From: Oceanispirochaeta sp.
Lineage (GTDB): Bacteria; Spirochaetota; Spirochaetia; DSM-2461
DNA length: 64,000 nucleotides
Assembly (NCBI GenBank): GCA_963666275.2
Contig: CAXXOA010000002.1
Span: 32,001-96,000, forward strand
Direction: 5' to 3'
Of the stretch, positions 1 through 64,000 are shown piece after piece. Position 1 is the first letter of the stretch. The number at the start of each line of letters is the position of its first letter. Position numbers and translations under genes: made by a program. Below the pieces are notes generated by a model that searched no databases, had not been told where the DNA came from, and was given only the letters and a program-made list of their open reading frames with translations.

Positions 1-329
1 GGAGCGATTCTCTGCTCCAGTTCCTCCAGAACTCTGTCGGCAAAACTCTTCTGGGGAACCTTCCGTTTCCTTTCCACCACAGGAGCCCTGTCCGCCGCCT
101 CCCTGGCTTTCTCCTCGAGTTGTTTCAGATGAAGGATCTCTTCCTGTACAAACCGGGTCAGATCCACCCGGGCATGGAGAGCCAGAATATATCTATCCTC
201 AAAAGCAGATTTTTCCGAGGTATCCGTCATATATGTAATGATATGGTCATCGTATTTCTGCCGAATACGAGCCAGGGCCGCTTCAATCTCTCTGGGGCCG
301 AGCCTATCCTTTTTTTTCGGTTTAAACAT
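1..329 (-). CDS. Hypothetical protein, 5' part only (runs off window start)
   Basis: Manual translation from ATG at 329: MFKPKKKDRLGPREIEAALARIRQKYDDHII...VLEELEQRIA, open to the window edge; not in the ORF track because it has no stop in the window. Confidence 0.6.
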   Translation of the reverse strand, partial: MFKPKKKDRLGPREIEAALARIRQKYDDHIITYMTDTSEKSAFEDRYILALHARVDLTRFVQEEILHLKQLEEKAREAADRAPVVERKRKVPQKSFADRVLEELEQRIA

Positions 330-533
330 CAATTTAATTATCGCTAATTAGGGCTCTCTGGTCAATTGAAAGGGAGCGAAATAGGGGGATGTCCGGGGAG
401 AGAAAGGAAAGGAATTCAGGCTGTGACTGAGAATTCTTTTTTCGGGAATTCCATTTCGTCATTGTTTTAAAAATGCATTAGGATATACTTAAAGCTGATT
501 AAAATCATTATATATAAGTCCGGAGAAGAGACA

Positions 534-2096
534 TTGAGGAACAGGGAATCCGAATCAGCCTTGGCACAGACAGAAAAACTCCCCGCAGGGACCCCGATTT
601 TCAGACTGTTTGCCCTTATGACCCTTCTGGGGACTCCGCTGGGAATGCTCTACATGGAGTCTGTTATGGGTCTTGCCTCTGTCAGGGAGTTTATGTCCGT
701 CCTGGCACTGGCCCCGCCTTCGGCCTGGATGGTTCTTTCCGGGATCTCCGCCCTTTTACTGGAAGGCTACTTCATGAACAGATTACGGAGGTCGGGAACC
801 GGCATATGGCTCCTTCTGATCCGTTTTACATTTCTGATCTGGGGCATGATAAATGCGGGAGGCCTTTCCTTTTTCATCCATAGAGGAAGCGCTTATATCC
901 CGGATGGTCTGGGTCTGTTCCTGACATGTGCGGTCAGTACAGTCCTGGGGCTGTTCCTGTCCCTGCTGACCATTGTGTGCAGTGCAGATGAACTGGAAGT
1001 GTATCTGGATGTGCGGGAGTACCGGAACTCTCCCTGGCTGGGGCTGAGGACAAAACTGTTTTTCAGCATAACCCTGGCCAATCTGGCATTCCTCTTCGGA
1101 TCGGGGGGAATCGTATTCTATTCCCAGTATGCCGGACTGCCCCTGAAAGAGACATTAATCCGATTTATCCTCTGCACCCCTCCCTTTTTAATGATGACTC
1201 TTCTTATGGTGTTCTTCCAGAACAGATCACTGGCAAAGTCCATTGGAGGGGAAGCTCCTGTGATCGCAGAGATGACCGACAGGATCGCCCTGGGAAACCT
1301 GAACATAGCATTTCATGAGGAGACACAGAGTGTCGGCATTTACAGATCTCTCGGGAATATGGCGGAAAAGCTCAGAGAGGTCATCGGAGAAATACTTGAG
1401 TTTTCCGCCACTTTGAACAGGGAAGTCAGTAGAATATCACTGACTGCGGAGAGTCTCAGCACAGGAACTTCCGACATGGCGTCCTCCTCCCGGGATATAA
1501 CAAACTCCATGGAAGAGATGCAGTCCAATATTGAAAAAAGTCAGGAAAATGCCTTAAAAACAGAATCGCTGGCGGAAAGCACCTATCGCCTGGCGCAGGA
1601 GGGACGGAATCAGGTAGAAGAAGCCGTTCAGGCCGTATCTCTTATCATTGAGAAGATCAGTGTGATAGAGGAGATCGCCAGGCAGACAAATCTTCTGGCG
1701 CTGAATGCAGCTATCGAGGCTTCGCGGGCGGGAGAGGCCGGAAAAGGGTTCTCTGTGGTAGCCGCGGAAGTCCGGAAGCTGGCGGAAAACTCCCGGGACT
1801 CGGCCAATGAGATCCGGGAGATCTCCCGGCAGACCATTGAAACAACCCGGGAAGCGGAGAAACGGATCTCCTCCATTGTTCCAGAAATAGAAGAGACCTC
1901 ACGTCTTGTCAGAGAAATTACCAGCGCCGGAAGGGATCAGACCAGCGGAAGTCATCAGATAAATCAGGCCATGACCAGGCTGGATGAGATTGCCAGGCAA
2001 AGCAGTGGGATCTCCGAAGATCTTGTGGCGTCAACTGAAATCCTTTCAAAGGGATCGGTCCGTTTACAGAGATTCATTGCTTTTTTCAAGGTATGA
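534..2096 (+). CDS. Methyl-accepting chemotaxis protein with multi-TM N-terminus
   Basis: Conserved MCP hairpin [38 protein letters not shown]; several hydrophobic segments in the first ~230 aa; true start uncertain. Confidence 0.92.
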
Positions 2097-2350
2097 TCCT
2101 GTATTATTGTACCCGAATCCCCTCTTGCCCCGTTCGTACAAGCGATAGTCCCCTCCTTATTCTGTCCTATTGGTATCATGTCCGCCAGGCTCAAGGACTC
2201 TGCCTGTTCTTTCTTTCTCAGTGATTATTCCTTCAGAAATTTCTCATTTGGACCTTTGTAACTGATGTATCAGATCAAATAACAGGAAGGATCTGCCAAG
2301 GATATCCCTGAAAAAGAGAGCTTTTTTGTAAGCTCAACACAAAGCTGTCA

Positions 2351-2400
2351 TTGACAGGAGACATCTGCTTCTATTATAGTAGTTCTTATTAGGAACACTA
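2351..2400 (+). promoter_or_regulatory. Sigma-70 promoter with overlapping inverted-repeat operator
   Basis: TTGACA (2351-2356), TATAGT (2375-2380), then the imperfect palindrome TAGTAGTTC-N7-GAACACTA (2377-2400). Confidence 0.6.
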
Positions 2401-2410
2401 TTAAAAAGGA

Positions 2411-3112
2411 GTGATTATGCCTTTGATCCAGTGGCTGAACCAGTTTGGATTAACCAATCAGGAAGCCTCCATTTACATAACCCTTCAAACCGAAGGCGTC
2501 CTTACGGGCTATGAAGTCTCAAAACTGACGGGGATATCGAGGTCGAATGCCTATACATCTCTGGCGAATCTGACAGAAAAAGGCGCTGCCAACCTGATAG
2601 AGGGAGAGAAAAAGCTCTATGTTTCCGTTCCCATAGAGGACTTCTGCGCCAGCCGGATACGAAGGCTGCAGAAAACCGGTGAAGAGCTGTGCAGAAACAT
2701 GCCGGCAAGAAAAGAAGAGTATCAGGGCTATCTGACCATTCAGGGACGGGAGAATATCATAGATACCACGATCAATATGATCCTGAAGGCGGAACAGAGA
2801 ATCTATCTTTCCCTCCCCGAGACCATAAAAGATGAGCTGAAGGAGCCTCTTCTCTCAGCGATAGAAAAAGGTTTGAAAGTTGTCATTATCACAGATAGAA
2901 CGGTGGATTTCCCGGGAGCTATTGTCTATGAGACAGAAAAAGCACTGGAAGAAATACGCCTTATCACGGATTCCCGTGAGGTTATAACCGGAGATGTGGC
3001 AGATGGAACATCCACATCACTCTATTCATCCAAAAGAAACCTGGTACAACTGTTGAAAGAGTCGCTCACCAATGAAATTGAATTGATCAGAATTCGAGGA
3101 GTAAAGAAATGA
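2411..3112 (+). CDS. TrmB-family transcriptional regulator
   Basis: N-terminal GLTNQEASIY...GYEVSKLTGISRSNAYTSLANL wHTH and C-terminal AEQRIYLS effector domain; AAGGA RBS. Confidence 0.88.
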   Translation: MIMPLIQWLNQFGLTNQEASIYITLQTEGVLTGYEVSKLTGISRSNAYTSLANLTEKGAANLIEGEKKLYVSVPIEDFCASRIRRLQKTGEELCRNMPARKEEYQGYLTIQGRENIIDTTINMILKAEQRIYLSLPETIKDELKEPLLSAIEKGLKVVIITDRTVDFPGAIVYETEKALEEIRLITDSREVITGDVADGTSTSLYSSKRNLVQLLKESLTNEIELIRIRGVKK

Positions 3113-4347
3113 AAGAACCATTCCTGACAAAAACACAGCTTGAGAGGATTGTAGAGTCATACCCCACCCCCTTCCATTTATACGATGAAAAAGGGATCCG
3201 GCAGAATGCCAGAAACCTGCATAAGGCCTTTTCCTGGAATAAGGGATTCCGGGAGTACTTTGCAGTCAAAGCCACACCGAATCCGGCTATCATGAAGATT
3301 CTAAAGGAAGAGGGCTGCGGCATGGACTGCTCCTCCTATACGGAACTCCTTCTGTCTGAGCGGGCAGGATTCTCAGGGGATCAGATCATGTTTTCCTCCA
3401 ATGTGACACCGGAAAAGGACTTCCGGTATGCCTCAGATCTGGGGGCTGTGATCAACCTGGATGACATCAGCCATATTGATTTCCTGGAAGAGGCTGCCGG
3501 GATTCCTGAAACCATCTGCTGCCGGTATAATCCCGGCAATTCCTTTACAAGCAGAAACAGAATTATGGACAGCCCTTCGGATGCCAAATACGGATTTACC
3601 TATCCCCAGCTGGTGGAAGGTTTCATAAAGCTGAAATCAAAAGGGGTCAGAAAATTCGGCCTCCATGCCTTTCTGGCCAGCAATACCTTAAATACAGTCT
3701 ACTACCCGGCTCTTGGCAGTCTCCTCTTTGAAACAGCTGTCAGTCTGTACAGGGATACAGGCATTAAGGTGAGTTTTGTGAACCTTTCGGGAGGGATCGG
3801 CATTCCCTACCTTCCGGAGGAAGAGAGTCTAGATATTTTTGAAATCGGGAAGATTATAGAAAAAGACTACAGGGAAATCCTTCTAGATTCGGGATTCGGC
3901 GATATTGATCTTTATACGGAACTGGGCCGTTTTATGCTCGGCCCCTACGGAGCCCTGATTACAAAGGCAGTCCATGAGAAAAAGATCCATAAACACTATA
4001 TCGGGGTTGATGCCTGCGCAGCCAACCTGATGCGTCCGGCCATGTACGGGGCCTATCACCACATCACCGTCATGGGGAAAGAAGAACAACCGAAGGATCA
4101 GCTCTACGATGTCACCGGAGGACTCTGCGAAAACAATGATAAATTCGCCATTGACAGGAATCTGCCTGCAATTGAAACAGGGGATCTGATCTATATCCAT
4201 GATACGGGGGCTCACGGGTTTTCCATGGGATACAACTACAATGGAAAATTGAGAAGTGCCGAAGTTCTCCTGAAAGAGGATGGATCCAGCAAACTGATCC
4301 GCCGGGCGGAAACACCCGAGGATTATCTGGCCACCCTGAATTTCTGA
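3109..4347 (+). CDS. lysA: Diaminopimelate decarboxylase
   Basis: PTPFHLYDE, FAVKA (PLP lysine), GGIGIPY, ELGRF, MRPAMYGAYH, CENND, GAHGFSMGYNYN; ATGA overlap with the TrmB gene. Confidence 0.92.
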   Translation: MKEPFLTKTQLERIVESYPTPFHLYDEKGIRQNARNLHKAFSWNKGFREYFAVKATPNPAIMKILKEEGCGMDCSSYTELLLSERAGFSGDQIMFSSNVTPEKDFRYASDLGAVINLDDISHIDFLEEAAGIPETICCRYNPGNSFTSRNRIMDSPSDAKYGFTYPQLVEGFIKLKSKGVRKFGLHAFLASNTLNTVYYPALGSLLFETAVSLYRDTGIKVSFVNLSGGIGIPYLPEEESLDIFEIGKIIEKDYREILLDSGFGDIDLYTELGRFMLGPYGALITKAVHEKKIHKHYIGVDACAANLMRPAMYGAYHHITVMGKEEQPKDQLYDVTGGLCENNDKFAIDRNLPAIETGDLIYIHDTGAHGFSMGYNYNGKLRSAEVLLKEDGSSKLIRRAETPEDYLATLNF

Positions 4348-4402
4348 AATCGGTGCCTGCTGTTAAAAAGCTTCCTGGAGTATAGGATTCATAATTTCAG
4401 TC

Positions 4403-4433
4403 AGTCCTCTTTCAAGATTGTTGAAAAAGGACT
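4403..4433 (+). terminator. Inverted repeat downstream of lysA (probable terminator)
   Basis: AGTCCTCTTTCAA...TTGAAAAAGGACT. Confidence 0.45.
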
Positions 4434-4569
4434 CTGTATATAAAATTCTGAGCCGCAGAAAATTATTTTTCAAAAAAAAGTCCAGAAACACGTTTCGGGA
4501 CGATTCATGTACTGAAAAAATGTATCTCTTATCTGTTATTAAAAGACTCGTTTATAACAGATAGGAGAA

Positions 4570-6264
4570 ATGAAAATGAAAGTAATGATCAGAGCCTTAC
4601 TCTTGGTAATGATAGCAGGGCTGTTCACTACAGCCTGCAGTCTGCTCTCACCCAATGAAGATCCCTCAGAGAGGTATTCTGAGATGTCCGTGCTTCAGGG
4701 TGACAGCGTATTGGAAAGCGGCAGCGGCGCCTATGCGTTTCAGACCACCATGCTTTCGACAGAAAAAATCGCGGAGTTTACCATCAGCAGCAGCGGAGAC
4801 AAGGCGCTGAAACTGACAGGCACCCCCCTGGTGGAGATATCCGGAACCGATGCGGCCCTGTTCAGTGTGACCCAGCCGGGAGACGCCGAGATAGCCACGG
4901 ACTCTGCACTGACATTTCAGATTACCTTCAAACCCGACAGTGTGGGATCCAAAAGTGCGGTGGTCTCGATTGTAAACAACTCTGGAACAAGCCCCTACAG
5001 CTTCAGTATCAGCGGCCTTTGCTCCACCAATGTGGTGACAGCACCGACTGCAAGCCTCACAGAGGGAGCCTATAAGGCTGATGAGATCTCCAACCTGACA
5101 CTGTCCAGTACCACGGCGGGAGCCTCTATCCGCTACACTCTGGACGGAAGCGATCCCGATGAAGTGACAGGAATTCTTTATGACGGGAATGTGGACCTGA
5201 CAGGTCTGTTCGGCGCTCATATGAAAGCGGTAGCCTATAAGGCGGGCATGGTAGCCTCAAACCTGCTGGAAGCGGATTATACCTACAAATCCAATACGAC
5301 GTCTCTGGTAGACGATGCAAAAAATGCCTCATCCTATACAATAGATATGATAATAGACAGTTCAGACAAGATACATATTGCCTATACGTATCAATACAGT
5401 TACTTGAAATATCTTACCAATGAAAACGGGGCATGGAACAGCTCCGTCCTTAATAATGAAGACTCAGAGAATCCCTCGCTGGATATTGACAGCAACGGAA
5501 AGATTCATATTTCCTACTGGTATTTTAACTCAAGGGATCTACGCTATATGACGAATGCCTCAGGCTCCTGGAGTAAGAGTACGGTTTACTCCGATGAGGA
5601 TTCAGGGCGGTACAACAATATCCATATCGACAGTAACGGATACCCCATGGTTCTTTTTAATAAAGATTATACCAGTGATTCCATAATGTTTTCCCAGTTC
5701 GATGGATCAGTTTGGCATAGCGAAACGCTCGCAAATCCCAGTAATTTGTTTCATCTCAATTCAGTGCAGGACATGAACGGGATGCTCCATGCAGTCAGTG
5801 ACATTCAAAGCAGCATCAAATACTTTACCAATACTTCCGGAGCCTGGACCTCTGAAACAGCTTTTGGTCTGGGGGGAACCGGAGCCTACATGACAATGGC
5901 ACTGGCAGTGGATTCAGATGGGTATGTCCATATTGTATGTGATAACATCTCAAAAGAGACCTATTATGTAAGCAATAAAGGCGGATCCTGGAACAGCACA
6001 AAGATCGGAACAAGCAACGCTATAAATAATATAGATAATCCCCTCTCCATTATTAATGATCCTGAAGATAAGCAGAGGATCGTCTATTTTGATAGCACCG
6101 GAAAGATGATCATGGCCGACAATGGAACCGGATCCTGGGTCAAAACCACCCTGGAAGCAGACACAACCGAACCGTCCTGCCCCAACCTGGGCTATGACTC
6201 ACAGGGCAAACTGCATATTGTTTATCAGGATAACGGCTCCATCCGCTACCTGACATCCTGGTAA
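4570..6264 (+). CDS. Surface lipoprotein: Ig-like (choice-of-anchor D-like) domain, Fn3-associated/chitobiase C-terminal domain, C-terminal beta-propeller
   Basis: Lipobox FTTA-C; FQITFKP...G.KSA; IRYTLDGSDP motif; about seven D-S-x-G-K-x-H-I-x-Y repeats with Y-x-T-N-x-S-G-x-W; AGGAG RBS. Confidence 0.75.
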   Translation: MKMKVMIRALLLVMIAGLFTTACSLLSPNEDPSERYSEMSVLQGDSVLESGSGAYAFQTTMLSTEKIAEFTISSSGDKALKLTGTPLVEISGTDAALFSVTQPGDAEIATDSALTFQITFKPDSVGSKSAVVSIVNNSGTSPYSFSISGLCSTNVVTAPTASLTEGAYKADEISNLTLSSTTAGASIRYTLDGSDPDEVTGILYDGNVDLTGLFGAHMKAVAYKAGMVASNLLEADYTYKSNTTSLVDDAKNASSYTIDMIIDSSDKIHIAYTYQYSYLKYLTNENGAWNSSVLNNEDSENPSLDIDSNGKIHISYWYFNSRDLRYMTNASGSWSKSTVYSDEDSGRYNNIHIDSNGYPMVLFNKDYTSDSIMFSQFDGSVWHSETLANPSNLFHLNSVQDMNGMLHAVSDIQSSIKYFTNTSGAWTSETAFGLGGTGAYMTMALAVDSDGYVHIVCDNISKETYYVSNKGGSWNSTKIGTSNAINNIDNPLSIINDPEDKQRIVYFDSTGKMIMADNGTGSWVKTTLEADTTEPSCPNLGYDSQGKLHIVYQDNGSIRYLTSW

Positions 6265-6334
6265 AAGGCTCAGCCTCAAAGCAATGCCGGAAATCGCGTC
6301 AGAGTTTTTATTGATTCGACTTCTTTGACAGGTC

Positions 6335-6371
6335 TATACCCGGTACAGGAGATACTCCCGTACCGGGTATA
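6335..6371. terminator. Hairpin between convergent genes (bidirectional terminator)
   Basis: TATACCCGGTAC...GTACCGGGTATA inverted repeat. Confidence 0.65.
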
Positions 6372-6422
6372 TTTTCAGAAATATCGTAAGCATTCAGAAT
6401 GACTCAGAGATTCTATCCTCCC

Positions 6423-6842
6423 TCAGAACTCACTGATCGAATAGGGCCCCAGACCAGAGGGGGGATGCTGGTTCCGATAGAGAAAAAGGAGGTGCATGTT
6501 GATCAGATCACTGCCGTATTCCATATAGCTGTTGTCCCAGTTCAGGGGAGAACCGTTCACAATAATATCGTAGCGCCGCCGGTGCCCGGGGGGATAAGTT
6601 TCATCGTATCCTGTCAGTTCGGACCAGACCGTTTCCACCTGAACAACCCTGTACTGGTCTGTATCATCCTTTTCCAGATAGCGGCTGCCTTTCAGAATGC
6701 TGATGCAGTAGATGGCACTCTCCGCATCAACCGAAAAAGGCTCGGGATCGGGATAGAGCACAGTCCCGGAACCGTTCGGTTCTTCAGGGTGGGAGTAAAC
6801 ACTCAACAGAGTAAATAGGAAAAGGTATATAAAAACTTTCAT
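6423..6842 (-). CDS. Hypothetical secreted protein
   Basis: 139 aa ORF with signal-peptide-like MKVFIYLFLFTLLSVYS. Confidence 0.6.
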   Translation of the reverse strand: MKVFIYLFLFTLLSVYSHPEEPNGSGTVLYPDPEPFSVDAESAIYCISILKGSRYLEKDDTDQYRVVQVETVWSELTGYDETYPPGHRRRYDIIVNGSPLNWDNSYMEYGSDLINMHLLFLYRNQHPPSGLGPYSISEF

Positions 6843-6987
6843 CAGTACTTTCTACTATACCGCAACTTGATCCTTTACCGCTGAATATTTACAAAATCAA
6901 AATGACATCCCGTGAATTTAAGAGTAATCTGAGAAGAAGTCGGACTGTTCGGGAGAACATGCTCTGCATTACTGAGAAAGAGAGACA

Positions 6988-7908
6988 ATGAGCCGCATAT
7001 ACCAGGTCAAAGAAAATGAACTCTACCTTGTGGGCAAGGCAATGGCCTCCCCTCTCCGTATCAATATACTCAAGCTCCTGGAGCACCATCCTCTGAACAT
7101 AAACCAGATTGCCGAGCATCTGGATATCCCCCAGTCCTCCTGTGTTTTCCACATCAAGATACTTGAAAAAGCAAAACTCATAGAGACCGAAATCCTATCT
7201 GCAGCCAAGGGAACCCAGAAGATCTGCCATCTGGCCTATGATGAAATCGTTTTTCCTCTGAGGTCAAAAAAGAACTTCACCGATGACAACATCATGATCT
7301 CGGATATCCCCGTTGGCATGTACAGCAACTACAGCATTCAGCCCCCCTGCGGGATTCTGTCTGAAACCGGAGCCATTGGTTTTATCGATCAGGAGGATTC
7401 TTTTGATGATCCCCTGCGGAGTTCGGCCGGGCTGCTCTGGTTTACCCGGGGATTCTGTGAATACAGGTTTCCCGATACACGGATTTTCCCCGGCAGAAAA
7501 ATCAGAAGTATTGCTGTTTCCATGGAACTATGCTCTGAATTTCCCGGGCACAACAACAACTGGCTTTCCGATATAACCCTGTGGTTCAATGAGTTTGAGG
7601 TGGGCACATGGCGAAGTCCCTCAGACTGCGGTGGAGAGTACGGGACTCTGACTCCCCGCTGGTGGAGTATCGACAATACCCAGTTCGGTTTTCTTAAAAG
7701 CTGGAAGATAACCCGGTCAGGATCTTTTATTGATGAGGAAAGAGTGTCCGACATATGTCTGGCTGATCTGGACCTGGAAAGGGCAGATTACTCCACAATA
7801 CGGATAGGCATCAAAGACGATGCCGAGTATCAGGGAGGAATCAATCTCTTCGGAAGGGGATTCGGTAATCATGCTCAGGATATCCGGTTCACCATAGAAT
7901 TCCAGTAG
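6988..7908 (+). CDS. ArsR-type HTH transcriptional regulator with large C-terminal domain (type often near arabinose/furanose genes)
   Basis: KAMASPLRINILKLL...NINQIAEHLDIPQSS HTH; C-terminal PCG...SE.PG..NNW.SDIT...TPRWW...TQFG.LK. Confidence 0.8.
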   Translation: MSRIYQVKENELYLVGKAMASPLRINILKLLEHHPLNINQIAEHLDIPQSSCVFHIKILEKAKLIETEILSAAKGTQKICHLAYDEIVFPLRSKKNFTDDNIMISDIPVGMYSNYSIQPPCGILSETGAIGFIDQEDSFDDPLRSSAGLLWFTRGFCEYRFPDTRIFPGRKIRSIAVSMELCSEFPGHNNNWLSDITLWFNEFEVGTWRSPSDCGGEYGTLTPRWWSIDNTQFGFLKSWKITRSGSFIDEERVSDICLADLDLERADYSTIRIGIKDDAEYQGGINLFGRGFGNHAQDIRFTIEFQ

Positions 7909-7927
7909 AAAAACAAATCCCTGCAAC

Positions 7928-7967
7928 AAGGGGTCTTCACGGGGTCCTACTCCCGGCGAAACCCCTT
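7928..7967. terminator. Imperfect hairpin between convergent genes
   Basis: AAGGGGT...ACCCCTT outer stem with GC-rich inner pairing. Confidence 0.45.
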
Positions 7968-7988
7968 ATTGAGGGAAAACAGCACACA

Positions 7989-9008
7989 CTAGCTCTGCAT
8001 GGCTCTCTTTTTTGCGATTTTTGTGGAATTCCTGGATAGGTAGTTCTGGATCAGTATAAAAACCATAACCAGCAGTCCCACCAGGATCTGTGCCCACCAC
8101 TCCCGGAAAGAGGAGATATAGGAAGGAAGCTTGAAAACGAGCCCGTAGATCAGGACTCCGAAGAAGCTTCCCACCACGTACCCCGAGCCGCCGGAAAGGA
8201 GAGTTCCCCCGATCACCACTGAGGCGATCACATCCAGCTCCAGTCCCAGAGCGTTATGGGGTTTTCCCGAAGCCATATGTATCGTAAAGACGACCCCTCC
8301 CAGGGCACTGAGGAATCCGTTTATTGTATAGATGGCGATCTTTGACTTTGTCACGGGAAGCCCCATCATGACGGCGGATTTTTCGTTCCCGCCGATGGCA
8401 TAGACTGTCCGTCCGAACCGGGTGTAGCGGCCCACGAGAATCCCCGCAATAAGGACTATGAAAAAAATCATGACATAAAGGCTCAGATTGGCAGGCCCCA
8501 TTTTAATCCCTGTCTTTTTCATAAAGGAAATGAAAGGGTCATTCTGAATACTGAGGGTTCCCTGATGGATCATGTAGGCCAGCCCCCTGAGAAGGAACAT
8601 ACCCACAAGAGTCACAAGGAAGGGGGGAAGCTCAAAGAGTGTAATCAGACTGCCGAAGAGGAAGCCCATCAAGATACCAATGGCAAGGCAGATCAGGATC
8701 GAGATCCAGGAAGGCATCATATAGACATTGGTCAGTTTGGCTATAAAGATCGAAACAAAGGCCACCATGGATCCCACAGACAGATCAATTCCGCCCGAGA
8801 GAATGACAAAAGTCATACCCACCGCAATGATTCCGATATAGGCTATGGCTTTGAAAATGTTCACAAAGTTGTAGACTGACAGAAAACCCGGAAAAATCGT
8901 CGATGCCGTTCCGTACATGATTATGAAAATCAGGATAGTCGTCAGGATGGGTATGTTATTGACCGTAATATGGCTTCCGAGATTTTTAAAAGATTTAGCG
9001 AGCTTCAT
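7989..9008 (-). CDS. yjfF: Sugar ABC transporter permease (YjfF-like)
   Basis: GMTFVILSGGIDLSVGS, GRTVYAIGGNEKSAVMMGLPV, ELDVIASVVIGGTLLSGG; start placed at MKLAK (9008), overlapping the upstream stop. Confidence 0.85.
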   Translation of the reverse strand: MKLAKSFKNLGSHITVNNIPILTTILIFIIMYGTASTIFPGFLSVYNFVNIFKAIAYIGIIAVGMTFVILSGGIDLSVGSMVAFVSIFIAKLTNVYMMPSWISILICLAIGILMGFLFGSLITLFELPPFLVTLVGMFLLRGLAYMIHQGTLSIQNDPFISFMKKTGIKMGPANLSLYVMIFFIVLIAGILVGRYTRFGRTVYAIGGNEKSAVMMGLPVTKSKIAIYTINGFLSALGGVVFTIHMASGKPHNALGLELDVIASVVIGGTLLSGGSGYVVGSFFGVLIYGLVFKLPSYISSFREWWAQILVGLLVMVFILIQNYLSRNSTKIAKKRAMQS

Positions 9009-10077
9009 TGACGGGCTCCTCATCGGCTGTTGATTTTTTTTGATTCTTTGCCTTGTAGTTTGATATTTTTGCCCGGAACTGATCCGACTGGATAAGTGCC
9101 ACAAATATAATGACCACCGCTTTGAATACAAGTGAGTACTCATAGGGCCAGCGCTGGAAGTACACGGTAGTGGTCAGACTCTGAATAATCAGGGCACCTA
9201 TAAGGGACCCGACGAGAGTAAACCGGCCTCCATTGATGGAACCACCGATGATGACGGCTGCAATAGCGTCCAGTTCTATCATAAACCCCGTATTGTAGGG
9301 ACTTGTGCTGGATTCGCCCGACACATGTACCAAACCGGCCACTCCCGCCATCAGAGCGCAGAACACATAGGTTCCCACAGTGATGGTCTTTGTCCTGATG
9401 CCGACAAAGCGGGATGTCTTTCTGTTTTCACCTGTTGATTCGATAAAAAGACCGATGGCCGTCCTTTTTGTTCCGATCAGGGTCAGAGCAAAAATGGCAA
9501 GGGCGATCCAGACCGGGATAGGCATAGCCAGGAAGTACCCTGTACCGATTTTGGTAAAAGGAACGCCGTAGTAGGTGGGAGTCTGCCCTTCAACCATAAG
9601 GACGGCCAGGCCTCTTGCCGTATACATCATAATCAATGTGGCAATGATTGGCTGAACCTTCACCACCGCCACCATAATCCCGTTGATAAGCCCCAGAAGC
9701 ATCACGATCAGCAGGGGAATCAGGATAATCACAGCCATATGAGGCTGGGGATCAAGCACAGGCATTCCCTGGAGGTATCCCGGACGGATCAGAAGGGCAG
9801 CCATTGCCCCCGCTACAGCCATTATAGAACCGACGGACAGATCAATTCCGCCGGTGGCATAGACCAGGGTCATCCCGGAAGCCAGGATAATCAGCCTGGC
9901 TCCATTATTCAGAATACTGATAAGGTTTCCATGTAAACGCCCCTCTTCCATCATAGAGACCTGAAAGAACTCAGGAGAGATGATAAGATTGAGTAAAAGG
10001 ATTCCTATAAGCCCCAGGAGAGACCAGAGGATCCTTTTCTGTATGGGGTCACTGTTGTTTAATAATTTATCTTTCAT
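8995..10077 (-). CDS. ytfT: Sugar ABC transporter permease (YtfT-like)
   Basis: GMTLVYATGGIDLSVGS, VQPIIATLI, GLFIESTGEN, ELDAIAAVIIGG. Confidence 0.85.
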   Translation of the reverse strand: MKDKLLNNSDPIQKRILWSLLGLIGILLLNLIISPEFFQVSMMEEGRLHGNLISILNNGARLIILASGMTLVYATGGIDLSVGSIMAVAGAMAALLIRPGYLQGMPVLDPQPHMAVIILIPLLIVMLLGLINGIMVAVVKVQPIIATLIMMYTARGLAVLMVEGQTPTYYGVPFTKIGTGYFLAMPIPVWIALAIFALTLIGTKRTAIGLFIESTGENRKTSRFVGIRTKTITVGTYVFCALMAGVAGLVHVSGESSTSPYNTGFMIELDAIAAVIIGGSINGGRFTLVGSLIGALIIQSLTTTVYFQRWPYEYSLVFKAVVIIFVALIQSDQFRAKISNYKAKNQKKSTADEEPVNEAR

Positions 10078-10094
10078 AGTTTGATTGCCTCAAC

Positions 10095-11596
10095 TCAGGA
10101 ATCCGCAATGGTCTGCATCACAGATTGCTCATCAATTTCCACACCGTTTAATTCATTCACGATTTTTCTGTCTTTCAGAACTGCCACTCTGTTTGAAATA
10201 CGGACAACCTCTTCCAGTTCCGAGGAAATAAAGACGATGGAAAGGCCTTTGTTCTTTAGATCCAGAATGGCTTTCTGGATTTCAATTTTTGCTCCCACAT
10301 CAATCCCTCTGGTAGGTTCATCAAGAATCAGAATGTCAGGATTGGCCACCAGCCAGCGGGCCAGTATGCATTTCTGCTGATTACCGCCGCTCAGCGATTT
10401 TATGCTTGTATGAATGTCAGGTGTCTTGATTTTAAGGATATCCACATATTTCCGGGCAATACTGTCCCGTTCAGCCGGCTCATTAATCGGAATGTTCCCT
10501 TTTTAGCCTGCTGAGCCAGAATAATATTGTCTCTGACACTGAGTTCCTGCAGAAGCCCCGACTCTTTCCTGTCTTCCGGGCAGTATCCCATACCATGGGA
10601 AATGGCATCTTTCGGATTCCGAATGACCCCTTTCTTCCCTTTTATATAAAAATCCCCTTTATCGGGACTAATAATGCCGTACATGATATTTGCCACTTCG
10701 GTTCTTCCGGAACCGAGTAAACCGGCCAGGCCGAGGACTTCCCCTTTATTGAGATTCAGACTGAATTCTTCAATGTAGCCTTCCTTCCGGATATTCCTGA
10801 GAGAGAGGAGTTCTTCCTTTTCCCTCTGCTCTTCATTTGTCCACAGGGATTTATCCAGCTGCTTCAGTTCCTGCCCGAGCATATTTGAAATTAAATCTAT
10901 CTTTGAAATATTCTTTGTCTCATGCAGACCGACAAACTGCCCGTCTCTCAGGACAGTAATCCGATCAGTAATTTCAAACACCTGATCAAGAAAGTGGGTG
11001 ATAAATATGATGCTGATCCCCTGCCCTTTCAGCTTTCTCATAACCTTAAATAACTGATTGACTTCCTGCACATCCAGGCTGGATGTGGGCTCATCCAGAA
11101 TAAGAACTTTGGCACTGATATCCAATGCTCTGGCAATCGAAACCATCTGCTGAATGGCAACGGAATAGGTATTCAACGGCTGGGTAACATCGATATTGAG
11201 ATCCAGCAATGCCATGGCCTTCCGGGCCCTTTCATTCAGATCTTTCCAGTCGATCCCTTTCAGAAAACCGCTCCTGCCCGGCTGCCTTCCGAGAAAAATA
11301 TTCTCTGCAACAGACAGCATGGGGATCAGGTTGACTTCCTGATAAACAGTACTGATTCCCTTCTGAACAGCCTCATTGGGCGAATGAAAATCGATGATGT
11401 CCCCGTCAAAGGCAATGTCCCCGCTGTCTCTTCTGTAGATGCCGGTGATTACCTTGATAAGAGTGGATTTTCCGGCACCATTTTCGCCCATCAGGGCATG
11501 GATCTCACCCTCATCCAATGAAAAATCAACATTGGAGAGAGCTTTCACTCCGGGGAAGTTTTTGTCTACGTTTCTGACGCTAAGAATTTCTCCCAT
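10095..11596 (-). pseudogene. ytfR: Sugar ABC ATP-binding protein (YtfR-like, two NBDs), frameshifted near 10475 (real lesion or sequence error)
   Basis: ORF 10400-11596 has GENGAGKS, LILDEPT, GLLGSGRTE; ORF 10095-10445 has LSGGNQQK and ILDEPTRGIDVGAK; adding one G gives a continuous ...MSR-AERDSIARKYVDILKIKT. Confidence 0.85.
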
Positions 11597-11619
11597 CTGT
11601 TTCCTCTTACTTTTTAAAG

Positions 11620-11644
11620 AGGGACCTCCTCGATAGAGGTCCCT
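11620..11644 (-). other. Intercistronic stem-loop after the binding-protein gene
   Basis: AGGGACCTC-N7-GAGGTCCCT. Confidence 0.55.
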
Positions 11645-11671
11645 GAACTTTTTAATTTTTACCTTTGAAAA

Positions 11672-12625
11672 TCAGAAACCACCGGTGGGGTGATCCTTGT
11701 AATTGGTAGTGTCATACAGACTGTCGGGAGTAATAATGTACTGATCAACAGGTTTGCCTTCGATAGCCGCGAGAAGAGATTCAAATCCGAGGGGTCCCAG
11801 AAGAGGGCTGCATTCTACAGTGGCATTCAGATCGCCTCTTTCCATGGCTTCAAAAGCAGCCTTAATGGCATCAACAGAGATGATTTTCACATCCGAACCG
11901 GGTTTAATTCCAGAGGATTTCAGGGCTTCGATGGCACCGAGAGCCATACCGTCATTGTGAGCATAGATAACATCAAAATCTACGCCGGCGGCAATCCAGG
12001 CTTCCACAACCTGACGTCCTTTATCCTGGCTCCATTCTCCGGTTTTGGATTCTACAACTTCGATGCCGTCATAGGTATCGATAACTTCCATAAAACCCTT
12101 GCTGCGGAGAATGGCGGGATCTGCAGCGGGATCTCCGAAGAGTTCAACAACTTTTCCATTTCCATTCAATGCGTTGGCCACCCATTTTCCGGCTTCTCTG
12201 CCTTCAAAAGCAAAATCGGAAGAGATCTGGGTAACCCAGAGATCTTCGGGAGAATCCAGTCCTCTGTCCAGAAGGACAACAGGGATACCCGCAGCTTTTG
12301 CTTCGCCCAGAACTTCATCCCAACCGCTTCTGGTCTGGGGAGCCAGTAAAATACCGTCTACTTTCTGTGCAATGAAATCCCGAATGGCGGAAATCTGACC
12401 AGCCTGATCTGTGACTGACAGCTTCAGGTCTATACCGAGCCTTTCAGCTTCCTGCTGGACTGAATTTGTCTCGGTTGTTCTCCAGGGGCTGTCCTCCTTG
12501 ATCTGCGCAAACCCCACTTTCAACTGACCATTGCCCTTTTCCTGAGCTCCTCCGGCAAATACCGTTGAAGAGAGAGCCAGAAGCATGGAGATCACCAGAA
12601 CTGAAGAAACCAATACTTTTCTCAT
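11672..12625 (-). CDS. ytfQ: Sugar ABC substrate-binding protein (YtfQ-like)
   Basis: VGFAQ...WRTTET, QISAIRDFIAQKVD, GWDEVL.EAK.AGIPVVLLDR, AHNDGMALGA, VECSPLLGP; start MRKV at 12625 with AGGAG RBS. Confidence 0.85.
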   Translation of the reverse strand: MRKVLVSSVLVISMLLALSSTVFAGGAQEKGNGQLKVGFAQIKEDSPWRTTETNSVQQEAERLGIDLKLSVTDQAGQISAIRDFIAQKVDGILLAPQTRSGWDEVLGEAKAAGIPVVLLDRGLDSPEDLWVTQISSDFAFEGREAGKWVANALNGNGKVVELFGDPAADPAILRSKGFMEVIDTYDGIEVVESKTGEWSQDKGRQVVEAWIAAGVDFDVIYAHNDGMALGAIEALKSSGIKPGSDVKIISVDAIKAAFEAMERGDLNATVECSPLLGPLGFESLLAAIEGKPVDQYIITPDSLYDTTNYKDHPTGGF

Positions 12626-12661
12626 AAGAATTCTCCTTTGATTGAAATAATGTTTTTTAAT

Positions 12662-12679
12662 ATGCAAATGACATACCAA
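12662..12679 (-). promoter_or_regulatory. Sigma-54 (-24/-12) promoter of the ytfQ-type operon
   Basis: Minus strand TTGGTATGTCATTTGCAT = GG-N10-GC with TTGCA -12 box, about 36 bp upstream of the start codon; AT-rich tract upstream. Confidence 0.8.
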
Positions 12680-12899
12680 TTGTTTACTAAATAAAATTAA
12701 AACTTTCTATTTCCATATATTGCAATATATTAAAAAATTCCCTATTTTTCATATCGAAAATATTGGATACAAATAAGCCGGTTTTTACCCGCTAAATACA
12801 CATTATGCCACAGGAATCGTATAGCTATTACACAAATTCTGCTTTTTAAGATAAGACTTGACAAGTCCATGGAGTGATGCAAAAATTTTTCCACCCTTT

Positions 12900-14192
12900 A
12901 TGAAAAATAAAATATTAATCATTGATGATAATGAAAAGCTCTGTGAGAGCCTGGAAATGAATCTGATGCACCTTGGATACAGATGCGACTACAGAACCAA
13001 CGGCCCGTCATCCCTGAAATTCCTGGATGAGGAATCCCCCGATTTAATACTGCTGGATTTGTCACTGGGCGAAGAGAGCGGATTGGAAATACTGGAATGC
13101 ATAAAGGGTAAGAACGCCTTTATTCCTGTTATAATGATAACAGGATTCGGCACGATTCATACAGCAGTTCAGGCCATTAAGGCCGGAGCGGTCGACTATA
13201 TTCAGAAACCCCTGAATTTTACACATCTTCTCAAGAAAATTGAAAACACTTTGAAAACAGAATCTGTAGTCATGCCCGAATCCTTCATAATTCAGAGTCC
13301 TGAAATGAAGAAGCTCATGGAAAAGGCGGAAAAGCTGGCTAAAACGGATTTTCCCATTCTGATTACCGGAGAGAGCGGTACCGGGAAAGAACGGCTGGCC
13401 CATTTCATTCATGAGAATTCCGCCAGAAAGGATGAACCACTTCAGATCATCAATTCTGCAGCGTTTCCTGAAAGCCTGCTGGACAATGAGCTTTTCGGCC
13501 ATGAAAAAGGAGCCTATACCGGAGCGGATGCCCGGTTTATGGGTATTTTTGAGCGCTCTGACAAAAGCTCCCTGTTTATGGATGAAATTGGAGATATGAC
13601 CCTGCAGACCCAGGTGAAAATACTCAGGACCCTTCAGAACAGTGAAATCCGGAGAATCGGCGGGAACGAGGTCCGGAAGGTGGATGTCAGATTTATCGGC
13701 GCGACAAACAGAAATCTGCTGGAGATGATGCAGAACAAGAGATTCCGGGAAGATCTCTATTACAGGCTCAGCACGGCGGTTCTCCATGTCCCGAGTTTAA
13801 AAGACCGAACCGAAGATATCATCCCTCTTGCGGAGTATTTTCTCCGCAGCAGTTTCAAAGAAAGGAATATGACCCTGACTGAGGAGGCCCGGGAAGGACT
13901 CCTCCGCTATCAGTGGCCGGGGAATATACGTGAGCTTAAAAACTCCCTCCAGTATGCAGGAGCCCTGGCTTCGGAAAACAGAATACTTCTCTCTGATTTC
14001 CCCGGAAATATCCAGACGGCTGTAAACAGGGATTCCGCTCCGGTCCAGACCCTCGAAACAAGGGAGAAAGAGGCCATACTCAGCGCCCTTGAGCAAGCGA
14101 ATCACAATAAGACCGAAGCGGCGGAACTGCTGAATATAAGCCGGAAAACTCTTTATAATAAAATAGCCAAATACGGACTGATCAATGAGTGA
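12900..14192 (+). CDS. Sigma-54-dependent response regulator (NtrC/AtoC family)
   Basis: REC domain (ILIIDD, LILLD), GESGTGKE, ELFGHEKGAYTGA, LFMDEIG, FREDLYYRL, WPGNIREL, Fis-type HTH; ATG 12900 preferred because the TTG at 12858 lies in a TTGACA box. Confidence 0.93.
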   Translation: MKNKILIIDDNEKLCESLEMNLMHLGYRCDYRTNGPSSLKFLDEESPDLILLDLSLGEESGLEILECIKGKNAFIPVIMITGFGTIHTAVQAIKAGAVDYIQKPLNFTHLLKKIENTLKTESVVMPESFIIQSPEMKKLMEKAEKLAKTDFPILITGESGTGKERLAHFIHENSARKDEPLQIINSAAFPESLLDNELFGHEKGAYTGADARFMGIFERSDKSSLFMDEIGDMTLQTQVKILRTLQNSEIRRIGGNEVRKVDVRFIGATNRNLLEMMQNKRFREDLYYRLSTAVLHVPSLKDRTEDIIPLAEYFLRSSFKERNMTLTEEAREGLLRYQWPGNIRELKNSLQYAGALASENRILLSDFPGNIQTAVNRDSAPVQTLETREKEAILSALEQANHNKTEAAELLNISRKTLYNKIAKYGLINE

Positions 14193-15966
14193 TACAGCTC
14201 TGGTGGCATTGAGAGACGTCTCTCTGGTAATACAAAGTAGGAAAATTATAAGTTCTCTCAATATGGATATCTATCCCGGACAGATCCATGGACTCATCGG
14301 AGACAGGGGATCCGGAAAAACATCCATCGGCACCCTCCTGTCTCTGGATACGATTCCCGACAGGGGAAAAGTTTTCTGGAGAGGCGAAAAGATCGATCAC
14401 TACTCCTACAGGAGCCTGCAGAATCCGGGAATCCAGATGATCTATCAGGACGGAGGGCTTCTGGGCCATTTTACTGTAGCGGAAAATCTGTTCCTTCCCG
14501 AAAAGATTCTTCGCCCTTTTCCGTTCAACCGCAGAAAAAAAATGCAGAACGCCGCGGGACAGCTGATACGGGAGTACGGATTTGATATCGATCCGAACCA
14601 TCTGTTCATAGATCTGACCATGTCGGAACAGGTTGTGATTGAAATCCTGCGGTGCATTATCAAAGAGCCTGACTTTCTTGTGATTGATGAAGCCCTTGAA
14701 AAGCTCAACGGGGAAGATTACGAGAAGATTGTGACTGTCCTGAAAAAAGAATCCCGGGCGGGATTGAGTATTTTGTGTATCAGCCACAGGATTGATGATA
14801 TCTATGGTTTTGCCGAGACAGTATCGGTGGTCAGGAACGGATCCATCCTTCTGACGGATTCCACAAAAAAGATTGACCGCCTGAACCTGATCAAGCTCTG
14901 CTATACCCAGGTAACCCGGAACAAAAAATCGGAAGATGTGAATAAGGAGTTCTATCAGATCCTCAGATACAATGAGGCGATCCTGAAGAGCCTTCCCATT
15001 TCTCTTGTTGTGGTGGATGAAAAAAACAAGATCAAAATGATCAATGACCAGGGGCTGCTCTTTTTTAAAGTCGGCAGTGATGAGTATCTGAATCTGGATC
15101 TGAATACAATCATAAAGGATGAAGAGTCGTTCCGCCGTATCCAGGACAGCATTAACAGGGAAGCCACCCTCTATAACCTGAAAATTGAGAAAACCATCTG
15201 CAATATCAAGGTTTTCCCTATATTTGACGGGAAATTCTCCATCGGAAACATCATCATTCTGGAGGATATCTCAGAGCAGGAGGAGATGCGCCACAGGCTG
15301 AACCTCTCGGAAAACCTGGCATCCCTGGGGCTTCTGGCGGCCGGAGTGGCCCATGAGATAAACAATCCCCTGGAGATTATCTACAACTATCTGAATTTTC
15401 TGAAAATGGATCCGGAAGAACAGCAGCAGAAGAAGGTCGTCCGGCTTCTGGAAGAGGAGATGGACGGCATCAAGTACATCGTTTCCAACCTCATGTCCTT
15501 TTCGGGAAAACCCGAAGCCAACTTCGAGGACTTTGACCTGAACCAGCTTGTGAAACAGACCTTTTCCCTGTTGAAGCCCTCTGCAAAAGAGCGGAACATT
15601 GACTGCAGGTTCCTCACATCCCGGGAGGAGATTATTGTGGGGGCCAGTAAAATAGAGATTAGGCAGGTCCTTCTGAATCTCATTAAAAACAGCTTCGAGG
15701 TACTGAAATCAGACGGCTGTATCGAGGTGGAAACAGAGCAGGATTCCCAGTCCACCATCCTGAGAGTCAGAGACAACGGCCCGGGCATCCGGGAAGACAA
15801 TATCAGGGACATCCTCCTCCCCTTCTATTCCAACAAGAAAGAAGCCAGAAACATGGGGCTGGGTCTGACTGTCAGCTACAATATAATTAAAAAATATGAG
15901 GGAGAATTCTCCTTCAATAACCTTCAGGATCGGGGATGCGAGTTTGTAGTGAAGCTGCCCCGGTAG
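14185..15966 (+). CDS. ABC-ATPase domain / PAS-like / histidine kinase fusion protein
   Basis: aa 1-240 NBD (GDRGSGKT, IYQD, FTVAENLF, LVIDEA, ISH); PAS-like middle; AGVAHEINNPL H-box, QVLLNLIKNS, DNGPGI, MGLGL; no evident TM segment; overlaps the RR stop. Confidence 0.88.
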   Translation: MSDTALVALRDVSLVIQSRKIISSLNMDIYPGQIHGLIGDRGSGKTSIGTLLSLDTIPDRGKVFWRGEKIDHYSYRSLQNPGIQMIYQDGGLLGHFTVAENLFLPEKILRPFPFNRRKKMQNAAGQLIREYGFDIDPNHLFIDLTMSEQVVIEILRCIIKEPDFLVIDEALEKLNGEDYEKIVTVLKKESRAGLSILCISHRIDDIYGFAETVSVVRNGSILLTDSTKKIDRLNLIKLCYTQVTRNKKSEDVNKEFYQILRYNEAILKSLPISLVVVDEKNKIKMINDQGLLFFKVGSDEYLNLDLNTIIKDEESFRRIQDSINREATLYNLKIEKTICNIKVFPIFDGKFSIGNIIILEDISEQEEMRHRLNLSENLASLGLLAAGVAHEINNPLEIIYNYLNFLKMDPEEQQQKKVVRLLEEEMDGIKYIVSNLMSFSGKPEANFEDFDLNQLVKQTFSLLKPSAKERNIDCRFLTSREEIIVGASKIEIRQVLLNLIKNSFEVLKSDGCIEVETEQDSQSTILRVRDNGPGIREDNIRDILLPFYSNKKEARNMGLGLTVSYNIIKKYEGEFSFNNLQDRGCEFVVKLPR

Positions 15967-16275
15967 AAGATTAAGCCATAGAACGGAGTTTCTGTTGATT
16001 CCCGATCCGGCCTATCCTATTTATACTTCACAATAAGAACTGTTACCGATCCAGCCTCCCACAGCAAAACTATTTCCGGATTTGTCGAAACAGATGTCAT
16101 GCAACATACTCTCCCGAATGGTTCCGCGGCTTGTAATGGAAAGGTCTTCGCTGCTGGACTCCGCCGGTGCCTCAGAAAGAAAAGCAGTATTGTTGATAAT
16201 TCCTCTCGATAATTGACTTTTTATACGCAGATTAGCATAGTATGGTCAAAATAATACGAAAATCGGAGAATCAGA

Positions 16276-17013
16276 ATGAATTTCACTAAACTGATTACAG
16301 CTTTAACAATCCTTTTCATAGCCCTGACAGGCTGTACGGAAAAAAAAGATAGAATCGTGATGGGAACCAATGCGGCGTTCCCCCCCTTTGAATTTATAGG
16401 CGGAGAATCGGGCGATGAGGTCGTCGGATTTGATGCGGAAATAGCAAAGGAAATTGCTGCGGATCTCGGCAAAGAACTTGTGATTGAAGATATGGAGTTT
16501 GATACTCTCCTCACAGCTTTGAACGCAGACAAGGTGGATTTTGTCATTGCAGGTATGACTATTAATCCCAAGAGAGCGGAAAGTGTCGATTTTTCAGAGC
16601 CCTACTACGAAGCGACCCAGGCCGTAATTGTAAAAAAAGGCCAGGATGCGATCAGAGCCATTGAGGATCTCAGAGACAAGAAGATCTCGGTACAGCTTGG
16701 AACTACCGGAAACGATATGGCAAGCAAGTATACAACCGAAGAAAACATCACGGCGTTCAATACAGGTTTTGAAGCTGTTATGGAGCTGAAAAACAGCCGT
16801 GTGGACTGTCTAATTATCGATCAGCAGCCTGCTCTCAGCTTTATCAGCAAAAATCCCGAACTTGAAATTCTGTCCTTTGATTTTGAACCCGAATACTATG
16901 GTATAGCCATTAAGAAAGGCAACAGGGAACTTCTTGACTCTGTAAACAGGACTCTTGAAAGACTTCAATCCACAGGGAAGTATGACGAACTGCTTTCTCA
17001 GTTCATGAAATAG
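16276..17013 (+). CDS. Polar (basic) amino acid ABC transporter substrate-binding lipoprotein
   Basis: Lipobox LTGC; MGTNAAFPPFE, GFDAEIA, VQLGTTG, EYYGIA. Confidence 0.9.
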   Translation: MNFTKLITALTILFIALTGCTEKKDRIVMGTNAAFPPFEFIGGESGDEVVGFDAEIAKEIAADLGKELVIEDMEFDTLLTALNADKVDFVIAGMTINPKRAESVDFSEPYYEATQAVIVKKGQDAIRAIEDLRDKKISVQLGTTGNDMASKYTTEENITAFNTGFEAVMELKNSRVDCLIIDQQPALSFISKNPELEILSFDFEPEYYGIAIKKGNRELLDSVNRTLERLQSTGKYDELLSQFMK

Positions 17014-17022
17014 GAGAGAACC

Positions 17023-17703
17023 TTGATAGATGCCGTAAAAAGAACTCTTTTTGAAGAGCTTTGGGAATTCGGTCCCAACGGCATAACCCTGATGTTCAAC
17101 GGTCTTAAGGTCACCCTGGTGGTGACCTTATTTGCCGTCTTACTGGGTGTTGTGCTGGGAACGGTCATAGCTCTGATGAGGATGTCCAGAAAAAAAGTAT
17201 TCAACCTGATTGCAAGAGCCTATACGGAACTGATCAGAGGGACTCCTGTTCTTGTTCAGCTCCTGATTATCTACTTTGTTGTCTTTCAGGCTTTTGACAT
17301 CAACAAAACCATGGCTGCCGTCATAGCATTTGCAATAAACTCTGGTGCCTATGTATCTGAAATCATCAGAGCGGGAATACAGGCGGTATCAAAGGGACAA
17401 ATGGAAGCGGCCCGCTCTCTCGGTATGCCCCACCGTATGGCAATGAAGGAGATCATTCTGCCTCAGGCCGTAAAAAACATCCTTCCCGCCCTGGGGAATG
17501 AATTTATTGTGCTGCTGAAAGAAACATCCATCATTGGCTTTATCGGAGGCAACGATCTGATGCGGGCCGGCAATAAGATCAGAAGCATAACCTATGAAGC
17601 GACAACACCTCTTATTGCAACGGCGATTGTCTATCTTATACTCACTCTGACCCTTTCCCATATACTTTCAAGAGCCGAACGGAGAATGAAAAACAGTGAT
17701 TAA
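17023..17703 (+). CDS. Polar amino acid ABC transporter permease
   Basis: [36 protein letters not shown] start with AGGAG RBS. Confidence 0.92.
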
Positions 17704-18418
17704 AGTAGTTGATCTTCATAAATATTTCGGAGAACTGGAAGTCCTCAGAGGCATAAGCGAACAGATTGATCAGGGAGAGGTCATAAGTGTTATCGGTCCA
17801 TCGGGAAGCGGAAAGAGTACCTTCCTCAGATGTTTGAACCGTCTTGAAGAACCCACATCCGGGAATATCTTTATCGAAGGGACAGAGATCACCGATCCTG
17901 CCACAGATATAGATAAACTCCGGGAAAAAGTGGGCATGGTTTTTCAGCAGTTCAACCTTTTTCCTCATAAAACCGTACTGGAAAATATAATCCTTGCCCC
18001 CGTAAAACTGGGAAAAATGGGAGTGGAAGAGGCAAAGGTAAGGGCTGCAGAACTTCTCGAACGTGTAGGCCTGGCGGATAAAAGGGATGAATATCCCAAC
18101 CGTCTCTCGGGAGGTCAGAAACAGAGAGTTGCAATCGCAAGGGCTCTGGCGATGAATCCCGATATTATGCTTTTTGATGAACCCACCAGTGCGCTCGACC
18201 CGGAAATGGTCGGAGAAGTCCTTGATGTGATCAAACAGCTGGCATCAGAAGGAATGACCATGGTTGTGGTCACTCATGAAATGGGTTTTGCACGGGAAGT
18301 AAGCAACAGAGTCCTCTTTATAGATGAAGGGATTATTGTTGAGAACAGACCGCCCGAGGAACTGTTCAGCAATCCACAAAATGAAAGGACAAGAGATTTC
18401 CTCTCAAAGGTATTGTGA
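17696..18418 (+). CDS. Polar amino acid ABC transporter ATP-binding protein (GlnQ/ArtP type)
   Basis: [42 protein letters not shown]. Confidence 0.95.
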
Positions 18419-18545
18419 GGGAGTGAACAATATGCCCGGCGCCATAGCCCGGGTATGTCTCATGGTTTGATAGGAATCCAGCTTTACCCCACAAAATGAC
18501 AGAGAGAACAGAAATCAATACCAGGATGGAATCTCTAAAAAGTCC

Positions 18546-19220
18546 TTACTCCCCGCCTGATTCTATAAGCCTGTTTCCCTCTTCCGGAAGCATGGGGCCT
18601 GCAATTTTTCCGAGGAGAACTCTGTCCGCCGCAGCATAACCTTCCCGGTTTTTCCTTTTCTGTATGGCTCCCTTCTTTTCCAGAGAAGCAAGATTCCTTG
18701 TGAGATGCCTGTAGCTGCATCCCATCCATTCGGAAAGCTGCCCCAGGTTCTGGGCCATCAGAGCGGGATCCTGTAAAAGCAGGTAGTAGTGGGCCAGTCT
18801 GACCTCCAGGGGATAGCTTGTGTTTATGGCTTCTGAAATGGAATTTTCATGCACCTTCCTGGCCAGCCCCTGTCCGAGAGCGAAAATCAGATCGCGATAC
18901 TGATCCCGCTTTAACTGTATATCAGCAATGGGGAGAACCAGAGTCCGGGCTTTCTCTGCGCATTGAACCGAACAGGACGCGGAATCACTGCCAAGGAAAA
19001 CTTCCAGATCCCCGATAACAGCACCGGGTGAATAGATGCGGTAGAGCTTTTCCCGCCCGTTGTTCATGGTTCTGAAAACTCTGAATTTGCCTTCAGTTAT
19101 AAAATAGAGTCCCCCGATCCTGTTCCCCTCTCTGCACAGAAACTCTCCCTTATGCCATTCCTGAATTTCCGACCTTGAAGATTCCAGAAATATTCTTTTA
19201 ATTTCACCTGACTGGGACAT
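18546..19220 (-). CDS. Crp/Fnr-family transcriptional regulator
   Basis: cNMP-binding fold (LYFITEG, GREKL, IGDLE) and C-terminal HTH (LSEWMGCSYRHLTR). Confidence 0.85.
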   Translation of the reverse strand: MSQSGEIKRIFLESSRSEIQEWHKGEFLCREGNRIGGLYFITEGKFRVFRTMNNGREKLYRIYSPGAVIGDLEVFLGSDSASCSVQCAEKARTLVLPIADIQLKRDQYRDLIFALGQGLARKVHENSISEAINTSYPLEVRLAHYYLLLQDPALMAQNLGQLSEWMGCSYRHLTRNLASLEKKGAIQKRKNREGYAAADRVLLGKIAGPMLPEEGNRLIESGGE

Positions 19221-19226
19221 ATGTCC
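19215..19226. promoter_or_regulatory. Perfect 12-bp palindrome, putative operator of the Crp-family regulator
   Basis: GGACATATGTCC overlapping the regulator start codon in a short divergent intergenic region. Confidence 0.6.
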
Positions 19227-19286
19227 TACCCCCTGTGCAAGATTCTAGGATAGCATCGTCTCCATATACAAGCAGGAAGGACAGGC

Positions 19287-20207
19287 ATGCCTTTTATATT
19301 ATCCGTTATTACGGGATTTTCAGTGGCTCTTATGATACAGATGAATGGGGTTCTGCAGATAGCTGTGGGGGGAATCCCTGCTCTGCTGGCCATACACCTC
19401 AGCGGCCTGACAGGGGCCCTTGTATTTCTGCTTCTGATGCAGAAAAGGATGCAGGGGGATTCTTCGGAAAAGACTCCGGCAGTCTATCTGACTGCGGGAA
19501 TGCTGGGAACTCTTCTTGTCTATCTTGCCAGTGTGATCTTTGAAAAAGGAGGGATACTCTTCTCCCTGAGCGGTTCTCTGGCGGGTCAGACTCTTGCAGC
19601 TGCATTGGTGGAAAGCCTCTATCCGACTGACCGCAGCCGCTCGCCCAGACTCCAGAGATTCCTTTCTCCGCTTCTCCTTATCCCCGGCTCTGTCATCATC
19701 GGGATAAAAGCCGGAGCCGGCCCGTTATGGATTCTCATATCCTGGACCCCGGGTGTTATCCTTATGGTTCAGCAGGTAATGAACTCCCGGAATACAGCCC
19801 GCTACGGAACTCCCCGTACCATTGTTTTCAACTACCTGTCAGCCCTGGTGATTATAATCCCCCTGTTCCTTTTCCGATCCGGTAGCCCCGTTACAGGCAC
19901 AGGCCTTGCCGGACAAGTGATACAGCTGCCCTGGTACGTGACTGCCGGGGGCGGCCTGATCGGGGTGTTTACAACGGGAATGATAGCCTATCTGCTTCTG
20001 GTTTCACCGGCCCTTACAGTGACTCTGGGCATCTACGCTGGAGAGCTGGCAGGGGGATTGATTCTGGATCTCTTTTACGGAAGGGAAATTGAAGCTCTGA
20101 AGCTGGCAGGAGTGCTTATTATTGCTGTCGGACTGATGACAGGAAAGATTAGAAGTCCCCGGAAAGAAAGACCACAGAGACTGGAGCAGGCAAACCACTC
20201 TCAATAA
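19287..20207 (+). CDS. DMT-family (YdcZ-like, duplicated) membrane transporter
   Basis: About 10 hydrophobic segments; two repeats with MNG/MNS, GG.LG and GQ/GE motifs. Confidence 0.75.
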   Translation: MPFILSVITGFSVALMIQMNGVLQIAVGGIPALLAIHLSGLTGALVFLLLMQKRMQGDSSEKTPAVYLTAGMLGTLLVYLASVIFEKGGILFSLSGSLAGQTLAAALVESLYPTDRSRSPRLQRFLSPLLLIPGSVIIGIKAGAGPLWILISWTPGVILMVQQVMNSRNTARYGTPRTIVFNYLSALVIIIPLFLFRSGSPVTGTGLAGQVIQLPWYVTAGGGLIGVFTTGMIAYLLLVSPALTVTLGIYAGELAGGLILDLFYGREIEALKLAGVLIIAVGLMTGKIRSPRKERPQRLEQANHSQ

Positions 20208-20391
20208 AAAGCTATTTGCTGTAGCCCTTTCAATCGGACCTGAAGTGTTATCCCTCAGGAACCCTATTCTCTTTTTCTGATCAGAAAATATCCCTGAATT
20301 CAGACATTTTCCAAAAATTTACTGAAGACTCTTCTATTTTTAAACATCATCGTTTTGGTAGAAACAATATGATTAGATGAGGGATATAATT

Positions 20392-21666
20392 CTATTCCTG
20401 CTGTTTCTCACGGAATTCTCTGGGCGTCATACCCTCATTCTGCTTAAAAACCTCTGAAAAGTATCTTTTGTTTTTAAACCCTACCTCTCTGGCAATATCG
20501 CAAATAAGTTCTGAGCGATCTGAAAGCATAGACTTCGCCTTTTCAATCCTTAGATCCCTGATATAACTTGCTATATTCATACCTACTTCTCTGTTGAAAA
20601 TACTGCTCAGATAAGACGGGCTTACATGAATCTGATCAGCTATAAAAGTCAGAGAGATGTCCCATCGACAATAACTGATCTTGATGGTGCTGAGAGCGAG
20701 CTGGGTAATACGGCTGAATCGCTGCTCCCTCCGGGTAATGATTTCAATACACTCAGCAAATAGATCATGAAGAGCTTCAGTAAACATCTCTATAGAAGGA
20801 TAGATTTCGGCATCAAAAGCCGAATCGATACCATCACTGACCGGAATATCATAGGCTCTGCTGCATTGCAGATAAAAACGTTTGAGGAGAAGTGCTGTAT
20901 CATGCAGCAGATAGCTATCAAAACTGTATTTGATTTTTCCCAGCATCAGATCCAAGAGATTGTTTTTAAAAGTCTCAAAATCTCCGAGATTGACTGCTGA
21001 AATAACTCCCTGGGTCAATTTCTGAATATCCGATGCATCAGGAAAAACACGAATCTGTGCAAGCTTTTCCGGCGTGAGTGTCATTGGTTCCATAAGAAAA
21101 TATTTCTTCCCGGAAAGCATCATGAGTTCTGATAAAACTGTCGGCAGATTTTCCATACTCTGACTGTCTCTGGTGAAATAGGTCTGATTACAGTATCTGG
21201 CATCTTTTAAGAAGGTCTCGCAATACTGCTTCTGCAAAAACTCCTGGGCCAGACTGAAAAGCCTGTCCAAAGAGAGACCAGAGTGGGAACCGGGGCTGAC
21301 AATCATTATGATCTGTTTATCAGCATAGAGGTGCAGAAAAATCTCCCCCGTATAACCGTATCTTGAAAATAGATCCTGCATATGCTGCTCAAACTGAATG
21401 TAGAGCTCCATGTAGTCATTGGTACTAAGTCCGTAAATACCGGAGTAAACAGCTTTCCTCAAACCCAGAAGGCAGATACGGCAGTCTTCAGGATGAAAAC
21501 GGAGGGGAGGTTCTTTTTCTTTAATAAGCAGGTCATCAAGATAACTTCTATTCTGCCCGGAAACCAGCTCGTTGAGAAAGACAAGGCGGGTATAGGAATT
21601 TCTTGATTCTCCGACAATTTGATAATACATACAATAAAAGTATAACCGGGAAACAGAGCTGTTCAC
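20392..21666 (-). CDS. AraC-family transcriptional regulator
   Basis: C-terminal SLTFIADQIHVSPSYLSSIF...IAREVGFKNKRYFSEVFK...GMTPREFR; start uncertain. Confidence 0.88.
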   Translation of the reverse strand: MNSSVSRLYFYCMYYQIVGESRNSYTRLVFLNELVSGQNRSYLDDLLIKEKEPPLRFHPEDCRICLLGLRKAVYSGIYGLSTNDYMELYIQFEQHMQDLFSRYGYTGEIFLHLYADKQIIMIVSPGSHSGLSLDRLFSLAQEFLQKQYCETFLKDARYCNQTYFTRDSQSMENLPTVLSELMMLSGKKYFLMEPMTLTPEKLAQIRVFPDASDIQKLTQGVISAVNLGDFETFKNNLLDLMLGKIKYSFDSYLLHDTALLLKRFYLQCSRAYDIPVSDGIDSAFDAEIYPSIEMFTEALHDLFAECIEIITRREQRFSRITQLALSTIKISYCRWDISLTFIADQIHVSPSYLSSIFNREVGMNIASYIRDLRIEKAKSMLSDRSELICDIAREVGFKNKRYFSEVFKQNEGMTPREFREKQQE

Positions 21667-21708
21667 AGTCAGAGTTCCATGAACAGACTGCTTCCCGATA
21701 AATGCTGA

Positions 21709-23619
21709 TTATTTCATTGCCTCTTCGCCGGCGATACGTCCGAAAGTGATGATATCTGCAATAGCATTTCCTCCCAGACGATTAGCGCCGTGGATGCCTC
21801 CAGTGACTTCTCCCGCAGCAAACAGCCCGGGAATAACATTGCCGTCCCGGCCAATTACCTGGGCGTTCCCGTTAATCTGAATTCCTCCCATAGTATGATG
21901 AACTTTGGGAGTTACATAGATAGCATAGAAAGGACCTTGCTCTATGCGGATTCCAAATACCTGACGTCCCAGCTCATCAGACTGCACATCAACCGCCTGA
22001 TTGTAATCGGAGATCGTCTGCTGAAGTACAGCAGGATCCATTTCAAGCTGCTCTGCCAGATTCTGGATGGTATCCGCTTTAAACATCAATTCTCCATCAA
22101 TAAGATCATTAATCACAAATCCAGCATAGGTTTTTCCACCAAGACGGCCGTCAGCCTCCTGAGTATCAGTGATCCAATAACAGCTTGCTCCTGTCTGAGC
22201 CAGTGTTGCCGAGGCTATCTCATCACGGCGTCCATCCTCTTTGACATAGCGACGGCCCTCTTTATTCACATAAATCATATTGTTGATGGCAGCGGAAAAA
22301 TCCTGCTTATCAGCATTTGTCAGGAGCTGGATCCATTCCATGCCCACAAGGTTGGCATCAGCAGTCAGAGCGATACTGATACCATCTCCTGTAGCAGAGG
22401 GAACATTCGTGGTTTTCACATCCGGTCCGAGATCAGGCCAGTGTTTATTGTACTTCTGTCTCATGTCTACATTCGCCCCAAAGCCTCCAGTAGCAATAAT
22501 AACGCTCTTGCCTGCCCGGGCTTCAAAGGTATCCCCTTCAGCAGTCTTGCCGGAGACACCCACAACTTTACCGTTATCCATGAGCAGGGTATCAGCTCTG
22601 TGATACAGTTTCACCTGACCGCCCAGTTCCTGAACCTTGGCCCACTGGGGCAGAACAAATGCGGCACCTTTTGTTCCCCAGGGTTCGGGTTCAGGCATAT
22701 GGCTGCGGCTCCAGGTAGCTCCAATGGCTGCAGTGACATTCTCTTTCCACCGTGTACCCAGTTCTTCCATAAACTTGACACTTTCAGCAGCGCCTTCGCA
22801 GTAGCGGTCCACAAGAGCAGGGTCTGCGACATAATCACCGCCGATGTATGTCTGGAGCTTATGAAGATCCGTTGAATCGTAAAGATAGGTAGCGCCTTCG
22901 GCAATATGCGCATCCAGACCTTTTCGAACAGAGGACTGCCATTTGGCCATCCAATCGTCATGAGGTTCCAGAGCCAGGATTGCCTGGATCTTTTTGATCT
23001 CCGACTCGGACATGGGCATATTTTTCTGACGATCCGGATCGGCACCGTTGAGAGCACTTCCTGCAGCAATTGTATTTCCGCCTACAGCTCCGGTCTTTTC
23101 AATAAGCAGAACGGAACCTCCCGCACTGAGAGCTTTGTAAGCAGCAGTGATACCAGCCCCTCCGGCTCCTATAATGACCACATCAGCCTCATATTCCAGA
23201 TGTTCACTGGCTTTCTTTTCATCCGCCGCAGCTTCTCTCGAGATGACAGCCTCACTGGCTCCAGCCAACAGTAGAGCTGCCTTGACCGCACCGAGAATAC
23301 CTTTACTGGAATAGGAAGCTCCTGAGATAACATCCAGAGCAATAGTCTGTTTTTCGATGATTCGTCCGGGCAACTCATTAAATGCAGGATCAGAGATTCC
23401 GATACTTTCCTTATGATCCTTAAATGTGATTTCCTCAATACGGGAGTCACTGACTGTAACGACAGCTGTAACCGGCCCATTCATCCCCTCCGCAGTCCCT
23501 TCATAGGTTCCGCTCTTAAATATAGCTTCTACGCTTTTTTCAGATGATTCTGATCCGCATCCTATAAGCCCGAAGGTTAGAATGACGCTAATCATCAACA
23601 GCAAGATTCTTTTAGTCAT
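21709..23619 (-). CDS. Flavocytochrome c-family reductase lipoprotein with N-terminal FMN-binding domain (urocanate reductase-like architecture)
   Basis: Lipobox LIGC; DVISGASYSS flavinylation motif; GAGGAG; ATGGF; HHTMGG; GIHGANRLGGNA. Confidence 0.88.
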   Translation of the reverse strand: MTKRILLLMISVILTFGLIGCGSESSEKSVEAIFKSGTYEGTAEGMNGPVTAVVTVSDSRIEEITFKDHKESIGISDPAFNELPGRIIEKQTIALDVISGASYSSKGILGAVKAALLLAGASEAVISREAAADEKKASEHLEYEADVVIIGAGGAGITAAYKALSAGGSVLLIEKTGAVGGNTIAAGSALNGADPDRQKNMPMSESEIKKIQAILALEPHDDWMAKWQSSVRKGLDAHIAEGATYLYDSTDLHKLQTYIGGDYVADPALVDRYCEGAAESVKFMEELGTRWKENVTAAIGATWSRSHMPEPEPWGTKGAAFVLPQWAKVQELGGQVKLYHRADTLLMDNGKVVGVSGKTAEGDTFEARAGKSVIIATGGFGANVDMRQKYNKHWPDLGPDVKTTNVPSATGDGISIALTADANLVGMEWIQLLTNADKQDFSAAINNMIYVNKEGRRYVKEDGRRDEIASATLAQTGASCYWITDTQEADGRLGGKTYAGFVINDLIDGELMFKADTIQNLAEQLEMDPAVLQQTISDYNQAVDVQSDELGRQVFGIRIEQGPFYAIYVTPKVHHTMGGIQINGNAQVIGRDGNVIPGLFAAGEVTGGIHGANRLGGNAIADIITFGRIAGEEAMK

Positions 23620-24166
23620 TAGATCTCTCCTTATCGATATTTATTTACCTAAACTACCATGAGAGGATTGCCATCACAAGTGAGAATTTTTTTGGAAAGG
23701 TGCCAAAAATTTTGGATCAATAATTATATCCCATAAATTTGTCCGCATTTTTCATCAAAAATCATACTGGGAAATACCCTCTGCTTCCGGTTTCGGAGTC
23801 AGGCATTCATTCAAGTAGGGGATGATTCTGCCTTGGATTGCTCAAAATCATCCCTCTCCGGACAAGAAATCGGAAGATATTCAAACATTCCCATAAAATA
23901 TCAAACATCCTTGCCCTTCAATAGGTCGTCTCGGATTTTTACGAAAATTCTGTACCCAACTGAAGAAGATTCCTCATGTACTTCTGAAACGGCCGCCCCT
24001 AAGATAAGCCATACGGTGTTGCACCGGAAAAATGATTAAGACAGTGACAGGCTGAAGCGAACGCACTGAATCAGAATAGGATCGTCCGGAGGCTAATCTC
24101 TCTGAATGATCTTCAGCCTGCAAACATTGTGTTAATCCCACCTACGTATTTTCTAAGGAGGAATAT

Positions 24167-25153
24167 ATGAAGAAGATTTTGTGTATGCTGATTGTATTAT
24201 CAGCGCTGGGTTCGGTAACTATGTTCGCCGGCGGACAGACCGACTCGAATTCGATTAAAGTCGGAATTGTGAACCTGCCGCCCGAAGAATCCGGTTACAG
24301 ACAGGCCAATGTGGACGCCATGAACAGTGTCTTTTCAGCAGAGAAAGGCTATGACGCAAAACAGACCAATACCGGAGACAACAGTGAGCAGATCGCCGCA
24401 GCCAAAGGGTATATCCGGGACGGAGTGGATTATCTTCTCATTTCGGCAGCCAATGCATCCGGATGGGACGACACCCTGAAGTCCGCAAAAGAAGCAGGTG
24501 TAAAAGTTATCCTTTTCGACCGCCTGATCGATACAAGTGAATCAAACTATCAGGCAGCCCTGGTTTCCGATATGGCTTATGAAGGCAAAATGGCAACAGA
24601 TTGGGTTCTGAACCTGGGTCTGAATGAAATCAATCTGGTTCTGATCCGGGGCCAGTTGGGATCTGCCGCAGAAATCGGCCGGAGCAGCGCCGTCCTCGAG
24701 GCAGCTGCCGCCAATAAACTCAATATCGTAGCGGATGGAACAGGTGGAGACAGCTGGAGCCTTGAAGAAGCCCGGAAAGTGGTGGAAGCCGCCATTGCGG
24801 CAGGCAAAGATTTCAACGTGATCTACGCTCAGAATGACGGTATGGCCCAGGGAGCTGTTCAGGCTCTTGAAGCAGCCGGTATCACCCACGGTAAAGACGG
24901 TAAGGTCAAGGTTATCGGTTTTGACTTCAACCGCTTCGCCCTGAGGAACGTACAGGAAGGTTACTGGAACGCCAATATGCAGTGTAATCCCCGCCAGGCA
25001 GCAGAGATCGCCAGGTGGATCGAAAGCGGTTCGCTCCCCAGCGGAATCCAGTATCAGGAAGAACTGCTGGTTACTACAGACACAATATCCGATGAAATTA
25101 TCGACCAGTGGGGAATCAATGCCGATCCCGGAAAAGGTGTGATAACCAGGTAA
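24167..25153 (+). CDS. Sugar ABC substrate-binding protein (RbsB/YtfQ superfamily)
   Basis: ESGYR, GWDDTL..AKEAGVKVILFDR, YAQNDGMAQGA, CNP; AAGGAGG RBS. Confidence 0.88.
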   Translation: MKKILCMLIVLSALGSVTMFAGGQTDSNSIKVGIVNLPPEESGYRQANVDAMNSVFSAEKGYDAKQTNTGDNSEQIAAAKGYIRDGVDYLLISAANASGWDDTLKSAKEAGVKVILFDRLIDTSESNYQAALVSDMAYEGKMATDWVLNLGLNEINLVLIRGQLGSAAEIGRSSAVLEAAAANKLNIVADGTGGDSWSLEEARKVVEAAIAAGKDFNVIYAQNDGMAQGAVQALEAAGITHGKDGKVKVIGFDFNRFALRNVQEGYWNANMQCNPRQAAEIARWIESGSLPSGIQYQEELLVTTDTISDEIIDQWGINADPGKGVITR

Positions 25154-25268
25154 TCGCGATCATTGCACGATTTTACCTATCGGAACTTGTATGTGCGGTG
25201 CGCTGTGCGGGAATCTTTCGCGTACAACGTACCGCAATGAATTTGAAAAGAACCAAGGAGGATCCGGA

Positions 25269-26771
25269 TTGGAGCCTTTAAACATACTAGAAATGGAAGG
25301 CATCAGCAAATCGTTTCCCGGGGTACAGGCACTGGATGCCGTTGACTTCTCGCTCCGTAGGGGTGAGATCCATGCCGTGATGGGCGAAAACGGTGCGGGC
25401 AAGTCAACCCTGATAAAGGTCATAACCGGAGTCTACGAAAAGGACACCGGCCGTATTGTCCTGGATGGAGAGCCGATTCACTTCAAATCGCCCCAGGAAG
25501 CTCAGAACTCGGGGATAGGCACAGTGTATCAGGAAATAACCCTATGCCCCAATTTGACCGTGGCGGAAAACATGTTCATCGGCCGCGGGAACAGCCCCTT
25601 CATCACGTGGAAACATATGAACGAAAAGGCGGCCGGGCTGCTGGACTCTCTCGGGATTCCCGCCAGTCCGACCCAGGAACTGACCAGCTGTTCCATCGCC
25701 ATCCAGCAGATGATAGCCATTGCCCGGGCAGTCGATATGGACTGCAAAATACTCATTCTGGATGAGCCGACCTCCTCACTGGACGATGACGAAGTGAATA
25801 AACTCTTCATCCTCATGAGAGAGCTGAAAGCCCGGGGAGTGGGAATCATCTTCATAACCCACTTTCTTGAACAGGTCTATGAGATAACAGACAGGATCAC
25901 GGTCCTCCGCAATGGACAGTTGATCGGTGAATATGAAACTTCATCTCTTCCCCAGATCGAACTCATTGCGAAAATGATGGGAAAAAACCTGGATGATGTC
26001 ACAAAGATAAAAAAGCACGAGCCTCTGCTCTCCGGATCAGATGCCCCTGTTTACGAAGCAAAAACTCTTTCCAGCGACGCCGGGGTTCGGCCCTTCGACT
26101 TCACCATACAAAAAGGAGAAGTGAACGGGTTCGCAGGTCTCCTGGGCTCCGGACGCAGTGAATGTGCACGCGCCATATTCGCTGCCGACAAGGTGACAGG
26201 GGGCGAAATCAAAATGAAAGGCAGGAGCTTAAAGATTAGGACCCCCCTGCAGGCCATGAAACAGGGGATCGGATACCTGCCTGAGGACAGAAAAAGGGAC
26301 GGGATTGTGGATGAACTTTCAGTCCGGGACAATATCATTCTGGCTTATCAGGTTCTGAAGGGCTTTTTCAAGCCCCTCTCGCAAAAGATGGCTGAAGAAT
26401 TTGCAGATGAGTTTATTGAAAAACTTAAAATCAAAACGCCTTCCTCGGAGACCCCGATCAAGTCGTTATCCGGCGGCAATCAGCAGAAGGTTATTCTGGC
26501 CCGCTGGCTGCTGACCCACCCTGAGTACCTGATCCTCGATGAGCCCACAAGGGGGATAGACGTGGGGACCAAAGTGGAGATTCAAAAACTGGTGGTCAAA
26601 CTCGCCGAAGAGGGAATGAGCCTGACCTTTATATCTTCTGAAATTGACGAAATGATCCGAACCTGCTCCCGCATGATCGTCATGAAAGACCGGGAAATTG
26701 TAGGGGAGCTCAGTGGAACGGATATAACGGAAAACGATATCATGCAGAAAATTGCCCAGGGAGGTGAGTAA
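25269..26771 (+). CDS. Sugar ABC transporter ATP-binding protein (two NBDs)
   Basis: GENGAGKS, LDEPTSSL, GLLGSGRSE, LSGGNQQK; TTG start at 25269 follows AAGGAGG. Confidence 0.93.
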   Translation: MEPLNILEMEGISKSFPGVQALDAVDFSLRRGEIHAVMGENGAGKSTLIKVITGVYEKDTGRIVLDGEPIHFKSPQEAQNSGIGTVYQEITLCPNLTVAENMFIGRGNSPFITWKHMNEKAAGLLDSLGIPASPTQELTSCSIAIQQMIAIARAVDMDCKILILDEPTSSLDDDEVNKLFILMRELKARGVGIIFITHFLEQVYEITDRITVLRNGQLIGEYETSSLPQIELIAKMMGKNLDDVTKIKKHEPLLSGSDAPVYEAKTLSSDAGVRPFDFTIQKGEVNGFAGLLGSGRSECARAIFAADKVTGGEIKMKGRSLKIRTPLQAMKQGIGYLPEDRKRDGIVDELSVRDNIILAYQVLKGFFKPLSQKMAEEFADEFIEKLKIKTPSSETPIKSLSGGNQQKVILARWLLTHPEYLILDEPTRGIDVGTKVEIQKLVVKLAEEGMSLTFISSEIDEMIRTCSRMIVMKDREIVGELSGTDITENDIMQKIAQGGE

Positions 26772-26773
26772 CA

Positions 26774-27850
26774 ATGCGTAATGTGAAAGCAAAGTTCTCT
26801 CATCTCTTCCTTCCCCTTTCCGTGATGGTGCTGCTCATAATTATAAACCTGATCAAGGGTGCTGATTACTTCACCATCACAGTGGTTAACGGAGCCTTTT
26901 ACGGCAACATACCGAACATCCTGTTCGGGGCGTCCGAGCTTGTGATTCTGACCATCGGCATGACCCTGGTAACAGCGGCGTCCCAGGGCCAGGACATCAG
27001 CATCGGAGTAGCCTCCACCATTACATCCGCAGTCTTTGTCATGGTCGTCCTGAAATCCGGCGCCGATGTCACCCTTATAACCATACTGGGGGCGTTTCTC
27101 ATAAGCTGCGTTGCCGGGCTTCTTGTGGGAGCCTTCAACGGAGCTCTGGTTTCGGTATTCAATGTTCAGCCCATGGTAGCAACACTCATACTTTTTACCG
27201 GAGGCCGGTCCATCGCCTTCATGATCGATGGCAAACTGTCTCCCATACTGGCGAATGATATCTCGAACCAGATAGGGACAGTCATACCCGGAGTGCCGAT
27301 ACAGACTCCCATCATCCTGACCGCCCTCTTTATTGCCATCGTCGCCGTCGTGCTCAAGACGACCAATCTCAGGCTCTATGTGGAATCCGTCGGCATCAAT
27401 CCGAATGCAGCGCGTTTAAACGGCATCAATCCGAAAAGAATCATATTCCTTACATTTCTGATTATGGGGATCTGCACGGCAATTGCGGGATTCATCGCCG
27501 TGAACAAAGCGGGCCGCCATGACAGTGTCAATCTGCTCAAGCTGATTATGATGGATGCGATCCTTGCCGTGGCCATCGGGGGAAACTCTCTCGGGGGCGG
27601 CAGATTCAGCATCACCGGAGCAATTATAGGAGCCTATACCATTGAGGTTTTGAACAGGACCTTGCTCCGACTGGAGGTTTTGCCCGAAACAATTCCGGCG
27701 TTTAAAGCGGTCTTCATCATCATCCTCATGGTGGTGGCGTCTCCCGTGGTGAGAGCTTTTGCCAGAGACACTATTGACAAGGTCAGGGCCCGGGGAGTTT
27801 TCAAAATAAATTCCAAGGGCACCCCAGACCCCACTTTAAAGGAGGAGTAG
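26774..27850 (+). CDS. Sugar ABC transporter permease (YtfT-like)
   Basis: GMTLV...GQDISIG, VQPMVATLI, DAILAVAIGG. Confidence 0.9.
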   Translation: MRNVKAKFSHLFLPLSVMVLLIIINLIKGADYFTITVVNGAFYGNIPNILFGASELVILTIGMTLVTAASQGQDISIGVASTITSAVFVMVVLKSGADVTLITILGAFLISCVAGLLVGAFNGALVSVFNVQPMVATLILFTGGRSIAFMIDGKLSPILANDISNQIGTVIPGVPIQTPIILTALFIAIVAVVLKTTNLRLYVESVGINPNAARLNGINPKRIIFLTFLIMGICTAIAGFIAVNKAGRHDSVNLLKLIMMDAILAVAIGGNSLGGGRFSITGAIIGAYTIEVLNRTLLRLEVLPETIPAFKAVFIIILMVVASPVVRAFARDTIDKVRARGVFKINSKGTPDPTLKEE

Positions 27851-27851
27851 A

Positions 27852-28928
27852 ATGGAATCCAATACCAAAACCAAATCAAAACTGTCGAATTCCAATCTTC
27901 TGTTTATCATTGCCTCAGGAATTTTTGTCCTGATGTATCTGGCAGCGATCATAAGCTTTCCGGGCAGTTTCCTGCAGTTTCAGACTTTTTTTGATCTGTT
28001 CAGCCTGAATGCGCCCCTCATCATCATGACCCTGGGTTTATGTATCGTTATGATCGGAGGAGGCATAGACATTTCCATCGGTTCGGTATGCGGACTGGTG
28101 ACCATGGCCAGTGCGGTATATCTTGAATCGGGAATGGGCAATATAGGGGGGGCGATTCTTCTCTCTGTCGGGATCGGCATTGCCTTTGGTGTTCTGCAGG
28201 GATATCTCATAGCCTATCTTGAGATACAGCCCTTCATCATCACCCTATCGGGGCTGTTCCTGGGAAAAGGACTCCTCACGACCCTCCACAAAGATCCTAT
28301 CAATGTCACTATGGCGCAGTTCATCTCCCTGCGGGATTTCAATTTTGTGGTTCCCTGGCTGGGCCGGGTTAACAGACTGGGGATTTTCATCCCTCTGAAG
28401 ATCAAACCCGGCTTTATCCTTGTGGTTGTCCTGGTGGCCTTTTTTGCTGCGTTTATGAAATGGTCCCGATTCGGACGCAACGTCTATGCAGTGGGAGGGA
28501 ATGAATACAGCGCCAGGATGCTGGGTATCAATGTTAAAAGGACCAAATTTTTTACCTATGTGATTTGCGGACTCACCGCGGGCATATCCGGTTTTGTGTT
28601 CATCATGACCACGGGAGCCGGGAATATCGGAAACGCAGTGGGCTTTGAAATGAAAGCCATAGCCTCGGCGATCATCGGCGGTACCCTGCTCAACGGCGGC
28701 GTCGGGAACCTGATTGGAGCGCCCATTGGCACATTGACCCTGCTGATCATAAATGAACTGATCCGGGCCGGCGGAGTCCAGTCGAACTATCAGGCGATCA
28801 TCAGCGGGCTGTTGCTCTATCTTTTCATTGTCCTTCAGAGTGTGGTCATGGCCATGCGGGATAAAGGGCAAATCAAAATGGCCCTCCCCCCCTGGCTCAC
28901 AGGCAGCAGAAAAGCTGTGGACCAGTGA
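27852..28928 (+). CDS. Sugar ABC transporter permease (YjfF-like)
   Basis: GGIDISIG, QPFIITL, FGRNVYAVGGN, IASAIIGGTLL. Confidence 0.9.
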   Translation: MESNTKTKSKLSNSNLLFIIASGIFVLMYLAAIISFPGSFLQFQTFFDLFSLNAPLIIMTLGLCIVMIGGGIDISIGSVCGLVTMASAVYLESGMGNIGGAILLSVGIGIAFGVLQGYLIAYLEIQPFIITLSGLFLGKGLLTTLHKDPINVTMAQFISLRDFNFVVPWLGRVNRLGIFIPLKIKPGFILVVVLVAFFAAFMKWSRFGRNVYAVGGNEYSARMLGINVKRTKFFTYVICGLTAGISGFVFIMTTGAGNIGNAVGFEMKAIASAIIGGTLLNGGVGNLIGAPIGTLTLLIINELIRAGGVQSNYQAIISGLLLYLFIVLQSVVMAMRDKGQIKMALPPWLTGSRKAVDQ

Positions 28929-28932
28929 AAAA

Positions 28933-30528
28933 TCAGTCCGAAGTCCGGTTCGACGATCTGAACCGGCTTGGCGACACTCCGGCATTCTTTCGGAAGATAT
29001 AACTGAAATAATGGGGATCGCTGTAACCGACTTCGAAGGCGATGTCAGAACACTTCATCTGATTGTTTATGAGGAGCTGCTTGGCTTTGCCTATACGGAC
29101 TGAAGTCAGATACTCTATGAACGTCTCTCCCGCCTCCTGTGAAAATATCGTACTGAAATGGTTCGGGCTGACATTGACATGGGAGGCAACGTCGTAGAGC
29201 GACAGATCCTGCCTTGCAAATTCCATATCGATAAATCTCTTTGCTTCCAGGATCCTCAAATGGTGCTTCGTATGAATCTGGGAATCCCTGTAGGCGATCC
29301 ATTTTTCAATCATCCTGAACGCTCTTTCTGAAAACGTCTCATCCGTAAAAGACACTTCGGCAATATGGTTCCGGTCGTAGGATTCGGGAACCACATCCCG
29401 GGGATTTCCCTGAAGATCTTCAATCAGCAAACACACCGAATCTATGATGTCGCAGTAGGCAATGGCAAAATAGCTTGAATTGATCGAGCCTCTCGATTTT
29501 TCACCGGCAATATCCATATACTGGGCTATGATCTCCGGGATATCCTCCAGGGAAGCGAAGCGGATCCTTTCGGTCAGATGATCTCTCTCCGAGGGAAGAG
29601 GTCCATCGGTTCTGCTCCACTTCATGTCGCCCGCGCTGATGATGTTCTTTTTCCCCGTAAGCCTCATATAACGGATCGCTTTATCCGCATCCGTATAGGA
29701 GTGGATGATTTCTCCAATGTGTTCCACTATCGAACCGATTCCGATAGCCAGTTGGCATTGGCTGTTCCTTTCGGTCTCGAATTTAATCCCCTGTGCCAGG
29801 GTATAAATGATGTCATCCTTCGTCTCTTCTGAAACATTTTTGGCCAGGATTATAAGCTTTTCCATGCTCTGGGGAAACAGAAGAAAATCCTGACGGTTCT
29901 GCAGCATAGCCTCGATAATCTCCCTGACCAGAGCAAACTGGGAGTAATCCCCGGAAACTGTGAATATTTCGACAGCCATGATCACATAGCCGTTGGCGAT
30001 CAGATCGATGTCGGCTTTCCGGGCCATTTCTATGGCATCGACAGTATCGATCTGTCCTGTGATGAGGTCGCATAACCATTTCTCCCGGAGGATATCCTCG
30101 GAGGTCTGGATCCTCTGTTTCAGGTTTTCGATACTGGCCAGCCGAAGCTTTTCTTTTTCGATCTCCCTTGTCACCTTCTCCAGGGATGAGATCATATCCT
30201 GCACGGACACAGGCTTGAGAAGATACTCATCGACGCCGATGGAAATTGCCTGTTTGGCATACTCGAACTCATCATGCCCGGACAGTATGATGATCTTGAT
30301 CCATGGCTGATCCCTCTTGATGATGCGTGCCAGAGCGAGGCCGTCCATAAAAGGCATTTTTATATCCGTAATAAGAATGTCGGGCTTGATCTCCCGAAGC
30401 GCGGGCAGGGCTATTTCACCGTCCGGAGCCTCTCCCGCAAGGGTAAAGGGTGTGGTCTTCCAGGGGATGCTGTTCCTGATACCTTCCCTGGTCACAATTT
30501 CATCCTCTACTAAAAAAACGCTATACAT
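28933..30528 (-). CDS. Two-component response regulator with AraC output (YesN type)
   Basis: VFLVEDE, ILITDIKMPFMDG; C-terminal VSPNHFSTIF, VGYSDPHYFSYIF. Confidence 0.93.
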   Translation of the reverse strand: MYSVFLVEDEIVTREGIRNSIPWKTTPFTLAGEAPDGEIALPALREIKPDILITDIKMPFMDGLALARIIKRDQPWIKIIILSGHDEFEYAKQAISIGVDEYLLKPVSVQDMISSLEKVTREIEKEKLRLASIENLKQRIQTSEDILREKWLCDLITGQIDTVDAIEMARKADIDLIANGYVIMAVEIFTVSGDYSQFALVREIIEAMLQNRQDFLLFPQSMEKLIILAKNVSEETKDDIIYTLAQGIKFETERNSQCQLAIGIGSIVEHIGEIIHSYTDADKAIRYMRLTGKKNIISAGDMKWSRTDGPLPSERDHLTERIRFASLEDIPEIIAQYMDIAGEKSRGSINSSYFAIAYCDIIDSVCLLIEDLQGNPRDVVPESYDRNHIAEVSFTDETFSERAFRMIEKWIAYRDSQIHTKHHLRILEAKRFIDMEFARQDLSLYDVASHVNVSPNHFSTIFSQEAGETFIEYLTSVRIGKAKQLLINNQMKCSDIAFEVGYSDPHYFSYIFRKNAGVSPSRFRSSNRTSD

Positions 30529-31993
30529 TTATTTTCTCCGGAAGTCCGATAGAGACTGATGTCCCTTCAGAATAGACACTTGAGATTTCAAGACTTGCTT
30601 TGCCGTTATAGTATAAATCGAGCCGCTTGCTGACATTGTAAAGGCCATAAACATCATTGATTGCGGAGGCATCGTTACTGCCGGCTATCTGTGTTTTGAT
30701 GTCTTCCAGACGCTCGGCAGTCATGCCGATGCCGTCATCTTCCACGGTAAACCAGAGGTATCCCTCTTCTTTCCATCCGCGGATAGAGAGCTGCCCCCGC
30801 CCCCGTTTGTTTTTAATCCCATGGTACAGAGCATTCTCGACCAGAGGCTGAAGAAGCAGTTTCAGCATCTGTATATCATCCATAATGTCATCGCAGCTGA
30901 TAGAAAACTCGAGGATATCCCGGTACCTGACTTTCTGGATGGAAAGATAATTCCTTATGTGCTTCAATTCATCCTGTACCGTGGTCCACTCCTTTCCCCG
31001 GTTTAGAGAAGTCCGGAAAAAACTGGAAAAGTTCCTGGTTACCGATATGACCTGGTCGTACTGCTTTCCTTCGGCCAGCCAGATGATCGAATCCAGTGTG
31101 TTGTACAGGAAGTGGGGGGTAATCTGAGCCTGAAGGGCCTTCATCTCTGATTTCTGAAGGTTTTTCTGCTCCTGGATGTTGGTATCAATGAGTTCCTTGA
31201 TTTTTTCAGCCATGATATTCAGATTCAAAGTCAGATTGTCCAGTTCTTTTACATTCGGAATATTCGCCCGGGCGGACAGATTCCCGGCGGCTATCTGACT
31301 GGACAGGTATTCCAGGTCCCGGATCGGTTTATTGATATTGCCGGTTACCGACCGCTGCGCCAGAATAGAAAAGAGCATTACGAAAACAACGATGATAATC
31401 TGAATGACCGACAGAATGACAGCGATTTGTTTGATCTGCTCGTTGGTGACAGCGGCCGATTCAATTTCAAGCACGATGAAATCCTGCAGGATTTCCAGGA
31501 CGAGACCGGAGACCCCCCTGATTTCATCCAGTATTTTCATGTTCTCGGTAACGGGATAGTCATTTTCCATCTGCATTCCGAGCATATCCACATATTTCGT
31601 CAGGGTATCCATGGCTCTTCCCGCGACTTCGAGCAACTGCCGGCTTTCGATCAGTTGGGTATTCTGAAAAATTTCATCGAGATTTGCGTTAATGTCACTG
31701 ATGATGTCGTACTGAGACCCTTCCTGGAATTCCTTGTTCCCGGCCACAATATCCCATATCTCATTGGATATATCTGTCTTTACCTTCTGGTTCAGTCTGT
31801 TTGTCCGGCTCACATTTGTGATGATCCTGTCATAGCGCAGGGTCTGAAACCAGGAAGAGGCAAGACTGATGATTGGAGGAATGACCATGAGAATGATGAT
31901 GATCACATAGGAGGTCTGAATGATTTTGCGAATACTTGAAGTTCTGAAGGATTTCTGGAACAGGACGTCCGGGAGAGCGAATAGCCTCTTCAC
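30521..31993 (-). CDS. Sensor histidine kinase (YesM/LytS type)
   Basis: Two TMs, HAMP, LQAQITPHFLYNTL, LQPLVENALYHG, DDGIG; GTG start at 31993 next to the upstream stop (inferred). Confidence 0.92.
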   Translation of the reverse strand: MKRLFALPDVLFQKSFRTSSIRKIIQTSYVIIIILMVIPPIISLASSWFQTLRYDRIITNVSRTNRLNQKVKTDISNEIWDIVAGNKEFQEGSQYDIISDINANLDEIFQNTQLIESRQLLEVAGRAMDTLTKYVDMLGMQMENDYPVTENMKILDEIRGVSGLVLEILQDFIVLEIESAAVTNEQIKQIAVILSVIQIIIVVFVMLFSILAQRSVTGNINKPIRDLEYLSSQIAAGNLSARANIPNVKELDNLTLNLNIMAEKIKELIDTNIQEQKNLQKSEMKALQAQITPHFLYNTLDSIIWLAEGKQYDQVISVTRNFSSFFRTSLNRGKEWTTVQDELKHIRNYLSIQKVRYRDILEFSISCDDIMDDIQMLKLLLQPLVENALYHGIKNKRGRGQLSIRGWKEEGYLWFTVEDDGIGMTAERLEDIKTQIAGSNDASAINDVYGLYNVSKRLDLYYNGKASLEISSVYSEGTSVSIGLPEKINV

Positions 31994-31994
31994 G

Positions 31995-32993
31995 TCAGTA
32001 TCCCCGGGGTTCCAGGGAAGAGAGGTCATCGTATTCCGTAAAGACCTCTTCATAGACATGCTGAAGCCGTGGAATTGTCTCTCCCTTTGCCAGTTTGGTC
32101 GCCAGAGTCAGAATCGCCGGACCTGTTTTGGGATTGCATTCAATGACGCAATTGACTTCCCCGTTTTTAAGGGCATCAATCGCCGCCTGCTCTGCATCAA
32201 TGGTGATGATAACAATATCCTTTCCCGGCCGGATTCCCACTTCCTTCATAGCATCAATGGCCCCCAGGGTCATTCCGTCGTTATGGGAATACAGCACATC
32301 AATGTCATGCCTCTGCGCCAGGAGATCCCTCATAATCTCGTATCCTCTGGAACGGAGGAAATCTCCGGACTCGCTAAAGACAATCTCAAAACCGGAATTC
32401 CCGCCGATGATTTCCCGGAATCCGCCGGCCCGGCCCTCAGCCACGGAGGAACCTTCAGTTCCGCTTATTTCCATAATCTTCACCGGTTCTTCCGAAAGCG
32501 GTTCATTGAACTTCTTTAACAGAAAAAGGCCGGCTTCCCGTCCTTCCTGGTTGCTGTCGGTGCCTATAAACCCCGCATAGAGATTCTCATCGGCTGTAGT
32601 GATCTTCCTGTCTGTCACCAGGACAGGGATGCCCGCATTCTGCGCCTCTTTGAGCACATTGTCCCATCCGTCGGCAACGATGGGCACAAAGGCTATGACA
32701 TCCACCTGATAAGCAATGAAGGAGCGTATGGCTTTGATCTGGTTTTCCTGTTTCTGTTCGGCATTTTCAAAGAGGAGCTGGATGCCTGCGTTTGCCGCCG
32801 CGGCTTTGATAGACTGAGTGTTGCATGCCCTCCACGCACTTTCCGCTCCTATCTGGGAAAACCCCAGAATCAGCTTGTCATCTGCCGTTTCTTCCGTCAG
32901 GTCTGGCTGATCGAAATACACCATGCCAATGATGACAGCGGCAATTCCAAGGATGAGGATAAGAATTCCTGTGATCTTCTTGTAATACAACAT
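31995..32993 (-). CDS. YtfQ-like sugar-binding protein with N-terminal membrane anchor (probable sensor accessory)
   Basis: LGFSQIGAESAWR, QIKAIRSFIAYQVD, SHNDGMTLGA, IECNP; directly upstream of the HK-RR pair. Confidence 0.85.
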   Translation of the reverse strand: MLYYKKITGILILILGIAAVIIGMVYFDQPDLTEETADDKLILGFSQIGAESAWRACNTQSIKAAAANAGIQLLFENAEQKQENQIKAIRSFIAYQVDVIAFVPIVADGWDNVLKEAQNAGIPVLVTDRKITTADENLYAGFIGTDSNQEGREAGLFLLKKFNEPLSEEPVKIMEISGTEGSSVAEGRAGGFREIIGGNSGFEIVFSESGDFLRSRGYEIMRDLLAQRHDIDVLYSHNDGMTLGAIDAMKEVGIRPGKDIVIITIDAEQAAIDALKNGEVNCVIECNPKTGPAILTLATKLAKGETIPRLQHVYEEVFTEYDDLSSLEPRGY

Positions 32994-33187
32994 TTTTTTT
33001 AACCAGGACCGGAGGGATGCCAGTACATGATACCTGACATTTACCCGGAACACAACAAATTATTGCATTGAAGAAGGCCTGAGGAGATGAGCATAAGTGA
33101 TGAAGAAGGGAGGCGGCAGCCGGAAGGCAGGTGGATATGAAATTCAGAGATAGAATAGAGTGAAATTTCCATTTCAACAATAAGATT

Positions 33188-33574
33188 TCAGATAAAGAGC
33201 TCGGGAGAAACACCATATTTATCAGAGAGTTTTCTGATATGCCCAAGGTTGAGCTGCCTTTTCCCGCTGAGAATCTCATTTATGACAGTCCGCGGAGCGA
33301 CATCTGTCAGGTCCCCCTGTTTATGGCCATGATTTTCCATAAGATGTTTTAATACTTCAATGGGAGAAATATCCTTTATCGGATAGTGCTCATCTTCAAA
33401 AGAGGAAATTAACGAAGTTAAATAATCAATGACATATTCCAACTCAGCTTCCCCGGATTCAAATCTATCAGTCAGCTCCATCAGGTATAGAATGGCATTA
33501 TCATTTTCTTCTTCTGTATGGATTTGAAGACGTTGCATGAATTTTCCTAATTCATTCTCTATGGCATAACTCAT
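33188..33574 (-). CDS. higA: Type II TA antitoxin HigA (HTH)
   Basis: FEDEHYPI...PIEVLKHLME.HG.KQ.DL...INEILSGKRQL..HIRKLS; start MSY after AAGGAG. Confidence 0.85.
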   Translation of the reverse strand: MSYAIENELGKFMQRLQIHTEEENDNAILYLMELTDRFESGEAELEYVIDYLTSLISSFEDEHYPIKDISPIEVLKHLMENHGHKQGDLTDVAPRTVINEILSGKRQLNLGHIRKLSDKYGVSPELFI

Positions 33575-33585
33575 ATTAAATCTCC

Positions 33586-33870
33586 TTAACAATACTTCCT
33601 CGTATATTCCTCATGGGTCAAAAAATCAATGATGAAAACAGTTTTTCCCCAGGAATACCTGACAATCAGGCGGAACTCATTACATTTGATATTAATACAA
33701 ACATAATCAGACCCTTTAATGTTATCAGCAGAAGGATAAGCTTTTTTAAGCTCCATGATATTGTTGAAGTTTGACTTCTGATTGACTTTCAACCAACCTC
33801 GAAGACCGGTTTCTGCGGTTGGGTATGTTTGGATATACTCCTCAATGGTCTTCCTTTTGATGATAGTCAT
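33586..33870 (-). CDS. higB: Type II TA toxin HigB (RelE-like mRNase)
   Basis: ELKKAYPSAD, NIK.N.FRLIV, FLTHEEY; toxin-first gene order. Confidence 0.85.
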   Translation of the reverse strand: MTIIKRKTIEEYIQTYPTAETGLRGWLKVNQKSNFNNIMELKKAYPSADNIKGSDYVCINIKCNEFRLIVRYSWGKTVFIIDFLTHEEYTRKYC

Positions 33871-33999
33871 TAAATCTTCCCTACATTAATTGTCGCATAT
33901 CGCGACACTTTTGTAAATAATACATCCCCCCTATAATAGCCCATCTTGTTCAGAGTAAACTTATAAACACAAAATGGGCTATTGCTATAGTTTAGATAC

Positions 34000-34404
34000 C
34001 TAAAGAGCCTCCATAGCCTCCCGGACCTCTTCTTCGCTGGGCTCTTCCGATGCAGCCTCATCCGTCTCATTGCCCGGGACTTGAGGCTTGAACTCCACAT
34101 GCTCCCCTACAATTTTAATCTTTGTCCGGGACTGGCCCTGATCGTCGGTCCATCGATCCTGTTTAAGCCGCCCTACAACCCGGACTCCCCTGCCCTTGTT
34201 CAGATACTTCTCGCAGGATTCTGCCACTTTGGACCAGACTTCCACATCAAAATAGGAAACCTCGCTGTTGCGGACGCCGTCCTGTTTGAAGTAGCGGTTG
34301 GTGGCTATGCAGAACTGGCACAGGGGAGTTCCCTTCGGGGTCAGCCTGCTCTCGGGATCCCGGACCAGATTTCCTTCTACAATAATACTGTTCAATTGGT
34401 TCAT
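34000..34404 (-). CDS. ssb: Single-stranded DNA-binding protein (paralogue)
   Basis: NSIIVEGNLVRDPE, FDVEVW, YLNKGRGVRVVGRLKQDRW; start MNQ after GGAGAGG. Confidence 0.9.
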   Translation of the reverse strand: MNQLNSIIVEGNLVRDPESRLTPKGTPLCQFCIATNRYFKQDGVRNSEVSYFDVEVWSKVAESCEKYLNKGRGVRVVGRLKQDRWTDDQGQSRTKIKIVGEHVEFKPQVPGNETDEAASEEPSEEEVREAMEAL

Positions 34405-34578
34405 ACACCTCTCCTTGTAAATTGACATTTACTATTCCTACAGAGAGAATTTCCGTGATGCTTCAATCTTCTGCATTTTTTTTACCGGAAAGAATCGTCA
34501 AATGATCCTGAACTGAGTTGACATTAGTACTAACTATTATTATTTTCCCTGGAGAATATATTACAAGGAGACTAATAT

Positions 34579-35202
34579 ATGAATATTGAAGTGTGGCTGG
34601 ATTTTGTCTGCCCCTTTTGCTATATAGGCGAAAAAAAACTGTCCATAGCTCTGGAACAGACAGGACTCAGTGATAAGGCGGAAATCCGGTACAGAAGTTT
34701 TCAGCTCGATGTGAATGCCAAACGGGATCCTTCCAGAGACATCCACCAGATGATCGCCGACAAGTACGGAATGCCCTACCAGCAGGCAAAAGGGATGAAC
34801 GACAGGATTGTCCAGGCCGCTGGAGAGATTGGATTGAACTTCGACCTTGACATTATTAAACCGGGAAATACAGCCCTGGCCCACCAGATGTATAAGTATG
34901 CCGAAACCCTGGGGAAAGGACAGGAAACGACAGAACTGCTCTTCCAGTCCCACTTTGAGAAGGGTGTTGATATCGGTTCTGAGGAAGAGCTGATCAGCCT
35001 TGCCGGACAGGTGGGGATCGACGGAAATGATCTGCGCAGAGTGTTCAGTGACACCCTCTTTCTGGAAGAAGTGATGAAAGATCAGGAAAAGGCTATGAAC
35101 ATGGGAATAACAGGAGTGCCCTTTTTTATCTTCAACGGGAAACAGACAGTCTCAGGGGCCCAGAGTATCGAACACTTCGAAAAGGTGCTGAAGGAAGCAT
35201 AG
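34579..35202 (+). CDS. DsbA/FrnE-family thiol-disulfide oxidoreductase
   Basis: DFVCPFCYIG, GITGVPFF, SGAQ; TTGACA at 34518. Confidence 0.9.
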   Translation: MNIEVWLDFVCPFCYIGEKKLSIALEQTGLSDKAEIRYRSFQLDVNAKRDPSRDIHQMIADKYGMPYQQAKGMNDRIVQAAGEIGLNFDLDIIKPGNTALAHQMYKYAETLGKGQETTELLFQSHFEKGVDIGSEEELISLAGQVGIDGNDLRRVFSDTLFLEEVMKDQEKAMNMGITGVPFFIFNGKQTVSGAQSIEHFEKVLKEA

Positions 35203-35241
35203 AAACGAAAATCAGAATCAGGACAGAAGGCCTTTCTGTAC

Positions 35242-36006
35242 TTATACTGTCATGATTCTTAATCCCTTCTCTTCCAGCTTCTGCAGAATAGAGGGATCAG
35301 CGCCCTGATCGGTAATCAGTAGATCTATATTCTTCACACTTCCAATCCTGGCAAAGTCGGTCCTGCCGATTTTTGTGGCGTCTGCCAGGACAATCACACG
35401 GCGGGAGCTCTCCAGGATGGCATGATAGATCCCTGTTTCCTGCATGCTGCCGCAGTAGAACTGCCCCTCCTCATCCAGACCGTTGATTCCTATAAAAGCG
35501 GTATCGAAGGAAAATCCCCGGATCATCTCTTCCGCATAGAACCCTACGCAGGAGATTGTATTTTTCCGCAGCTCCCCGCCGATCTGAATCACTGAAATGT
35601 TATTCCTTGTGTTCAGTTCATTGGCAATATTGGTGGCTTCCGAGGCAATCAGATAGCTTTTCTCGTTATCCAGCATCCGGGCCAGGCAGAAGACCGTAGA
35701 GCTGCTGTTCATAAAAATTTTCTCTCCGGGATTCATATATTTAAAGGCTTCCCTGGCAATAGCCTCTTTCTCAGCCATATGGCTGGCGATCCGGACATCA
35801 AAGGGCGCTTCATGGATCTGGCTGAAACCGGGAAGCACAGCGCCCCCATGAGTCCTGACCACCAGACCTTTCGAGGCGAGCTCATCCAGATCCCTCCGGA
35901 TCGTCATTTCCGTGACATTAAAGTCTCTGCAGAGGCTTGTTACCTCAACAGATTTTTCACTCTTCAGCAGACTGAGAATTTTTTCATGCCTCAACTGTTT
36001 CAGCAT
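35242..36006 (-). CDS. DeoR/GlpR-family transcriptional regulator
   Basis: VTEMTIRRDL..L...G...RTHGGA; EKEAIA; IGGELR. Confidence 0.93.
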   Translation of the reverse strand: MLKQLRHEKILSLLKSEKSVEVTSLCRDFNVTEMTIRRDLDELASKGLVVRTHGGAVLPGFSQIHEAPFDVRIASHMAEKEAIAREAFKYMNPGEKIFMNSSSTVFCLARMLDNEKSYLIASEATNIANELNTRNNISVIQIGGELRKNTISCVGFYAEEMIRGFSFDTAFIGINGLDEEGQFYCGSMQETGIYHAILESSRRVIVLADATKIGRTDFARIGSVKNIDLLITDQGADPSILQKLEEKGLRIMTV

Positions 36007-36117
36007 CACTGCCTCCTTGACCGTATTCCCAGTCCATTCTAACCGGACAGGGGTGTATTGAAAAGACATTATTTGTTTGTTTATGTTTTATTATGTTATT
36101 TATCAGTCTTTTTTTGT

Positions 36118-36146
36118 TTGACAACTCCTGTTTTCAGGTTTATGGT
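36118..36146 (+). promoter_or_regulatory. Sigma-70 promoter of the dehydrogenase-aldolase-kinase operon
   Basis: TTGACA-N17-TATGGT. Confidence 0.6.
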
Positions 36147-36202
36147 GAAACATATCTAACATTATAAAACACTTAAAAACAATTTAGAACAGAAGGTCGA
36201 AT

Positions 36203-37252
36203 ATGAAAATTCTTGTAATCGGAGACGGTTTTATTAAAACCGAAGTGTCCGTTCCCATCGTGGAGAAAATTATGGCCCCCTATGCTCCCGCAGAAATAGA
36301 GACATGTACATTTCAATGGCCCCTTTCTCCCTTTGTCAGCAATGATGAGATAAGGGAGTACGAAGGGGATGAACAGACTGTGATCGATCATATCACAGAT
36401 GCCGAACTGCTCCTTGTTCACGCTGCCCCCATAACGGAAAGAGTCCTTGAGGCGGCACCGAATCTGAAGGCTATCGGCGTGGTCCGTGGGGGCCCCACCA
36501 ATATCAATCTGGCCGCCGCTTCCAGAAGAGGAATTCCTGTATTCAACTCTCCCGGAAGGAATGCCCAGGCGGTGGTGGAATTTACCCTGGGCCTGCTGCT
36601 CAGCGAATGCCGCCATATTTCCCGGAGCCACAGGAACCTGATGGACAGGGAGTGGGCCTATGATTATTACAGCTATGAAAAATGCGGAGTCGAGCTGAAA
36701 GGCAAAACCATAGGTCTTGTAGGGTTCGGCAATATATCCTGGCGGCTGAGCCCTGTGCTGCTGGCCATGGGGATGGATGTGATCGCGTTCGATCCCTTTG
36801 TGGATAAAAAGAGAATGGCCTCCTATGAAGTGGAGAAAGTTACACTGGATGAACTGTATGCCCTGTCCGATGTGATCAGCGTTCATGCCCGGCTCACAGA
36901 GGAAACCAGGCATATGTTCAACAAAGAAGCTTTCTCAAAAATGAAGGACCGGGTGATCTTTGTGAACACCGCACGGGGAGGTCTTGTGAACTATGATGAC
37001 CTGACCGAAGCCCTGGAATCGGGAAAAGTCGGTTCTGCCGCTCTGGATGTGTTTCCCCGGGAGCCGGCCGACCTGACGGCGCCTCTCTTCGACAGAGACA
37101 ATGTCACAGTCACCCCCCACATTGCAGGAGCCACAAAGGACAGTGTGTCCTTCGGTATGACCAACCTGATGAACAGCCTCCTGGCCTACTTCAGGGAAGG
37201 ATCGCTTCAAAGCTGTATGAATCCGGAAGCCCTTGAGAAAACAAAAAGTTAA
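36203..37252 (+). CDS. D-isomer-specific 2-hydroxyacid dehydrogenase family protein
   Basis: PGRNAQAVVE, GLVGFGNI, NTARGGLV, LDVF..EP, TPHIAG. Confidence 0.9.
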   Translation: MKILVIGDGFIKTEVSVPIVEKIMAPYAPAEIETCTFQWPLSPFVSNDEIREYEGDEQTVIDHITDAELLLVHAAPITERVLEAAPNLKAIGVVRGGPTNINLAAASRRGIPVFNSPGRNAQAVVEFTLGLLLSECRHISRSHRNLMDREWAYDYYSYEKCGVELKGKTIGLVGFGNISWRLSPVLLAMGMDVIAFDPFVDKKRMASYEVEKVTLDELYALSDVISVHARLTEETRHMFNKEAFSKMKDRVIFVNTARGGLVNYDDLTEALESGKVGSAALDVFPREPADLTAPLFDRDNVTVTPHIAGATKDSVSFGMTNLMNSLLAYFREGSLQSCMNPEALEKTKS

Positions 37253-37294
37253 CGGTTGCGGAAAACCGTGAGATTATACTACTAGGAGAATTTT

Positions 37295-37954
37295 ATGACT
37301 TATCAGAAACAGCGGGATGATATTATAGAAACGGGAAAGCGTCTCTATACCCGAAACTATGTGGCTTCAAACGATGGGAATATCAGCATAAGACTGGATG
37401 AAAAGAGATTTCTGATCACCCCTTCAGGAGTTTCGAAAGGCTACATGGCTCCGGAGGATCTGCTTGTTGTGGATATGGAGGGGAATGTTCTCGAAGGGGA
37501 TAAAAAACCTTCTTCCGAGATGAAAATGCACAGGGAAGTGTTTACACGCCGGCCCGATGTAAACGCCATTGTCCATGCCCATCCCCAGATGGCTACAGCT
37601 TTTGCGGTGGCCCATAAGGTTTTTGACAAAATTATATTGCCCGAGATCATTTTTTCACTGGGAAAGGTATGCCTGGCTGATTACGGAACCCCCACTACGG
37701 AGCAGATCCCTCAGGCCGTGGCTAAATGCATTCAGGAGACTGATGCCCTTCTTCTGGCCAACCACGGCGCCCTGACTGCGGGCAGCGATGTGTATGACGC
37801 CTACTATAAAATGGAAACACTGGAGCATTTCGCCTGTATCTATTTCAATGTGATCCAGCTGGGCGGCGGAGTGGAACTGGACCGTAAAGAGATAGACACC
37901 CTCTATGAAATCCGGGACGGCGTCTATGGGAAGAAAACCCTGTCCCGGGTCTGA
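37295..37954 (+). CDS. Class II aldolase/epimerase (FucA/AraD family)
   Basis: GNIS, TPSG, PSSEMKMH, AIVHAHP, LLANHG. Confidence 0.9.
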   Translation: MTYQKQRDDIIETGKRLYTRNYVASNDGNISIRLDEKRFLITPSGVSKGYMAPEDLLVVDMEGNVLEGDKKPSSEMKMHREVFTRRPDVNAIVHAHPQMATAFAVAHKVFDKIILPEIIFSLGKVCLADYGTPTTEQIPQAVAKCIQETDALLLANHGALTAGSDVYDAYYKMETLEHFACIYFNVIQLGGGVELDRKEIDTLYEIRDGVYGKKTLSRV

Positions 37955-37968
37955 AAGGAGATAAGAGA

Positions 37969-39522
37969 ATGTCCGGTTACTATCTGGGAGTGGACCTGGG
38001 AACCACCAATGTGAAAGCAGCTCTGTTTGACAGTCAGTACAACTGCATCGCTGAAGAGGGCTGCGAATACGATACCATCTACCCCCGCCCCGGTTGGGCT
38101 GAACAGGACCCGGAAAGCTGGTGGCTGGCGTTCTGCAGTGATATGAGAGTGTTATCAGGGAAATTTCCCGAAGAGATCGGCAGGCTCAGAGGGATTTCCA
38201 TAAGTTCCCACGCGCCCGCTGTAGTTCCTCTTGATGAAAGGGGGAAACCTCTGAGGAATGCCCTGATCTGGATGGACCGCCGGTCCGAACCTTTTATTCC
38301 GGAGATGCGGGAAACTCCCGGAGACGAAACGGTCCGGAAGATTACGGGAAACCGGATAGACCCCTACTACTCCTCTGCCAAACTCCGCTGGATGCGGCAT
38401 AACGAACCGGCCCTGTTTGCCCGGATACACTGTGTTCTTCAGGCCAACAGCTATCTGAACTACCGCCTGACCGGAGCCCAGTCCAATGACCTGGCCCATG
38501 CGGGACTGACCGGTCTCTTTGATATTGAAACCCAAAAGTGGTCCTCCCTGCTCTGCCGGGTCTGGGAGATTCCCGAGGCGATCCTCCCCCGGGTCAGCGC
38601 ATCCACAGAAATCATCGGCACTGTCTCGGACGAAGCGGCGGCAGCGGCGGGGATTCCCCGGGGCGTTCCTGTGATGGCGGGAACGGTAGATGCCTCTGCA
38701 GCTGCTCTGGAAGCAGGGGTTCTGGCTCCGGGAGAAGCCGTTGAAACGACAGGAACCTCCTCTGTCCTGATGATAGGCTGCCGGGAGATGCCCCGGACCC
38801 CTTCCCTGGTGGCACTCTACCACGCCCTGAAAGACAAAGCCCTTCTGATAGGCCCCATCAGTTCTACAGGCTCCTCCCTGAAGTGGTTCCGAGACACCCT
38901 GGGCCGGGCGGAATGCGAAGATGCGGATGACATAGGGGTAGATCCCTACACCATCATGGACAGGGAAGCCGGGTCCTGCGGCGAGGGCAGCAGCAATCTG
39001 ATTTTCCTTCCTTATATGAGCGGAGAAAGAGCTCCGCTCTGGGACACCGACGCCCGGGGCGTCTTTTTCGGACTTTCCCTGGGAACAGGAAGAGGAGAGA
39101 TGATCCGGGCGATACTGGAAGGCGGCGCCTTTGCCCTGAAACACAACCTTCTGGAGGCGGAAAAAGCGGGTCATCCCATTTCCCGCATTACCGCGGCAGG
39201 AGGAGGCGCGTCCTCGGATCTATGGCTGAAGATCAAAGCTTCCGTTCTGGGAATCCCCGTGGTAAGACTGAATAACAGCTGCAGCGGCGCTCTGGGCAAT
39301 GCCCTTGTTGCGGCCATGGGAGCAGGCGATCTTTCAGATCCCGAACCGGTCCTGGAGCGGTTTCTAAACTATGAGACAACCTTTGAACCGGAAGAGAAAC
39401 TGCAGAATCATCTGGAAGCCAAATACAGACTGTTCAGAGACCTTTATGAGCACACCCGGGAAGACTTTAAAAAAATGGCCCGCCTGGAAGCGCCGGCGGG
39501 TGTCAGCGGAAGGGTTCTATGA
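37969..39522 (+). CDS. FGGY carbohydrate kinase (xylulokinase-like)
   Basis: GVDLGTT, WAEQDP, WMDRR, LPYMSGERAP, AILEG, GGGA.S.LW. Confidence 0.9.
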   Translation: MSGYYLGVDLGTTNVKAALFDSQYNCIAEEGCEYDTIYPRPGWAEQDPESWWLAFCSDMRVLSGKFPEEIGRLRGISISSHAPAVVPLDERGKPLRNALIWMDRRSEPFIPEMRETPGDETVRKITGNRIDPYYSSAKLRWMRHNEPALFARIHCVLQANSYLNYRLTGAQSNDLAHAGLTGLFDIETQKWSSLLCRVWEIPEAILPRVSASTEIIGTVSDEAAAAAGIPRGVPVMAGTVDASAAALEAGVLAPGEAVETTGTSSVLMIGCREMPRTPSLVALYHALKDKALLIGPISSTGSSLKWFRDTLGRAECEDADDIGVDPYTIMDREAGSCGEGSSNLIFLPYMSGERAPLWDTDARGVFFGLSLGTGRGEMIRAILEGGAFALKHNLLEAEKAGHPISRITAAGGGASSDLWLKIKASVLGIPVVRLNNSCSGALGNALVAAMGAGDLSDPEPVLERFLNYETTFEPEEKLQNHLEAKYRLFRDLYEHTREDFKKMARLEAPAGVSGRVL

Positions 39523-40982
39523 ATTATCTGTGCGCCGATGTGGGAACCTCCCGCATGAAGATTGCCCTTACCCGGCGGGACGGCCAGGTGATAGAATCGG
39601 CCTCACAGGATCTGACTGTGATCAAAGAGCAGGAAGGCTACTGCGAGATGGATATGGGAGAGGTCTGGTCAGCCTTTGCCGGACTCTGCCGGGAGCTGCA
39701 GGGGAAATGCCCGGAATCCTGGGAAGAACTCTCGGGTCTGGGCGTCACCGGACAGGGAGACGGACTCTGGCTGACCGACCCAGCCGGAACTCCTGTGAGA
39801 CCGGCGATTCTGTGGAACGACACCAGAACGAAAGAGCTGGAGAGCACCGGTCTGGATGAGTTCTGCACAGGCCGGTCGGCGAATGTGCCTTTTGCAGGAT
39901 CCTTTCATACGCTCCTTCAATGGCTTAAAATCCATGAACCGGAAAACTTCCGCCGGATCGGCCATATCTTCCACTGCAAAGACTGGATCAATTTTAATCT
40001 GACAGGGACTCCATCGGGAGATTATTCGGATGCCTCACTGGCCGGGTTCGATCTCTTTGACAAAGAGTACTGCGAAGAGATCTTTGATGAGATGGACATT
40101 GACAGCGCCGGCAGGGTTCTGCCTCCCCCGGCTCCTTCGGGCTCTGTGATTGGAACGGTCTCCTCAGAAGCATCTGACCGGACGGGCCTGCCCCGTGGCC
40201 TCCCTGTGATTGCAGGGGCTCTGGATGTCTGCGCTGTGGCCCATGGCGTGGGGGTCAGACAGCCGGGGGACACCTGTGTCATCGTGGGAACCACACTCTG
40301 TACAGAAGTGGTTGTGACGGAGGAGCAGGTGGATCTGAAACGGGGTATGGTGGCCTGTCATACAGTTCAGGACTACTACCTCAGCGTGATGCCCACCCTG
40401 AGCGGTACCACCTCCTTCGACTGGACCAAAAACCTTCTTTATCCACGGATGTCCTATAAAGAGATGGAAAAGGATATTGCGGACGTTCCGGTGGGAAGCC
40501 GGGGAATTATCTACCACCCCTTCCTTTACGGCGAGAGAGCCCCCTTCCGGAACCCCTTTGCCAGGGCCGGATTTTACGGACTGTCGGCGGTCCACGGACG
40601 CCGGGAGATGATGAGAGCGGTGTTTGAAGGAATAGCCCTCTCCCTGCGAGACTGCCTGTCCATCCTGCCCGAAGCGGGTGAAACCCTGACTGTCTGCGGC
40701 GGCGGCGCTGTGAGCGATCTTCTGTGCGGGATCATTGCGGACTGCACGGGCAGGACTGTGAAAAGGTCCCCCTGGAAGGAAGCGGGCATCAAAGGGATCG
40801 CCGATATCCTGTCGCAGGCTCTCGGCAGTGCCCCCTCACCGGAAAGTTATGCCGAATCAGAACCCACTCCGGAGGAGGTCATATTTATTGCGGATCCTGA
40901 AAAAACCAGGCTGTATGACCATCTTTATGAAGAATATGAACATCTGAAAGGGGGTATGGAGGCGTTCTGGTCGGAGAGATAA
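39519..40982 (+). CDS. FGGY carbohydrate kinase (erythritol/L-xylulose kinase-like)
   Basis: DVGTS, TGQGDGLW, ILWND.R, GERAPF, CGGGA. Confidence 0.85.
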   Translation: MNYLCADVGTSRMKIALTRRDGQVIESASQDLTVIKEQEGYCEMDMGEVWSAFAGLCRELQGKCPESWEELSGLGVTGQGDGLWLTDPAGTPVRPAILWNDTRTKELESTGLDEFCTGRSANVPFAGSFHTLLQWLKIHEPENFRRIGHIFHCKDWINFNLTGTPSGDYSDASLAGFDLFDKEYCEEIFDEMDIDSAGRVLPPPAPSGSVIGTVSSEASDRTGLPRGLPVIAGALDVCAVAHGVGVRQPGDTCVIVGTTLCTEVVVTEEQVDLKRGMVACHTVQDYYLSVMPTLSGTTSFDWTKNLLYPRMSYKEMEKDIADVPVGSRGIIYHPFLYGERAPFRNPFARAGFYGLSAVHGRREMMRAVFEGIALSLRDCLSILPEAGETLTVCGGGAVSDLLCGIIADCTGRTVKRSPWKEAGIKGIADILSQALGSAPSPESYAESEPTPEEVIFIADPEKTRLYDHLYEEYEHLKGGMEAFWSER

Positions 40983-40986
40983 AAAA

Positions 40987-41010
40987 GGAGAGGATGAAAC
41001 CATCCTCTCC
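40987..41010. terminator. Intrinsic terminator between convergent operons
   Basis: GGAGAGGATG-AAAC-CATCCTCTCC preceded by an A-run (U-tail on the minus strand). Confidence 0.75.
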
Positions 41011-41074
41011 GCATCAATAAAACTATATCATTCCAAAAGAATTATCAGGGCTTCAGATCAGAAGCTCTGTACTC

Positions 41075-43063
41075 TCAAAGGGCGAAAATTTTTCCCTGCT
41101 TATACTCTCCCCACACAGTTTCGAACCAGTGTTCCTCCCGGGGGATATCCCGGCAGGCTTCCCAGAAGATCCTGAGATCTCCCGAAGGAGTATCAAGGAC
41201 GATTTTCTGCATCTGAGCCTTCAGTTCAGGATTTTCATTCTTCACTGTAAAGCCTTCCTCCAGCTGTTCATGAAGAGCTGTCCCTCCGTCATCCAGGACT
41301 AGGAAGGATCCGCGGCTTCCGCCTCCCTGAGCCAGGTAATCCTCAATGGCTTTGAGATAGAACCAGTGGGAAATGGCCAGATGTCTCTGTTTCAGGGCAT
41401 AGGGTAGTCTGGACCGGCTGATCCTCAAGTCCCGGAAGGAGTCCACCAGGGATGCGGCCTCTTCCGTATGGAGAGAGATGGTTCTCATATCCCGGATAAG
41501 GGCTCCGTACTTACTCATTCTATACTGAAAATCCTCCGCATAGCGGCGTTCGCATTTTTCCTCAGGAGAAGCAGAGGTTATGGTCTCCACCAGGGTCATA
41601 AAAGAGCTCAGTGCCTCTTCAGCCGACTCCATTGCCCGCTCCAGATCAAGAGAGCTTTCCCGGTACTCCCTGGCGATTTTCTGACTGGCTCTCCAGGCAC
41701 CCACCTGACCTGCGTTGAGAGCAGTTCCCCCGGGACGATAAATCCCATGGGAACCATTGACTTCCCCAATGGGAAAGAAGTGCTTGAGATTGACCGATTC
41801 CCACCAGTGATCTCCTGCCAGACCGCCGTTATTATGCTGTGCCGCCACTGTGATCTGCAGGGGCTCATTAACAAGGTCTATATGATGATCCCTGTAGAGT
41901 TCCACAGCATCGGGATTCAGTTCAAACAGCCTGTCGATAGGCAGTTTTCCGGTCAGTCCGGACTGTTTCCAGTACTCCCGCGCCTCTTCAGAGAGGCTGT
42001 GGGGGGTGAAAACACCTATGGAAACATCTCCCACAGGATTTTCTCTGAAATCCATATAGACTTTGCGACCCAGAATTTCTTCTTCTCTGTATATGAGAAG
42101 ATCGATCAGGGAAGAGCCGTGATTCAGAATCCGTCCCGGGTCAAAAGGCCACTGATAGCCTTTCAGAAAAATAGCACTGGCAAGTTTATCCATGGAAGGA
42201 AAAAAGGCATTCAGAAAGTAATGCTTCTCTTCCGTTTCGGGATCAATGCTGTAATAGGACGGGATAACCTGCTGGTAGCTGCCTGACAGGTTCCAACGGA
42301 ATTTGACTGACCCGATACCGAACTGGGACTCTGTGAGATTCACGGCCTGTGCTCCCGCTTCCAGGGCAAGGCCTATTCCTCCTGTATGGGCAGGAGGATA
42401 AACAGAGTTTCTGTAAAGTCCTCCCGGGCCTCCCAGGCCGAATACCATATTATCGCAGAGAACAACTTTCACACCGTAGTTATTGGAATCGAGGTCCCTT
42501 TTATTCAGAACGATAGCGCCGACTATCCGGTTGTCCCCGGTCAGAAGTTTGACAACATCATGATGATCCCTGATACAGAGATCCAGATGATTCACTTCCT
42601 TTTCCAGAGCTTCTACCATCTTCTTTGATGTATAGGGCCCCAGAGAGGTGCCCCGGGCATTGGGATCGTGGTCCGTCTTGTAGCCGGTGTACCCGCCCCA
42701 GCGGTTGTAGGGGAAATCCACCCCCAGCCCTACCAGATGATAGAATCCGTTTTCCGAGCAGAGAGACTCCACCAGAGCAAGATCACCGTGAACAGCCCCT
42801 CCCTTGAATATGGACTGAGCCATCAGATAGGGAGAATCGGGCTGCCCTGAGGAATCTGACAATTTGTAATAGGTCTGTTTATCCGAACCTGTATTCCGGG
42901 AGGTCCCGCCTTTCATATTATCTGTAATAATGCAGATATCATCCACACCGGATCGCTTCAGCCGGACAGCAGCGGCAAGCGAGGCCGCTCCGCTTCCCAG
43001 CACAACAGTATGATGATAGAAGACTGGGACAGCAACTCCGTTCCAATCAATTGTATCGGTCAT
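41075..43063 (-). CDS. FAD-binding protein, SdhA/FrdA/NadB-like flavoprotein family, function unknown
   Basis: VLGSGAASLAAA, QHNNGGL, PIGEVNGSHGIYRPGG..LN, SRG. Confidence 0.75.
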   Translation of the reverse strand: MTDTIDWNGVAVPVFYHHTVVLGSGAASLAAAVRLKRSGVDDICIITDNMKGGTSRNTGSDKQTYYKLSDSSGQPDSPYLMAQSIFKGGAVHGDLALVESLCSENGFYHLVGLGVDFPYNRWGGYTGYKTDHDPNARGTSLGPYTSKKMVEALEKEVNHLDLCIRDHHDVVKLLTGDNRIVGAIVLNKRDLDSNNYGVKVVLCDNMVFGLGGPGGLYRNSVYPPAHTGGIGLALEAGAQAVNLTESQFGIGSVKFRWNLSGSYQQVIPSYYSIDPETEEKHYFLNAFFPSMDKLASAIFLKGYQWPFDPGRILNHGSSLIDLLIYREEEILGRKVYMDFRENPVGDVSIGVFTPHSLSEEAREYWKQSGLTGKLPIDRLFELNPDAVELYRDHHIDLVNEPLQITVAAQHNNGGLAGDHWWESVNLKHFFPIGEVNGSHGIYRPGGTALNAGQVGAWRASQKIAREYRESSLDLERAMESAEEALSSFMTLVETITSASPEEKCERRYAEDFQYRMSKYGALIRDMRTISLHTEEAASLVDSFRDLRISRSRLPYALKQRHLAISHWFYLKAIEDYLAQGGGSRGSFLVLDDGGTALHEQLEEGFTVKNENPELKAQMQKIVLDTPSGDLRIFWEACRDIPREEHWFETVWGEYKQGKIFAL

Positions 43064-44433
43064 TACTTCAGACCTTTTTCCTTCGCGGCGGTCCGTCCCT
43101 TCTGAAGCTCCGCTTTATAAACCTCTCCATCCCGTACGGGACAGCCGTTTTTACCTAATACATCTTTCATGATCTGAGAACACAGGGAACAGGCCAGGCA
43201 GCATTTGCTCTTGTCCATTTCACCTGTTCTGATGATATCCGCAACAGAATCGGGATAGGCGAAACTACCCCTGCCCTGTCCCACCAGCCGGCACCAGTCC
43301 TGCTCGACCAGACCAGCCGCCACCTGGGGAAACAGGTTCTTCAGCCAGCCCAGGGCAGCGGTTGCCACAGGAACAGGGCTTATGGCTTTCTGAAGTTCTC
43401 TTCCCACCTGCTGGAACCGGACGATTCCCTCCAGGGGATGCTCCGGAGGAGTCTTGCCTCCGGCAATGGGATTATTAAAAGGCCTGTTCATATAGGGCGA
43501 TGTTCTGGGATATCCTATGGAAAAATTGAACACCGGCATGGATGTCTGATCCACCAGTTCCCTGGCAAACCTGAGAGGCTCAGTCAGATCCATTTCCCGG
43601 CTGCCCTTTTCGGGTTTGACACCCCATCCGTAGGGATAAACAGAAGGTTCATGCATGGTCAGACGGGCTGTGATGAAGTGATCGCTTCCCATTTCCTGCG
43701 CAATTCCCATGGAACAGTCCCGGACAAAGCGGGTTCTGTTCTCATAGCTGCCCCCGTATTTGCCCTCTCTGGTATGGGCACAGAGCATTTCACCTGTGAG
43801 ATAGCCGTGAACGGCTTTCATTTCCACACCGTCAAATCCGGCCCGGGCGGCAAGCTTGCTGTTATGAATGAAAAGATCCTTCATCCGGTCAAGCTGGTCA
43901 TCTGTTGCCGGAGGATAGGAATCATCGATTCCCGCCAGAGCATCCAGCTCCGGATTGTGATGGATAATAACAGGAACGGGAGTCCCCTCGGGCTTGCTCC
44001 ATCTTCCCGAATGGGAGAGCTGAAGCACAAGGACGACTTCATGTCCCCATTTATCAACCGCGGCCTTGCGGGTTTCCTGAACCAGTCTCTTCCAGACATC
44101 CAGGTTTTCCTCGGTAATCATAAGCTGCCTGGGATTACTCTTTCCATCCCTGGAAATAACAGCGGCTTCGAACCATATGAGCCCCGCTCCGCCGAGAGCG
44201 AACCTTTTATACCGGCGGAAGGTCAGTTCCGAAGGGGCGGAGGTTTCAGGATCCGCATCTATCCCTTCCATGGGCTGAACAACAAACCTGTTGGGCAGAG
44301 TCCATTTCCCAATGCTAACCTGTTCCGACAGGATTTTTGTATTTCCGCTTATCGGAAGGACCAGTCCCAGATCATCAAGCCTGGCTCTCAGATCTGAAAT
44401 ATCCTTCAATTTAAATCTTTCAAATTCTGACAT
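43063..44433 (-). CDS. NADH:flavin oxidoreductase (Old Yellow Enzyme family) with C-terminal Cys cluster
   Basis: NRFVVQPMEG, QLSHSGR, AGFDGVE..AVHGYL, YGGSYENRTRF; CLACSLC...C; start MSEF inferred. Confidence 0.88.
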   Translation of the reverse strand: MSEFERFKLKDISDLRARLDDLGLVLPISGNTKILSEQVSIGKWTLPNRFVVQPMEGIDADPETSAPSELTFRRYKRFALGGAGLIWFEAAVISRDGKSNPRQLMITEENLDVWKRLVQETRKAAVDKWGHEVVLVLQLSHSGRWSKPEGTPVPVIIHHNPELDALAGIDDSYPPATDDQLDRMKDLFIHNSKLAARAGFDGVEMKAVHGYLTGEMLCAHTREGKYGGSYENRTRFVRDCSMGIAQEMGSDHFITARLTMHEPSVYPYGWGVKPEKGSREMDLTEPLRFARELVDQTSMPVFNFSIGYPRTSPYMNRPFNNPIAGGKTPPEHPLEGIVRFQQVGRELQKAISPVPVATAALGWLKNLFPQVAAGLVEQDWCRLVGQGRGSFAYPDSVADIIRTGEMDKSKCCLACSLCSQIMKDVLGKNGCPVRDGEVYKAELQKGRTAAKEKGLK

Positions 44434-45940
44434 CTTCTGTTTCCTCGTCTTCGCATTCAACTTTCGGTTTTTTCACAAGTTTCAGCAGAGAAGGACCTGC
44501 GAGGATTATCACTACAGTCAACAGGAATACAAGACTGATAGGACGGGTGACAAAAGTGGACCAGTGGCCTTCAGAAAGCATCAGAGACCGACGGAAGTTG
44601 GTTTCAAAGAGGGGTCCCAGAATCATTCCGAGAATGATGGGAGCCACGGAAAAGTGTATCTGTTTCAGAAAGAAACCGAGAACACCTGCAACGATCAGGA
44701 CAAAGACATCAAAAATCGAGTTATTGATGGCATAGGATCCAACGAGACAGAAGATAAATACCGCAGGGATCAGGATACTCTTCTTCACAGTAATGAGCCT
44801 GCTGAATACCCGGGCGCCGGCCAGGCCGATAACCAGCATGAAAACAACAGAGAGCAGAAGACTGATAAAGATGGAGGAAACAAAGGGCATCTGCTGCTGA
44901 AAAAGGATGGGACCGGGCCGCAGTCCCTGAATGATCAGACCGCCCATCAGAACGGCAGTCATGGGGTCTCCGGGAACTCCCAGGGTCATCATGGGAATCA
45001 GAGCGCCGCCGGTACTGGCGTTGTTGGCAGCTTCAGGTGCCGCCACTCCATCGATAATACCTGTCCCGAGAAGGTTTTTGTTCTTTCCGAGTTTTTTCTC
45101 CTGACCGTAGGCAACCAGGGATGCAATGGAGCCTCCCGCTGCGGGGATAGCGCCGATCATGGTTCCGATAAAGGAAGATCTTACGATAGAAGGAATCAGT
45201 CTTTTAATATCTTTCAGACTGGGAACAACCTTATCCAGTTTCTGGGTAATCACAGTTCTATGATCATCTTTGGCAATCTGGTTCAGCATTTCCGCGATAC
45301 CATAAACACCGATCATGACAGGAATGCTGTCTATACCGTCCAGCAGTTCGGCTTTACTGAAAACCATACGGGGAACGCTGGAGATAGGATCCAGACCGGC
45401 TGAACCGAGGATAAGACCGATCGTTCCTCCGATAAGACCTTTGACTGTGGAACCGGGACTGATAATGGCAATGACGCTCAAACCGATAAGGGCTATTCCC
45501 ACATACTCTTCAGCACTGAACTTCAGAGCCACGCTGGCAATCAGAGGAGCCGCCACACTCAGGACTAGAACACTGAACAGTCCCCCCAGGGCGGAGGCAA
45601 CGACGGAGATACCGATGGCTTCTCCGGCTCTTCCTTTCTGACAGAGAGGATAACCGTCAAAACTCGTGGCAATGGACGAAGGTGTACCGGGAATATTTAT
45701 AAGGATGGCGGAAATGGATCCCCCATAAACTGCTCCCGTATAGAGTCCCAGGAGAAATGCAAAAGACACAACAGGATCAAGACCGAATGTAAAAGGGATA
45801 AAAACCGCAATGGTCATGGTCGAAGTGAGTCCCGGAAGGGAACCGAAAACGATCCCCACAAGGACACCGAAAAATGATGTTATAAACATCATGGGATTGG
45901 CAAAGTAATGTAGACCGGCTACGTATAAATCGAATGACAT
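44420..45940 (-). CDS. tctA: Tripartite tricarboxylate transporter large permease
   Basis: YGGSISAILINIPGTP, GVAAPEAANN, GLRPGP, APIILGMILG. Confidence 0.93.
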   Translation of the reverse strand: MSFDLYVAGLHYFANPMMFITSFFGVLVGIVFGSLPGLTSTMTIAVFIPFTFGLDPVVSFAFLLGLYTGAVYGGSISAILINIPGTPSSIATSFDGYPLCQKGRAGEAIGISVVASALGGLFSVLVLSVAAPLIASVALKFSAEEYVGIALIGLSVIAIISPGSTVKGLIGGTIGLILGSAGLDPISSVPRMVFSKAELLDGIDSIPVMIGVYGIAEMLNQIAKDDHRTVITQKLDKVVPSLKDIKRLIPSIVRSSFIGTMIGAIPAAGGSIASLVAYGQEKKLGKNKNLLGTGIIDGVAAPEAANNASTGGALIPMMTLGVPGDPMTAVLMGGLIIQGLRPGPILFQQQMPFVSSIFISLLLSVVFMLVIGLAGARVFSRLITVKKSILIPAVFIFCLVGSYAINNSIFDVFVLIVAGVLGFFLKQIHFSVAPIILGMILGPLFETNFRRSLMLSEGHWSTFVTRPISLVFLLTVVIILAGPSLLKLVKKPKVECEDEETEDVRI

Positions 45941-45952
45941 AAACAGACTCCT

Positions 45953-46441
45953 CTAGAATAACAGGCCCGTAGGGAACGGGATTCGGAGAATAATTTTAAA
46001 AATAACGTACATAACAATCGTCAGGAGCAGTGTGGTTACCATGATCCTGATCATGTGCTTTTTCGGTTCATCCGTCAGAATGACAAGCATGATGGCAAGG
46101 AACAGGAAAGCGGCGAAAGCGAAGCCCAGATGCTCCAGAATCAGGGGATAAACCACAAGAAGGGCCAGGGTCAGGAACATGTTCAGTCCGCCCTTGGTCT
46201 TATACAGAGGAGCCTTTTTAACCGGAGGAGGACAGTCTTCCGGAACAGGAACTACCTTCAGTGAAGATCTCATCATTAAAAGGGAGAGAACTCCCAGTAA
46301 TACCGATAACATTTTGGGATAGAATCCAGCACTCATGGCAGCCGGAGCTCCTGCCCTTACAGGCAGTGTAGTCGTATAGGAAAACAACGCTACAGAAATA
46401 ACGAGAAATACGATACTGGCTGCCAGATCTTTCTTATTCAT
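45953..46441 (-). CDS. tctB: Tripartite tricarboxylate transporter small permease
   Basis: 4 TMs, FYP motif, LGF, terminal PTG; lies between tctC and tctA. Confidence 0.85.
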   Translation of the reverse strand: MNKKDLAASIVFLVISVALFSYTTTLPVRAGAPAAMSAGFYPKMLSVLLGVLSLLMMRSSLKVVPVPEDCPPPVKKAPLYKTKGGLNMFLTLALLVVYPLILEHLGFAFAAFLFLAIMLVILTDEPKKHMIRIMVTTLLLTIVMYVIFKIILRIPFPTGLLF

Positions 46442-46535
46442 GGAACATACTCCTTGGACTTTTTGAGTTTTTTGTCATGTATCATTAAATGAGTATAAAA
46501 GGAAAAAAAATCAATTGTGTGAAAAAGGGGGAAAC

Positions 46536-46554
46536 TGGGGGCTCACAGCCCCCA
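46536..46554 (-). terminator. Stem-loop downstream of tctC
   Basis: TGGGGGCT-CAC-AGCCCCCA followed by a pyrimidine tract on the minus strand. Confidence 0.55.
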
Positions 46555-46565
46555 TTAAGAACTTT

Positions 46566-47537
46566 TTAATCGTCTACAAACTCGACACCGAGATCATTAA
46601 CAAGATAGTTCAGCTGCGCTTCAGCAGCATTAACAACTTCATGGAATTCCATGCGGTTGCTGTAAAGGGGCTGATATCCGGCTTTCAGAAGGAAGTCACG
46701 GATGGCAGGATCTTCCAGACATTTACCGATGGCTTCATCAAGGATCCGGATTTTTTCGGGATCAGTATCAGCAGGAGCTACAAAACCGGAGTAGTTACCC
46801 AGAACAATATCAAAGCCCTTCTCTTTCAGAGTGGGGACATCGGGATAGTCGGGGTGACGTTCCGCAGAAGCAATGGCCAGCAGTCTCAGATCTCCGGAAG
46901 CCACGTGCTGTGCTACGTCGGGAAGAGGAATATTGGTGGAATCAACATGACCGCCCAGAAGTGCGGTTACACCTTCGGCATATCCGTCATAGGGAATGTG
47001 ATTCAGTTCAATCCCGGCTTCAGCAGCAAAGATTTCCGCATAGATGTGGGCACTGGCACCATTTCCGGAGTTGGAGTTTTTCAGTTCACCGGGGTGAGCT
47101 TTCGCATATTCCACATACTCTTCAATGGTCTGCCAGGGGCTGTCCGCATTAACTGTAACAGTCGCAGGAATTGTAATTACCTGAGAAATCAGTTCTACAT
47201 TTTTAATATCGGGGTAAACAGGTGAAATATATTTAGCCGATATGGTGGACATAGAAGTTGTACCGATAACATAACCGTCGTTGTTACTGTTTTCGATAAG
47301 CAGTGAACCGACAACTCCGCCACCGCCGGGTTTGTTTTCAACAATAAAGTTTACTCCGAAGTAATCTTCCAGCCAGGATGTAATCGGTCTGGTCAGAACG
47401 TCAGTCATACCGCCTACGGACCAGGGAATGATGACCTTGACATCTTTACTCGGATAAGAAGCTTCTTCCTGAGAACCTTCTGCAAAAATTGTGAATGTGA
47501 GTGTGATTGCAAATACAATCGCCAGCATCCTTTTCAT
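46566..47537 (-). CDS. tctC: Tripartite tricarboxylate transporter substrate-binding protein (Bug/TctC)
   Basis: YPSK...IIPW..GG.TD, VENKPGGGG, HIPY.G, LLGGHVD, PDVPTL.E.G; start MKR after GGAGG. Confidence 0.9.
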   Translation of the reverse strand: MKRMLAIVFAITLTFTIFAEGSQEEASYPSKDVKVIIPWSVGGMTDVLTRPITSWLEDYFGVNFIVENKPGGGGVVGSLLIENSNNDGYVIGTTSMSTISAKYISPVYPDIKNVELISQVITIPATVTVNADSPWQTIEEYVEYAKAHPGELKNSNSGNGASAHIYAEIFAAEAGIELNHIPYDGYAEGVTALLGGHVDSTNIPLPDVAQHVASGDLRLLAIASAERHPDYPDVPTLKEKGFDIVLGNYSGFVAPADTDPEKIRILDEAIGKCLEDPAIRDFLLKAGYQPLYSNRMEFHEVVNAAEAQLNYLVNDLGVEFVDD

Positions 47538-47558
47538 GTAAATCCTCCAATGATTTTC

Positions 47559-47641
47559 TTGCATGCAACTAAAAATCAGATTATACCCGATGGTACGGTT
47601 TGTCAATAAAAAATTATCCAGAAACCGTTTAATGCATGCAA
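47559..47641. promoter_or_regulatory. Two TGCATGCA palindromic operators flanking the tctC promoter
   Basis: TTGCATGCAA (47559-47568) and ATGCATGCAA (47632-47641); minus-strand TTGACA at 47601-47606. Confidence 0.6.
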
Positions 47642-47680
47642 CTATCTATCCTATTTCACTATCTCATAGCGATTTAAGAT

Positions 47681-48682
47681 TCATAAAAAAATTGTGTTTC
47701 CTTCCAGATATTCCCCTGTAAGTACCGAACGCAGGGGTTTGACGGATTTTTCAATAATATAGCCGTTCAGCCAGCTGCCTGCGGTTCTTCCCAGTTCGTG
47801 AATGGAGAGGGACACTGTGTCGATTCTTCGGTCCAGCAGCCCCTGAATGGGGGAATCGTCCACTCCGGCCAGAGAGATGTCCTCGGGAAAGCGGAATCCC
47901 CGTGCCTGGGCAGTCTGAAGGAAAGAGACTGCCACGATATCGTTAAAGGCAAAAACCGCGTTGAAACGGTGCTCCTCTACCCAGCCCATAACGGACTGGG
48001 AAATTTCATGAAAGTCGGAAACATCAAACCGGGAGTGAGCTCCCATGGCAAGTCCTCCGGCTTCAAAGGAACCGGAAATGACTTCATACCGCTTATCTGA
48101 AATTTCAGGAAGCCCCCTGTACCCTATAAAACAGGGCCTGAGATCTTTCCTGCGGGATTCCATAAGCCTCCCGGCGATCTTTGTTAACCCTTCAGAGACG
48201 TCGTACATAACATAACTGCCGCTGCGGGCTTTTCTGTTCAGAAGAATATAGGGGATCTCCCTCTCTTTCAGCGTGGCCGTCAGTTCTCTGCCGGGTTTGG
48301 TAAAAGCAAAAACACAACCGTCAATCTGTCCTGTTTTTTTCCGTTCCAGAAAATCCAGGTTTCCATCGTTTACCCGGGTGATGAAATTAAGCTTCACATC
48401 ACCGAAACCTTCCTGTATGGATTCGATCAGTTCTGATATATTGTAGAAGAAGTGGGTAATCGTGGAGTGCCCATGGGGAAGAAAGAGATGAATATTCAGA
48501 ATCGCTCTGGACACATGCTTTTTAATGGCCCTCTTCTGATACCCCATTTTTTCTGCGGTTTCCAGAATCTGTCTGGACCGTTCATCACTGATCAGGGTGG
48601 ACTTATTCAGTACCCTGGAAACAGTACTGGGAGAGATATCAAGCTCTTTTGCAATATCATATACAGTTATACGTTTTCCCAT
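47681..48682 (-). CDS. LacI-family transcriptional regulator
   Basis: TVYDIAKELDISPSTVSRVLN; AFND.VA; PEDISLAG.DD. Confidence 0.92.
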   Translation of the reverse strand: MGKRITVYDIAKELDISPSTVSRVLNKSTLISDERSRQILETAEKMGYQKRAIKKHVSRAILNIHLFLPHGHSTITHFFYNISELIESIQEGFGDVKLNFITRVNDGNLDFLERKKTGQIDGCVFAFTKPGRELTATLKEREIPYILLNRKARSGSYVMYDVSEGLTKIAGRLMESRRKDLRPCFIGYRGLPEISDKRYEVISGSFEAGGLAMGAHSRFDVSDFHEISQSVMGWVEEHRFNAVFAFNDIVAVSFLQTAQARGFRFPEDISLAGVDDSPIQGLLDRRIDTVSLSIHELGRTAGSWLNGYIIEKSVKPLRSVLTGEYLEGNTIFL

Positions 48683-48769
48683 TTTTGCCCCTTGACAGAT
48701 TTATTGCGTGCAATTAACTTACAATAGATTTCCATTTTTGTCAAAATATACTTCAGGAGGAACAGGAAT

Positions 48770-49561
48770 ATGAAGTCTCTGGAAAAAAAAGTTGTCCTTG
48801 TGACAGGTTCCAGCCGGGGGATCGGAAGAGGGATCGCGCTGGAAATGGCCGCTTCCGGATTCAGTGTTGCCATCAACTACAGCGGAAACAGAGAGGCTGC
48901 GGATGAAACCCTGAAGTTATGCCGGGAACAGGCGGTTTCCGACTCCCAGAGTTTTGCCGTCTTTCAGGCGGATATAAGCAGAGAAGAGGACAGGACAAGA
49001 CTCCTGAAGGAAGTGATCGAAGAGTTCGGTGATATTCACAGCCTTGTGAACAATGCGGGTGTGGCTCCCAAAGAGCGTCTGGATCTGCTTGAAATGAGCG
49101 AGGGGTCCTTTGACAGGCTGATGACCATAAATCTCAAGGGGGCGTTTTTCCTTTCCCAGGCTGTGTCCCGATACTGGCTCTCTAAACCGGAGTTACGTTC
49201 TGAATTCAGGAGCCTCATTTTTGTGACATCCGTCTCTTCCGAGATGGTTTCCATCAACAGAGGGGAATACTGCATAGCCAAAACAGGCCTCTCCATGTCG
49301 GCGAAACTGTTTGCCCGACGCCTGGCGGCTGATAATGTCGGCGTCTATGAGATTCGTCCGGGGATCATCCAGACCGACATGACCGGAACTGTCAAAGACA
49401 AGTACGATCAATTAATCGCAGACGGTCTGGTTCCCCAGAAAAGATGGGGATTTCCCAAAGACATAGGAAGCGCCGCCGCATCCCTCAGCAGAGGAGACTT
49501 CTCCTACTCGAGCGGAACAGTCATTCATGTCGACGGCGGTCTGCACATACCGGAGCTCTGA
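48770..49561 (+). CDS. Short-chain dehydrogenase/reductase (3-ketoacyl-ACP reductase-like annotation class)
   Basis: TGSSRGIG, VNNAG, YCIAK (YxxxK), PG.I.TDM. Confidence 0.9.
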   Translation: MKSLEKKVVLVTGSSRGIGRGIALEMAASGFSVAINYSGNREAADETLKLCREQAVSDSQSFAVFQADISREEDRTRLLKEVIEEFGDIHSLVNNAGVAPKERLDLLEMSEGSFDRLMTINLKGAFFLSQAVSRYWLSKPELRSEFRSLIFVTSVSSEMVSINRGEYCIAKTGLSMSAKLFARRLAADNVGVYEIRPGIIQTDMTGTVKDKYDQLIADGLVPQKRWGFPKDIGSAAASLSRGDFSYSSGTVIHVDGGLHIPEL

Positions 49562-49594
49562 TCCCTATCCGAAGAGCACACCCAGGAGTAAACA

Positions 49595-50446
49595 ATGAAT
49601 AAAATTCTTGCAAAGACACAGCTGTCGGCTGATGTATTCCGTATGAAAATCGAAGCCCCTCTCATTGCGGAAGAGAGACAGGCGGGGCAGTTTCTGATCC
49701 TGCAGGTGGACAAGGAGTACGGAGAACGGATTCCTCTGACCATTGCCAACGCCGATGCGGAAGAAGGATTTATTGAGATCATCTTCCAGGCTGTGGGGGC
49801 GACCACCCTGAAACTGAGCCGTAAAAATGCCGGTGATACCATCGAAACCGTCCTGGGCCCTCTTGGACAGCCTACGCATATTGAAAAAATGGACGGCCCC
49901 GTGGTCTGTGTGGGAGGCGGTATCGGCGTGGCTCCCATGCACCCGATCGTTCAGGCCCACAAAGAAGCGGGCAATCGGGTCATTGTGATTATGGGCGCTC
50001 GGAACAAAGACCTTCTGATTATGAAGGAAGAGATGGAAGCCCTGGCGGATGAACTTATCATCTGTACCGACGACGGCTCCTACGGCCGGAAAGATCTGGT
50101 CACGGTCCCCCTGAAGGAACTCTGCGAAAAAGACGTTCCCCCGGCGGAAGTGGTGGCCATCGGCCCCCCGATCATGATGAAATTCTGCGCCGAAACCACA
50201 AGGCCCTACAAAGTCCCCACCACAGTCTCCCTGAATACAATCATGGTGGACGGTACGGGTATGTGCGGCGGCTGCCGGGTCACTATCGGCGGCAAAACCA
50301 AATTCGTCTGTGTAGACGGCCCCGAGTTTGACGGTCACCTGGTGGACTTTGACAATATGATGTCCCGTCTGAAAGCCTACAAGGGCCAGGAGAGCCACCG
50401 CTGCAACCTGGACGCCCAGGCGGAGAAACTGGAGAAGAACAAATGA
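49595..50446 (+). CDS. nfnA: NADH-dependent reduced ferredoxin:NADP+ oxidoreductase, small subunit (NfnA/SudB type)
   Basis: GERIPLTI, GGGIGVAP, TDDGSYG, MVDGTGMCGGCRV...CVDGPEF [2Fe-2S] motif. Confidence 0.85.
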   Translation: MNKILAKTQLSADVFRMKIEAPLIAEERQAGQFLILQVDKEYGERIPLTIANADAEEGFIEIIFQAVGATTLKLSRKNAGDTIETVLGPLGQPTHIEKMDGPVVCVGGGIGVAPMHPIVQAHKEAGNRVIVIMGARNKDLLIMKEEMEALADELIICTDDGSYGRKDLVTVPLKELCEKDVPPAEVVAIGPPIMMKFCAETTRPYKVPTTVSLNTIMVDGTGMCGGCRVTIGGKTKFVCVDGPEFDGHLVDFDNMMSRLKAYKGQESHRCNLDAQAEKLEKNK

Positions 50447-51933
50447 GTGCATATAAATCCCCCGAAACACTCCACAGGGAAGCGGAAGAGCTCCTGAAGG
50501 AACTGAAAGATAAAGAGCTGACAGCCAAATCCCGCCGGGACATTCCCCAGCAGGATATGCCCTCCCAGGATCCGGCGGTCCGCCGGGGCAATATGGAAGA
50601 GGTCGCCCTGGGATACAGCGAAGAGCAGGTGCTTGTGGAGTCCCTGCGCTGTCTCCAGTGCAAAAACGCCCCCTGCATCAAGGGCTGTCCCGTGAGTATT
50701 GATATCCCCGGGTTTATAGACCAGGCGGGAGCGGGAGACTTCAAAGGCGCCATTGCCACCATCAAAGAGAGCAGCATGCTCCCGGCGATCTGCGGACGGG
50801 TCTGCCCCCAGGAAAAGCAGTGCATGGAACAGTGCACCCTGGGCAAGATCCTTAAGGATCCGGAAAAGTCGGTGGCCATCGGCCGGATCGAACGGTTCCT
50901 GGCGGACCGGGAGAGAGAAAACGGCGACAAGCCTGCTGTTCAGATCGCTTCCGAAACAGGGAAAAAAGTGGCCATCATCGGCAGCGGGCCTTCGGGGCTG
51001 ACCGCCGCGGCGGACCTGAGAAAGGCCGGCCACGGGGTCACCATTTTCGAGGCCTTCCACAAACCCGGCGGCGTAACAGTTTACGGAATCCCCGAATTCC
51101 GTCTGCCCAAGGAGATTGTGGACCTGGAGGTTCAGGGCCTCAGGGAGATGGGCGTTGAGATCGAAACCAACTTCCTGGTGGGCCGGACCAGAAAACTGAA
51201 AGACCTGATGGAGAAGGACGGCTATGATGCGGTCTATATCTCCTCGGGAGCGGGACTGCCCAAGTTTATGCACATTGAGGGCGAGAACCTGGTGGGGGTC
51301 TTTTCGGCCAACGAATACCTGACCCGGTCGAACCTGATGAAAGCCTACGATGACAGCAATTCGGAAACCCCCATCTACAAGGGGACCCGTGTGGCCGTTT
51401 TCGGCGGGGGCAATGTGGCCATGGATGCAGCCAGAACAGCGGTCCGTCTGGGAGCCGAAGAGGTTCATATCATCTACCGCCGGACCGAGAAAGAGATGCC
51501 CGCCCGTGTGGAAGAGGTGCATCATGCCCGGGAAGAGGGCTTGATTATTAATATGCTCACCAACCCTGTGCGGATCCTGGGCGATGACGAGGGCCGGGTA
51601 CGGGCCATCGAGTGCCTGAAATACGAACTGGGAGAACCCGACGCTTCGGGCAGAAGGCGTCCTGTGGCCGTTGAAGGTAGTGAGTTCGAGATTCCCGTGG
51701 ATGTGTGCATACCCGCCATCGGAAACGCCTCGAATCCTCTGATCAAACAGACAACCCCGGGGCTGGAGTTTACCGAATGGGGAACTGTCAAGGTCGATGA
51801 AAACCAGAAGACCTCACTGGACATGGTCTATGCGGGGGGAGATATCTCCCAGGGAGCCGCCACGGTCATCCTGGCCATGGGAGACGGACGCAGGGCCGCA
51901 GAGGCTATCAACAGAGCCCTTGTAAATAACTAG
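50443..51933 (+). CDS. nfnB: NADH-dependent reduced ferredoxin:NADP+ oxidoreductase, large subunit (NfnB/SudA, GltD-like)
   Basis: RCLQC..APC..GCP, CGRVCPQEKQC, GSGPSG, GGGNVAMDAAR; no gltB nearby; coupled to the nfnA-like gene. Confidence 0.85.
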   Translation: MSAYKSPETLHREAEELLKELKDKELTAKSRRDIPQQDMPSQDPAVRRGNMEEVALGYSEEQVLVESLRCLQCKNAPCIKGCPVSIDIPGFIDQAGAGDFKGAIATIKESSMLPAICGRVCPQEKQCMEQCTLGKILKDPEKSVAIGRIERFLADRERENGDKPAVQIASETGKKVAIIGSGPSGLTAAADLRKAGHGVTIFEAFHKPGGVTVYGIPEFRLPKEIVDLEVQGLREMGVEIETNFLVGRTRKLKDLMEKDGYDAVYISSGAGLPKFMHIEGENLVGVFSANEYLTRSNLMKAYDDSNSETPIYKGTRVAVFGGGNVAMDAARTAVRLGAEEVHIIYRRTEKEMPARVEEVHHAREEGLIINMLTNPVRILGDDEGRVRAIECLKYELGEPDASGRRRPVAVEGSEFEIPVDVCIPAIGNASNPLIKQTTPGLEFTEWGTVKVDENQKTSLDMVYAGGDISQGAATVILAMGDGRRAAEAINRALVNN

Positions 51934-51956
51934 CAAACGCGTTTTTAGAAAACCTT

Positions 51957-51991
51957 ATACCGCCGGACGGATTTCCGGCGGTATTTTTTTT
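51957..51991 (+). terminator. Rho-independent terminator
   Basis: ATACCGCCGGA-N6-TCCGGCGGTAT followed by a T-run. Confidence 0.85.
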
Positions 51992-52016
51992 GCTGCAACA
52001 GTCTTCTATGCTGTTT

Positions 52017-53150
52017 TCAGCCCCAGACTTCCTCAGCAATCTCTTTCACAAGGCGCATCTTTTTCCACTGATCCTCTTCGGTCAGGATATTTCCCTCTTC
52101 GGTAGAGGCAAATCCGCACTGGGGGCTCAGAGAGAGCCGTTCCAGGGGAATGTATTCTGCGGCTTCCCGTATCCGCTTTTTGATTGTCTCCTTGTCTTCC
52201 AGCTGGGGCCGTTTGCTTGTTACCAGTCCGAGTACGACCTTTTTGGAGCTGTCCAGAAAGCGGAGGGGTTCGAAGTTCCCGGACCTTTCGTCGTCAAACT
52301 CCAGAAAATAGGTTTCCACATCTTCCTTCCCGAACAGGCGCTCTCCCACAGGTTCGTACCCGCCTGAAGTGGCATAGGTGGAGTGATAATTCCCCCGGCA
52401 GACATGGGTTGAAACTTTAAGATCCTCTGGCAGATCTTTAAGGGAGTTATTATTCAGTTCCAGATAGAGTTCCTGAATCTGATCCGGGTCAAATCCCGCC
52501 CCGGCCATGAGTTTCCAGAAATCCCTGTCGCAGAGCATACCCCAGGTACAGTCATCCAGTTTGATATCCCGGCAGCCCAGGTCATAGAAAGCCAGAATCG
52601 AATCCCTGAAAGCATTGCATAGATCTTCTATAAAATCCTTCCGCTCCGGGTAGATTTCATTCACCTTATTCTCATTGGCTCCCCGTACCAGTTCCGCATA
52701 AAACTGGGAGGGAGCGGGTATGCTTAACCGTGCGCTGCCGTCCTCTCCGGCTGCCTCTTTCAGAAAGCTGTAATGCTTCAGAAAGGGATGGGCATCGGAA
52801 AAACGGATTTTCCCGTTCAACCGGGCCGAATCATCCCGGGTTTCCTCATCGTGAAACTTATAACCTTCTCCGAAATGGATATGCTCCACCCCTTCAAAGC
52901 CCCAGAAGTAGTCCAGATGCCAGTAGCTCCTCCTGAATTCTCCGTCGCTTACATTTTTATAGCCAAGCTCTTTCTGTCTGGCCACAAGCTTCAGGATCTC
53001 CTCATCTTCCACATGGGTCAGTTCCGCTTCTGTTATCTTTCCATCCGCATAATCCGCCCGGGCTCTGACCAGGGTTTCGGGGCGCAGGAAGCTCCCTACG
53101 TGATCGTAATGGGAATGGACTCCCGATCTGTCTGTATTCTCAACTGCCAT
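52017..53150 (-). CDS. Core (single-domain) cobalamin-independent methionine synthase family protein (YxjG/YxjH-like)
   Basis: DHVGSFLRP, SDGEFRR, Zn ligands HVCRGN / LEFD / PQCGF; only 377 aa, so no folate-binding N-terminal barrel. Confidence 0.88.
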   Translation of the reverse strand: MAVENTDRSGVHSHYDHVGSFLRPETLVRARADYADGKITEAELTHVEDEEILKLVARQKELGYKNVSDGEFRRSYWHLDYFWGFEGVEHIHFGEGYKFHDEETRDDSARLNGKIRFSDAHPFLKHYSFLKEAAGEDGSARLSIPAPSQFYAELVRGANENKVNEIYPERKDFIEDLCNAFRDSILAFYDLGCRDIKLDDCTWGMLCDRDFWKLMAGAGFDPDQIQELYLELNNNSLKDLPEDLKVSTHVCRGNYHSTYATSGGYEPVGERLFGKEDVETYFLEFDDERSGNFEPLRFLDSSKKVVLGLVTSKRPQLEDKETIKKRIREAAEYIPLERLSLSPQCGFASTEEGNILTEEDQWKKMRLVKEIAEEVWG

Positions 53151-53319
53151 CTGCTCTCTCCTATAAAAGACAGGGGGGGTCTCTATGACTCCGCCGTCTC
53201 TGCTGTGTGATGATAAAAAAGGGAACCTCTCCTATCATTCCTTCTGGTATTTTTATTGTTCCGGTTGTCATACTCCCGGTATAGAAAAGAGCATAGAATA
53301 AATAATAAATTATTAAAAA

Positions 53320-53353
53320 TGATAGTTTCTCATGAATTCATGAATTATATTCA
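53320..53353. promoter_or_regulatory. MetR-type binding sites
   Basis: TGAA-TTATA-TTCA (53341-53353) matches the TGAA-N5-TTCA MetR box; second T-N11-A site TGATAGTTTCTCA (53320-53332). Confidence 0.75.
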
Positions 53354-53358
53354 TAGAT

Positions 53359-54258
53359 ATGATTGAAAAAATCCATTTGATGATCCTTTCCGGAGTCCAC
53401 TCCACCGGAACCTTAACAGCTGCCGCCAGTGAGCTCAACCTGACCCAGTCGGCACTTACCCATGCCATAAGAAAGCTCGAAGGACAGATTGGGACTCCCA
53501 TCTGGGAAAAAGAGGGCCGGAAACTGAAACTCACCCGGAGCGGACTGCTCCTCCTCGAACTGGCCGAAACCATACTGCCCCAGATCGAACATGCCGAATC
53601 CCTTCTGAAACAGATAGCCGGGGGCAGAAGAGGAATACTCAGGATCGGCATGGAATGCCATCCCTGTTACCGATGGCTCCAGAACATACTGCCTCCCTTT
53701 CTCCAGGCATGGCCGGATGTGGAAGTGGAACTGAAACAGCAGTTCAACGGGATCAAAGCCCTGATCCGTCAGGACGTGGACATCCTGATAACACCGGATC
53801 CCTTCTTCAGTGAGAGGCTGGAATATTTTTCCGTCTTCAATTACAGGCAGGTTCTGGCAGTATCGGAGAATCATCCGCTGGCAGCAAAGGCTTTTGTACT
53901 GCCGCAGGATCTTACCGAGGAGACACTGTTCTCCTATCCGGTCAGCCTGGACAGACTGACTGTTTTTACAGATTTTCTCAAACCCGCCTCCTGCCGGCCG
54001 GCCCGTATAAAAACAGTAGAGACAACGGAGATTCTGCTTCAGATGGTCGCCGCCGGCAGGGGCGTCACCGCCCTTCCTGATTTCCTGATCGAGGAATATA
54101 AAAAAAAGCTCCCCCTCAGATCTGTAAAACTGGGAAAGACGGGAATCAGCAGGAGCATCTTCATCGGCAGGAAAATCTCGGAAAAACACCCTCTGTATCT
54201 GGATAGTTTCATTGAGATGGCAGAACAGGGTAATGAAATTGAATCAATAAGCGGTTAA
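53359..54258 (+). CDS. metR: LysR-family regulator MetR
   Basis: GTLTAAA..LNLTQSALTH, ECHPCYRWL, MVAAGRGVTALP; divergent from the methionine synthase gene. Confidence 0.85.
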   Translation: MIEKIHLMILSGVHSTGTLTAAASELNLTQSALTHAIRKLEGQIGTPIWEKEGRKLKLTRSGLLLLELAETILPQIEHAESLLKQIAGGRRGILRIGMECHPCYRWLQNILPPFLQAWPDVEVELKQQFNGIKALIRQDVDILITPDPFFSERLEYFSVFNYRQVLAVSENHPLAAKAFVLPQDLTEETLFSYPVSLDRLTVFTDFLKPASCRPARIKTVETTEILLQMVAAGRGVTALPDFLIEEYKKKLPLRSVKLGKTGISRSIFIGRKISEKHPLYLDSFIEMAEQGNEIESISG

Positions 54259-54298
54259 TATCTCTACCAGAAAGCCGACCCGTAGTTCTCCAGAAATA

Positions 54299-54532
54299 TC
54301 ATTCAGGCAATTTCCCGTTCCAGGACTGATCCCAGTGAATATTTTCCAAACTGACCGAACTGTCCCGTTCGATATCATGAGGTTCAAGCCTGGCAAGCCG
54401 GCTGGTTGTTCCTTCCGGGATAATTTTCAACCGTTTACCATGTCGTTCAATCTCAACGGGTATTCCTGATTCAAGGATGGAATCCAGAACAGCGTAGATA
54501 TTTTTTCGCAAAGCAGTTGCAGAATAAATCAT
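54299..54532 (-). CDS. Phd/YefM-family antitoxin (orphan)
   Basis: SATALRKNIY.VLD.ILESG.PVEIER.G; 77 aa. Confidence 0.8.
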   Translation of the reverse strand: MIYSATALRKNIYAVLDSILESGIPVEIERHGKRLKIIPEGTTSRLARLEPHDIERDSSVSLENIHWDQSWNGKLPE

Positions 54533-54564
54533 TTTTTTTCCTTTTCGTCTTCAATTATAAGCCA

Positions 54565-54598
54565 AATGCGTACGTATTAAAATATTCACGTACGCATT
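54565..54598. promoter_or_regulatory. Inverted-repeat operator upstream of the antitoxin
   Basis: AATGCGTACGT-N12-ACGTACGCATT, each arm containing a CGTACG palindrome. Confidence 0.65.
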
Positions 54599-54657
54599 AA
54601 AAAGCATCAGGACTCTTTTCTTCTTAAAAGAAGGAGTTCATTATCGGAGCTTTTTAT

Positions 54658-54692
54658 TTGACAAGCAATTGGTACAGTGTTAATGTACCAAT
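54658..54692 (+). promoter_or_regulatory. Sigma-70 promoter with overlapping palindromic operator of the GRE operon
   Basis: TTGACA-N17-TAATGT with TGn extension; ATTGGTACA-N7-TGTACCAAT (54668-54692). Confidence 0.7.
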
Positions 54693-54693
54693 C

Positions 54694-55566
54694 ATGAATA
54701 TCTCCCTTTTTCAGACAGGATGGAACTACTCTCAGGACGGTCCGGGCAACAGAATGATCCTCCACTTTCAGGGGTGCAACTTCGACTGCCCCTGGTGCAG
54801 CAATCCCGAAGGCAGGAACATCAGAGGAAGTCTCTTTGTCCGGAAGGAACTTCTGACCGGAGAGGTCTGTCCCCATGGAGCCATCAGGGATGGTCAGCTG
54901 AACCGCGTTCTCTGCGGAACCTGCGTTCCAAAAGAGTGCCTGAAGGAGAACCGAAATCAGGGAATCCGCTTTTCCGCCTCCTCCGTCCCTCTGGAGGAAA
55001 TTGTCAGAACAGCGGTAGAATCCAAGCCCCTGTTCTACGACGGAGGCGGCGTTACCATCACAGGGGGAGAAGCAACCCTGCAGTTTTCCGCTCTGAAGGA
55101 GCTGCTGACGGCCCTGAAAAGAGAGGGGATTCATACCGCTCTGGAAACCAACGGGAGCCACAAAAAGCTGCCGGAGCTGTTCCCCCTGCTGGATCTTCTG
55201 ATTCTGGATATCAAACACTGGGATAGCAGGATATTTGCCGAGACTGCTGGAGCAGGACCGGGGAGTCTTATGGAAAATCTGATGATTGCCAACAGCTCCC
55301 CTACCCCCATGCTTACAAGGATTACTCTTATTCCGGGATTCAACAACGCCCCTGCAGACATTGAGGGATTCCTCAAGCTCTTCCAGTCACTGCCGAAGCC
55401 GGAGCTATTTCAACTGGAACTGCTGGCCTATCATCAGTACGGAAGAGAGAAATGGGAAGCCATAGGCGAACCCTACAGAGGACCGGATGATTCAATTTCC
55501 GATGAAGAAATGAAAGCGCATAAAACCCTTTTTAAAGAAAAAGGCATTACAATTATAAGTACCTGA
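54694..55566 (+). CDS. Glycyl-radical enzyme activating enzyme (radical SAM)
   Basis: QDGPG.R, FQGCNFDCPWCSNPEG (CxxxCxxC), GGVTITGGE, HTALETNG, DIKH; extra Cys residues in a ferredoxin-like insert. Confidence 0.92.
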   Translation: MNISLFQTGWNYSQDGPGNRMILHFQGCNFDCPWCSNPEGRNIRGSLFVRKELLTGEVCPHGAIRDGQLNRVLCGTCVPKECLKENRNQGIRFSASSVPLEEIVRTAVESKPLFYDGGGVTITGGEATLQFSALKELLTALKREGIHTALETNGSHKKLPELFPLLDLLILDIKHWDSRIFAETAGAGPGSLMENLMIANSSPTPMLTRITLIPGFNNAPADIEGFLKLFQSLPKPELFQLELLAYHQYGREKWEAIGEPYRGPDDSISDEEMKAHKTLFKEKGITIIST

Positions 55567-55586
55567 AACAGGAATAGAGGTTGAAG

Positions 55587-57971
55587 ATGAAAAACTGGAA
55601 AGACATATATCCCGATGGAGCCCGGGCAGCGGCACTGGCCGATGCGGTATTCCATGAACAGAAACAGACCACCGTCCTGAACGGCTGGTTCAAAGTCCTG
55701 GAGATCCACATGAATGCCATGAAGGAGATCCCCTCTGAGACGGGAGAGGAGATGCTGGCGGCTTTGAAACTGAAGGCTGTGGCGGAAAATCTCCCCCTTG
55801 AGATAAGCGATCACGCGGTTTTTGCGGGGACCCAGAACGACGGTTTTTCGAGCAGTTACGCTCTGATTCACCCTTCCTTCAAAGTAGAGGATTTCAAGGG
55901 ATACTGTGATCCCCTGGCAGTGTTCAATGATCTGGGCGAAGAGGAAGATCTGACCCCGGAAAGGATCAACCGTGTCCGGGATTACTATGCCGGAACAGAC
56001 TATGTGAATGACCTGAATAAGGTTTATGACACCTGCCGGGAGCAGACGGAGGAAGCCCTTTTTTTTGTCGAGCAGGTGACAGGCCACCTTATTCCTGATT
56101 TTTCCCGCATCATACGGGACGGTTCTGAAGCCCTGAAATCTGACCTCCAGAATAAGGCAGAAGCCGAATCAGACGGGGAAAAAGCCGAAACCTACAGGGC
56201 CATGGAGATAACCCTGGAGGCTCTTGAAATTCTGGCTGGTCGATACGGAACAATAGCCCGGAAAAAGGCAGCGGAAAATGCGGAACGCCGGGACGAGTGG
56301 GAGCTCCTGGCAGAGACCCTGGAAAGAGTTCCTTTCCAGGGGGCATCCACCCTGTTTGAAGCGATCCAGGTCTATATACTCTGCTGGCAGGCAATGTGCC
56401 TGGAACAGAGCCCCAACCCCTATGCGTTTTCCGCTGGAAATATAGACAGGCTTTTTGAGCCCTACCGGGCGGCGGACCAGGCGGACCGTGCCGCTGCCTC
56501 CGGCCTGATCCAGGCCCTTCTGGCCTTCTACAATGTGGGAGACAGAAGCTGGGCCATATCCCAGAACATGCTCCTCAGCGGAAAGAGCTTTGTGAACAAA
56601 GACCTGACCAACACCATGACCTATGCCGTTCTGGATGCCTTTTACAGAGGCAGATACCCCCAGCCCATCCTATCGGTAAGGCTCCATGAGAAGTCTCCGG
56701 CAGCCCTTTTCCGGGAAATGGGCCGTTTTTTCTTTACCCCCGGACAGCTGACTCCTTCGCTTTTCAACGATGACTCACTGATCCCTATCCTTATAAATCA
56801 GGGAGTGGCTGCGGAAGATGCGGAAAACTACGCCGTGGCAGGCTGTCAGGAACCCCTTATAATGGGAAAAGACAACGGCAATACAACAAACAGCTGGCTG
56901 AACCTGGCCAAGGTTCTGGAGGTCACCCTCAATGAGGGACACTCTACTATCACAGGAAGAAAACTGGCCTCTTCGCCTCAGGAACTCATGGATGAAGATC
57001 TCAGCGACAGGGACCTTCTGATCCGGATCAGGGAAGTCTACTACAAACAGCTGGACAAGGTGATCGGAGAAATGACAGCCGCCGCTGACGGCTGCTCCCG
57101 GGCTCTCTCCCACCTGAGGGTTCCCTTCCTCTCTACGGCTATGGGCGGTCTCGATTCGGGGATTGATCTCAGGCATCCGGAAAAGCAGGGAACCAGCTAT
57201 AACGGCAGCGGCTGTCTGATACACGGCCTCTCTGTTCTGGCGGACTCCTTTCAGGCCATCAGCGATGTGGCGGACAATAAGTCTGCCGAAGAGTGCTCCT
57301 CCCTGCTGGAGGCCCTGAGACTGAATTTTGAAGACAGAGAAGCCCTGAGGCAGTACCTGCTGAGCAGCCCCAAATACGGCAATTACGTTGAATCCGTTGA
57401 CAATGAGGCTGTTGAGATTGTGGCCAGAGTCTCCGACAGGATCAGGGAACAGAAAAACTACCTGGGCAATCCCTTCCGCCCCGACTGGAGCTCCCCGTCT
57501 ACCCATCTGCTGTATGGTTACTGGACAGGTGCGACACCCGACGGAAGAAAAGCCAGGACCATGCTGGGATACGGCGTGGACCCCCTGTACGGAGAAGCCA
57601 CCGCCGGACTGAACTATAAGATCCTCTCCCTGCGGAAGCTGCCATATAAAAAAATGAGCGGCGGATGTGCCTGCCATCTGGGCATCAATCCCTCCTCATT
57701 TCCCGAGCTGACACTAGAGGACAAGGGTATAGCCTTTGCCAAAAAGATTCTGAATCCCCTGTTCAATCTCTCCGGAGCCAACGGAAGGATCGAACCTTTT
57801 TACCTTTATGTGAATGTAACAACCGCAGACACCCTGAGAAAAGTCCTGGATAAACCGGAAAAGTATGCCCCTTCGGGGGTATATATCATGAGAATCCACG
57901 GTACCTTTGTGAACTTTCTGGATCTATCCCCTGCCATACAGGAGGATATCATCCTGCGGCTGGATAACTAG
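55587..57971 (+). CDS. Glycyl radical enzyme (PFL superfamily), function unknown
   Basis: About 795 aa; GHLIPD, QP.LSVR, AGCQEP Cys loop, PKYGN, GATPDGRKA, ALEKPEKY-like segment, MRIHGTFVNF..L....QEDII.R; ATG 55587 preferred by RBS spacing. Confidence 0.88.
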   Translation: MKNWKDIYPDGARAAALADAVFHEQKQTTVLNGWFKVLEIHMNAMKEIPSETGEEMLAALKLKAVAENLPLEISDHAVFAGTQNDGFSSSYALIHPSFKVEDFKGYCDPLAVFNDLGEEEDLTPERINRVRDYYAGTDYVNDLNKVYDTCREQTEEALFFVEQVTGHLIPDFSRIIRDGSEALKSDLQNKAEAESDGEKAETYRAMEITLEALEILAGRYGTIARKKAAENAERRDEWELLAETLERVPFQGASTLFEAIQVYILCWQAMCLEQSPNPYAFSAGNIDRLFEPYRAADQADRAAASGLIQALLAFYNVGDRSWAISQNMLLSGKSFVNKDLTNTMTYAVLDAFYRGRYPQPILSVRLHEKSPAALFREMGRFFFTPGQLTPSLFNDDSLIPILINQGVAAEDAENYAVAGCQEPLIMGKDNGNTTNSWLNLAKVLEVTLNEGHSTITGRKLASSPQELMDEDLSDRDLLIRIREVYYKQLDKVIGEMTAAADGCSRALSHLRVPFLSTAMGGLDSGIDLRHPEKQGTSYNGSGCLIHGLSVLADSFQAISDVADNKSAEECSSLLEALRLNFEDREALRQYLLSSPKYGNYVESVDNEAVEIVARVSDRIREQKNYLGNPFRPDWSSPSTHLLYGYWTGATPDGRKARTMLGYGVDPLYGEATAGLNYKILSLRKLPYKKMSGGCACHLGINPSSFPELTLEDKGIAFAKKILNPLFNLSGANGRIEPFYLYVNVTTADTLRKVLDKPEKYAPSGVYIMRIHGTFVNFLDLSPAIQEDIILRLDN

Positions 57972-57980
57972 AGGTTTGCA

Positions 57981-59036
57981 GTGCCCCTGAAAAACCTGAA
58001 TGACAACTCACTCTATCAGGAAATACTTCTGGATTTCTTCAGAAAGGTCTATGAGGGAGAAATTCAGCCGGATCACCAGTTTCCTCCGGAAAGGAAGCAG
58101 GCAGAGGAGCTTTCCGTCAGCCGGGGAACCGTCCGGAAGGCCCGCCAGCTTCTGGAGGAGGCCGGATACATATCCAACACTCAGGGCCGGGGAGCCGTCT
58201 ATACCCCTCTGAAAGGAAGAGCTCCCGGAAAAATGGAAATCATTGCCGTTGTGGTCCCGGTTCATAATCCTTTTTTTATGGCCTACTACAGAGCCTTTGA
58301 AAGGGAAGCTGAGAAATGCGGGATCCTGGTGGTGATTAAACAGCTGGACCTTGAAAATGCCGCAGGGCTGAAACATGTTCTGTTTTCACTCTTTCTCAAG
58401 GGAATCAGGGATATTGTTTTCTGGCCCTATGACATCCAGCTGGAGGACAGGTATATCGAACGGCTGAGCGGCCTGGGTATGAATTTTCTCTTCTTTGATG
58501 CGGTCAGGAATGACAGATTCTGCGACTATGTGAGCGTTGATAACCGGGATGCCCTGAACAGGCTGTACCAGGCCCTGAAGACCAGAGGGGCAGAACGGAT
58601 TGCCTATCTGGGATGGGACAATCAGATCCTCTCAAGCAACAGAGAGAGAGAAAAATGCTTCCGGAATCTGATGTCCTCAAAAGATATTATCCTAAGACTG
58701 CCCTGGAATCAGGAAACCATCCCGTCAGAGAGTCTGAGCGATCTTGTCCCCCTTCCGGCCTGTATCAGAGAAGACAAAATCGGAGGATTTCTCTGCGGAA
58801 ACGGCCATATCGGCATTCTCCTTAAAAAGTATCTGCGGGAGAACGGATTTGATCGCATCCCTGTTGCCACTGTGGACAACTACCCGGCCTCGGGGGATCT
58901 GGATATAACGGTCTATGAACAGCCCTTCCAGAAAATGGGAGAGTTTTCCTTTCGCAGGCTGAAGGACAGAAGCGAATCTCCTGAACAGTGGATTTCAAAA
59001 ACGACCTTTCTGAAGGGAACTCTTATCGAGAGGTAA
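57981..59036 (+). CDS. GntR-HTH / LacI-type effector-domain regulator (AraR architecture)
   Basis: FPPER..AEELSVSRGTVRKA..LL...G....QGRG plus periplasmic-binding-protein-like C-terminus (VSVDN, ITVYEQPF..MG). Confidence 0.88.
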   Translation: MPLKNLNDNSLYQEILLDFFRKVYEGEIQPDHQFPPERKQAEELSVSRGTVRKARQLLEEAGYISNTQGRGAVYTPLKGRAPGKMEIIAVVVPVHNPFFMAYYRAFEREAEKCGILVVIKQLDLENAAGLKHVLFSLFLKGIRDIVFWPYDIQLEDRYIERLSGLGMNFLFFDAVRNDRFCDYVSVDNRDALNRLYQALKTRGAERIAYLGWDNQILSSNREREKCFRNLMSSKDIILRLPWNQETIPSESLSDLVPLPACIREDKIGGFLCGNGHIGILLKKYLRENGFDRIPVATVDNYPASGDLDITVYEQPFQKMGEFSFRRLKDRSESPEQWISKTTFLKGTLIER

Positions 59037-59043
59037 AAAAAAT

Positions 59044-59065
59044 GCTGCCCCGTTACCGGAGCAGC
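59044..59065. terminator. Hairpin between convergent operons
   Basis: GCTGC...GCAGC stem preceded by an A-run. Confidence 0.5.
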
Positions 59066-59077
59066 TACATTTAATGC

Positions 59078-60010
59078 TTATTTGGCAGAGTATTTGCCAC
59101 TCATCTGATCGGAAATAACACAGAACTGATCAATTTCCATCTTCTGAGATTCGGTCATCTGTCTCAGACGGGCATCCTGTCTCCGGCTGATAAGGTTGGT
59201 AAATACACCTTCCTTCATCAGGGAGTAACGGGCATTGGCCGGATAGAACTGGCACTCAATGGTGGAGGCATTTCCGAGATAGCTCTGAAGAACTTCAGCC
59301 TCATCACCCATTTCCTTCCAGCTGCTGCACAGTTTATGGTACAGATCCGTGTGGAAGTTGGTCATAATACCGCTGTATCCGGAATAGCCGGCTTTCAGGC
59401 TGTACAGAAGAGTCGCCGCATTGGCATTGAAAAGTTTCAGGCTGGAACCTTTTACAATTTCCGCTCTTTCCGTAATCATTTCAGGAGAACAGCAGGTGTC
59501 CTTAACAAACTCAAAACGTCCTGTCTTCACAAGTTCTTTCATCACTTCTGCGGAAAGGACCCGTTTGTAGGGATAGGGGCATTCATAAAATCCCAGGGGG
59601 ATATCCGAAGGAAGCAGTTTAATCAGCTTTTCCAGATTACTCAGCCAGATATCATCCCCTTCCCAGGGCGCGGCAAGACGGTTGGAAACCAGAACAAGAG
59701 CATCCGCTCCCGCTTCGGCCATATCATTCAGGTCCTGAGCCTGCTCTTCAATCACATCGGAAACATGACCTGAAGCCATCACAGGGTACCGGCCGGCAGT
59801 GATTTCCACGGTTTTACGGCACAGTTCTTTCCTCTCATTCCGGGAAAGTTCAAACATGGCACTGGACTGACAGACTGCGAACAGACCGTCAATTCCTCTA
59901 CCGATGTACCACTCAATAAGTCTTTCCAGAGCGGCGTAGTCGATGGACAGATCTGTATTGAAAGGGGTTAACATTGTCGGATAAACCCCGCTTACAATTT
60001 CTTTTCTCAT
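59078..60010 (-). CDS. DHDPS/N-acetylneuraminate lyase family protein (probable sugar-acid aldolase or dehydratase)
   Basis: GVYPTMLTPF, IDY..L..LI, GADA, FYECPYP (Tyr), VKDTC (Schiff-base Lys). Confidence 0.85.
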   Translation of the reverse strand: MRKEIVSGVYPTMLTPFNTDLSIDYAALERLIEWYIGRGIDGLFAVCQSSAMFELSRNERKELCRKTVEITAGRYPVMASGHVSDVIEEQAQDLNDMAEAGADALVLVSNRLAAPWEGDDIWLSNLEKLIKLLPSDIPLGFYECPYPYKRVLSAEVMKELVKTGRFEFVKDTCCSPEMITERAEIVKGSSLKLFNANAATLLYSLKAGYSGYSGIMTNFHTDLYHKLCSSWKEMGDEAEVLQSYLGNASTIECQFYPANARYSLMKEGVFTNLISRRQDARLRQMTESQKMEIDQFCVISDQMSGKYSAK

Positions 60011-60046
60011 TCTATTTAATTCCTCTAAATATATAATCCGGAAGTC

Positions 60047-61342
60047 CTACATCCCCAGAAGTCTGGGAAGGAACAGAACAACACCCGGTACATAGGTAAC
60101 AAAAAACAGTACCCCGAAAAGCACAAGGAGCATGGGCAGGATCTCTTTAATAACCTCTTTCAGAGGAGTTTTGGAGATACCCGAAACAACAAAAAGGAGC
60201 ATACCGAAGGGCGGCGTCGAAAGACCGATCATCATGTTCAGAGTGATCATAACGCCGAAGTGGACAAGGTCGATCCCCAGGGCATTGATCAGCGGAAGAA
60301 CAATGGGGATGAAAACCAGAGTGATACACATGGTGTCAATGAACATACCCAGAATGATAAATACAATGTTGATCAGAAGCAGAAGAACATACTTGTTGTT
60401 TGTTACTGTCAGCAGCCAGCCGGCCACAGCGTCGGGAATGTGTTCAATCGCAACGATATAGGAAAAGGCATAGGCTGTTCCTACAAGAAGCGAAAGAGTT
60501 CCCGTTGTTTTTACTGTGTTGAGAACAACAGTGCCCAGCTGCTTGATTCCCATAGCCTTGTAGACAAAAAAGGAAACAAGGATGGCATAAAGGGCAGCCA
60601 GAGCTCCCGCCTCGGTGGGGGTTACGATTCCCGTATAGATACCGCCAAGGAGAACAATCACAGAAAGGAGAGCCGGCATGGCTTTTCCCGTAATGGACAT
60701 GGTTTCTTTGAAAGAGAGTTTTTCACCTCTGGGGTAGTTCCGGATTTTGGCAATCACCGCAATGTAGACCATAAGGGCGGCGCCCACAAGAAGTCCCGGG
60801 ATCATACCACCGATAAAAAGAGCCCCGATAGAAGCTCCCGAAAGCATGGAGTAGAAGATCATGGGAATACTGGGAGGAAAGATCGGGCCGATTGTCGCGG
60901 AAGCGGCGGTTACGGCACTGCTGAATCCTCTTTCGTATCCATTGTCGTTCATGGCTTTGATTTCCATCATTCCCAGTCCGGAAGCATCTGCCAGAGCAGA
61001 ACCGGTCATACCTGAAAAGATAATGGACGCTACAACATTCACATGCCCCAGGGCACCCCTTCTCCGGCCGACGACTGCGTTGGCAAATTTGAAGATCATA
61101 TCGGTCACTCTACCTGTATTCATGACTTCAGCCATAAAAACAAAAAGAGGCACAGCGATAAGAACAAATTTGGAGTTCATGTTGGTCAGGAACTGTGTGG
61201 CCGCCATTCCCATATCTGCCGCAGGACCGGTAGCCAGGGCAAAGTAGAAAAGAGACGCCATAAGCATACCCGGAGCGATAGGAATCCGGATGAGAAAAAT
61301 CAGGACAAAACAGATGAGAAAAACTAACAAGGGCAGACTCAT
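60047..61342 (-). CDS. dctM: TRAP transporter large permease
   Basis: AVPLF, SGMTGSALAD, IFPPSIPMI, TPTEAG, TPPFG. Confidence 0.93.
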   Translation of the reverse strand: MSLPLLVFLICFVLIFLIRIPIAPGMLMASLFYFALATGPAADMGMAATQFLTNMNSKFVLIAVPLFVFMAEVMNTGRVTDMIFKFANAVVGRRRGALGHVNVVASIIFSGMTGSALADASGLGMMEIKAMNDNGYERGFSSAVTAASATIGPIFPPSIPMIFYSMLSGASIGALFIGGMIPGLLVGAALMVYIAVIAKIRNYPRGEKLSFKETMSITGKAMPALLSVIVLLGGIYTGIVTPTEAGALAALYAILVSFFVYKAMGIKQLGTVVLNTVKTTGTLSLLVGTAYAFSYIVAIEHIPDAVAGWLLTVTNNKYVLLLLINIVFIILGMFIDTMCITLVFIPIVLPLINALGIDLVHFGVMITLNMMIGLSTPPFGMLLFVVSGISKTPLKEVIKEILPMLLVLFGVLFFVTYVPGVVLFLPRLLGM

Positions 61343-61833
61343 ATTTTATACTCTCCTGATTTTAAAAGTTTCAGATCTTTGACAACATCTATGGTGAACC
61401 GACCAATCATAAAAGCCAGAAAAATGACAAAGGGGAAGAAAACTATATCCATCGGAATTTTCAGAACATTCGATTTTTTATAGTTCATGAAGTGAACATA
61501 ATTCCAAGACGGAATCAGTCCGATAATAAAGGAAACAATCAGCAGAATATTTCCTGAGATTCTCATCCAGAGTTGAGCTAAAGGACCCACCGAATCGTAT
61601 AACATGGTGAACATAACATGGGAATCATCTCTTTTGGCAAAAATTCCCCCCAGCAGGGAGGTCCAGATAAAACACATAAGAGAGAGTTCCAGGGTCCATG
61701 TGAGGGGTCTGAAAAAGTAACGGAATACAATCCCCAGTATAAAAACAAGGAATAAAACAGAAAAAGCGGTAAAGGGAATATAGACCTCTACCGTATCAAC
61801 TAGGAATTTACCTATTTTTTGAATTTTCTTCAT
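61339..61833 (-). CDS. dctQ: TRAP transporter small permease
   Basis: FRYF....WT.EL...FIW...LG......H; 4 TMs. Confidence 0.88.
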   Translation of the reverse strand: MKKIQKIGKFLVDTVEVYIPFTAFSVLFLVFILGIVFRYFFRPLTWTLELSLMCFIWTSLLGGIFAKRDDSHVMFTMLYDSVGPLAQLWMRISGNILLIVSFIIGLIPSWNYVHFMNYKKSNVLKIPMDIVFFPFVIFLAFMIGRFTIDVVKDLKLLKSGEYKI

Positions 61834-61863
61834 ATATAAAGCCTTCTATCAATAGTTAATCCC

Positions 61864-61882
61864 GTCCGGAGCTTCTCCGGAC
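61864..61882 (-). other. Intercistronic stem-loop after dctP
   Basis: GTCCGGAG-CTT-CTCCGGAC. Confidence 0.55.
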
Positions 61883-61898
61883 AGGACCTTATCTACTA

Positions 61899-62927
61899 TT
61901 AATCTACCAGAGCCTGAACTTCTGCATACAGATCCATATCCCAGTCTTTTGAGATATCTTTGCTGTCATTCAGATAGGAGTTCTGAGCGTATTCGGCAAA
62001 TGCCTGAACATCCGGATCATCGATAATAGTCATACCTTCGCCTCTGAAGAAATCCAGGATTCCCGCTTCGGTTTCAAGGTTGGTTGTATCACAGTATTCA
62101 CGAGCTACATCTACAGCCTGAAGAACCCATTCTTTCTGCTGATCAGTAAAGGACTGCCATTTCTTTTCGTTGATTGTAGGCCAGGTGGAATCAACAACAT
62201 GGTTGGTCAGTACGATGTATTTTGTTACTTCGTAGAATTTGGCGTTTTTGTCGGTTGCCAGGGGGTTATCCTGACCTTCAACAGCGCCGGTTTTCAGTCC
62301 CATGTAAACTTCATTGAAAGACATGGGAGTGGGGTTGCCGCCGAGAGCTTTTCCAAGGGCAATCCATGAAGGAGATCCGGGAACTCTCAGTTTAACACCG
62401 TCCATATCGGCAGGAGTTCTGACAGGACCCACTTTGTCAACAAGGTTCAGCTGTCTGGTACCGAGGTAGTAAGCTCCGAGAGGTCTGATCCCCTGAGAAT
62501 CCACAACATCCTGGAAAACCTTCTGTCCGATCTCGCCATTGAAAACTTTGGTCATGTGCTCATAACCCTGAAAGGTATAAACAGCAGAGAACATGGAAAG
62601 GTAGGGAACAAACTCAGCCAGCCAGGGAGCACTGGTGTAAACCATATCAACAGTTCCCTGACGAACGGCAGCCTGCTCACCTTCCTGTGAATAGAGCTGA
62701 CCGGAGTGATAAACATTCACGATCATGGATCCGTCGGAGATTTTCTCCAGTTCTTCTTTGAATACAGTCATAGCTTCAGTATGGGCATCGCCTGGAACAC
62801 TGACTGAAGAGAAGTTGATTTCAATAGGTTCGGATGAGGCAGCCGCTGTCTGGCTTTCATCCTTCTGTTTACAGCCGCCGAAAACAATCAGGCCTGCAAG
62901 CAGCAGAAAAAATACAGTCTTTTTCAT
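61899..62927 (-). CDS. dctP: TRAP substrate-binding lipoprotein (DctP/SiaP family)
   Basis: Lipobox FGGC; G.KLRVP (conserved carboxylate-binding Arg), PTPMSFNEVY.GL.TG.VEGQDNP, FYEV.KY. Confidence 0.92.
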   Translation of the reverse strand: MKKTVFFLLLAGLIVFGGCKQKDESQTAAASSEPIEINFSSVSVPGDAHTEAMTVFKEELEKISDGSMIVNVYHSGQLYSQEGEQAAVRQGTVDMVYTSAPWLAEFVPYLSMFSAVYTFQGYEHMTKVFNGEIGQKVFQDVVDSQGIRPLGAYYLGTRQLNLVDKVGPVRTPADMDGVKLRVPGSPSWIALGKALGGNPTPMSFNEVYMGLKTGAVEGQDNPLATDKNAKFYEVTKYIVLTNHVVDSTWPTINEKKWQSFTDQQKEWVLQAVDVAREYCDTTNLETEAGILDFFRGEGMTIIDDPDVQAFAEYAQNSYLNDSKDISKDWDMDLYAEVQALVD

Positions 62928-62985
62928 CGATTAAGACTCCTTTTGTCTTATTTGGAATTTTCTGATCTCTTTGATCACGTCACCT

Positions 62986-63058
62986 ATAGTAATATGACTT
63001 ATGTCACATGTCAACTTATAAATATAACAGTTGACATATGTCGCAGGCAGGGTAAAAT
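62986..63058. promoter_or_regulatory. Back-to-back sigma-70 promoters with TGAC-N4-GTCA-like operators
   Basis: Minus: TTGACA (63014-63009)-N17-TACTAT; plus: TTGACA (63031)-N16-TAAAAT; palindromes TGACTTATGTCA (62995-63006) and TGACATATGTCG (63032-63043). Confidence 0.7.
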
Positions 63059-63089
63059 AAAGGAAATATTTCTTGTATAATGGACAATT

Positions 63090-63818
63090 ATGGAAAAGAT
63101 GAGAGGAATTACTCCTTTAAAGAAAATGAAGATTTCTGACGAAGTCACACATGCAATAGAGAATATGATCATTGAGAACAACCTCTGCCCGGGAGACAAG
63201 CTTCCTTCTCAGGCGGAACTGTCCGAACAGCTCCAGGTAGGAACGCGGTCCATACGCGAGGCCATCCGGACCCTGGAATCCCGGGGCATGGTGGAAACCC
63301 TTCAGGGCAAAGGGGTTTTTGTTAAAGAGAACAACATGGACTACTTTATGGAAACCCTGATGGGTTCCTTTGTATTCCATTTCCCCGAGCAGAAGGACCT
63401 GCTGGTGGATCTAACCAACACAAGACGGGTCATAGAATCCCAGTCTATCCATGATGTAGCGGAAAACCCGCCCAAGGGATTCATCTCTTTCTTTTCCAGA
63501 CTCATTGAAGAACTGGACGAAAAGGCTCTTCAGAAAGATATCGATGCCTACAACATGCTGGATATGGAGCTCCACCGCAGCATCATAGACGCCACTGAGA
63601 ACAAGATTCTGATCTCACTGTATAAACACCTGACTGATCTTCTTATCCGCTCATTCAGCCGGACAGGGCAGGTCAGAGGCAGCCTGGAAACCAGCATCAG
63701 AGACCACCACAACATGCTCCAGGCCATAACGGCCAGAGACGGCGACACAGCAAAAGAGATAATGGAAAAACACATCAATATGACACTGGATAAAATCAGG
63801 GAAATGTCTGTGGTTTAA
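63090..63818 (+). CDS. FadR/GntR-family transcriptional regulator
   Basis: PGDKLPS..EL...LQVG..SIREA...L...G.VE..QGKG.FV; FCD domain with D..LH, HH, H. Confidence 0.92.
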   Translation: MEKMRGITPLKKMKISDEVTHAIENMIIENNLCPGDKLPSQAELSEQLQVGTRSIREAIRTLESRGMVETLQGKGVFVKENNMDYFMETLMGSFVFHFPEQKDLLVDLTNTRRVIESQSIHDVAENPPKGFISFFSRLIEELDEKALQKDIDAYNMLDMELHRSIIDATENKILISLYKHLTDLLIRSFSRTGQVRGSLETSIRDHHNMLQAITARDGDTAKEIMEKHINMTLDKIREMSVV

Positions 63819-64000
63819 AGGCCGTCCGCCAGCTGCAGAAGCCCTGAATTATGATGGGAGGTTCTGTTCCTTCCCGCCTTTTTGGATTTATAGAGGGCTT
63901 TGTCCGCCCTTTTTATCATCGTACTGCTCTCCAGCTGTTCATAGCCGTTATGAGTCGCCACTCCCAGGCTCACAGTCACTTTGAGAGTATTCCCCTGATA
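63815..64000 (-). CDS. GGDEF (diguanylate cyclase) domain protein, 3' end only
   Basis: Manual translation: ...LKVTVSLGVAT...MIKRADKALYKSKKAGRNR...GL*; its stop overlaps the gntR stop. Confidence 0.85.
   Translation of the reverse strand, partial: YQGNTLKVTVSLGVATHNGYEQLESSTMIKRADKALYKSKKAGRNRTSHHNSGLLQLADGL

Follow-up and report, generated by a model that had tools for sequence, protein, structure and literature searches.

What does a histidine kinase sense with the nucleotide-binding domain (NBD) of an ABC sugar importer at its N-terminus? The question is raised by a gene in the window analyzed here, a 64,000-nucleotide stretch of an Oceanispirochaeta contig, in which a sequence-only reading had proposed a kinase with an ABC ATPase domain as its sensor, paired with a sigma-54 activator and divergent from a sugar importer operon. 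The answer that we favor, and consider reasonably likely, is a two-component system that induces a CUT2 importer and borrows the membrane part of that importer as the receptor of its kinase.

The kinase gene and its neighbors

The importer operon extends to 7989, beyond the interval 11672..15966 on which the reading had centered, and the features of the whole locus are:

7989..9008, minus strand: permease, YjfF-like (BPD_transp_2)
8995..10077, minus strand: permease, YtfT-like (BPD_transp_2)
10095..11596, minus strand: tandem CUT2 ATPase, YtfR-like, with an apparent frameshift after 10474 that is an assembly error
11620..11644, no strand assigned: stem-loop between the binding-protein and ATPase genes
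11672..12625, minus strand: periplasmic sugar-binding protein, YtfQ-like (best match below the equivalog cut-off)
12679-12663, minus strand: sigma-54 -24/-12 box TTGGTATGTCATTTGCA, pointing at the importer operon
12818..12834, minus strand: imperfect copy, TGT-N11-ACG, of the candidate activator site TGT-N11-ACA
12858..12886, plus strand: sigma-70-like promoter match, TTGACA-17-AAAAAT with extended TG, just upstream of the regulator
12900..14192, plus strand: NtrC-type response regulator with REC (phospho-Asp), sigma-54 AAA+ (GAYTGA loop), and Fis HTH; ATG start at 12900
14185..15966, plus strand: soluble histidine kinase of 593 aa, CUT2-type ABC NBD, helical linker, PAS, HisKA (His390), and HATPase
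14185..14916, plus strand: ABC NBD (residues 1-244), from the N-terminal NBD of tandem sugar ATPases
14917..15270, plus strand: highly conserved linker helix EFYQILRYNEAIL and PAS domain (residues about 269-362)
15271..15966, plus strand: kinase core, DHp with H-box and then the catalytic domain

The kinase frame is free of internal stop codons, and every NBD motif that had been read from it is found in its product: Walker A GDRGSGKT (residues 39-46), IYQD (86-89, with Q88), LTMSEQ (144-149), LVIDEALEKLN (165-175, with D168-E169), and ISH (199-201, with H201), followed by a conserved last helix (residues 231-243). Pfam places ABC_tran at residues 24-171 (1e-18), and YtfR is the best NCBIfam match of the domain. 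The PAS-like region and complete HisKA/HATPase that had been claimed in the same frame are also borne out, with HisKA (381-440) and HATPase_c (490-592) above cut-off, and with PAS_9 (273-364) weak and below cut-off in this protein and a PAS match above it in several homologues. The phospho-accepting His and the N and G boxes of HATPase_c identify a class I histidine kinase (AtoS/NtrB-like); H390, N502, D530, G532, and G534 are invariant in 150 sequences, and the H-box His is present in 238 of 238 homologues. As the reading held, the chain is without a transmembrane segment (highest 19-residue hydropathy 1.35), and neither Pfam nor hydropathy reveals a membrane transport domain within it. Its AlphaFold model has NBD, PAS, DHp, and CA folds (mean pLDDT 86.9), and solved structures match only separate ABC or kinase domains. 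That the fusion is an assembly artefact is ruled out by contigs from all three runs of one sample, which span the gene gapless and letter for letter, and by hundreds of independent homologues, among them 238 full-length proteins in which the domains are conserved as one gene.

The importer ATPase is split in the window into two frames (10400-11596 plus 10095-10445). An extra base after 10474 in three of three runs shows the split to be an assembly error, the assembly being one base short, so the importer's own ATPase is intact and a broken transport ATPase at this locus is rejected. The four operon genes have YtfQ, YtfR, YtfT, and YjfF as their best NCBIfam matches, all under the equivalog cut-offs for the galactofuranose importer (scores/cut-offs 266/510, 503/850 for the truncated ORF, 274/535, and 335/363), so the YtfQ-like match does not establish the sugar. 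No relative of the CUT2 permeases was found among solved structures. The window also contains, at 28933-33053, a system of binding protein, membrane kinase, and AraC-type regulator. Such systems beside sugar importers are thought to sense sugar via the binding protein, and their kinases are of the membrane-sensor type (HAMP plus His_kinase), whereas the present kinase has no membrane part.

The end of the NtrC-type gene does overlap the kinase start, by 8 nt, and the divergent operon carries the -24/-12 promoter that had been claimed for it. A box pointing toward the importer and scoring at least 7 of 9 is found in 85 of 106 family loci and on the other strand in 0 of 106; among the 39 CUT2 importers of the source genome it precedes three of three fusion-linked operons and 0 of 36 others. 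The perfect TGT-N11-ACA palindrome occurs in 77 of 98 family loci vs 3.9 expected from shuffles. The sigma-70-like match was called from consensus alone, and the region-wide count of such matches is near chance. Family regulators keep the phospho-Asp (87/88) and often a GAYTGA loop variant (56/88), and a sigma-54 gene was found in the genome. The kinase is predicted to be co-transcribed with this activator, beside an importer with a -24/-12 box and an upstream palindrome, and family knowledge makes it very probable that it phosphorylates the activator, which would then open that promoter.

Origin and ATP site of the NBD

The kinase NBDs, 41 of 41, group together in a single clade (SH-aLRT 96), which is nested in a clade with CUT2 N-terminal NBDs (99), and by this phylogeny the domain goes back to the N-terminal one of the two NBDs in tandem sugar (CUT2) ATPases. 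It is no closer to the N-terminal NBD of its own ATPase than to those of others (z 0.25-1.7); separate fusions from each adjoining ATPase are ruled out by the single clade and by this lack of excess likeness. The N-terminal NBD of the tandem ATPases RbsA, NupO, and YtfR has an intact Walker A/B, Q-loop, and His together with a degenerate signature (PMC11466899), and the degenerate signature is likewise present in the N-terminal NBD of the ordinary CUT2 ATPases compared here. It is therefore not a mark of kinase-specific disabling, and the idea that the kinase role caused the degeneration is rejected. Of the two degenerate motifs that the sequence-only reading had pointed to, both are present; the ALEKL D-loop is kinase-specific and the signature is inherited, which weakens the argument built on the latter. 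The kinase differs from the tandem ATPases in a Walker A Asn to His change, in a D-loop altered from PTSAL to ALEKL, in having no C-terminal NBD to supply LSGGQ, and in the fused PAS-kinase. Judged by sequence, the sole N-terminal input of this soluble kinase is an NBD of the kind in which tandem sugar ATPases have their active ATP site.

The kinase has a single NBD, with no second NBD or intact LSGGQ that would complete a site, and LSGG is found in 0 of 238 homologues. In the main clade (n=116) the ATP-site residues in cis are highly conserved (Lys 97%, Gln 97%, Asp 99%, Glu 98%, and His 95%). This would suit a cytoplasmic signal, as would the full solubility of the kinase and its PAS domain. 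On that reading the PAS domain would bind the imported sugar or a metabolite, or the NBD would read ATP/ADP or be only a dimerization or localization module, and the importer would be target and not receptor. We consider this unlikely. Across the 238 proteins, Walker A GK is kept in 230, Gln in 206, Glu in 193, and His in 189, with all four in 142; divergent members drop ATP-site residues while the domain and its linkage persist, and two of them (L243 and L244) have lost the Walker A Lys and kept the importer linkage and the V-x-E-N-L helix. Sensing of ATP/ADP, which the reading had offered as an alternative, is made less likely by the loss of the Walker A Lys, Q-loop Gln, catalytic Glu, or switch His in several lineages, and by the missing A-loop aromatic residue in the kinase of the window. 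ATP/ADP would also be one signal for all fusion kinases of a genome (three in the source genome, up to six in others), making sugar specificity impossible.

Family spread and linkage to importers

These kinases are an unrecognized regulator family in spirochaetes, KSB3/Moduliflexota, and a Planctomycetota class; in the phylum of genome G360 it is present in one of 301 genomes, that one being G360. A plasmid search gave no match, and weak searches for other forms returned no longer form among 329 candidates and one shorter form among 24, on a 1.1-kb contig. A literature search that covered mainly open-access papers found no paper on an ABC NBD-kinase fusion.

The analysis of domain architecture and neighborhood that had been suggested shows the four-domain fusion to be conserved together with its linkage to both partners. 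Of 152 assessable kinases, 149 have the regulator immediately upstream (the three misses are ORF-calling or frameshift cases with the regulator visible on the map), and a whole CUT2 importer, its binding protein, permease, and ATPase all no more than 8 kb away, accompanies 78 of 81 well-flanked loci and 26 of 31 loci of a second, more divergent set. In the source genome, a CUT2 ATPase lies near three of three fusion kinases, compared with 1 of the 70 remaining kinases and 0 of the 14 remaining sigma-54 activators; for random positions the figure is 12%. A complete importer within 8 kb is missing at L028, L101, L141, L233, L241, L248, L266, and L267, and a few members adjoin catabolic or unrelated genes with the importer absent, an arrangement in keeping with a cytoplasmic signal. 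Kinase lineages keep to one transporter type, with 26 transporter clusters overall; the type changes 28 times on the NBD tree (minimum 25, shuffled 69), which follows transporter type just two steps better than the core or regulator trees. A cytoplasmic signal leaves unexplained why an NBD of the CUT2 kind should be the input of systems whose targets are CUT2 importers, and importers of so many types.

Control of importer genes by a transporter-coupled kinase has precedents. In BceAB-BceS-BceR of Bacillus subtilis and other Bce-type modules, the ABC transporter is required for kinase activation (PMC8534201, PMC6978683), and the likeness that we propose is that an ABC transporter activates the kinase and that the operon of this transporter is in turn induced by the system. 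However, BceS is a separate membrane kinase that touches the transporter in the membrane, whereas the present kinase is soluble and contains an ABC NBD, its partner transporter is a BPD_transp_2 sugar importer that depends on a binding protein, and the output is a sigma-54 activator; neither a two-TM intramembrane-sensing kinase nor a BceAB-type peptide-resistance transporter is seen in the present system. In PstSCAB-PhoU-PhoR/PhoB, signals from an ABC importer reach a kinase with a PAS domain, under whose control the genes of the importer stand (PMC6978683); the system uses the working ATPase PstB and the adaptor PhoU, and PhoR is anchored in the membrane; here the NBD is inside the kinase, and no adaptor class was seen among the recurring neighbors of family loci. 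Ks-Amt5 has a transport module fused to a kinase and reused for sensing (PMC5764959, PMC8534201).

The SLC5/STAC kinases CbrA, CrbS, and RpuS are also transporter-fused. In these proteins and in Ks-Amt5 a membrane domain is fused, whereas the present kinase carries the cytoplasmic motor domain, and a membrane receptor, if there is one, would be encoded by another gene.

The importer membrane part as a candidate receptor

We infer, with more confidence than doubt, that the NBD docks on the permease in the slot of the transport ATPase. A kinase dimer would bring its pair of NBDs up against both coupling helices of the permease dimer; docking of the sugar-loaded binding protein outside would move these helices and change the closure of the NBD pair, and the last NBD helix, the linker helix, and the PAS dimer would relay the change to the DHp. 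Without an intact LSGGQ on either side, the pair is expected to hydrolyze ATP poorly and not to drive transport, and ATP binding probably tunes closure and would be dispensable in some lineages. The kinase-permease complex would be a receptor alongside the working YtfR complex. Nearly all loci, including that of the window, keep an intact transport ATPase, so a dedicated receptor complex is exceptional on the gene map, and since the permease and binding-protein genes are under the promoter that they would activate, basal expression must be assumed.

The best support for docking comes from the retention of domain and linkage through ATP-site loss and from genomes in which the ATPase is gone. 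G409 and G411 keep the binding protein, permease, regulator, and kinase at a locus without the cognate ATPase, which was not found elsewhere in these genomes either (best match 45-46% vs 64% for the G410 orthologue); the loss is probably one event. At dS about 0.8, purifying selection acts on the orphan permease (dN/dS 0.016) and the binding protein (0.046), and the kinase of these loci is under purifying selection as well (dN/dS 0.029). Selection on a permease without ATPase is unexplained by a cytoplasmic signal, and the orphan could borrow the ATPase of the next operon. In addition, a permease without a nearby ATPase lies tail-to-tail with the kinase at 8 of 125 loci (6 well flanked; two clades), an arrangement with the kinase seen for 0 of 56 permeases in the source genome, and a strong sigma-54 box is absent at these permeases.

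Docking in place of an ATPase, as the sequence-only reading had it, is thus plausible and circumstantially supported by the ATPase-less loci, while tests of covariation yielded no significant signal. The NBD keeps the docking-side motifs of a CUT2 ATPase. At putative permease-facing positions, mapped from MalK contacts, likeness to the own ATPase is not significant (random-set p 0.10-0.30), and these positions vary more among kinases than among ATPases (entropy 2.44 vs 1.77). A partial mirror-tree signal with the permease of 0.27 fell to 0.12 after removal of rate effects, vs 0.11 for the kinase core. This absence of significant covariation would also fit a cytoplasmic signal, although distances between PAS domains follow those between binding proteins no more closely than kinase-core distances do. 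Prediction of the complex of NBD, YtfT, and YjfF (score 0.05, mark 0.32) weighs neither for nor against docking.

The raw partial correlation of the NBD is highest with the C-terminal NBD of the ATPase (0.30, 0.23; N-terminal NBD 0.10, -0.06). This would agree with a sensor of flux on the working transporter. By pairing with the C-terminal NBD of YtfR, whose LSGGNQ is intact, or by binding to YtfR and permease in complex, the kinase NBD would report transport turnover, much as BceS does for BceAB. The kinase NBD is exactly the half-site that a C-terminal NBD completes, and the ATPase is kept at nearly all loci. Nevertheless, we judge flux sensing improbable: the correlation vanished on double-centring (0.12 vs core 0.09), the D-loop and Walker A carry family-specific changes, the kinase remains under purifying selection where the cognate ATPase is lost, and the kinase NBD would have to push aside the N-terminal NBD of YtfR, which is covalently held in position.

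A further precedent is KdpD, a histidine kinase that carries at its N-terminus a nucleotide-using domain linked to the transporter under its control; that domain phosphorylates and inhibits the kinase's own pump (PMC11018627). By analogy, the NBD could act on the transporter, occupying, throttling, or modifying the permease, with the kinase under another input, and an NBD poor at hydrolysis would indeed compete with YtfR. We hold this to be very improbable, since the PAS domain is the only second input domain, and the conserved, rigid helical path that leads from the NBD through PAS to the DHp suggests that the signal enters the kinase. KdpD itself is a membrane protein whose domain is an atypical serine kinase rather than an ABC NBD and whose target is a potassium pump (PMC11018627).

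With the importer membrane part as receptor, the balance tips slightly toward a modular design, in which a kinase-borne NBD sits in the motor slot, binding protein and permease serve as an extracellular sugar receptor without a dedicated sensor domain, and one ancestral fusion was fitted to some 25 importer types, with some lineages dropping the motor or adding a second permease copy for sensing only. Transporter-assisted signaling is already known, and what differs here is the motor domain itself as the kinase input. Coupling of transporter to kinase is hard to study in known systems because the parts are separate; with the motor domain as input, NBD closure driven by the permease could be followed through phosphorylation or through the activity of a promoter. 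If the proposal is true, the mechanics of CUT2 sugar importers would become directly testable, and the family would offer a plug-in route to sugar biosensors.

The fusion kinase and its locus

The kinase gene and its neighbours in the window are laid out as follows.

Features of the kinase locus (window coordinates, strand, description)
14185-15966, plus strand: fusion kinase gene, a single stop-free ORF of 593 aa
12900-14192, plus strand: sigma-54 response regulator; ATG start, 8-nt overlap with the kinase gene, sigma-70-like match in front
12679-12663, minus strand: -24/-12 box, facing the importer operon
12625-11672, minus strand: binding protein, best match YtfQ, below cut-off
11596-10095, minus strand: tandem ATPase, best match YtfR, below cut-off
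10077-8995, minus strand: permease, best match YtfT, below cut-off
9008-7989, minus strand: permease, best match YjfF, below cut-off

Pfam places ABC_tran at residues 24-171 of the kinase, HisKA at 381-440 and HATPase_c at 490-592, with a weak PAS match at 273-364, and in NCBIfam the N-terminal part scores best with the sugar ATPase YtfR. In three runs, all from a single sample, contigs span the gene with zero differences, and the fusion is therefore real; the sequence-only reading had described this one-frame joining of a sugar-type ABC nucleotide-binding domain (NBD) to a PAS-like region and HisKA/HATPase, and had named an assembly artefact as what would undo it. It had also seen no transmembrane helices, and no membrane segment was found in the kinase (hydropathy maximum 1.35). 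In the predicted structure (mean pLDDT 86.9) an ABC NBD is followed by a linker helix and a PAS domain, and the kinase part consists of two long DHp helices and a catalytic domain; structure matches are to ABC ATPases and PAS-kinases, each separately only.

The overlap with an NtrC-type regulator gene and the -24/-12 promoter on a divergent ytfQRT-yjfF-like operon, both noted in the earlier reading, are present, and the genome carries a sigma-54 gene. Because all four importer matches score below their cut-offs, they do not fix the sugar. The YtfR-like gene is the only short ORF among the 39 CUT2 ATPase ORFs of this genome; all three runs carry one more base after 10474 than the assembly, so the apparent split is an assembly error and a broken transport ATPase is ruled out.

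Elsewhere in the window, the gene at 6988-7908 converges with the importer operon; it encodes an ArsR-type HTH regulator whose C-terminal part is long and whose relatives occur in three loci. The gene at 4570-6264 encodes a 564-aa protein with a lipoprotein-like N-terminus and a CHB_HEX_C/Fn3-associated domain, whose repetitive C-terminal half has zero Pfam matches. A second YtfQRT-YjfF-like operon (24167-28928, plus strand) has no -24/-12 box; facing it (33053-28933, minus strand) are genes for a binding protein, for a kinase with HAMP and His_kinase domains and for a regulator of the AraC type. This set is a conventional counterpart, within one window, to the fusion kinase system.

Origin and spread of the kinase NBD

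In a 158-domain tree built by a quick method, the 41 kinase NBDs all group together (SH-aLRT 96); their clade is nested in a larger one that includes the CUT2 ATPase N-terminal NBDs (SH-aLRT 99), apart from the C-terminal NBDs and other ABC ATPases. Across 116 kinase-ATPase pairs the kinases retain the Walker A Lys (97%), Q-loop Gln (97%), Walker B Asp and Glu (99 and 98%) and switch His (95%). The degenerate signature noted earlier is indeed present in the kinase NBD, but it is not kinase-specific: the transport ATPase is equally degenerate in its own N-terminal NBD, and the kinase signature is therefore inherited, while LSGGNQ is retained in the C-terminal NBD of the transport ATPase (97%). 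The same asymmetry is described for RbsA and NupO (PMC11466899). Kinase-specific features are a Walker A Asn to His change (93% of the pairs; Arg in the window protein), the altered D-loop already remarked on (ALEKL for PTSAL), and a conserved last NBD helix running into EFYxLLKYNEAIL. The A-loop aromatic residue is absent from the window kinase and its YtfQRT-linked relatives. In a wider set of 238 kinases, only 142 preserve the full set of four cis motifs, and an LSGG signature occurs in none.

That set pools two homologue searches (238 distinct homologues of 560-700 aa with a complete NBD), and ABC_tran plus kinase domains occur in 119 of the best 120 matches of one of these searches. Named records are mostly Spirochaetota, with KSB3/Moduliflexota also represented, plus one record each titled Planctomycetota, Opitutae, Smithellaceae and Bacteroidia. 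Among cultured, non-pathogenic bacteria, Pseudodesulfovibrio indicus has a recorded homologue (WP_066806149.1). The distribution is patchy: 23 of 38 genomes in the organism's own order and 12 of 301 in its phylum, and, around three other genomes, 7/9 in the phylum of G359, 20/62 in the class of G362 and 1/301 in the phylum of G360. The ESM Atlas also holds ABC_tran-GAF-HisKA clusters of about 830-850 aa, mostly Actinomycetota, which suggests a second version of the NBD-kinase design, either independent or derived.

Wiring to a sugar importer

Neighbours were scored for 158 kinases (distinct at 90%) drawn from 211 loci; loci L271-L284 were mapped and left out of the counts. Of 152 assessable kinases, 149 have the regulator immediately upstream, and 78 of 81 well-flanked loci have binding protein, permease and ATPase no more than 8 kb away, bearing out the linkage to sigma-54 regulators and CUT2 permeases that had been proposed as a check. 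Another set of 42 kinases, more divergent and with near-copies retained, gave 41/41 for the regulator and 26/31 for the full importer. Within this genome, all three fusion kinase paralogues have a CUT2 ATPase close by; the same holds for one of the 70 other kinases, none of the 14 other sigma-54 activators and 12% of randomly chosen positions.

In 85 of 106 loci a -24/-12 box (consensus score of at least 7 of 9) points towards the importer, and no such box occurs on the opposite strand in any locus; among 39 CUT2 operon starts of this genome, the only three with a box are those beside fusion kinases. TGT-N11-ACA is found upstream in 77 of 98 loci versus 3.9 expected, the window copy having one mismatch. 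Given the linkage, the in-genome controls, the boxes and this motif, it is a strong inference that the kinase-regulator pair activates the importer.

The two further pairs of this genome (C1:618155-625162 and C3:156520-163492) each adjoin a complete CUT2 importer that carries a -24/-12 box; the C3 pair is followed by dihydroxyacetone-kinase-like and RpiB-like genes, named by eye from sequence. The sigma-54 contact loop reads GAYTGA in 56 of 88 family regulators and GAFTGA in only 14.

The role of the NBD

There is reason to think that the kinase NBD docks on the permease, which we consider fairly probable. Across 26 transporter clusters, nucleoside-type (BMP) ones included, the kinase NBD and the target importer share their transporter family, and kinase lineages keep one transporter type (28 changes; minimum 25, shuffled 69). 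Orthologous loci L232, L237 and L271 have the order binding protein-ATPase-permease, whereas L238 and L239 have binding protein-permease with the ATPase absent, and no orthologue of it was found in their two genomes. At a dS of about 0.8, purifying selection nevertheless acts on the orphan permease (dN/dS 0.016) and the binding protein (0.046), as on the kinase of these loci (0.029). Eight of 125 loci have a further permease, with no ATPase nearby, tail-to-tail with the kinase (six well flanked, in two clades); it is 50-75% identical to the other copy where both were compared, and it has no strong -24/-12 box. Kinases with lost ATP-site residues retain the NBD, the V-x-E-N-L helix and the importer linkage.

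Other arrangements were also seen: operons with an additional binding protein-permease pair lacking its own ATPase (L059, L138, L187, L230), a permease gene abutting and co-directional with the regulator-kinase pair (L105, L126, L127, L129), and a permease and binding protein without ATPase beside a regulator shortened to 219 aa (L028:8735-13341), either decay or a separate design.

However, several observations count against docking. The transport ATPase is retained in most loci, the window locus included, and the proposed receptor parts sit under the very promoter they would activate. The ATPase loss at L238 and L239 was probably a single event, and the orphan permease may share the ATPase of the next operon. 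No convergence of kinase NBDs on their own ATPase was found, the mirror-tree signal comes down to rate covariation, and eight kinases among the scored loci have no complete importer nearby. At L266:4301-15940 a fusion kinase pair that lacks a neighbouring importer is inserted between two gene groups, identified by eye as translation and hydrogenase-like genes. Of the alternatives to permease docking, cytoplasmic sensing is unlikely, sensing of flux through YtfR somewhat more so, and a KdpD-like dual role very improbable.

Docking, as the favoured reading, would liken the system in its working to the transporter-assisted BceAB-BceS and Pst-PhoU-PhoR, as PMC8534201 and PMC6978683 describe them; its design recalls the transporter-fused kinases Ks-Amt5 (PMC5764959) and SLC5/STAC, and likewise prokaryotic transceptors (PMC11109136). 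Unlike all of these, the fusion kinase has no membrane part and its fused piece is a motor domain, and it therefore belongs to none of them. Our literature search found no publication on an ABC-NBD histidine kinase, and automatic annotations of homologues name both halves without a function. The fusion kinase is a real, conserved and, it appears, uncharacterised architecture, whose receptor mechanism is probable if unproven and whose regulatory role is well supported.
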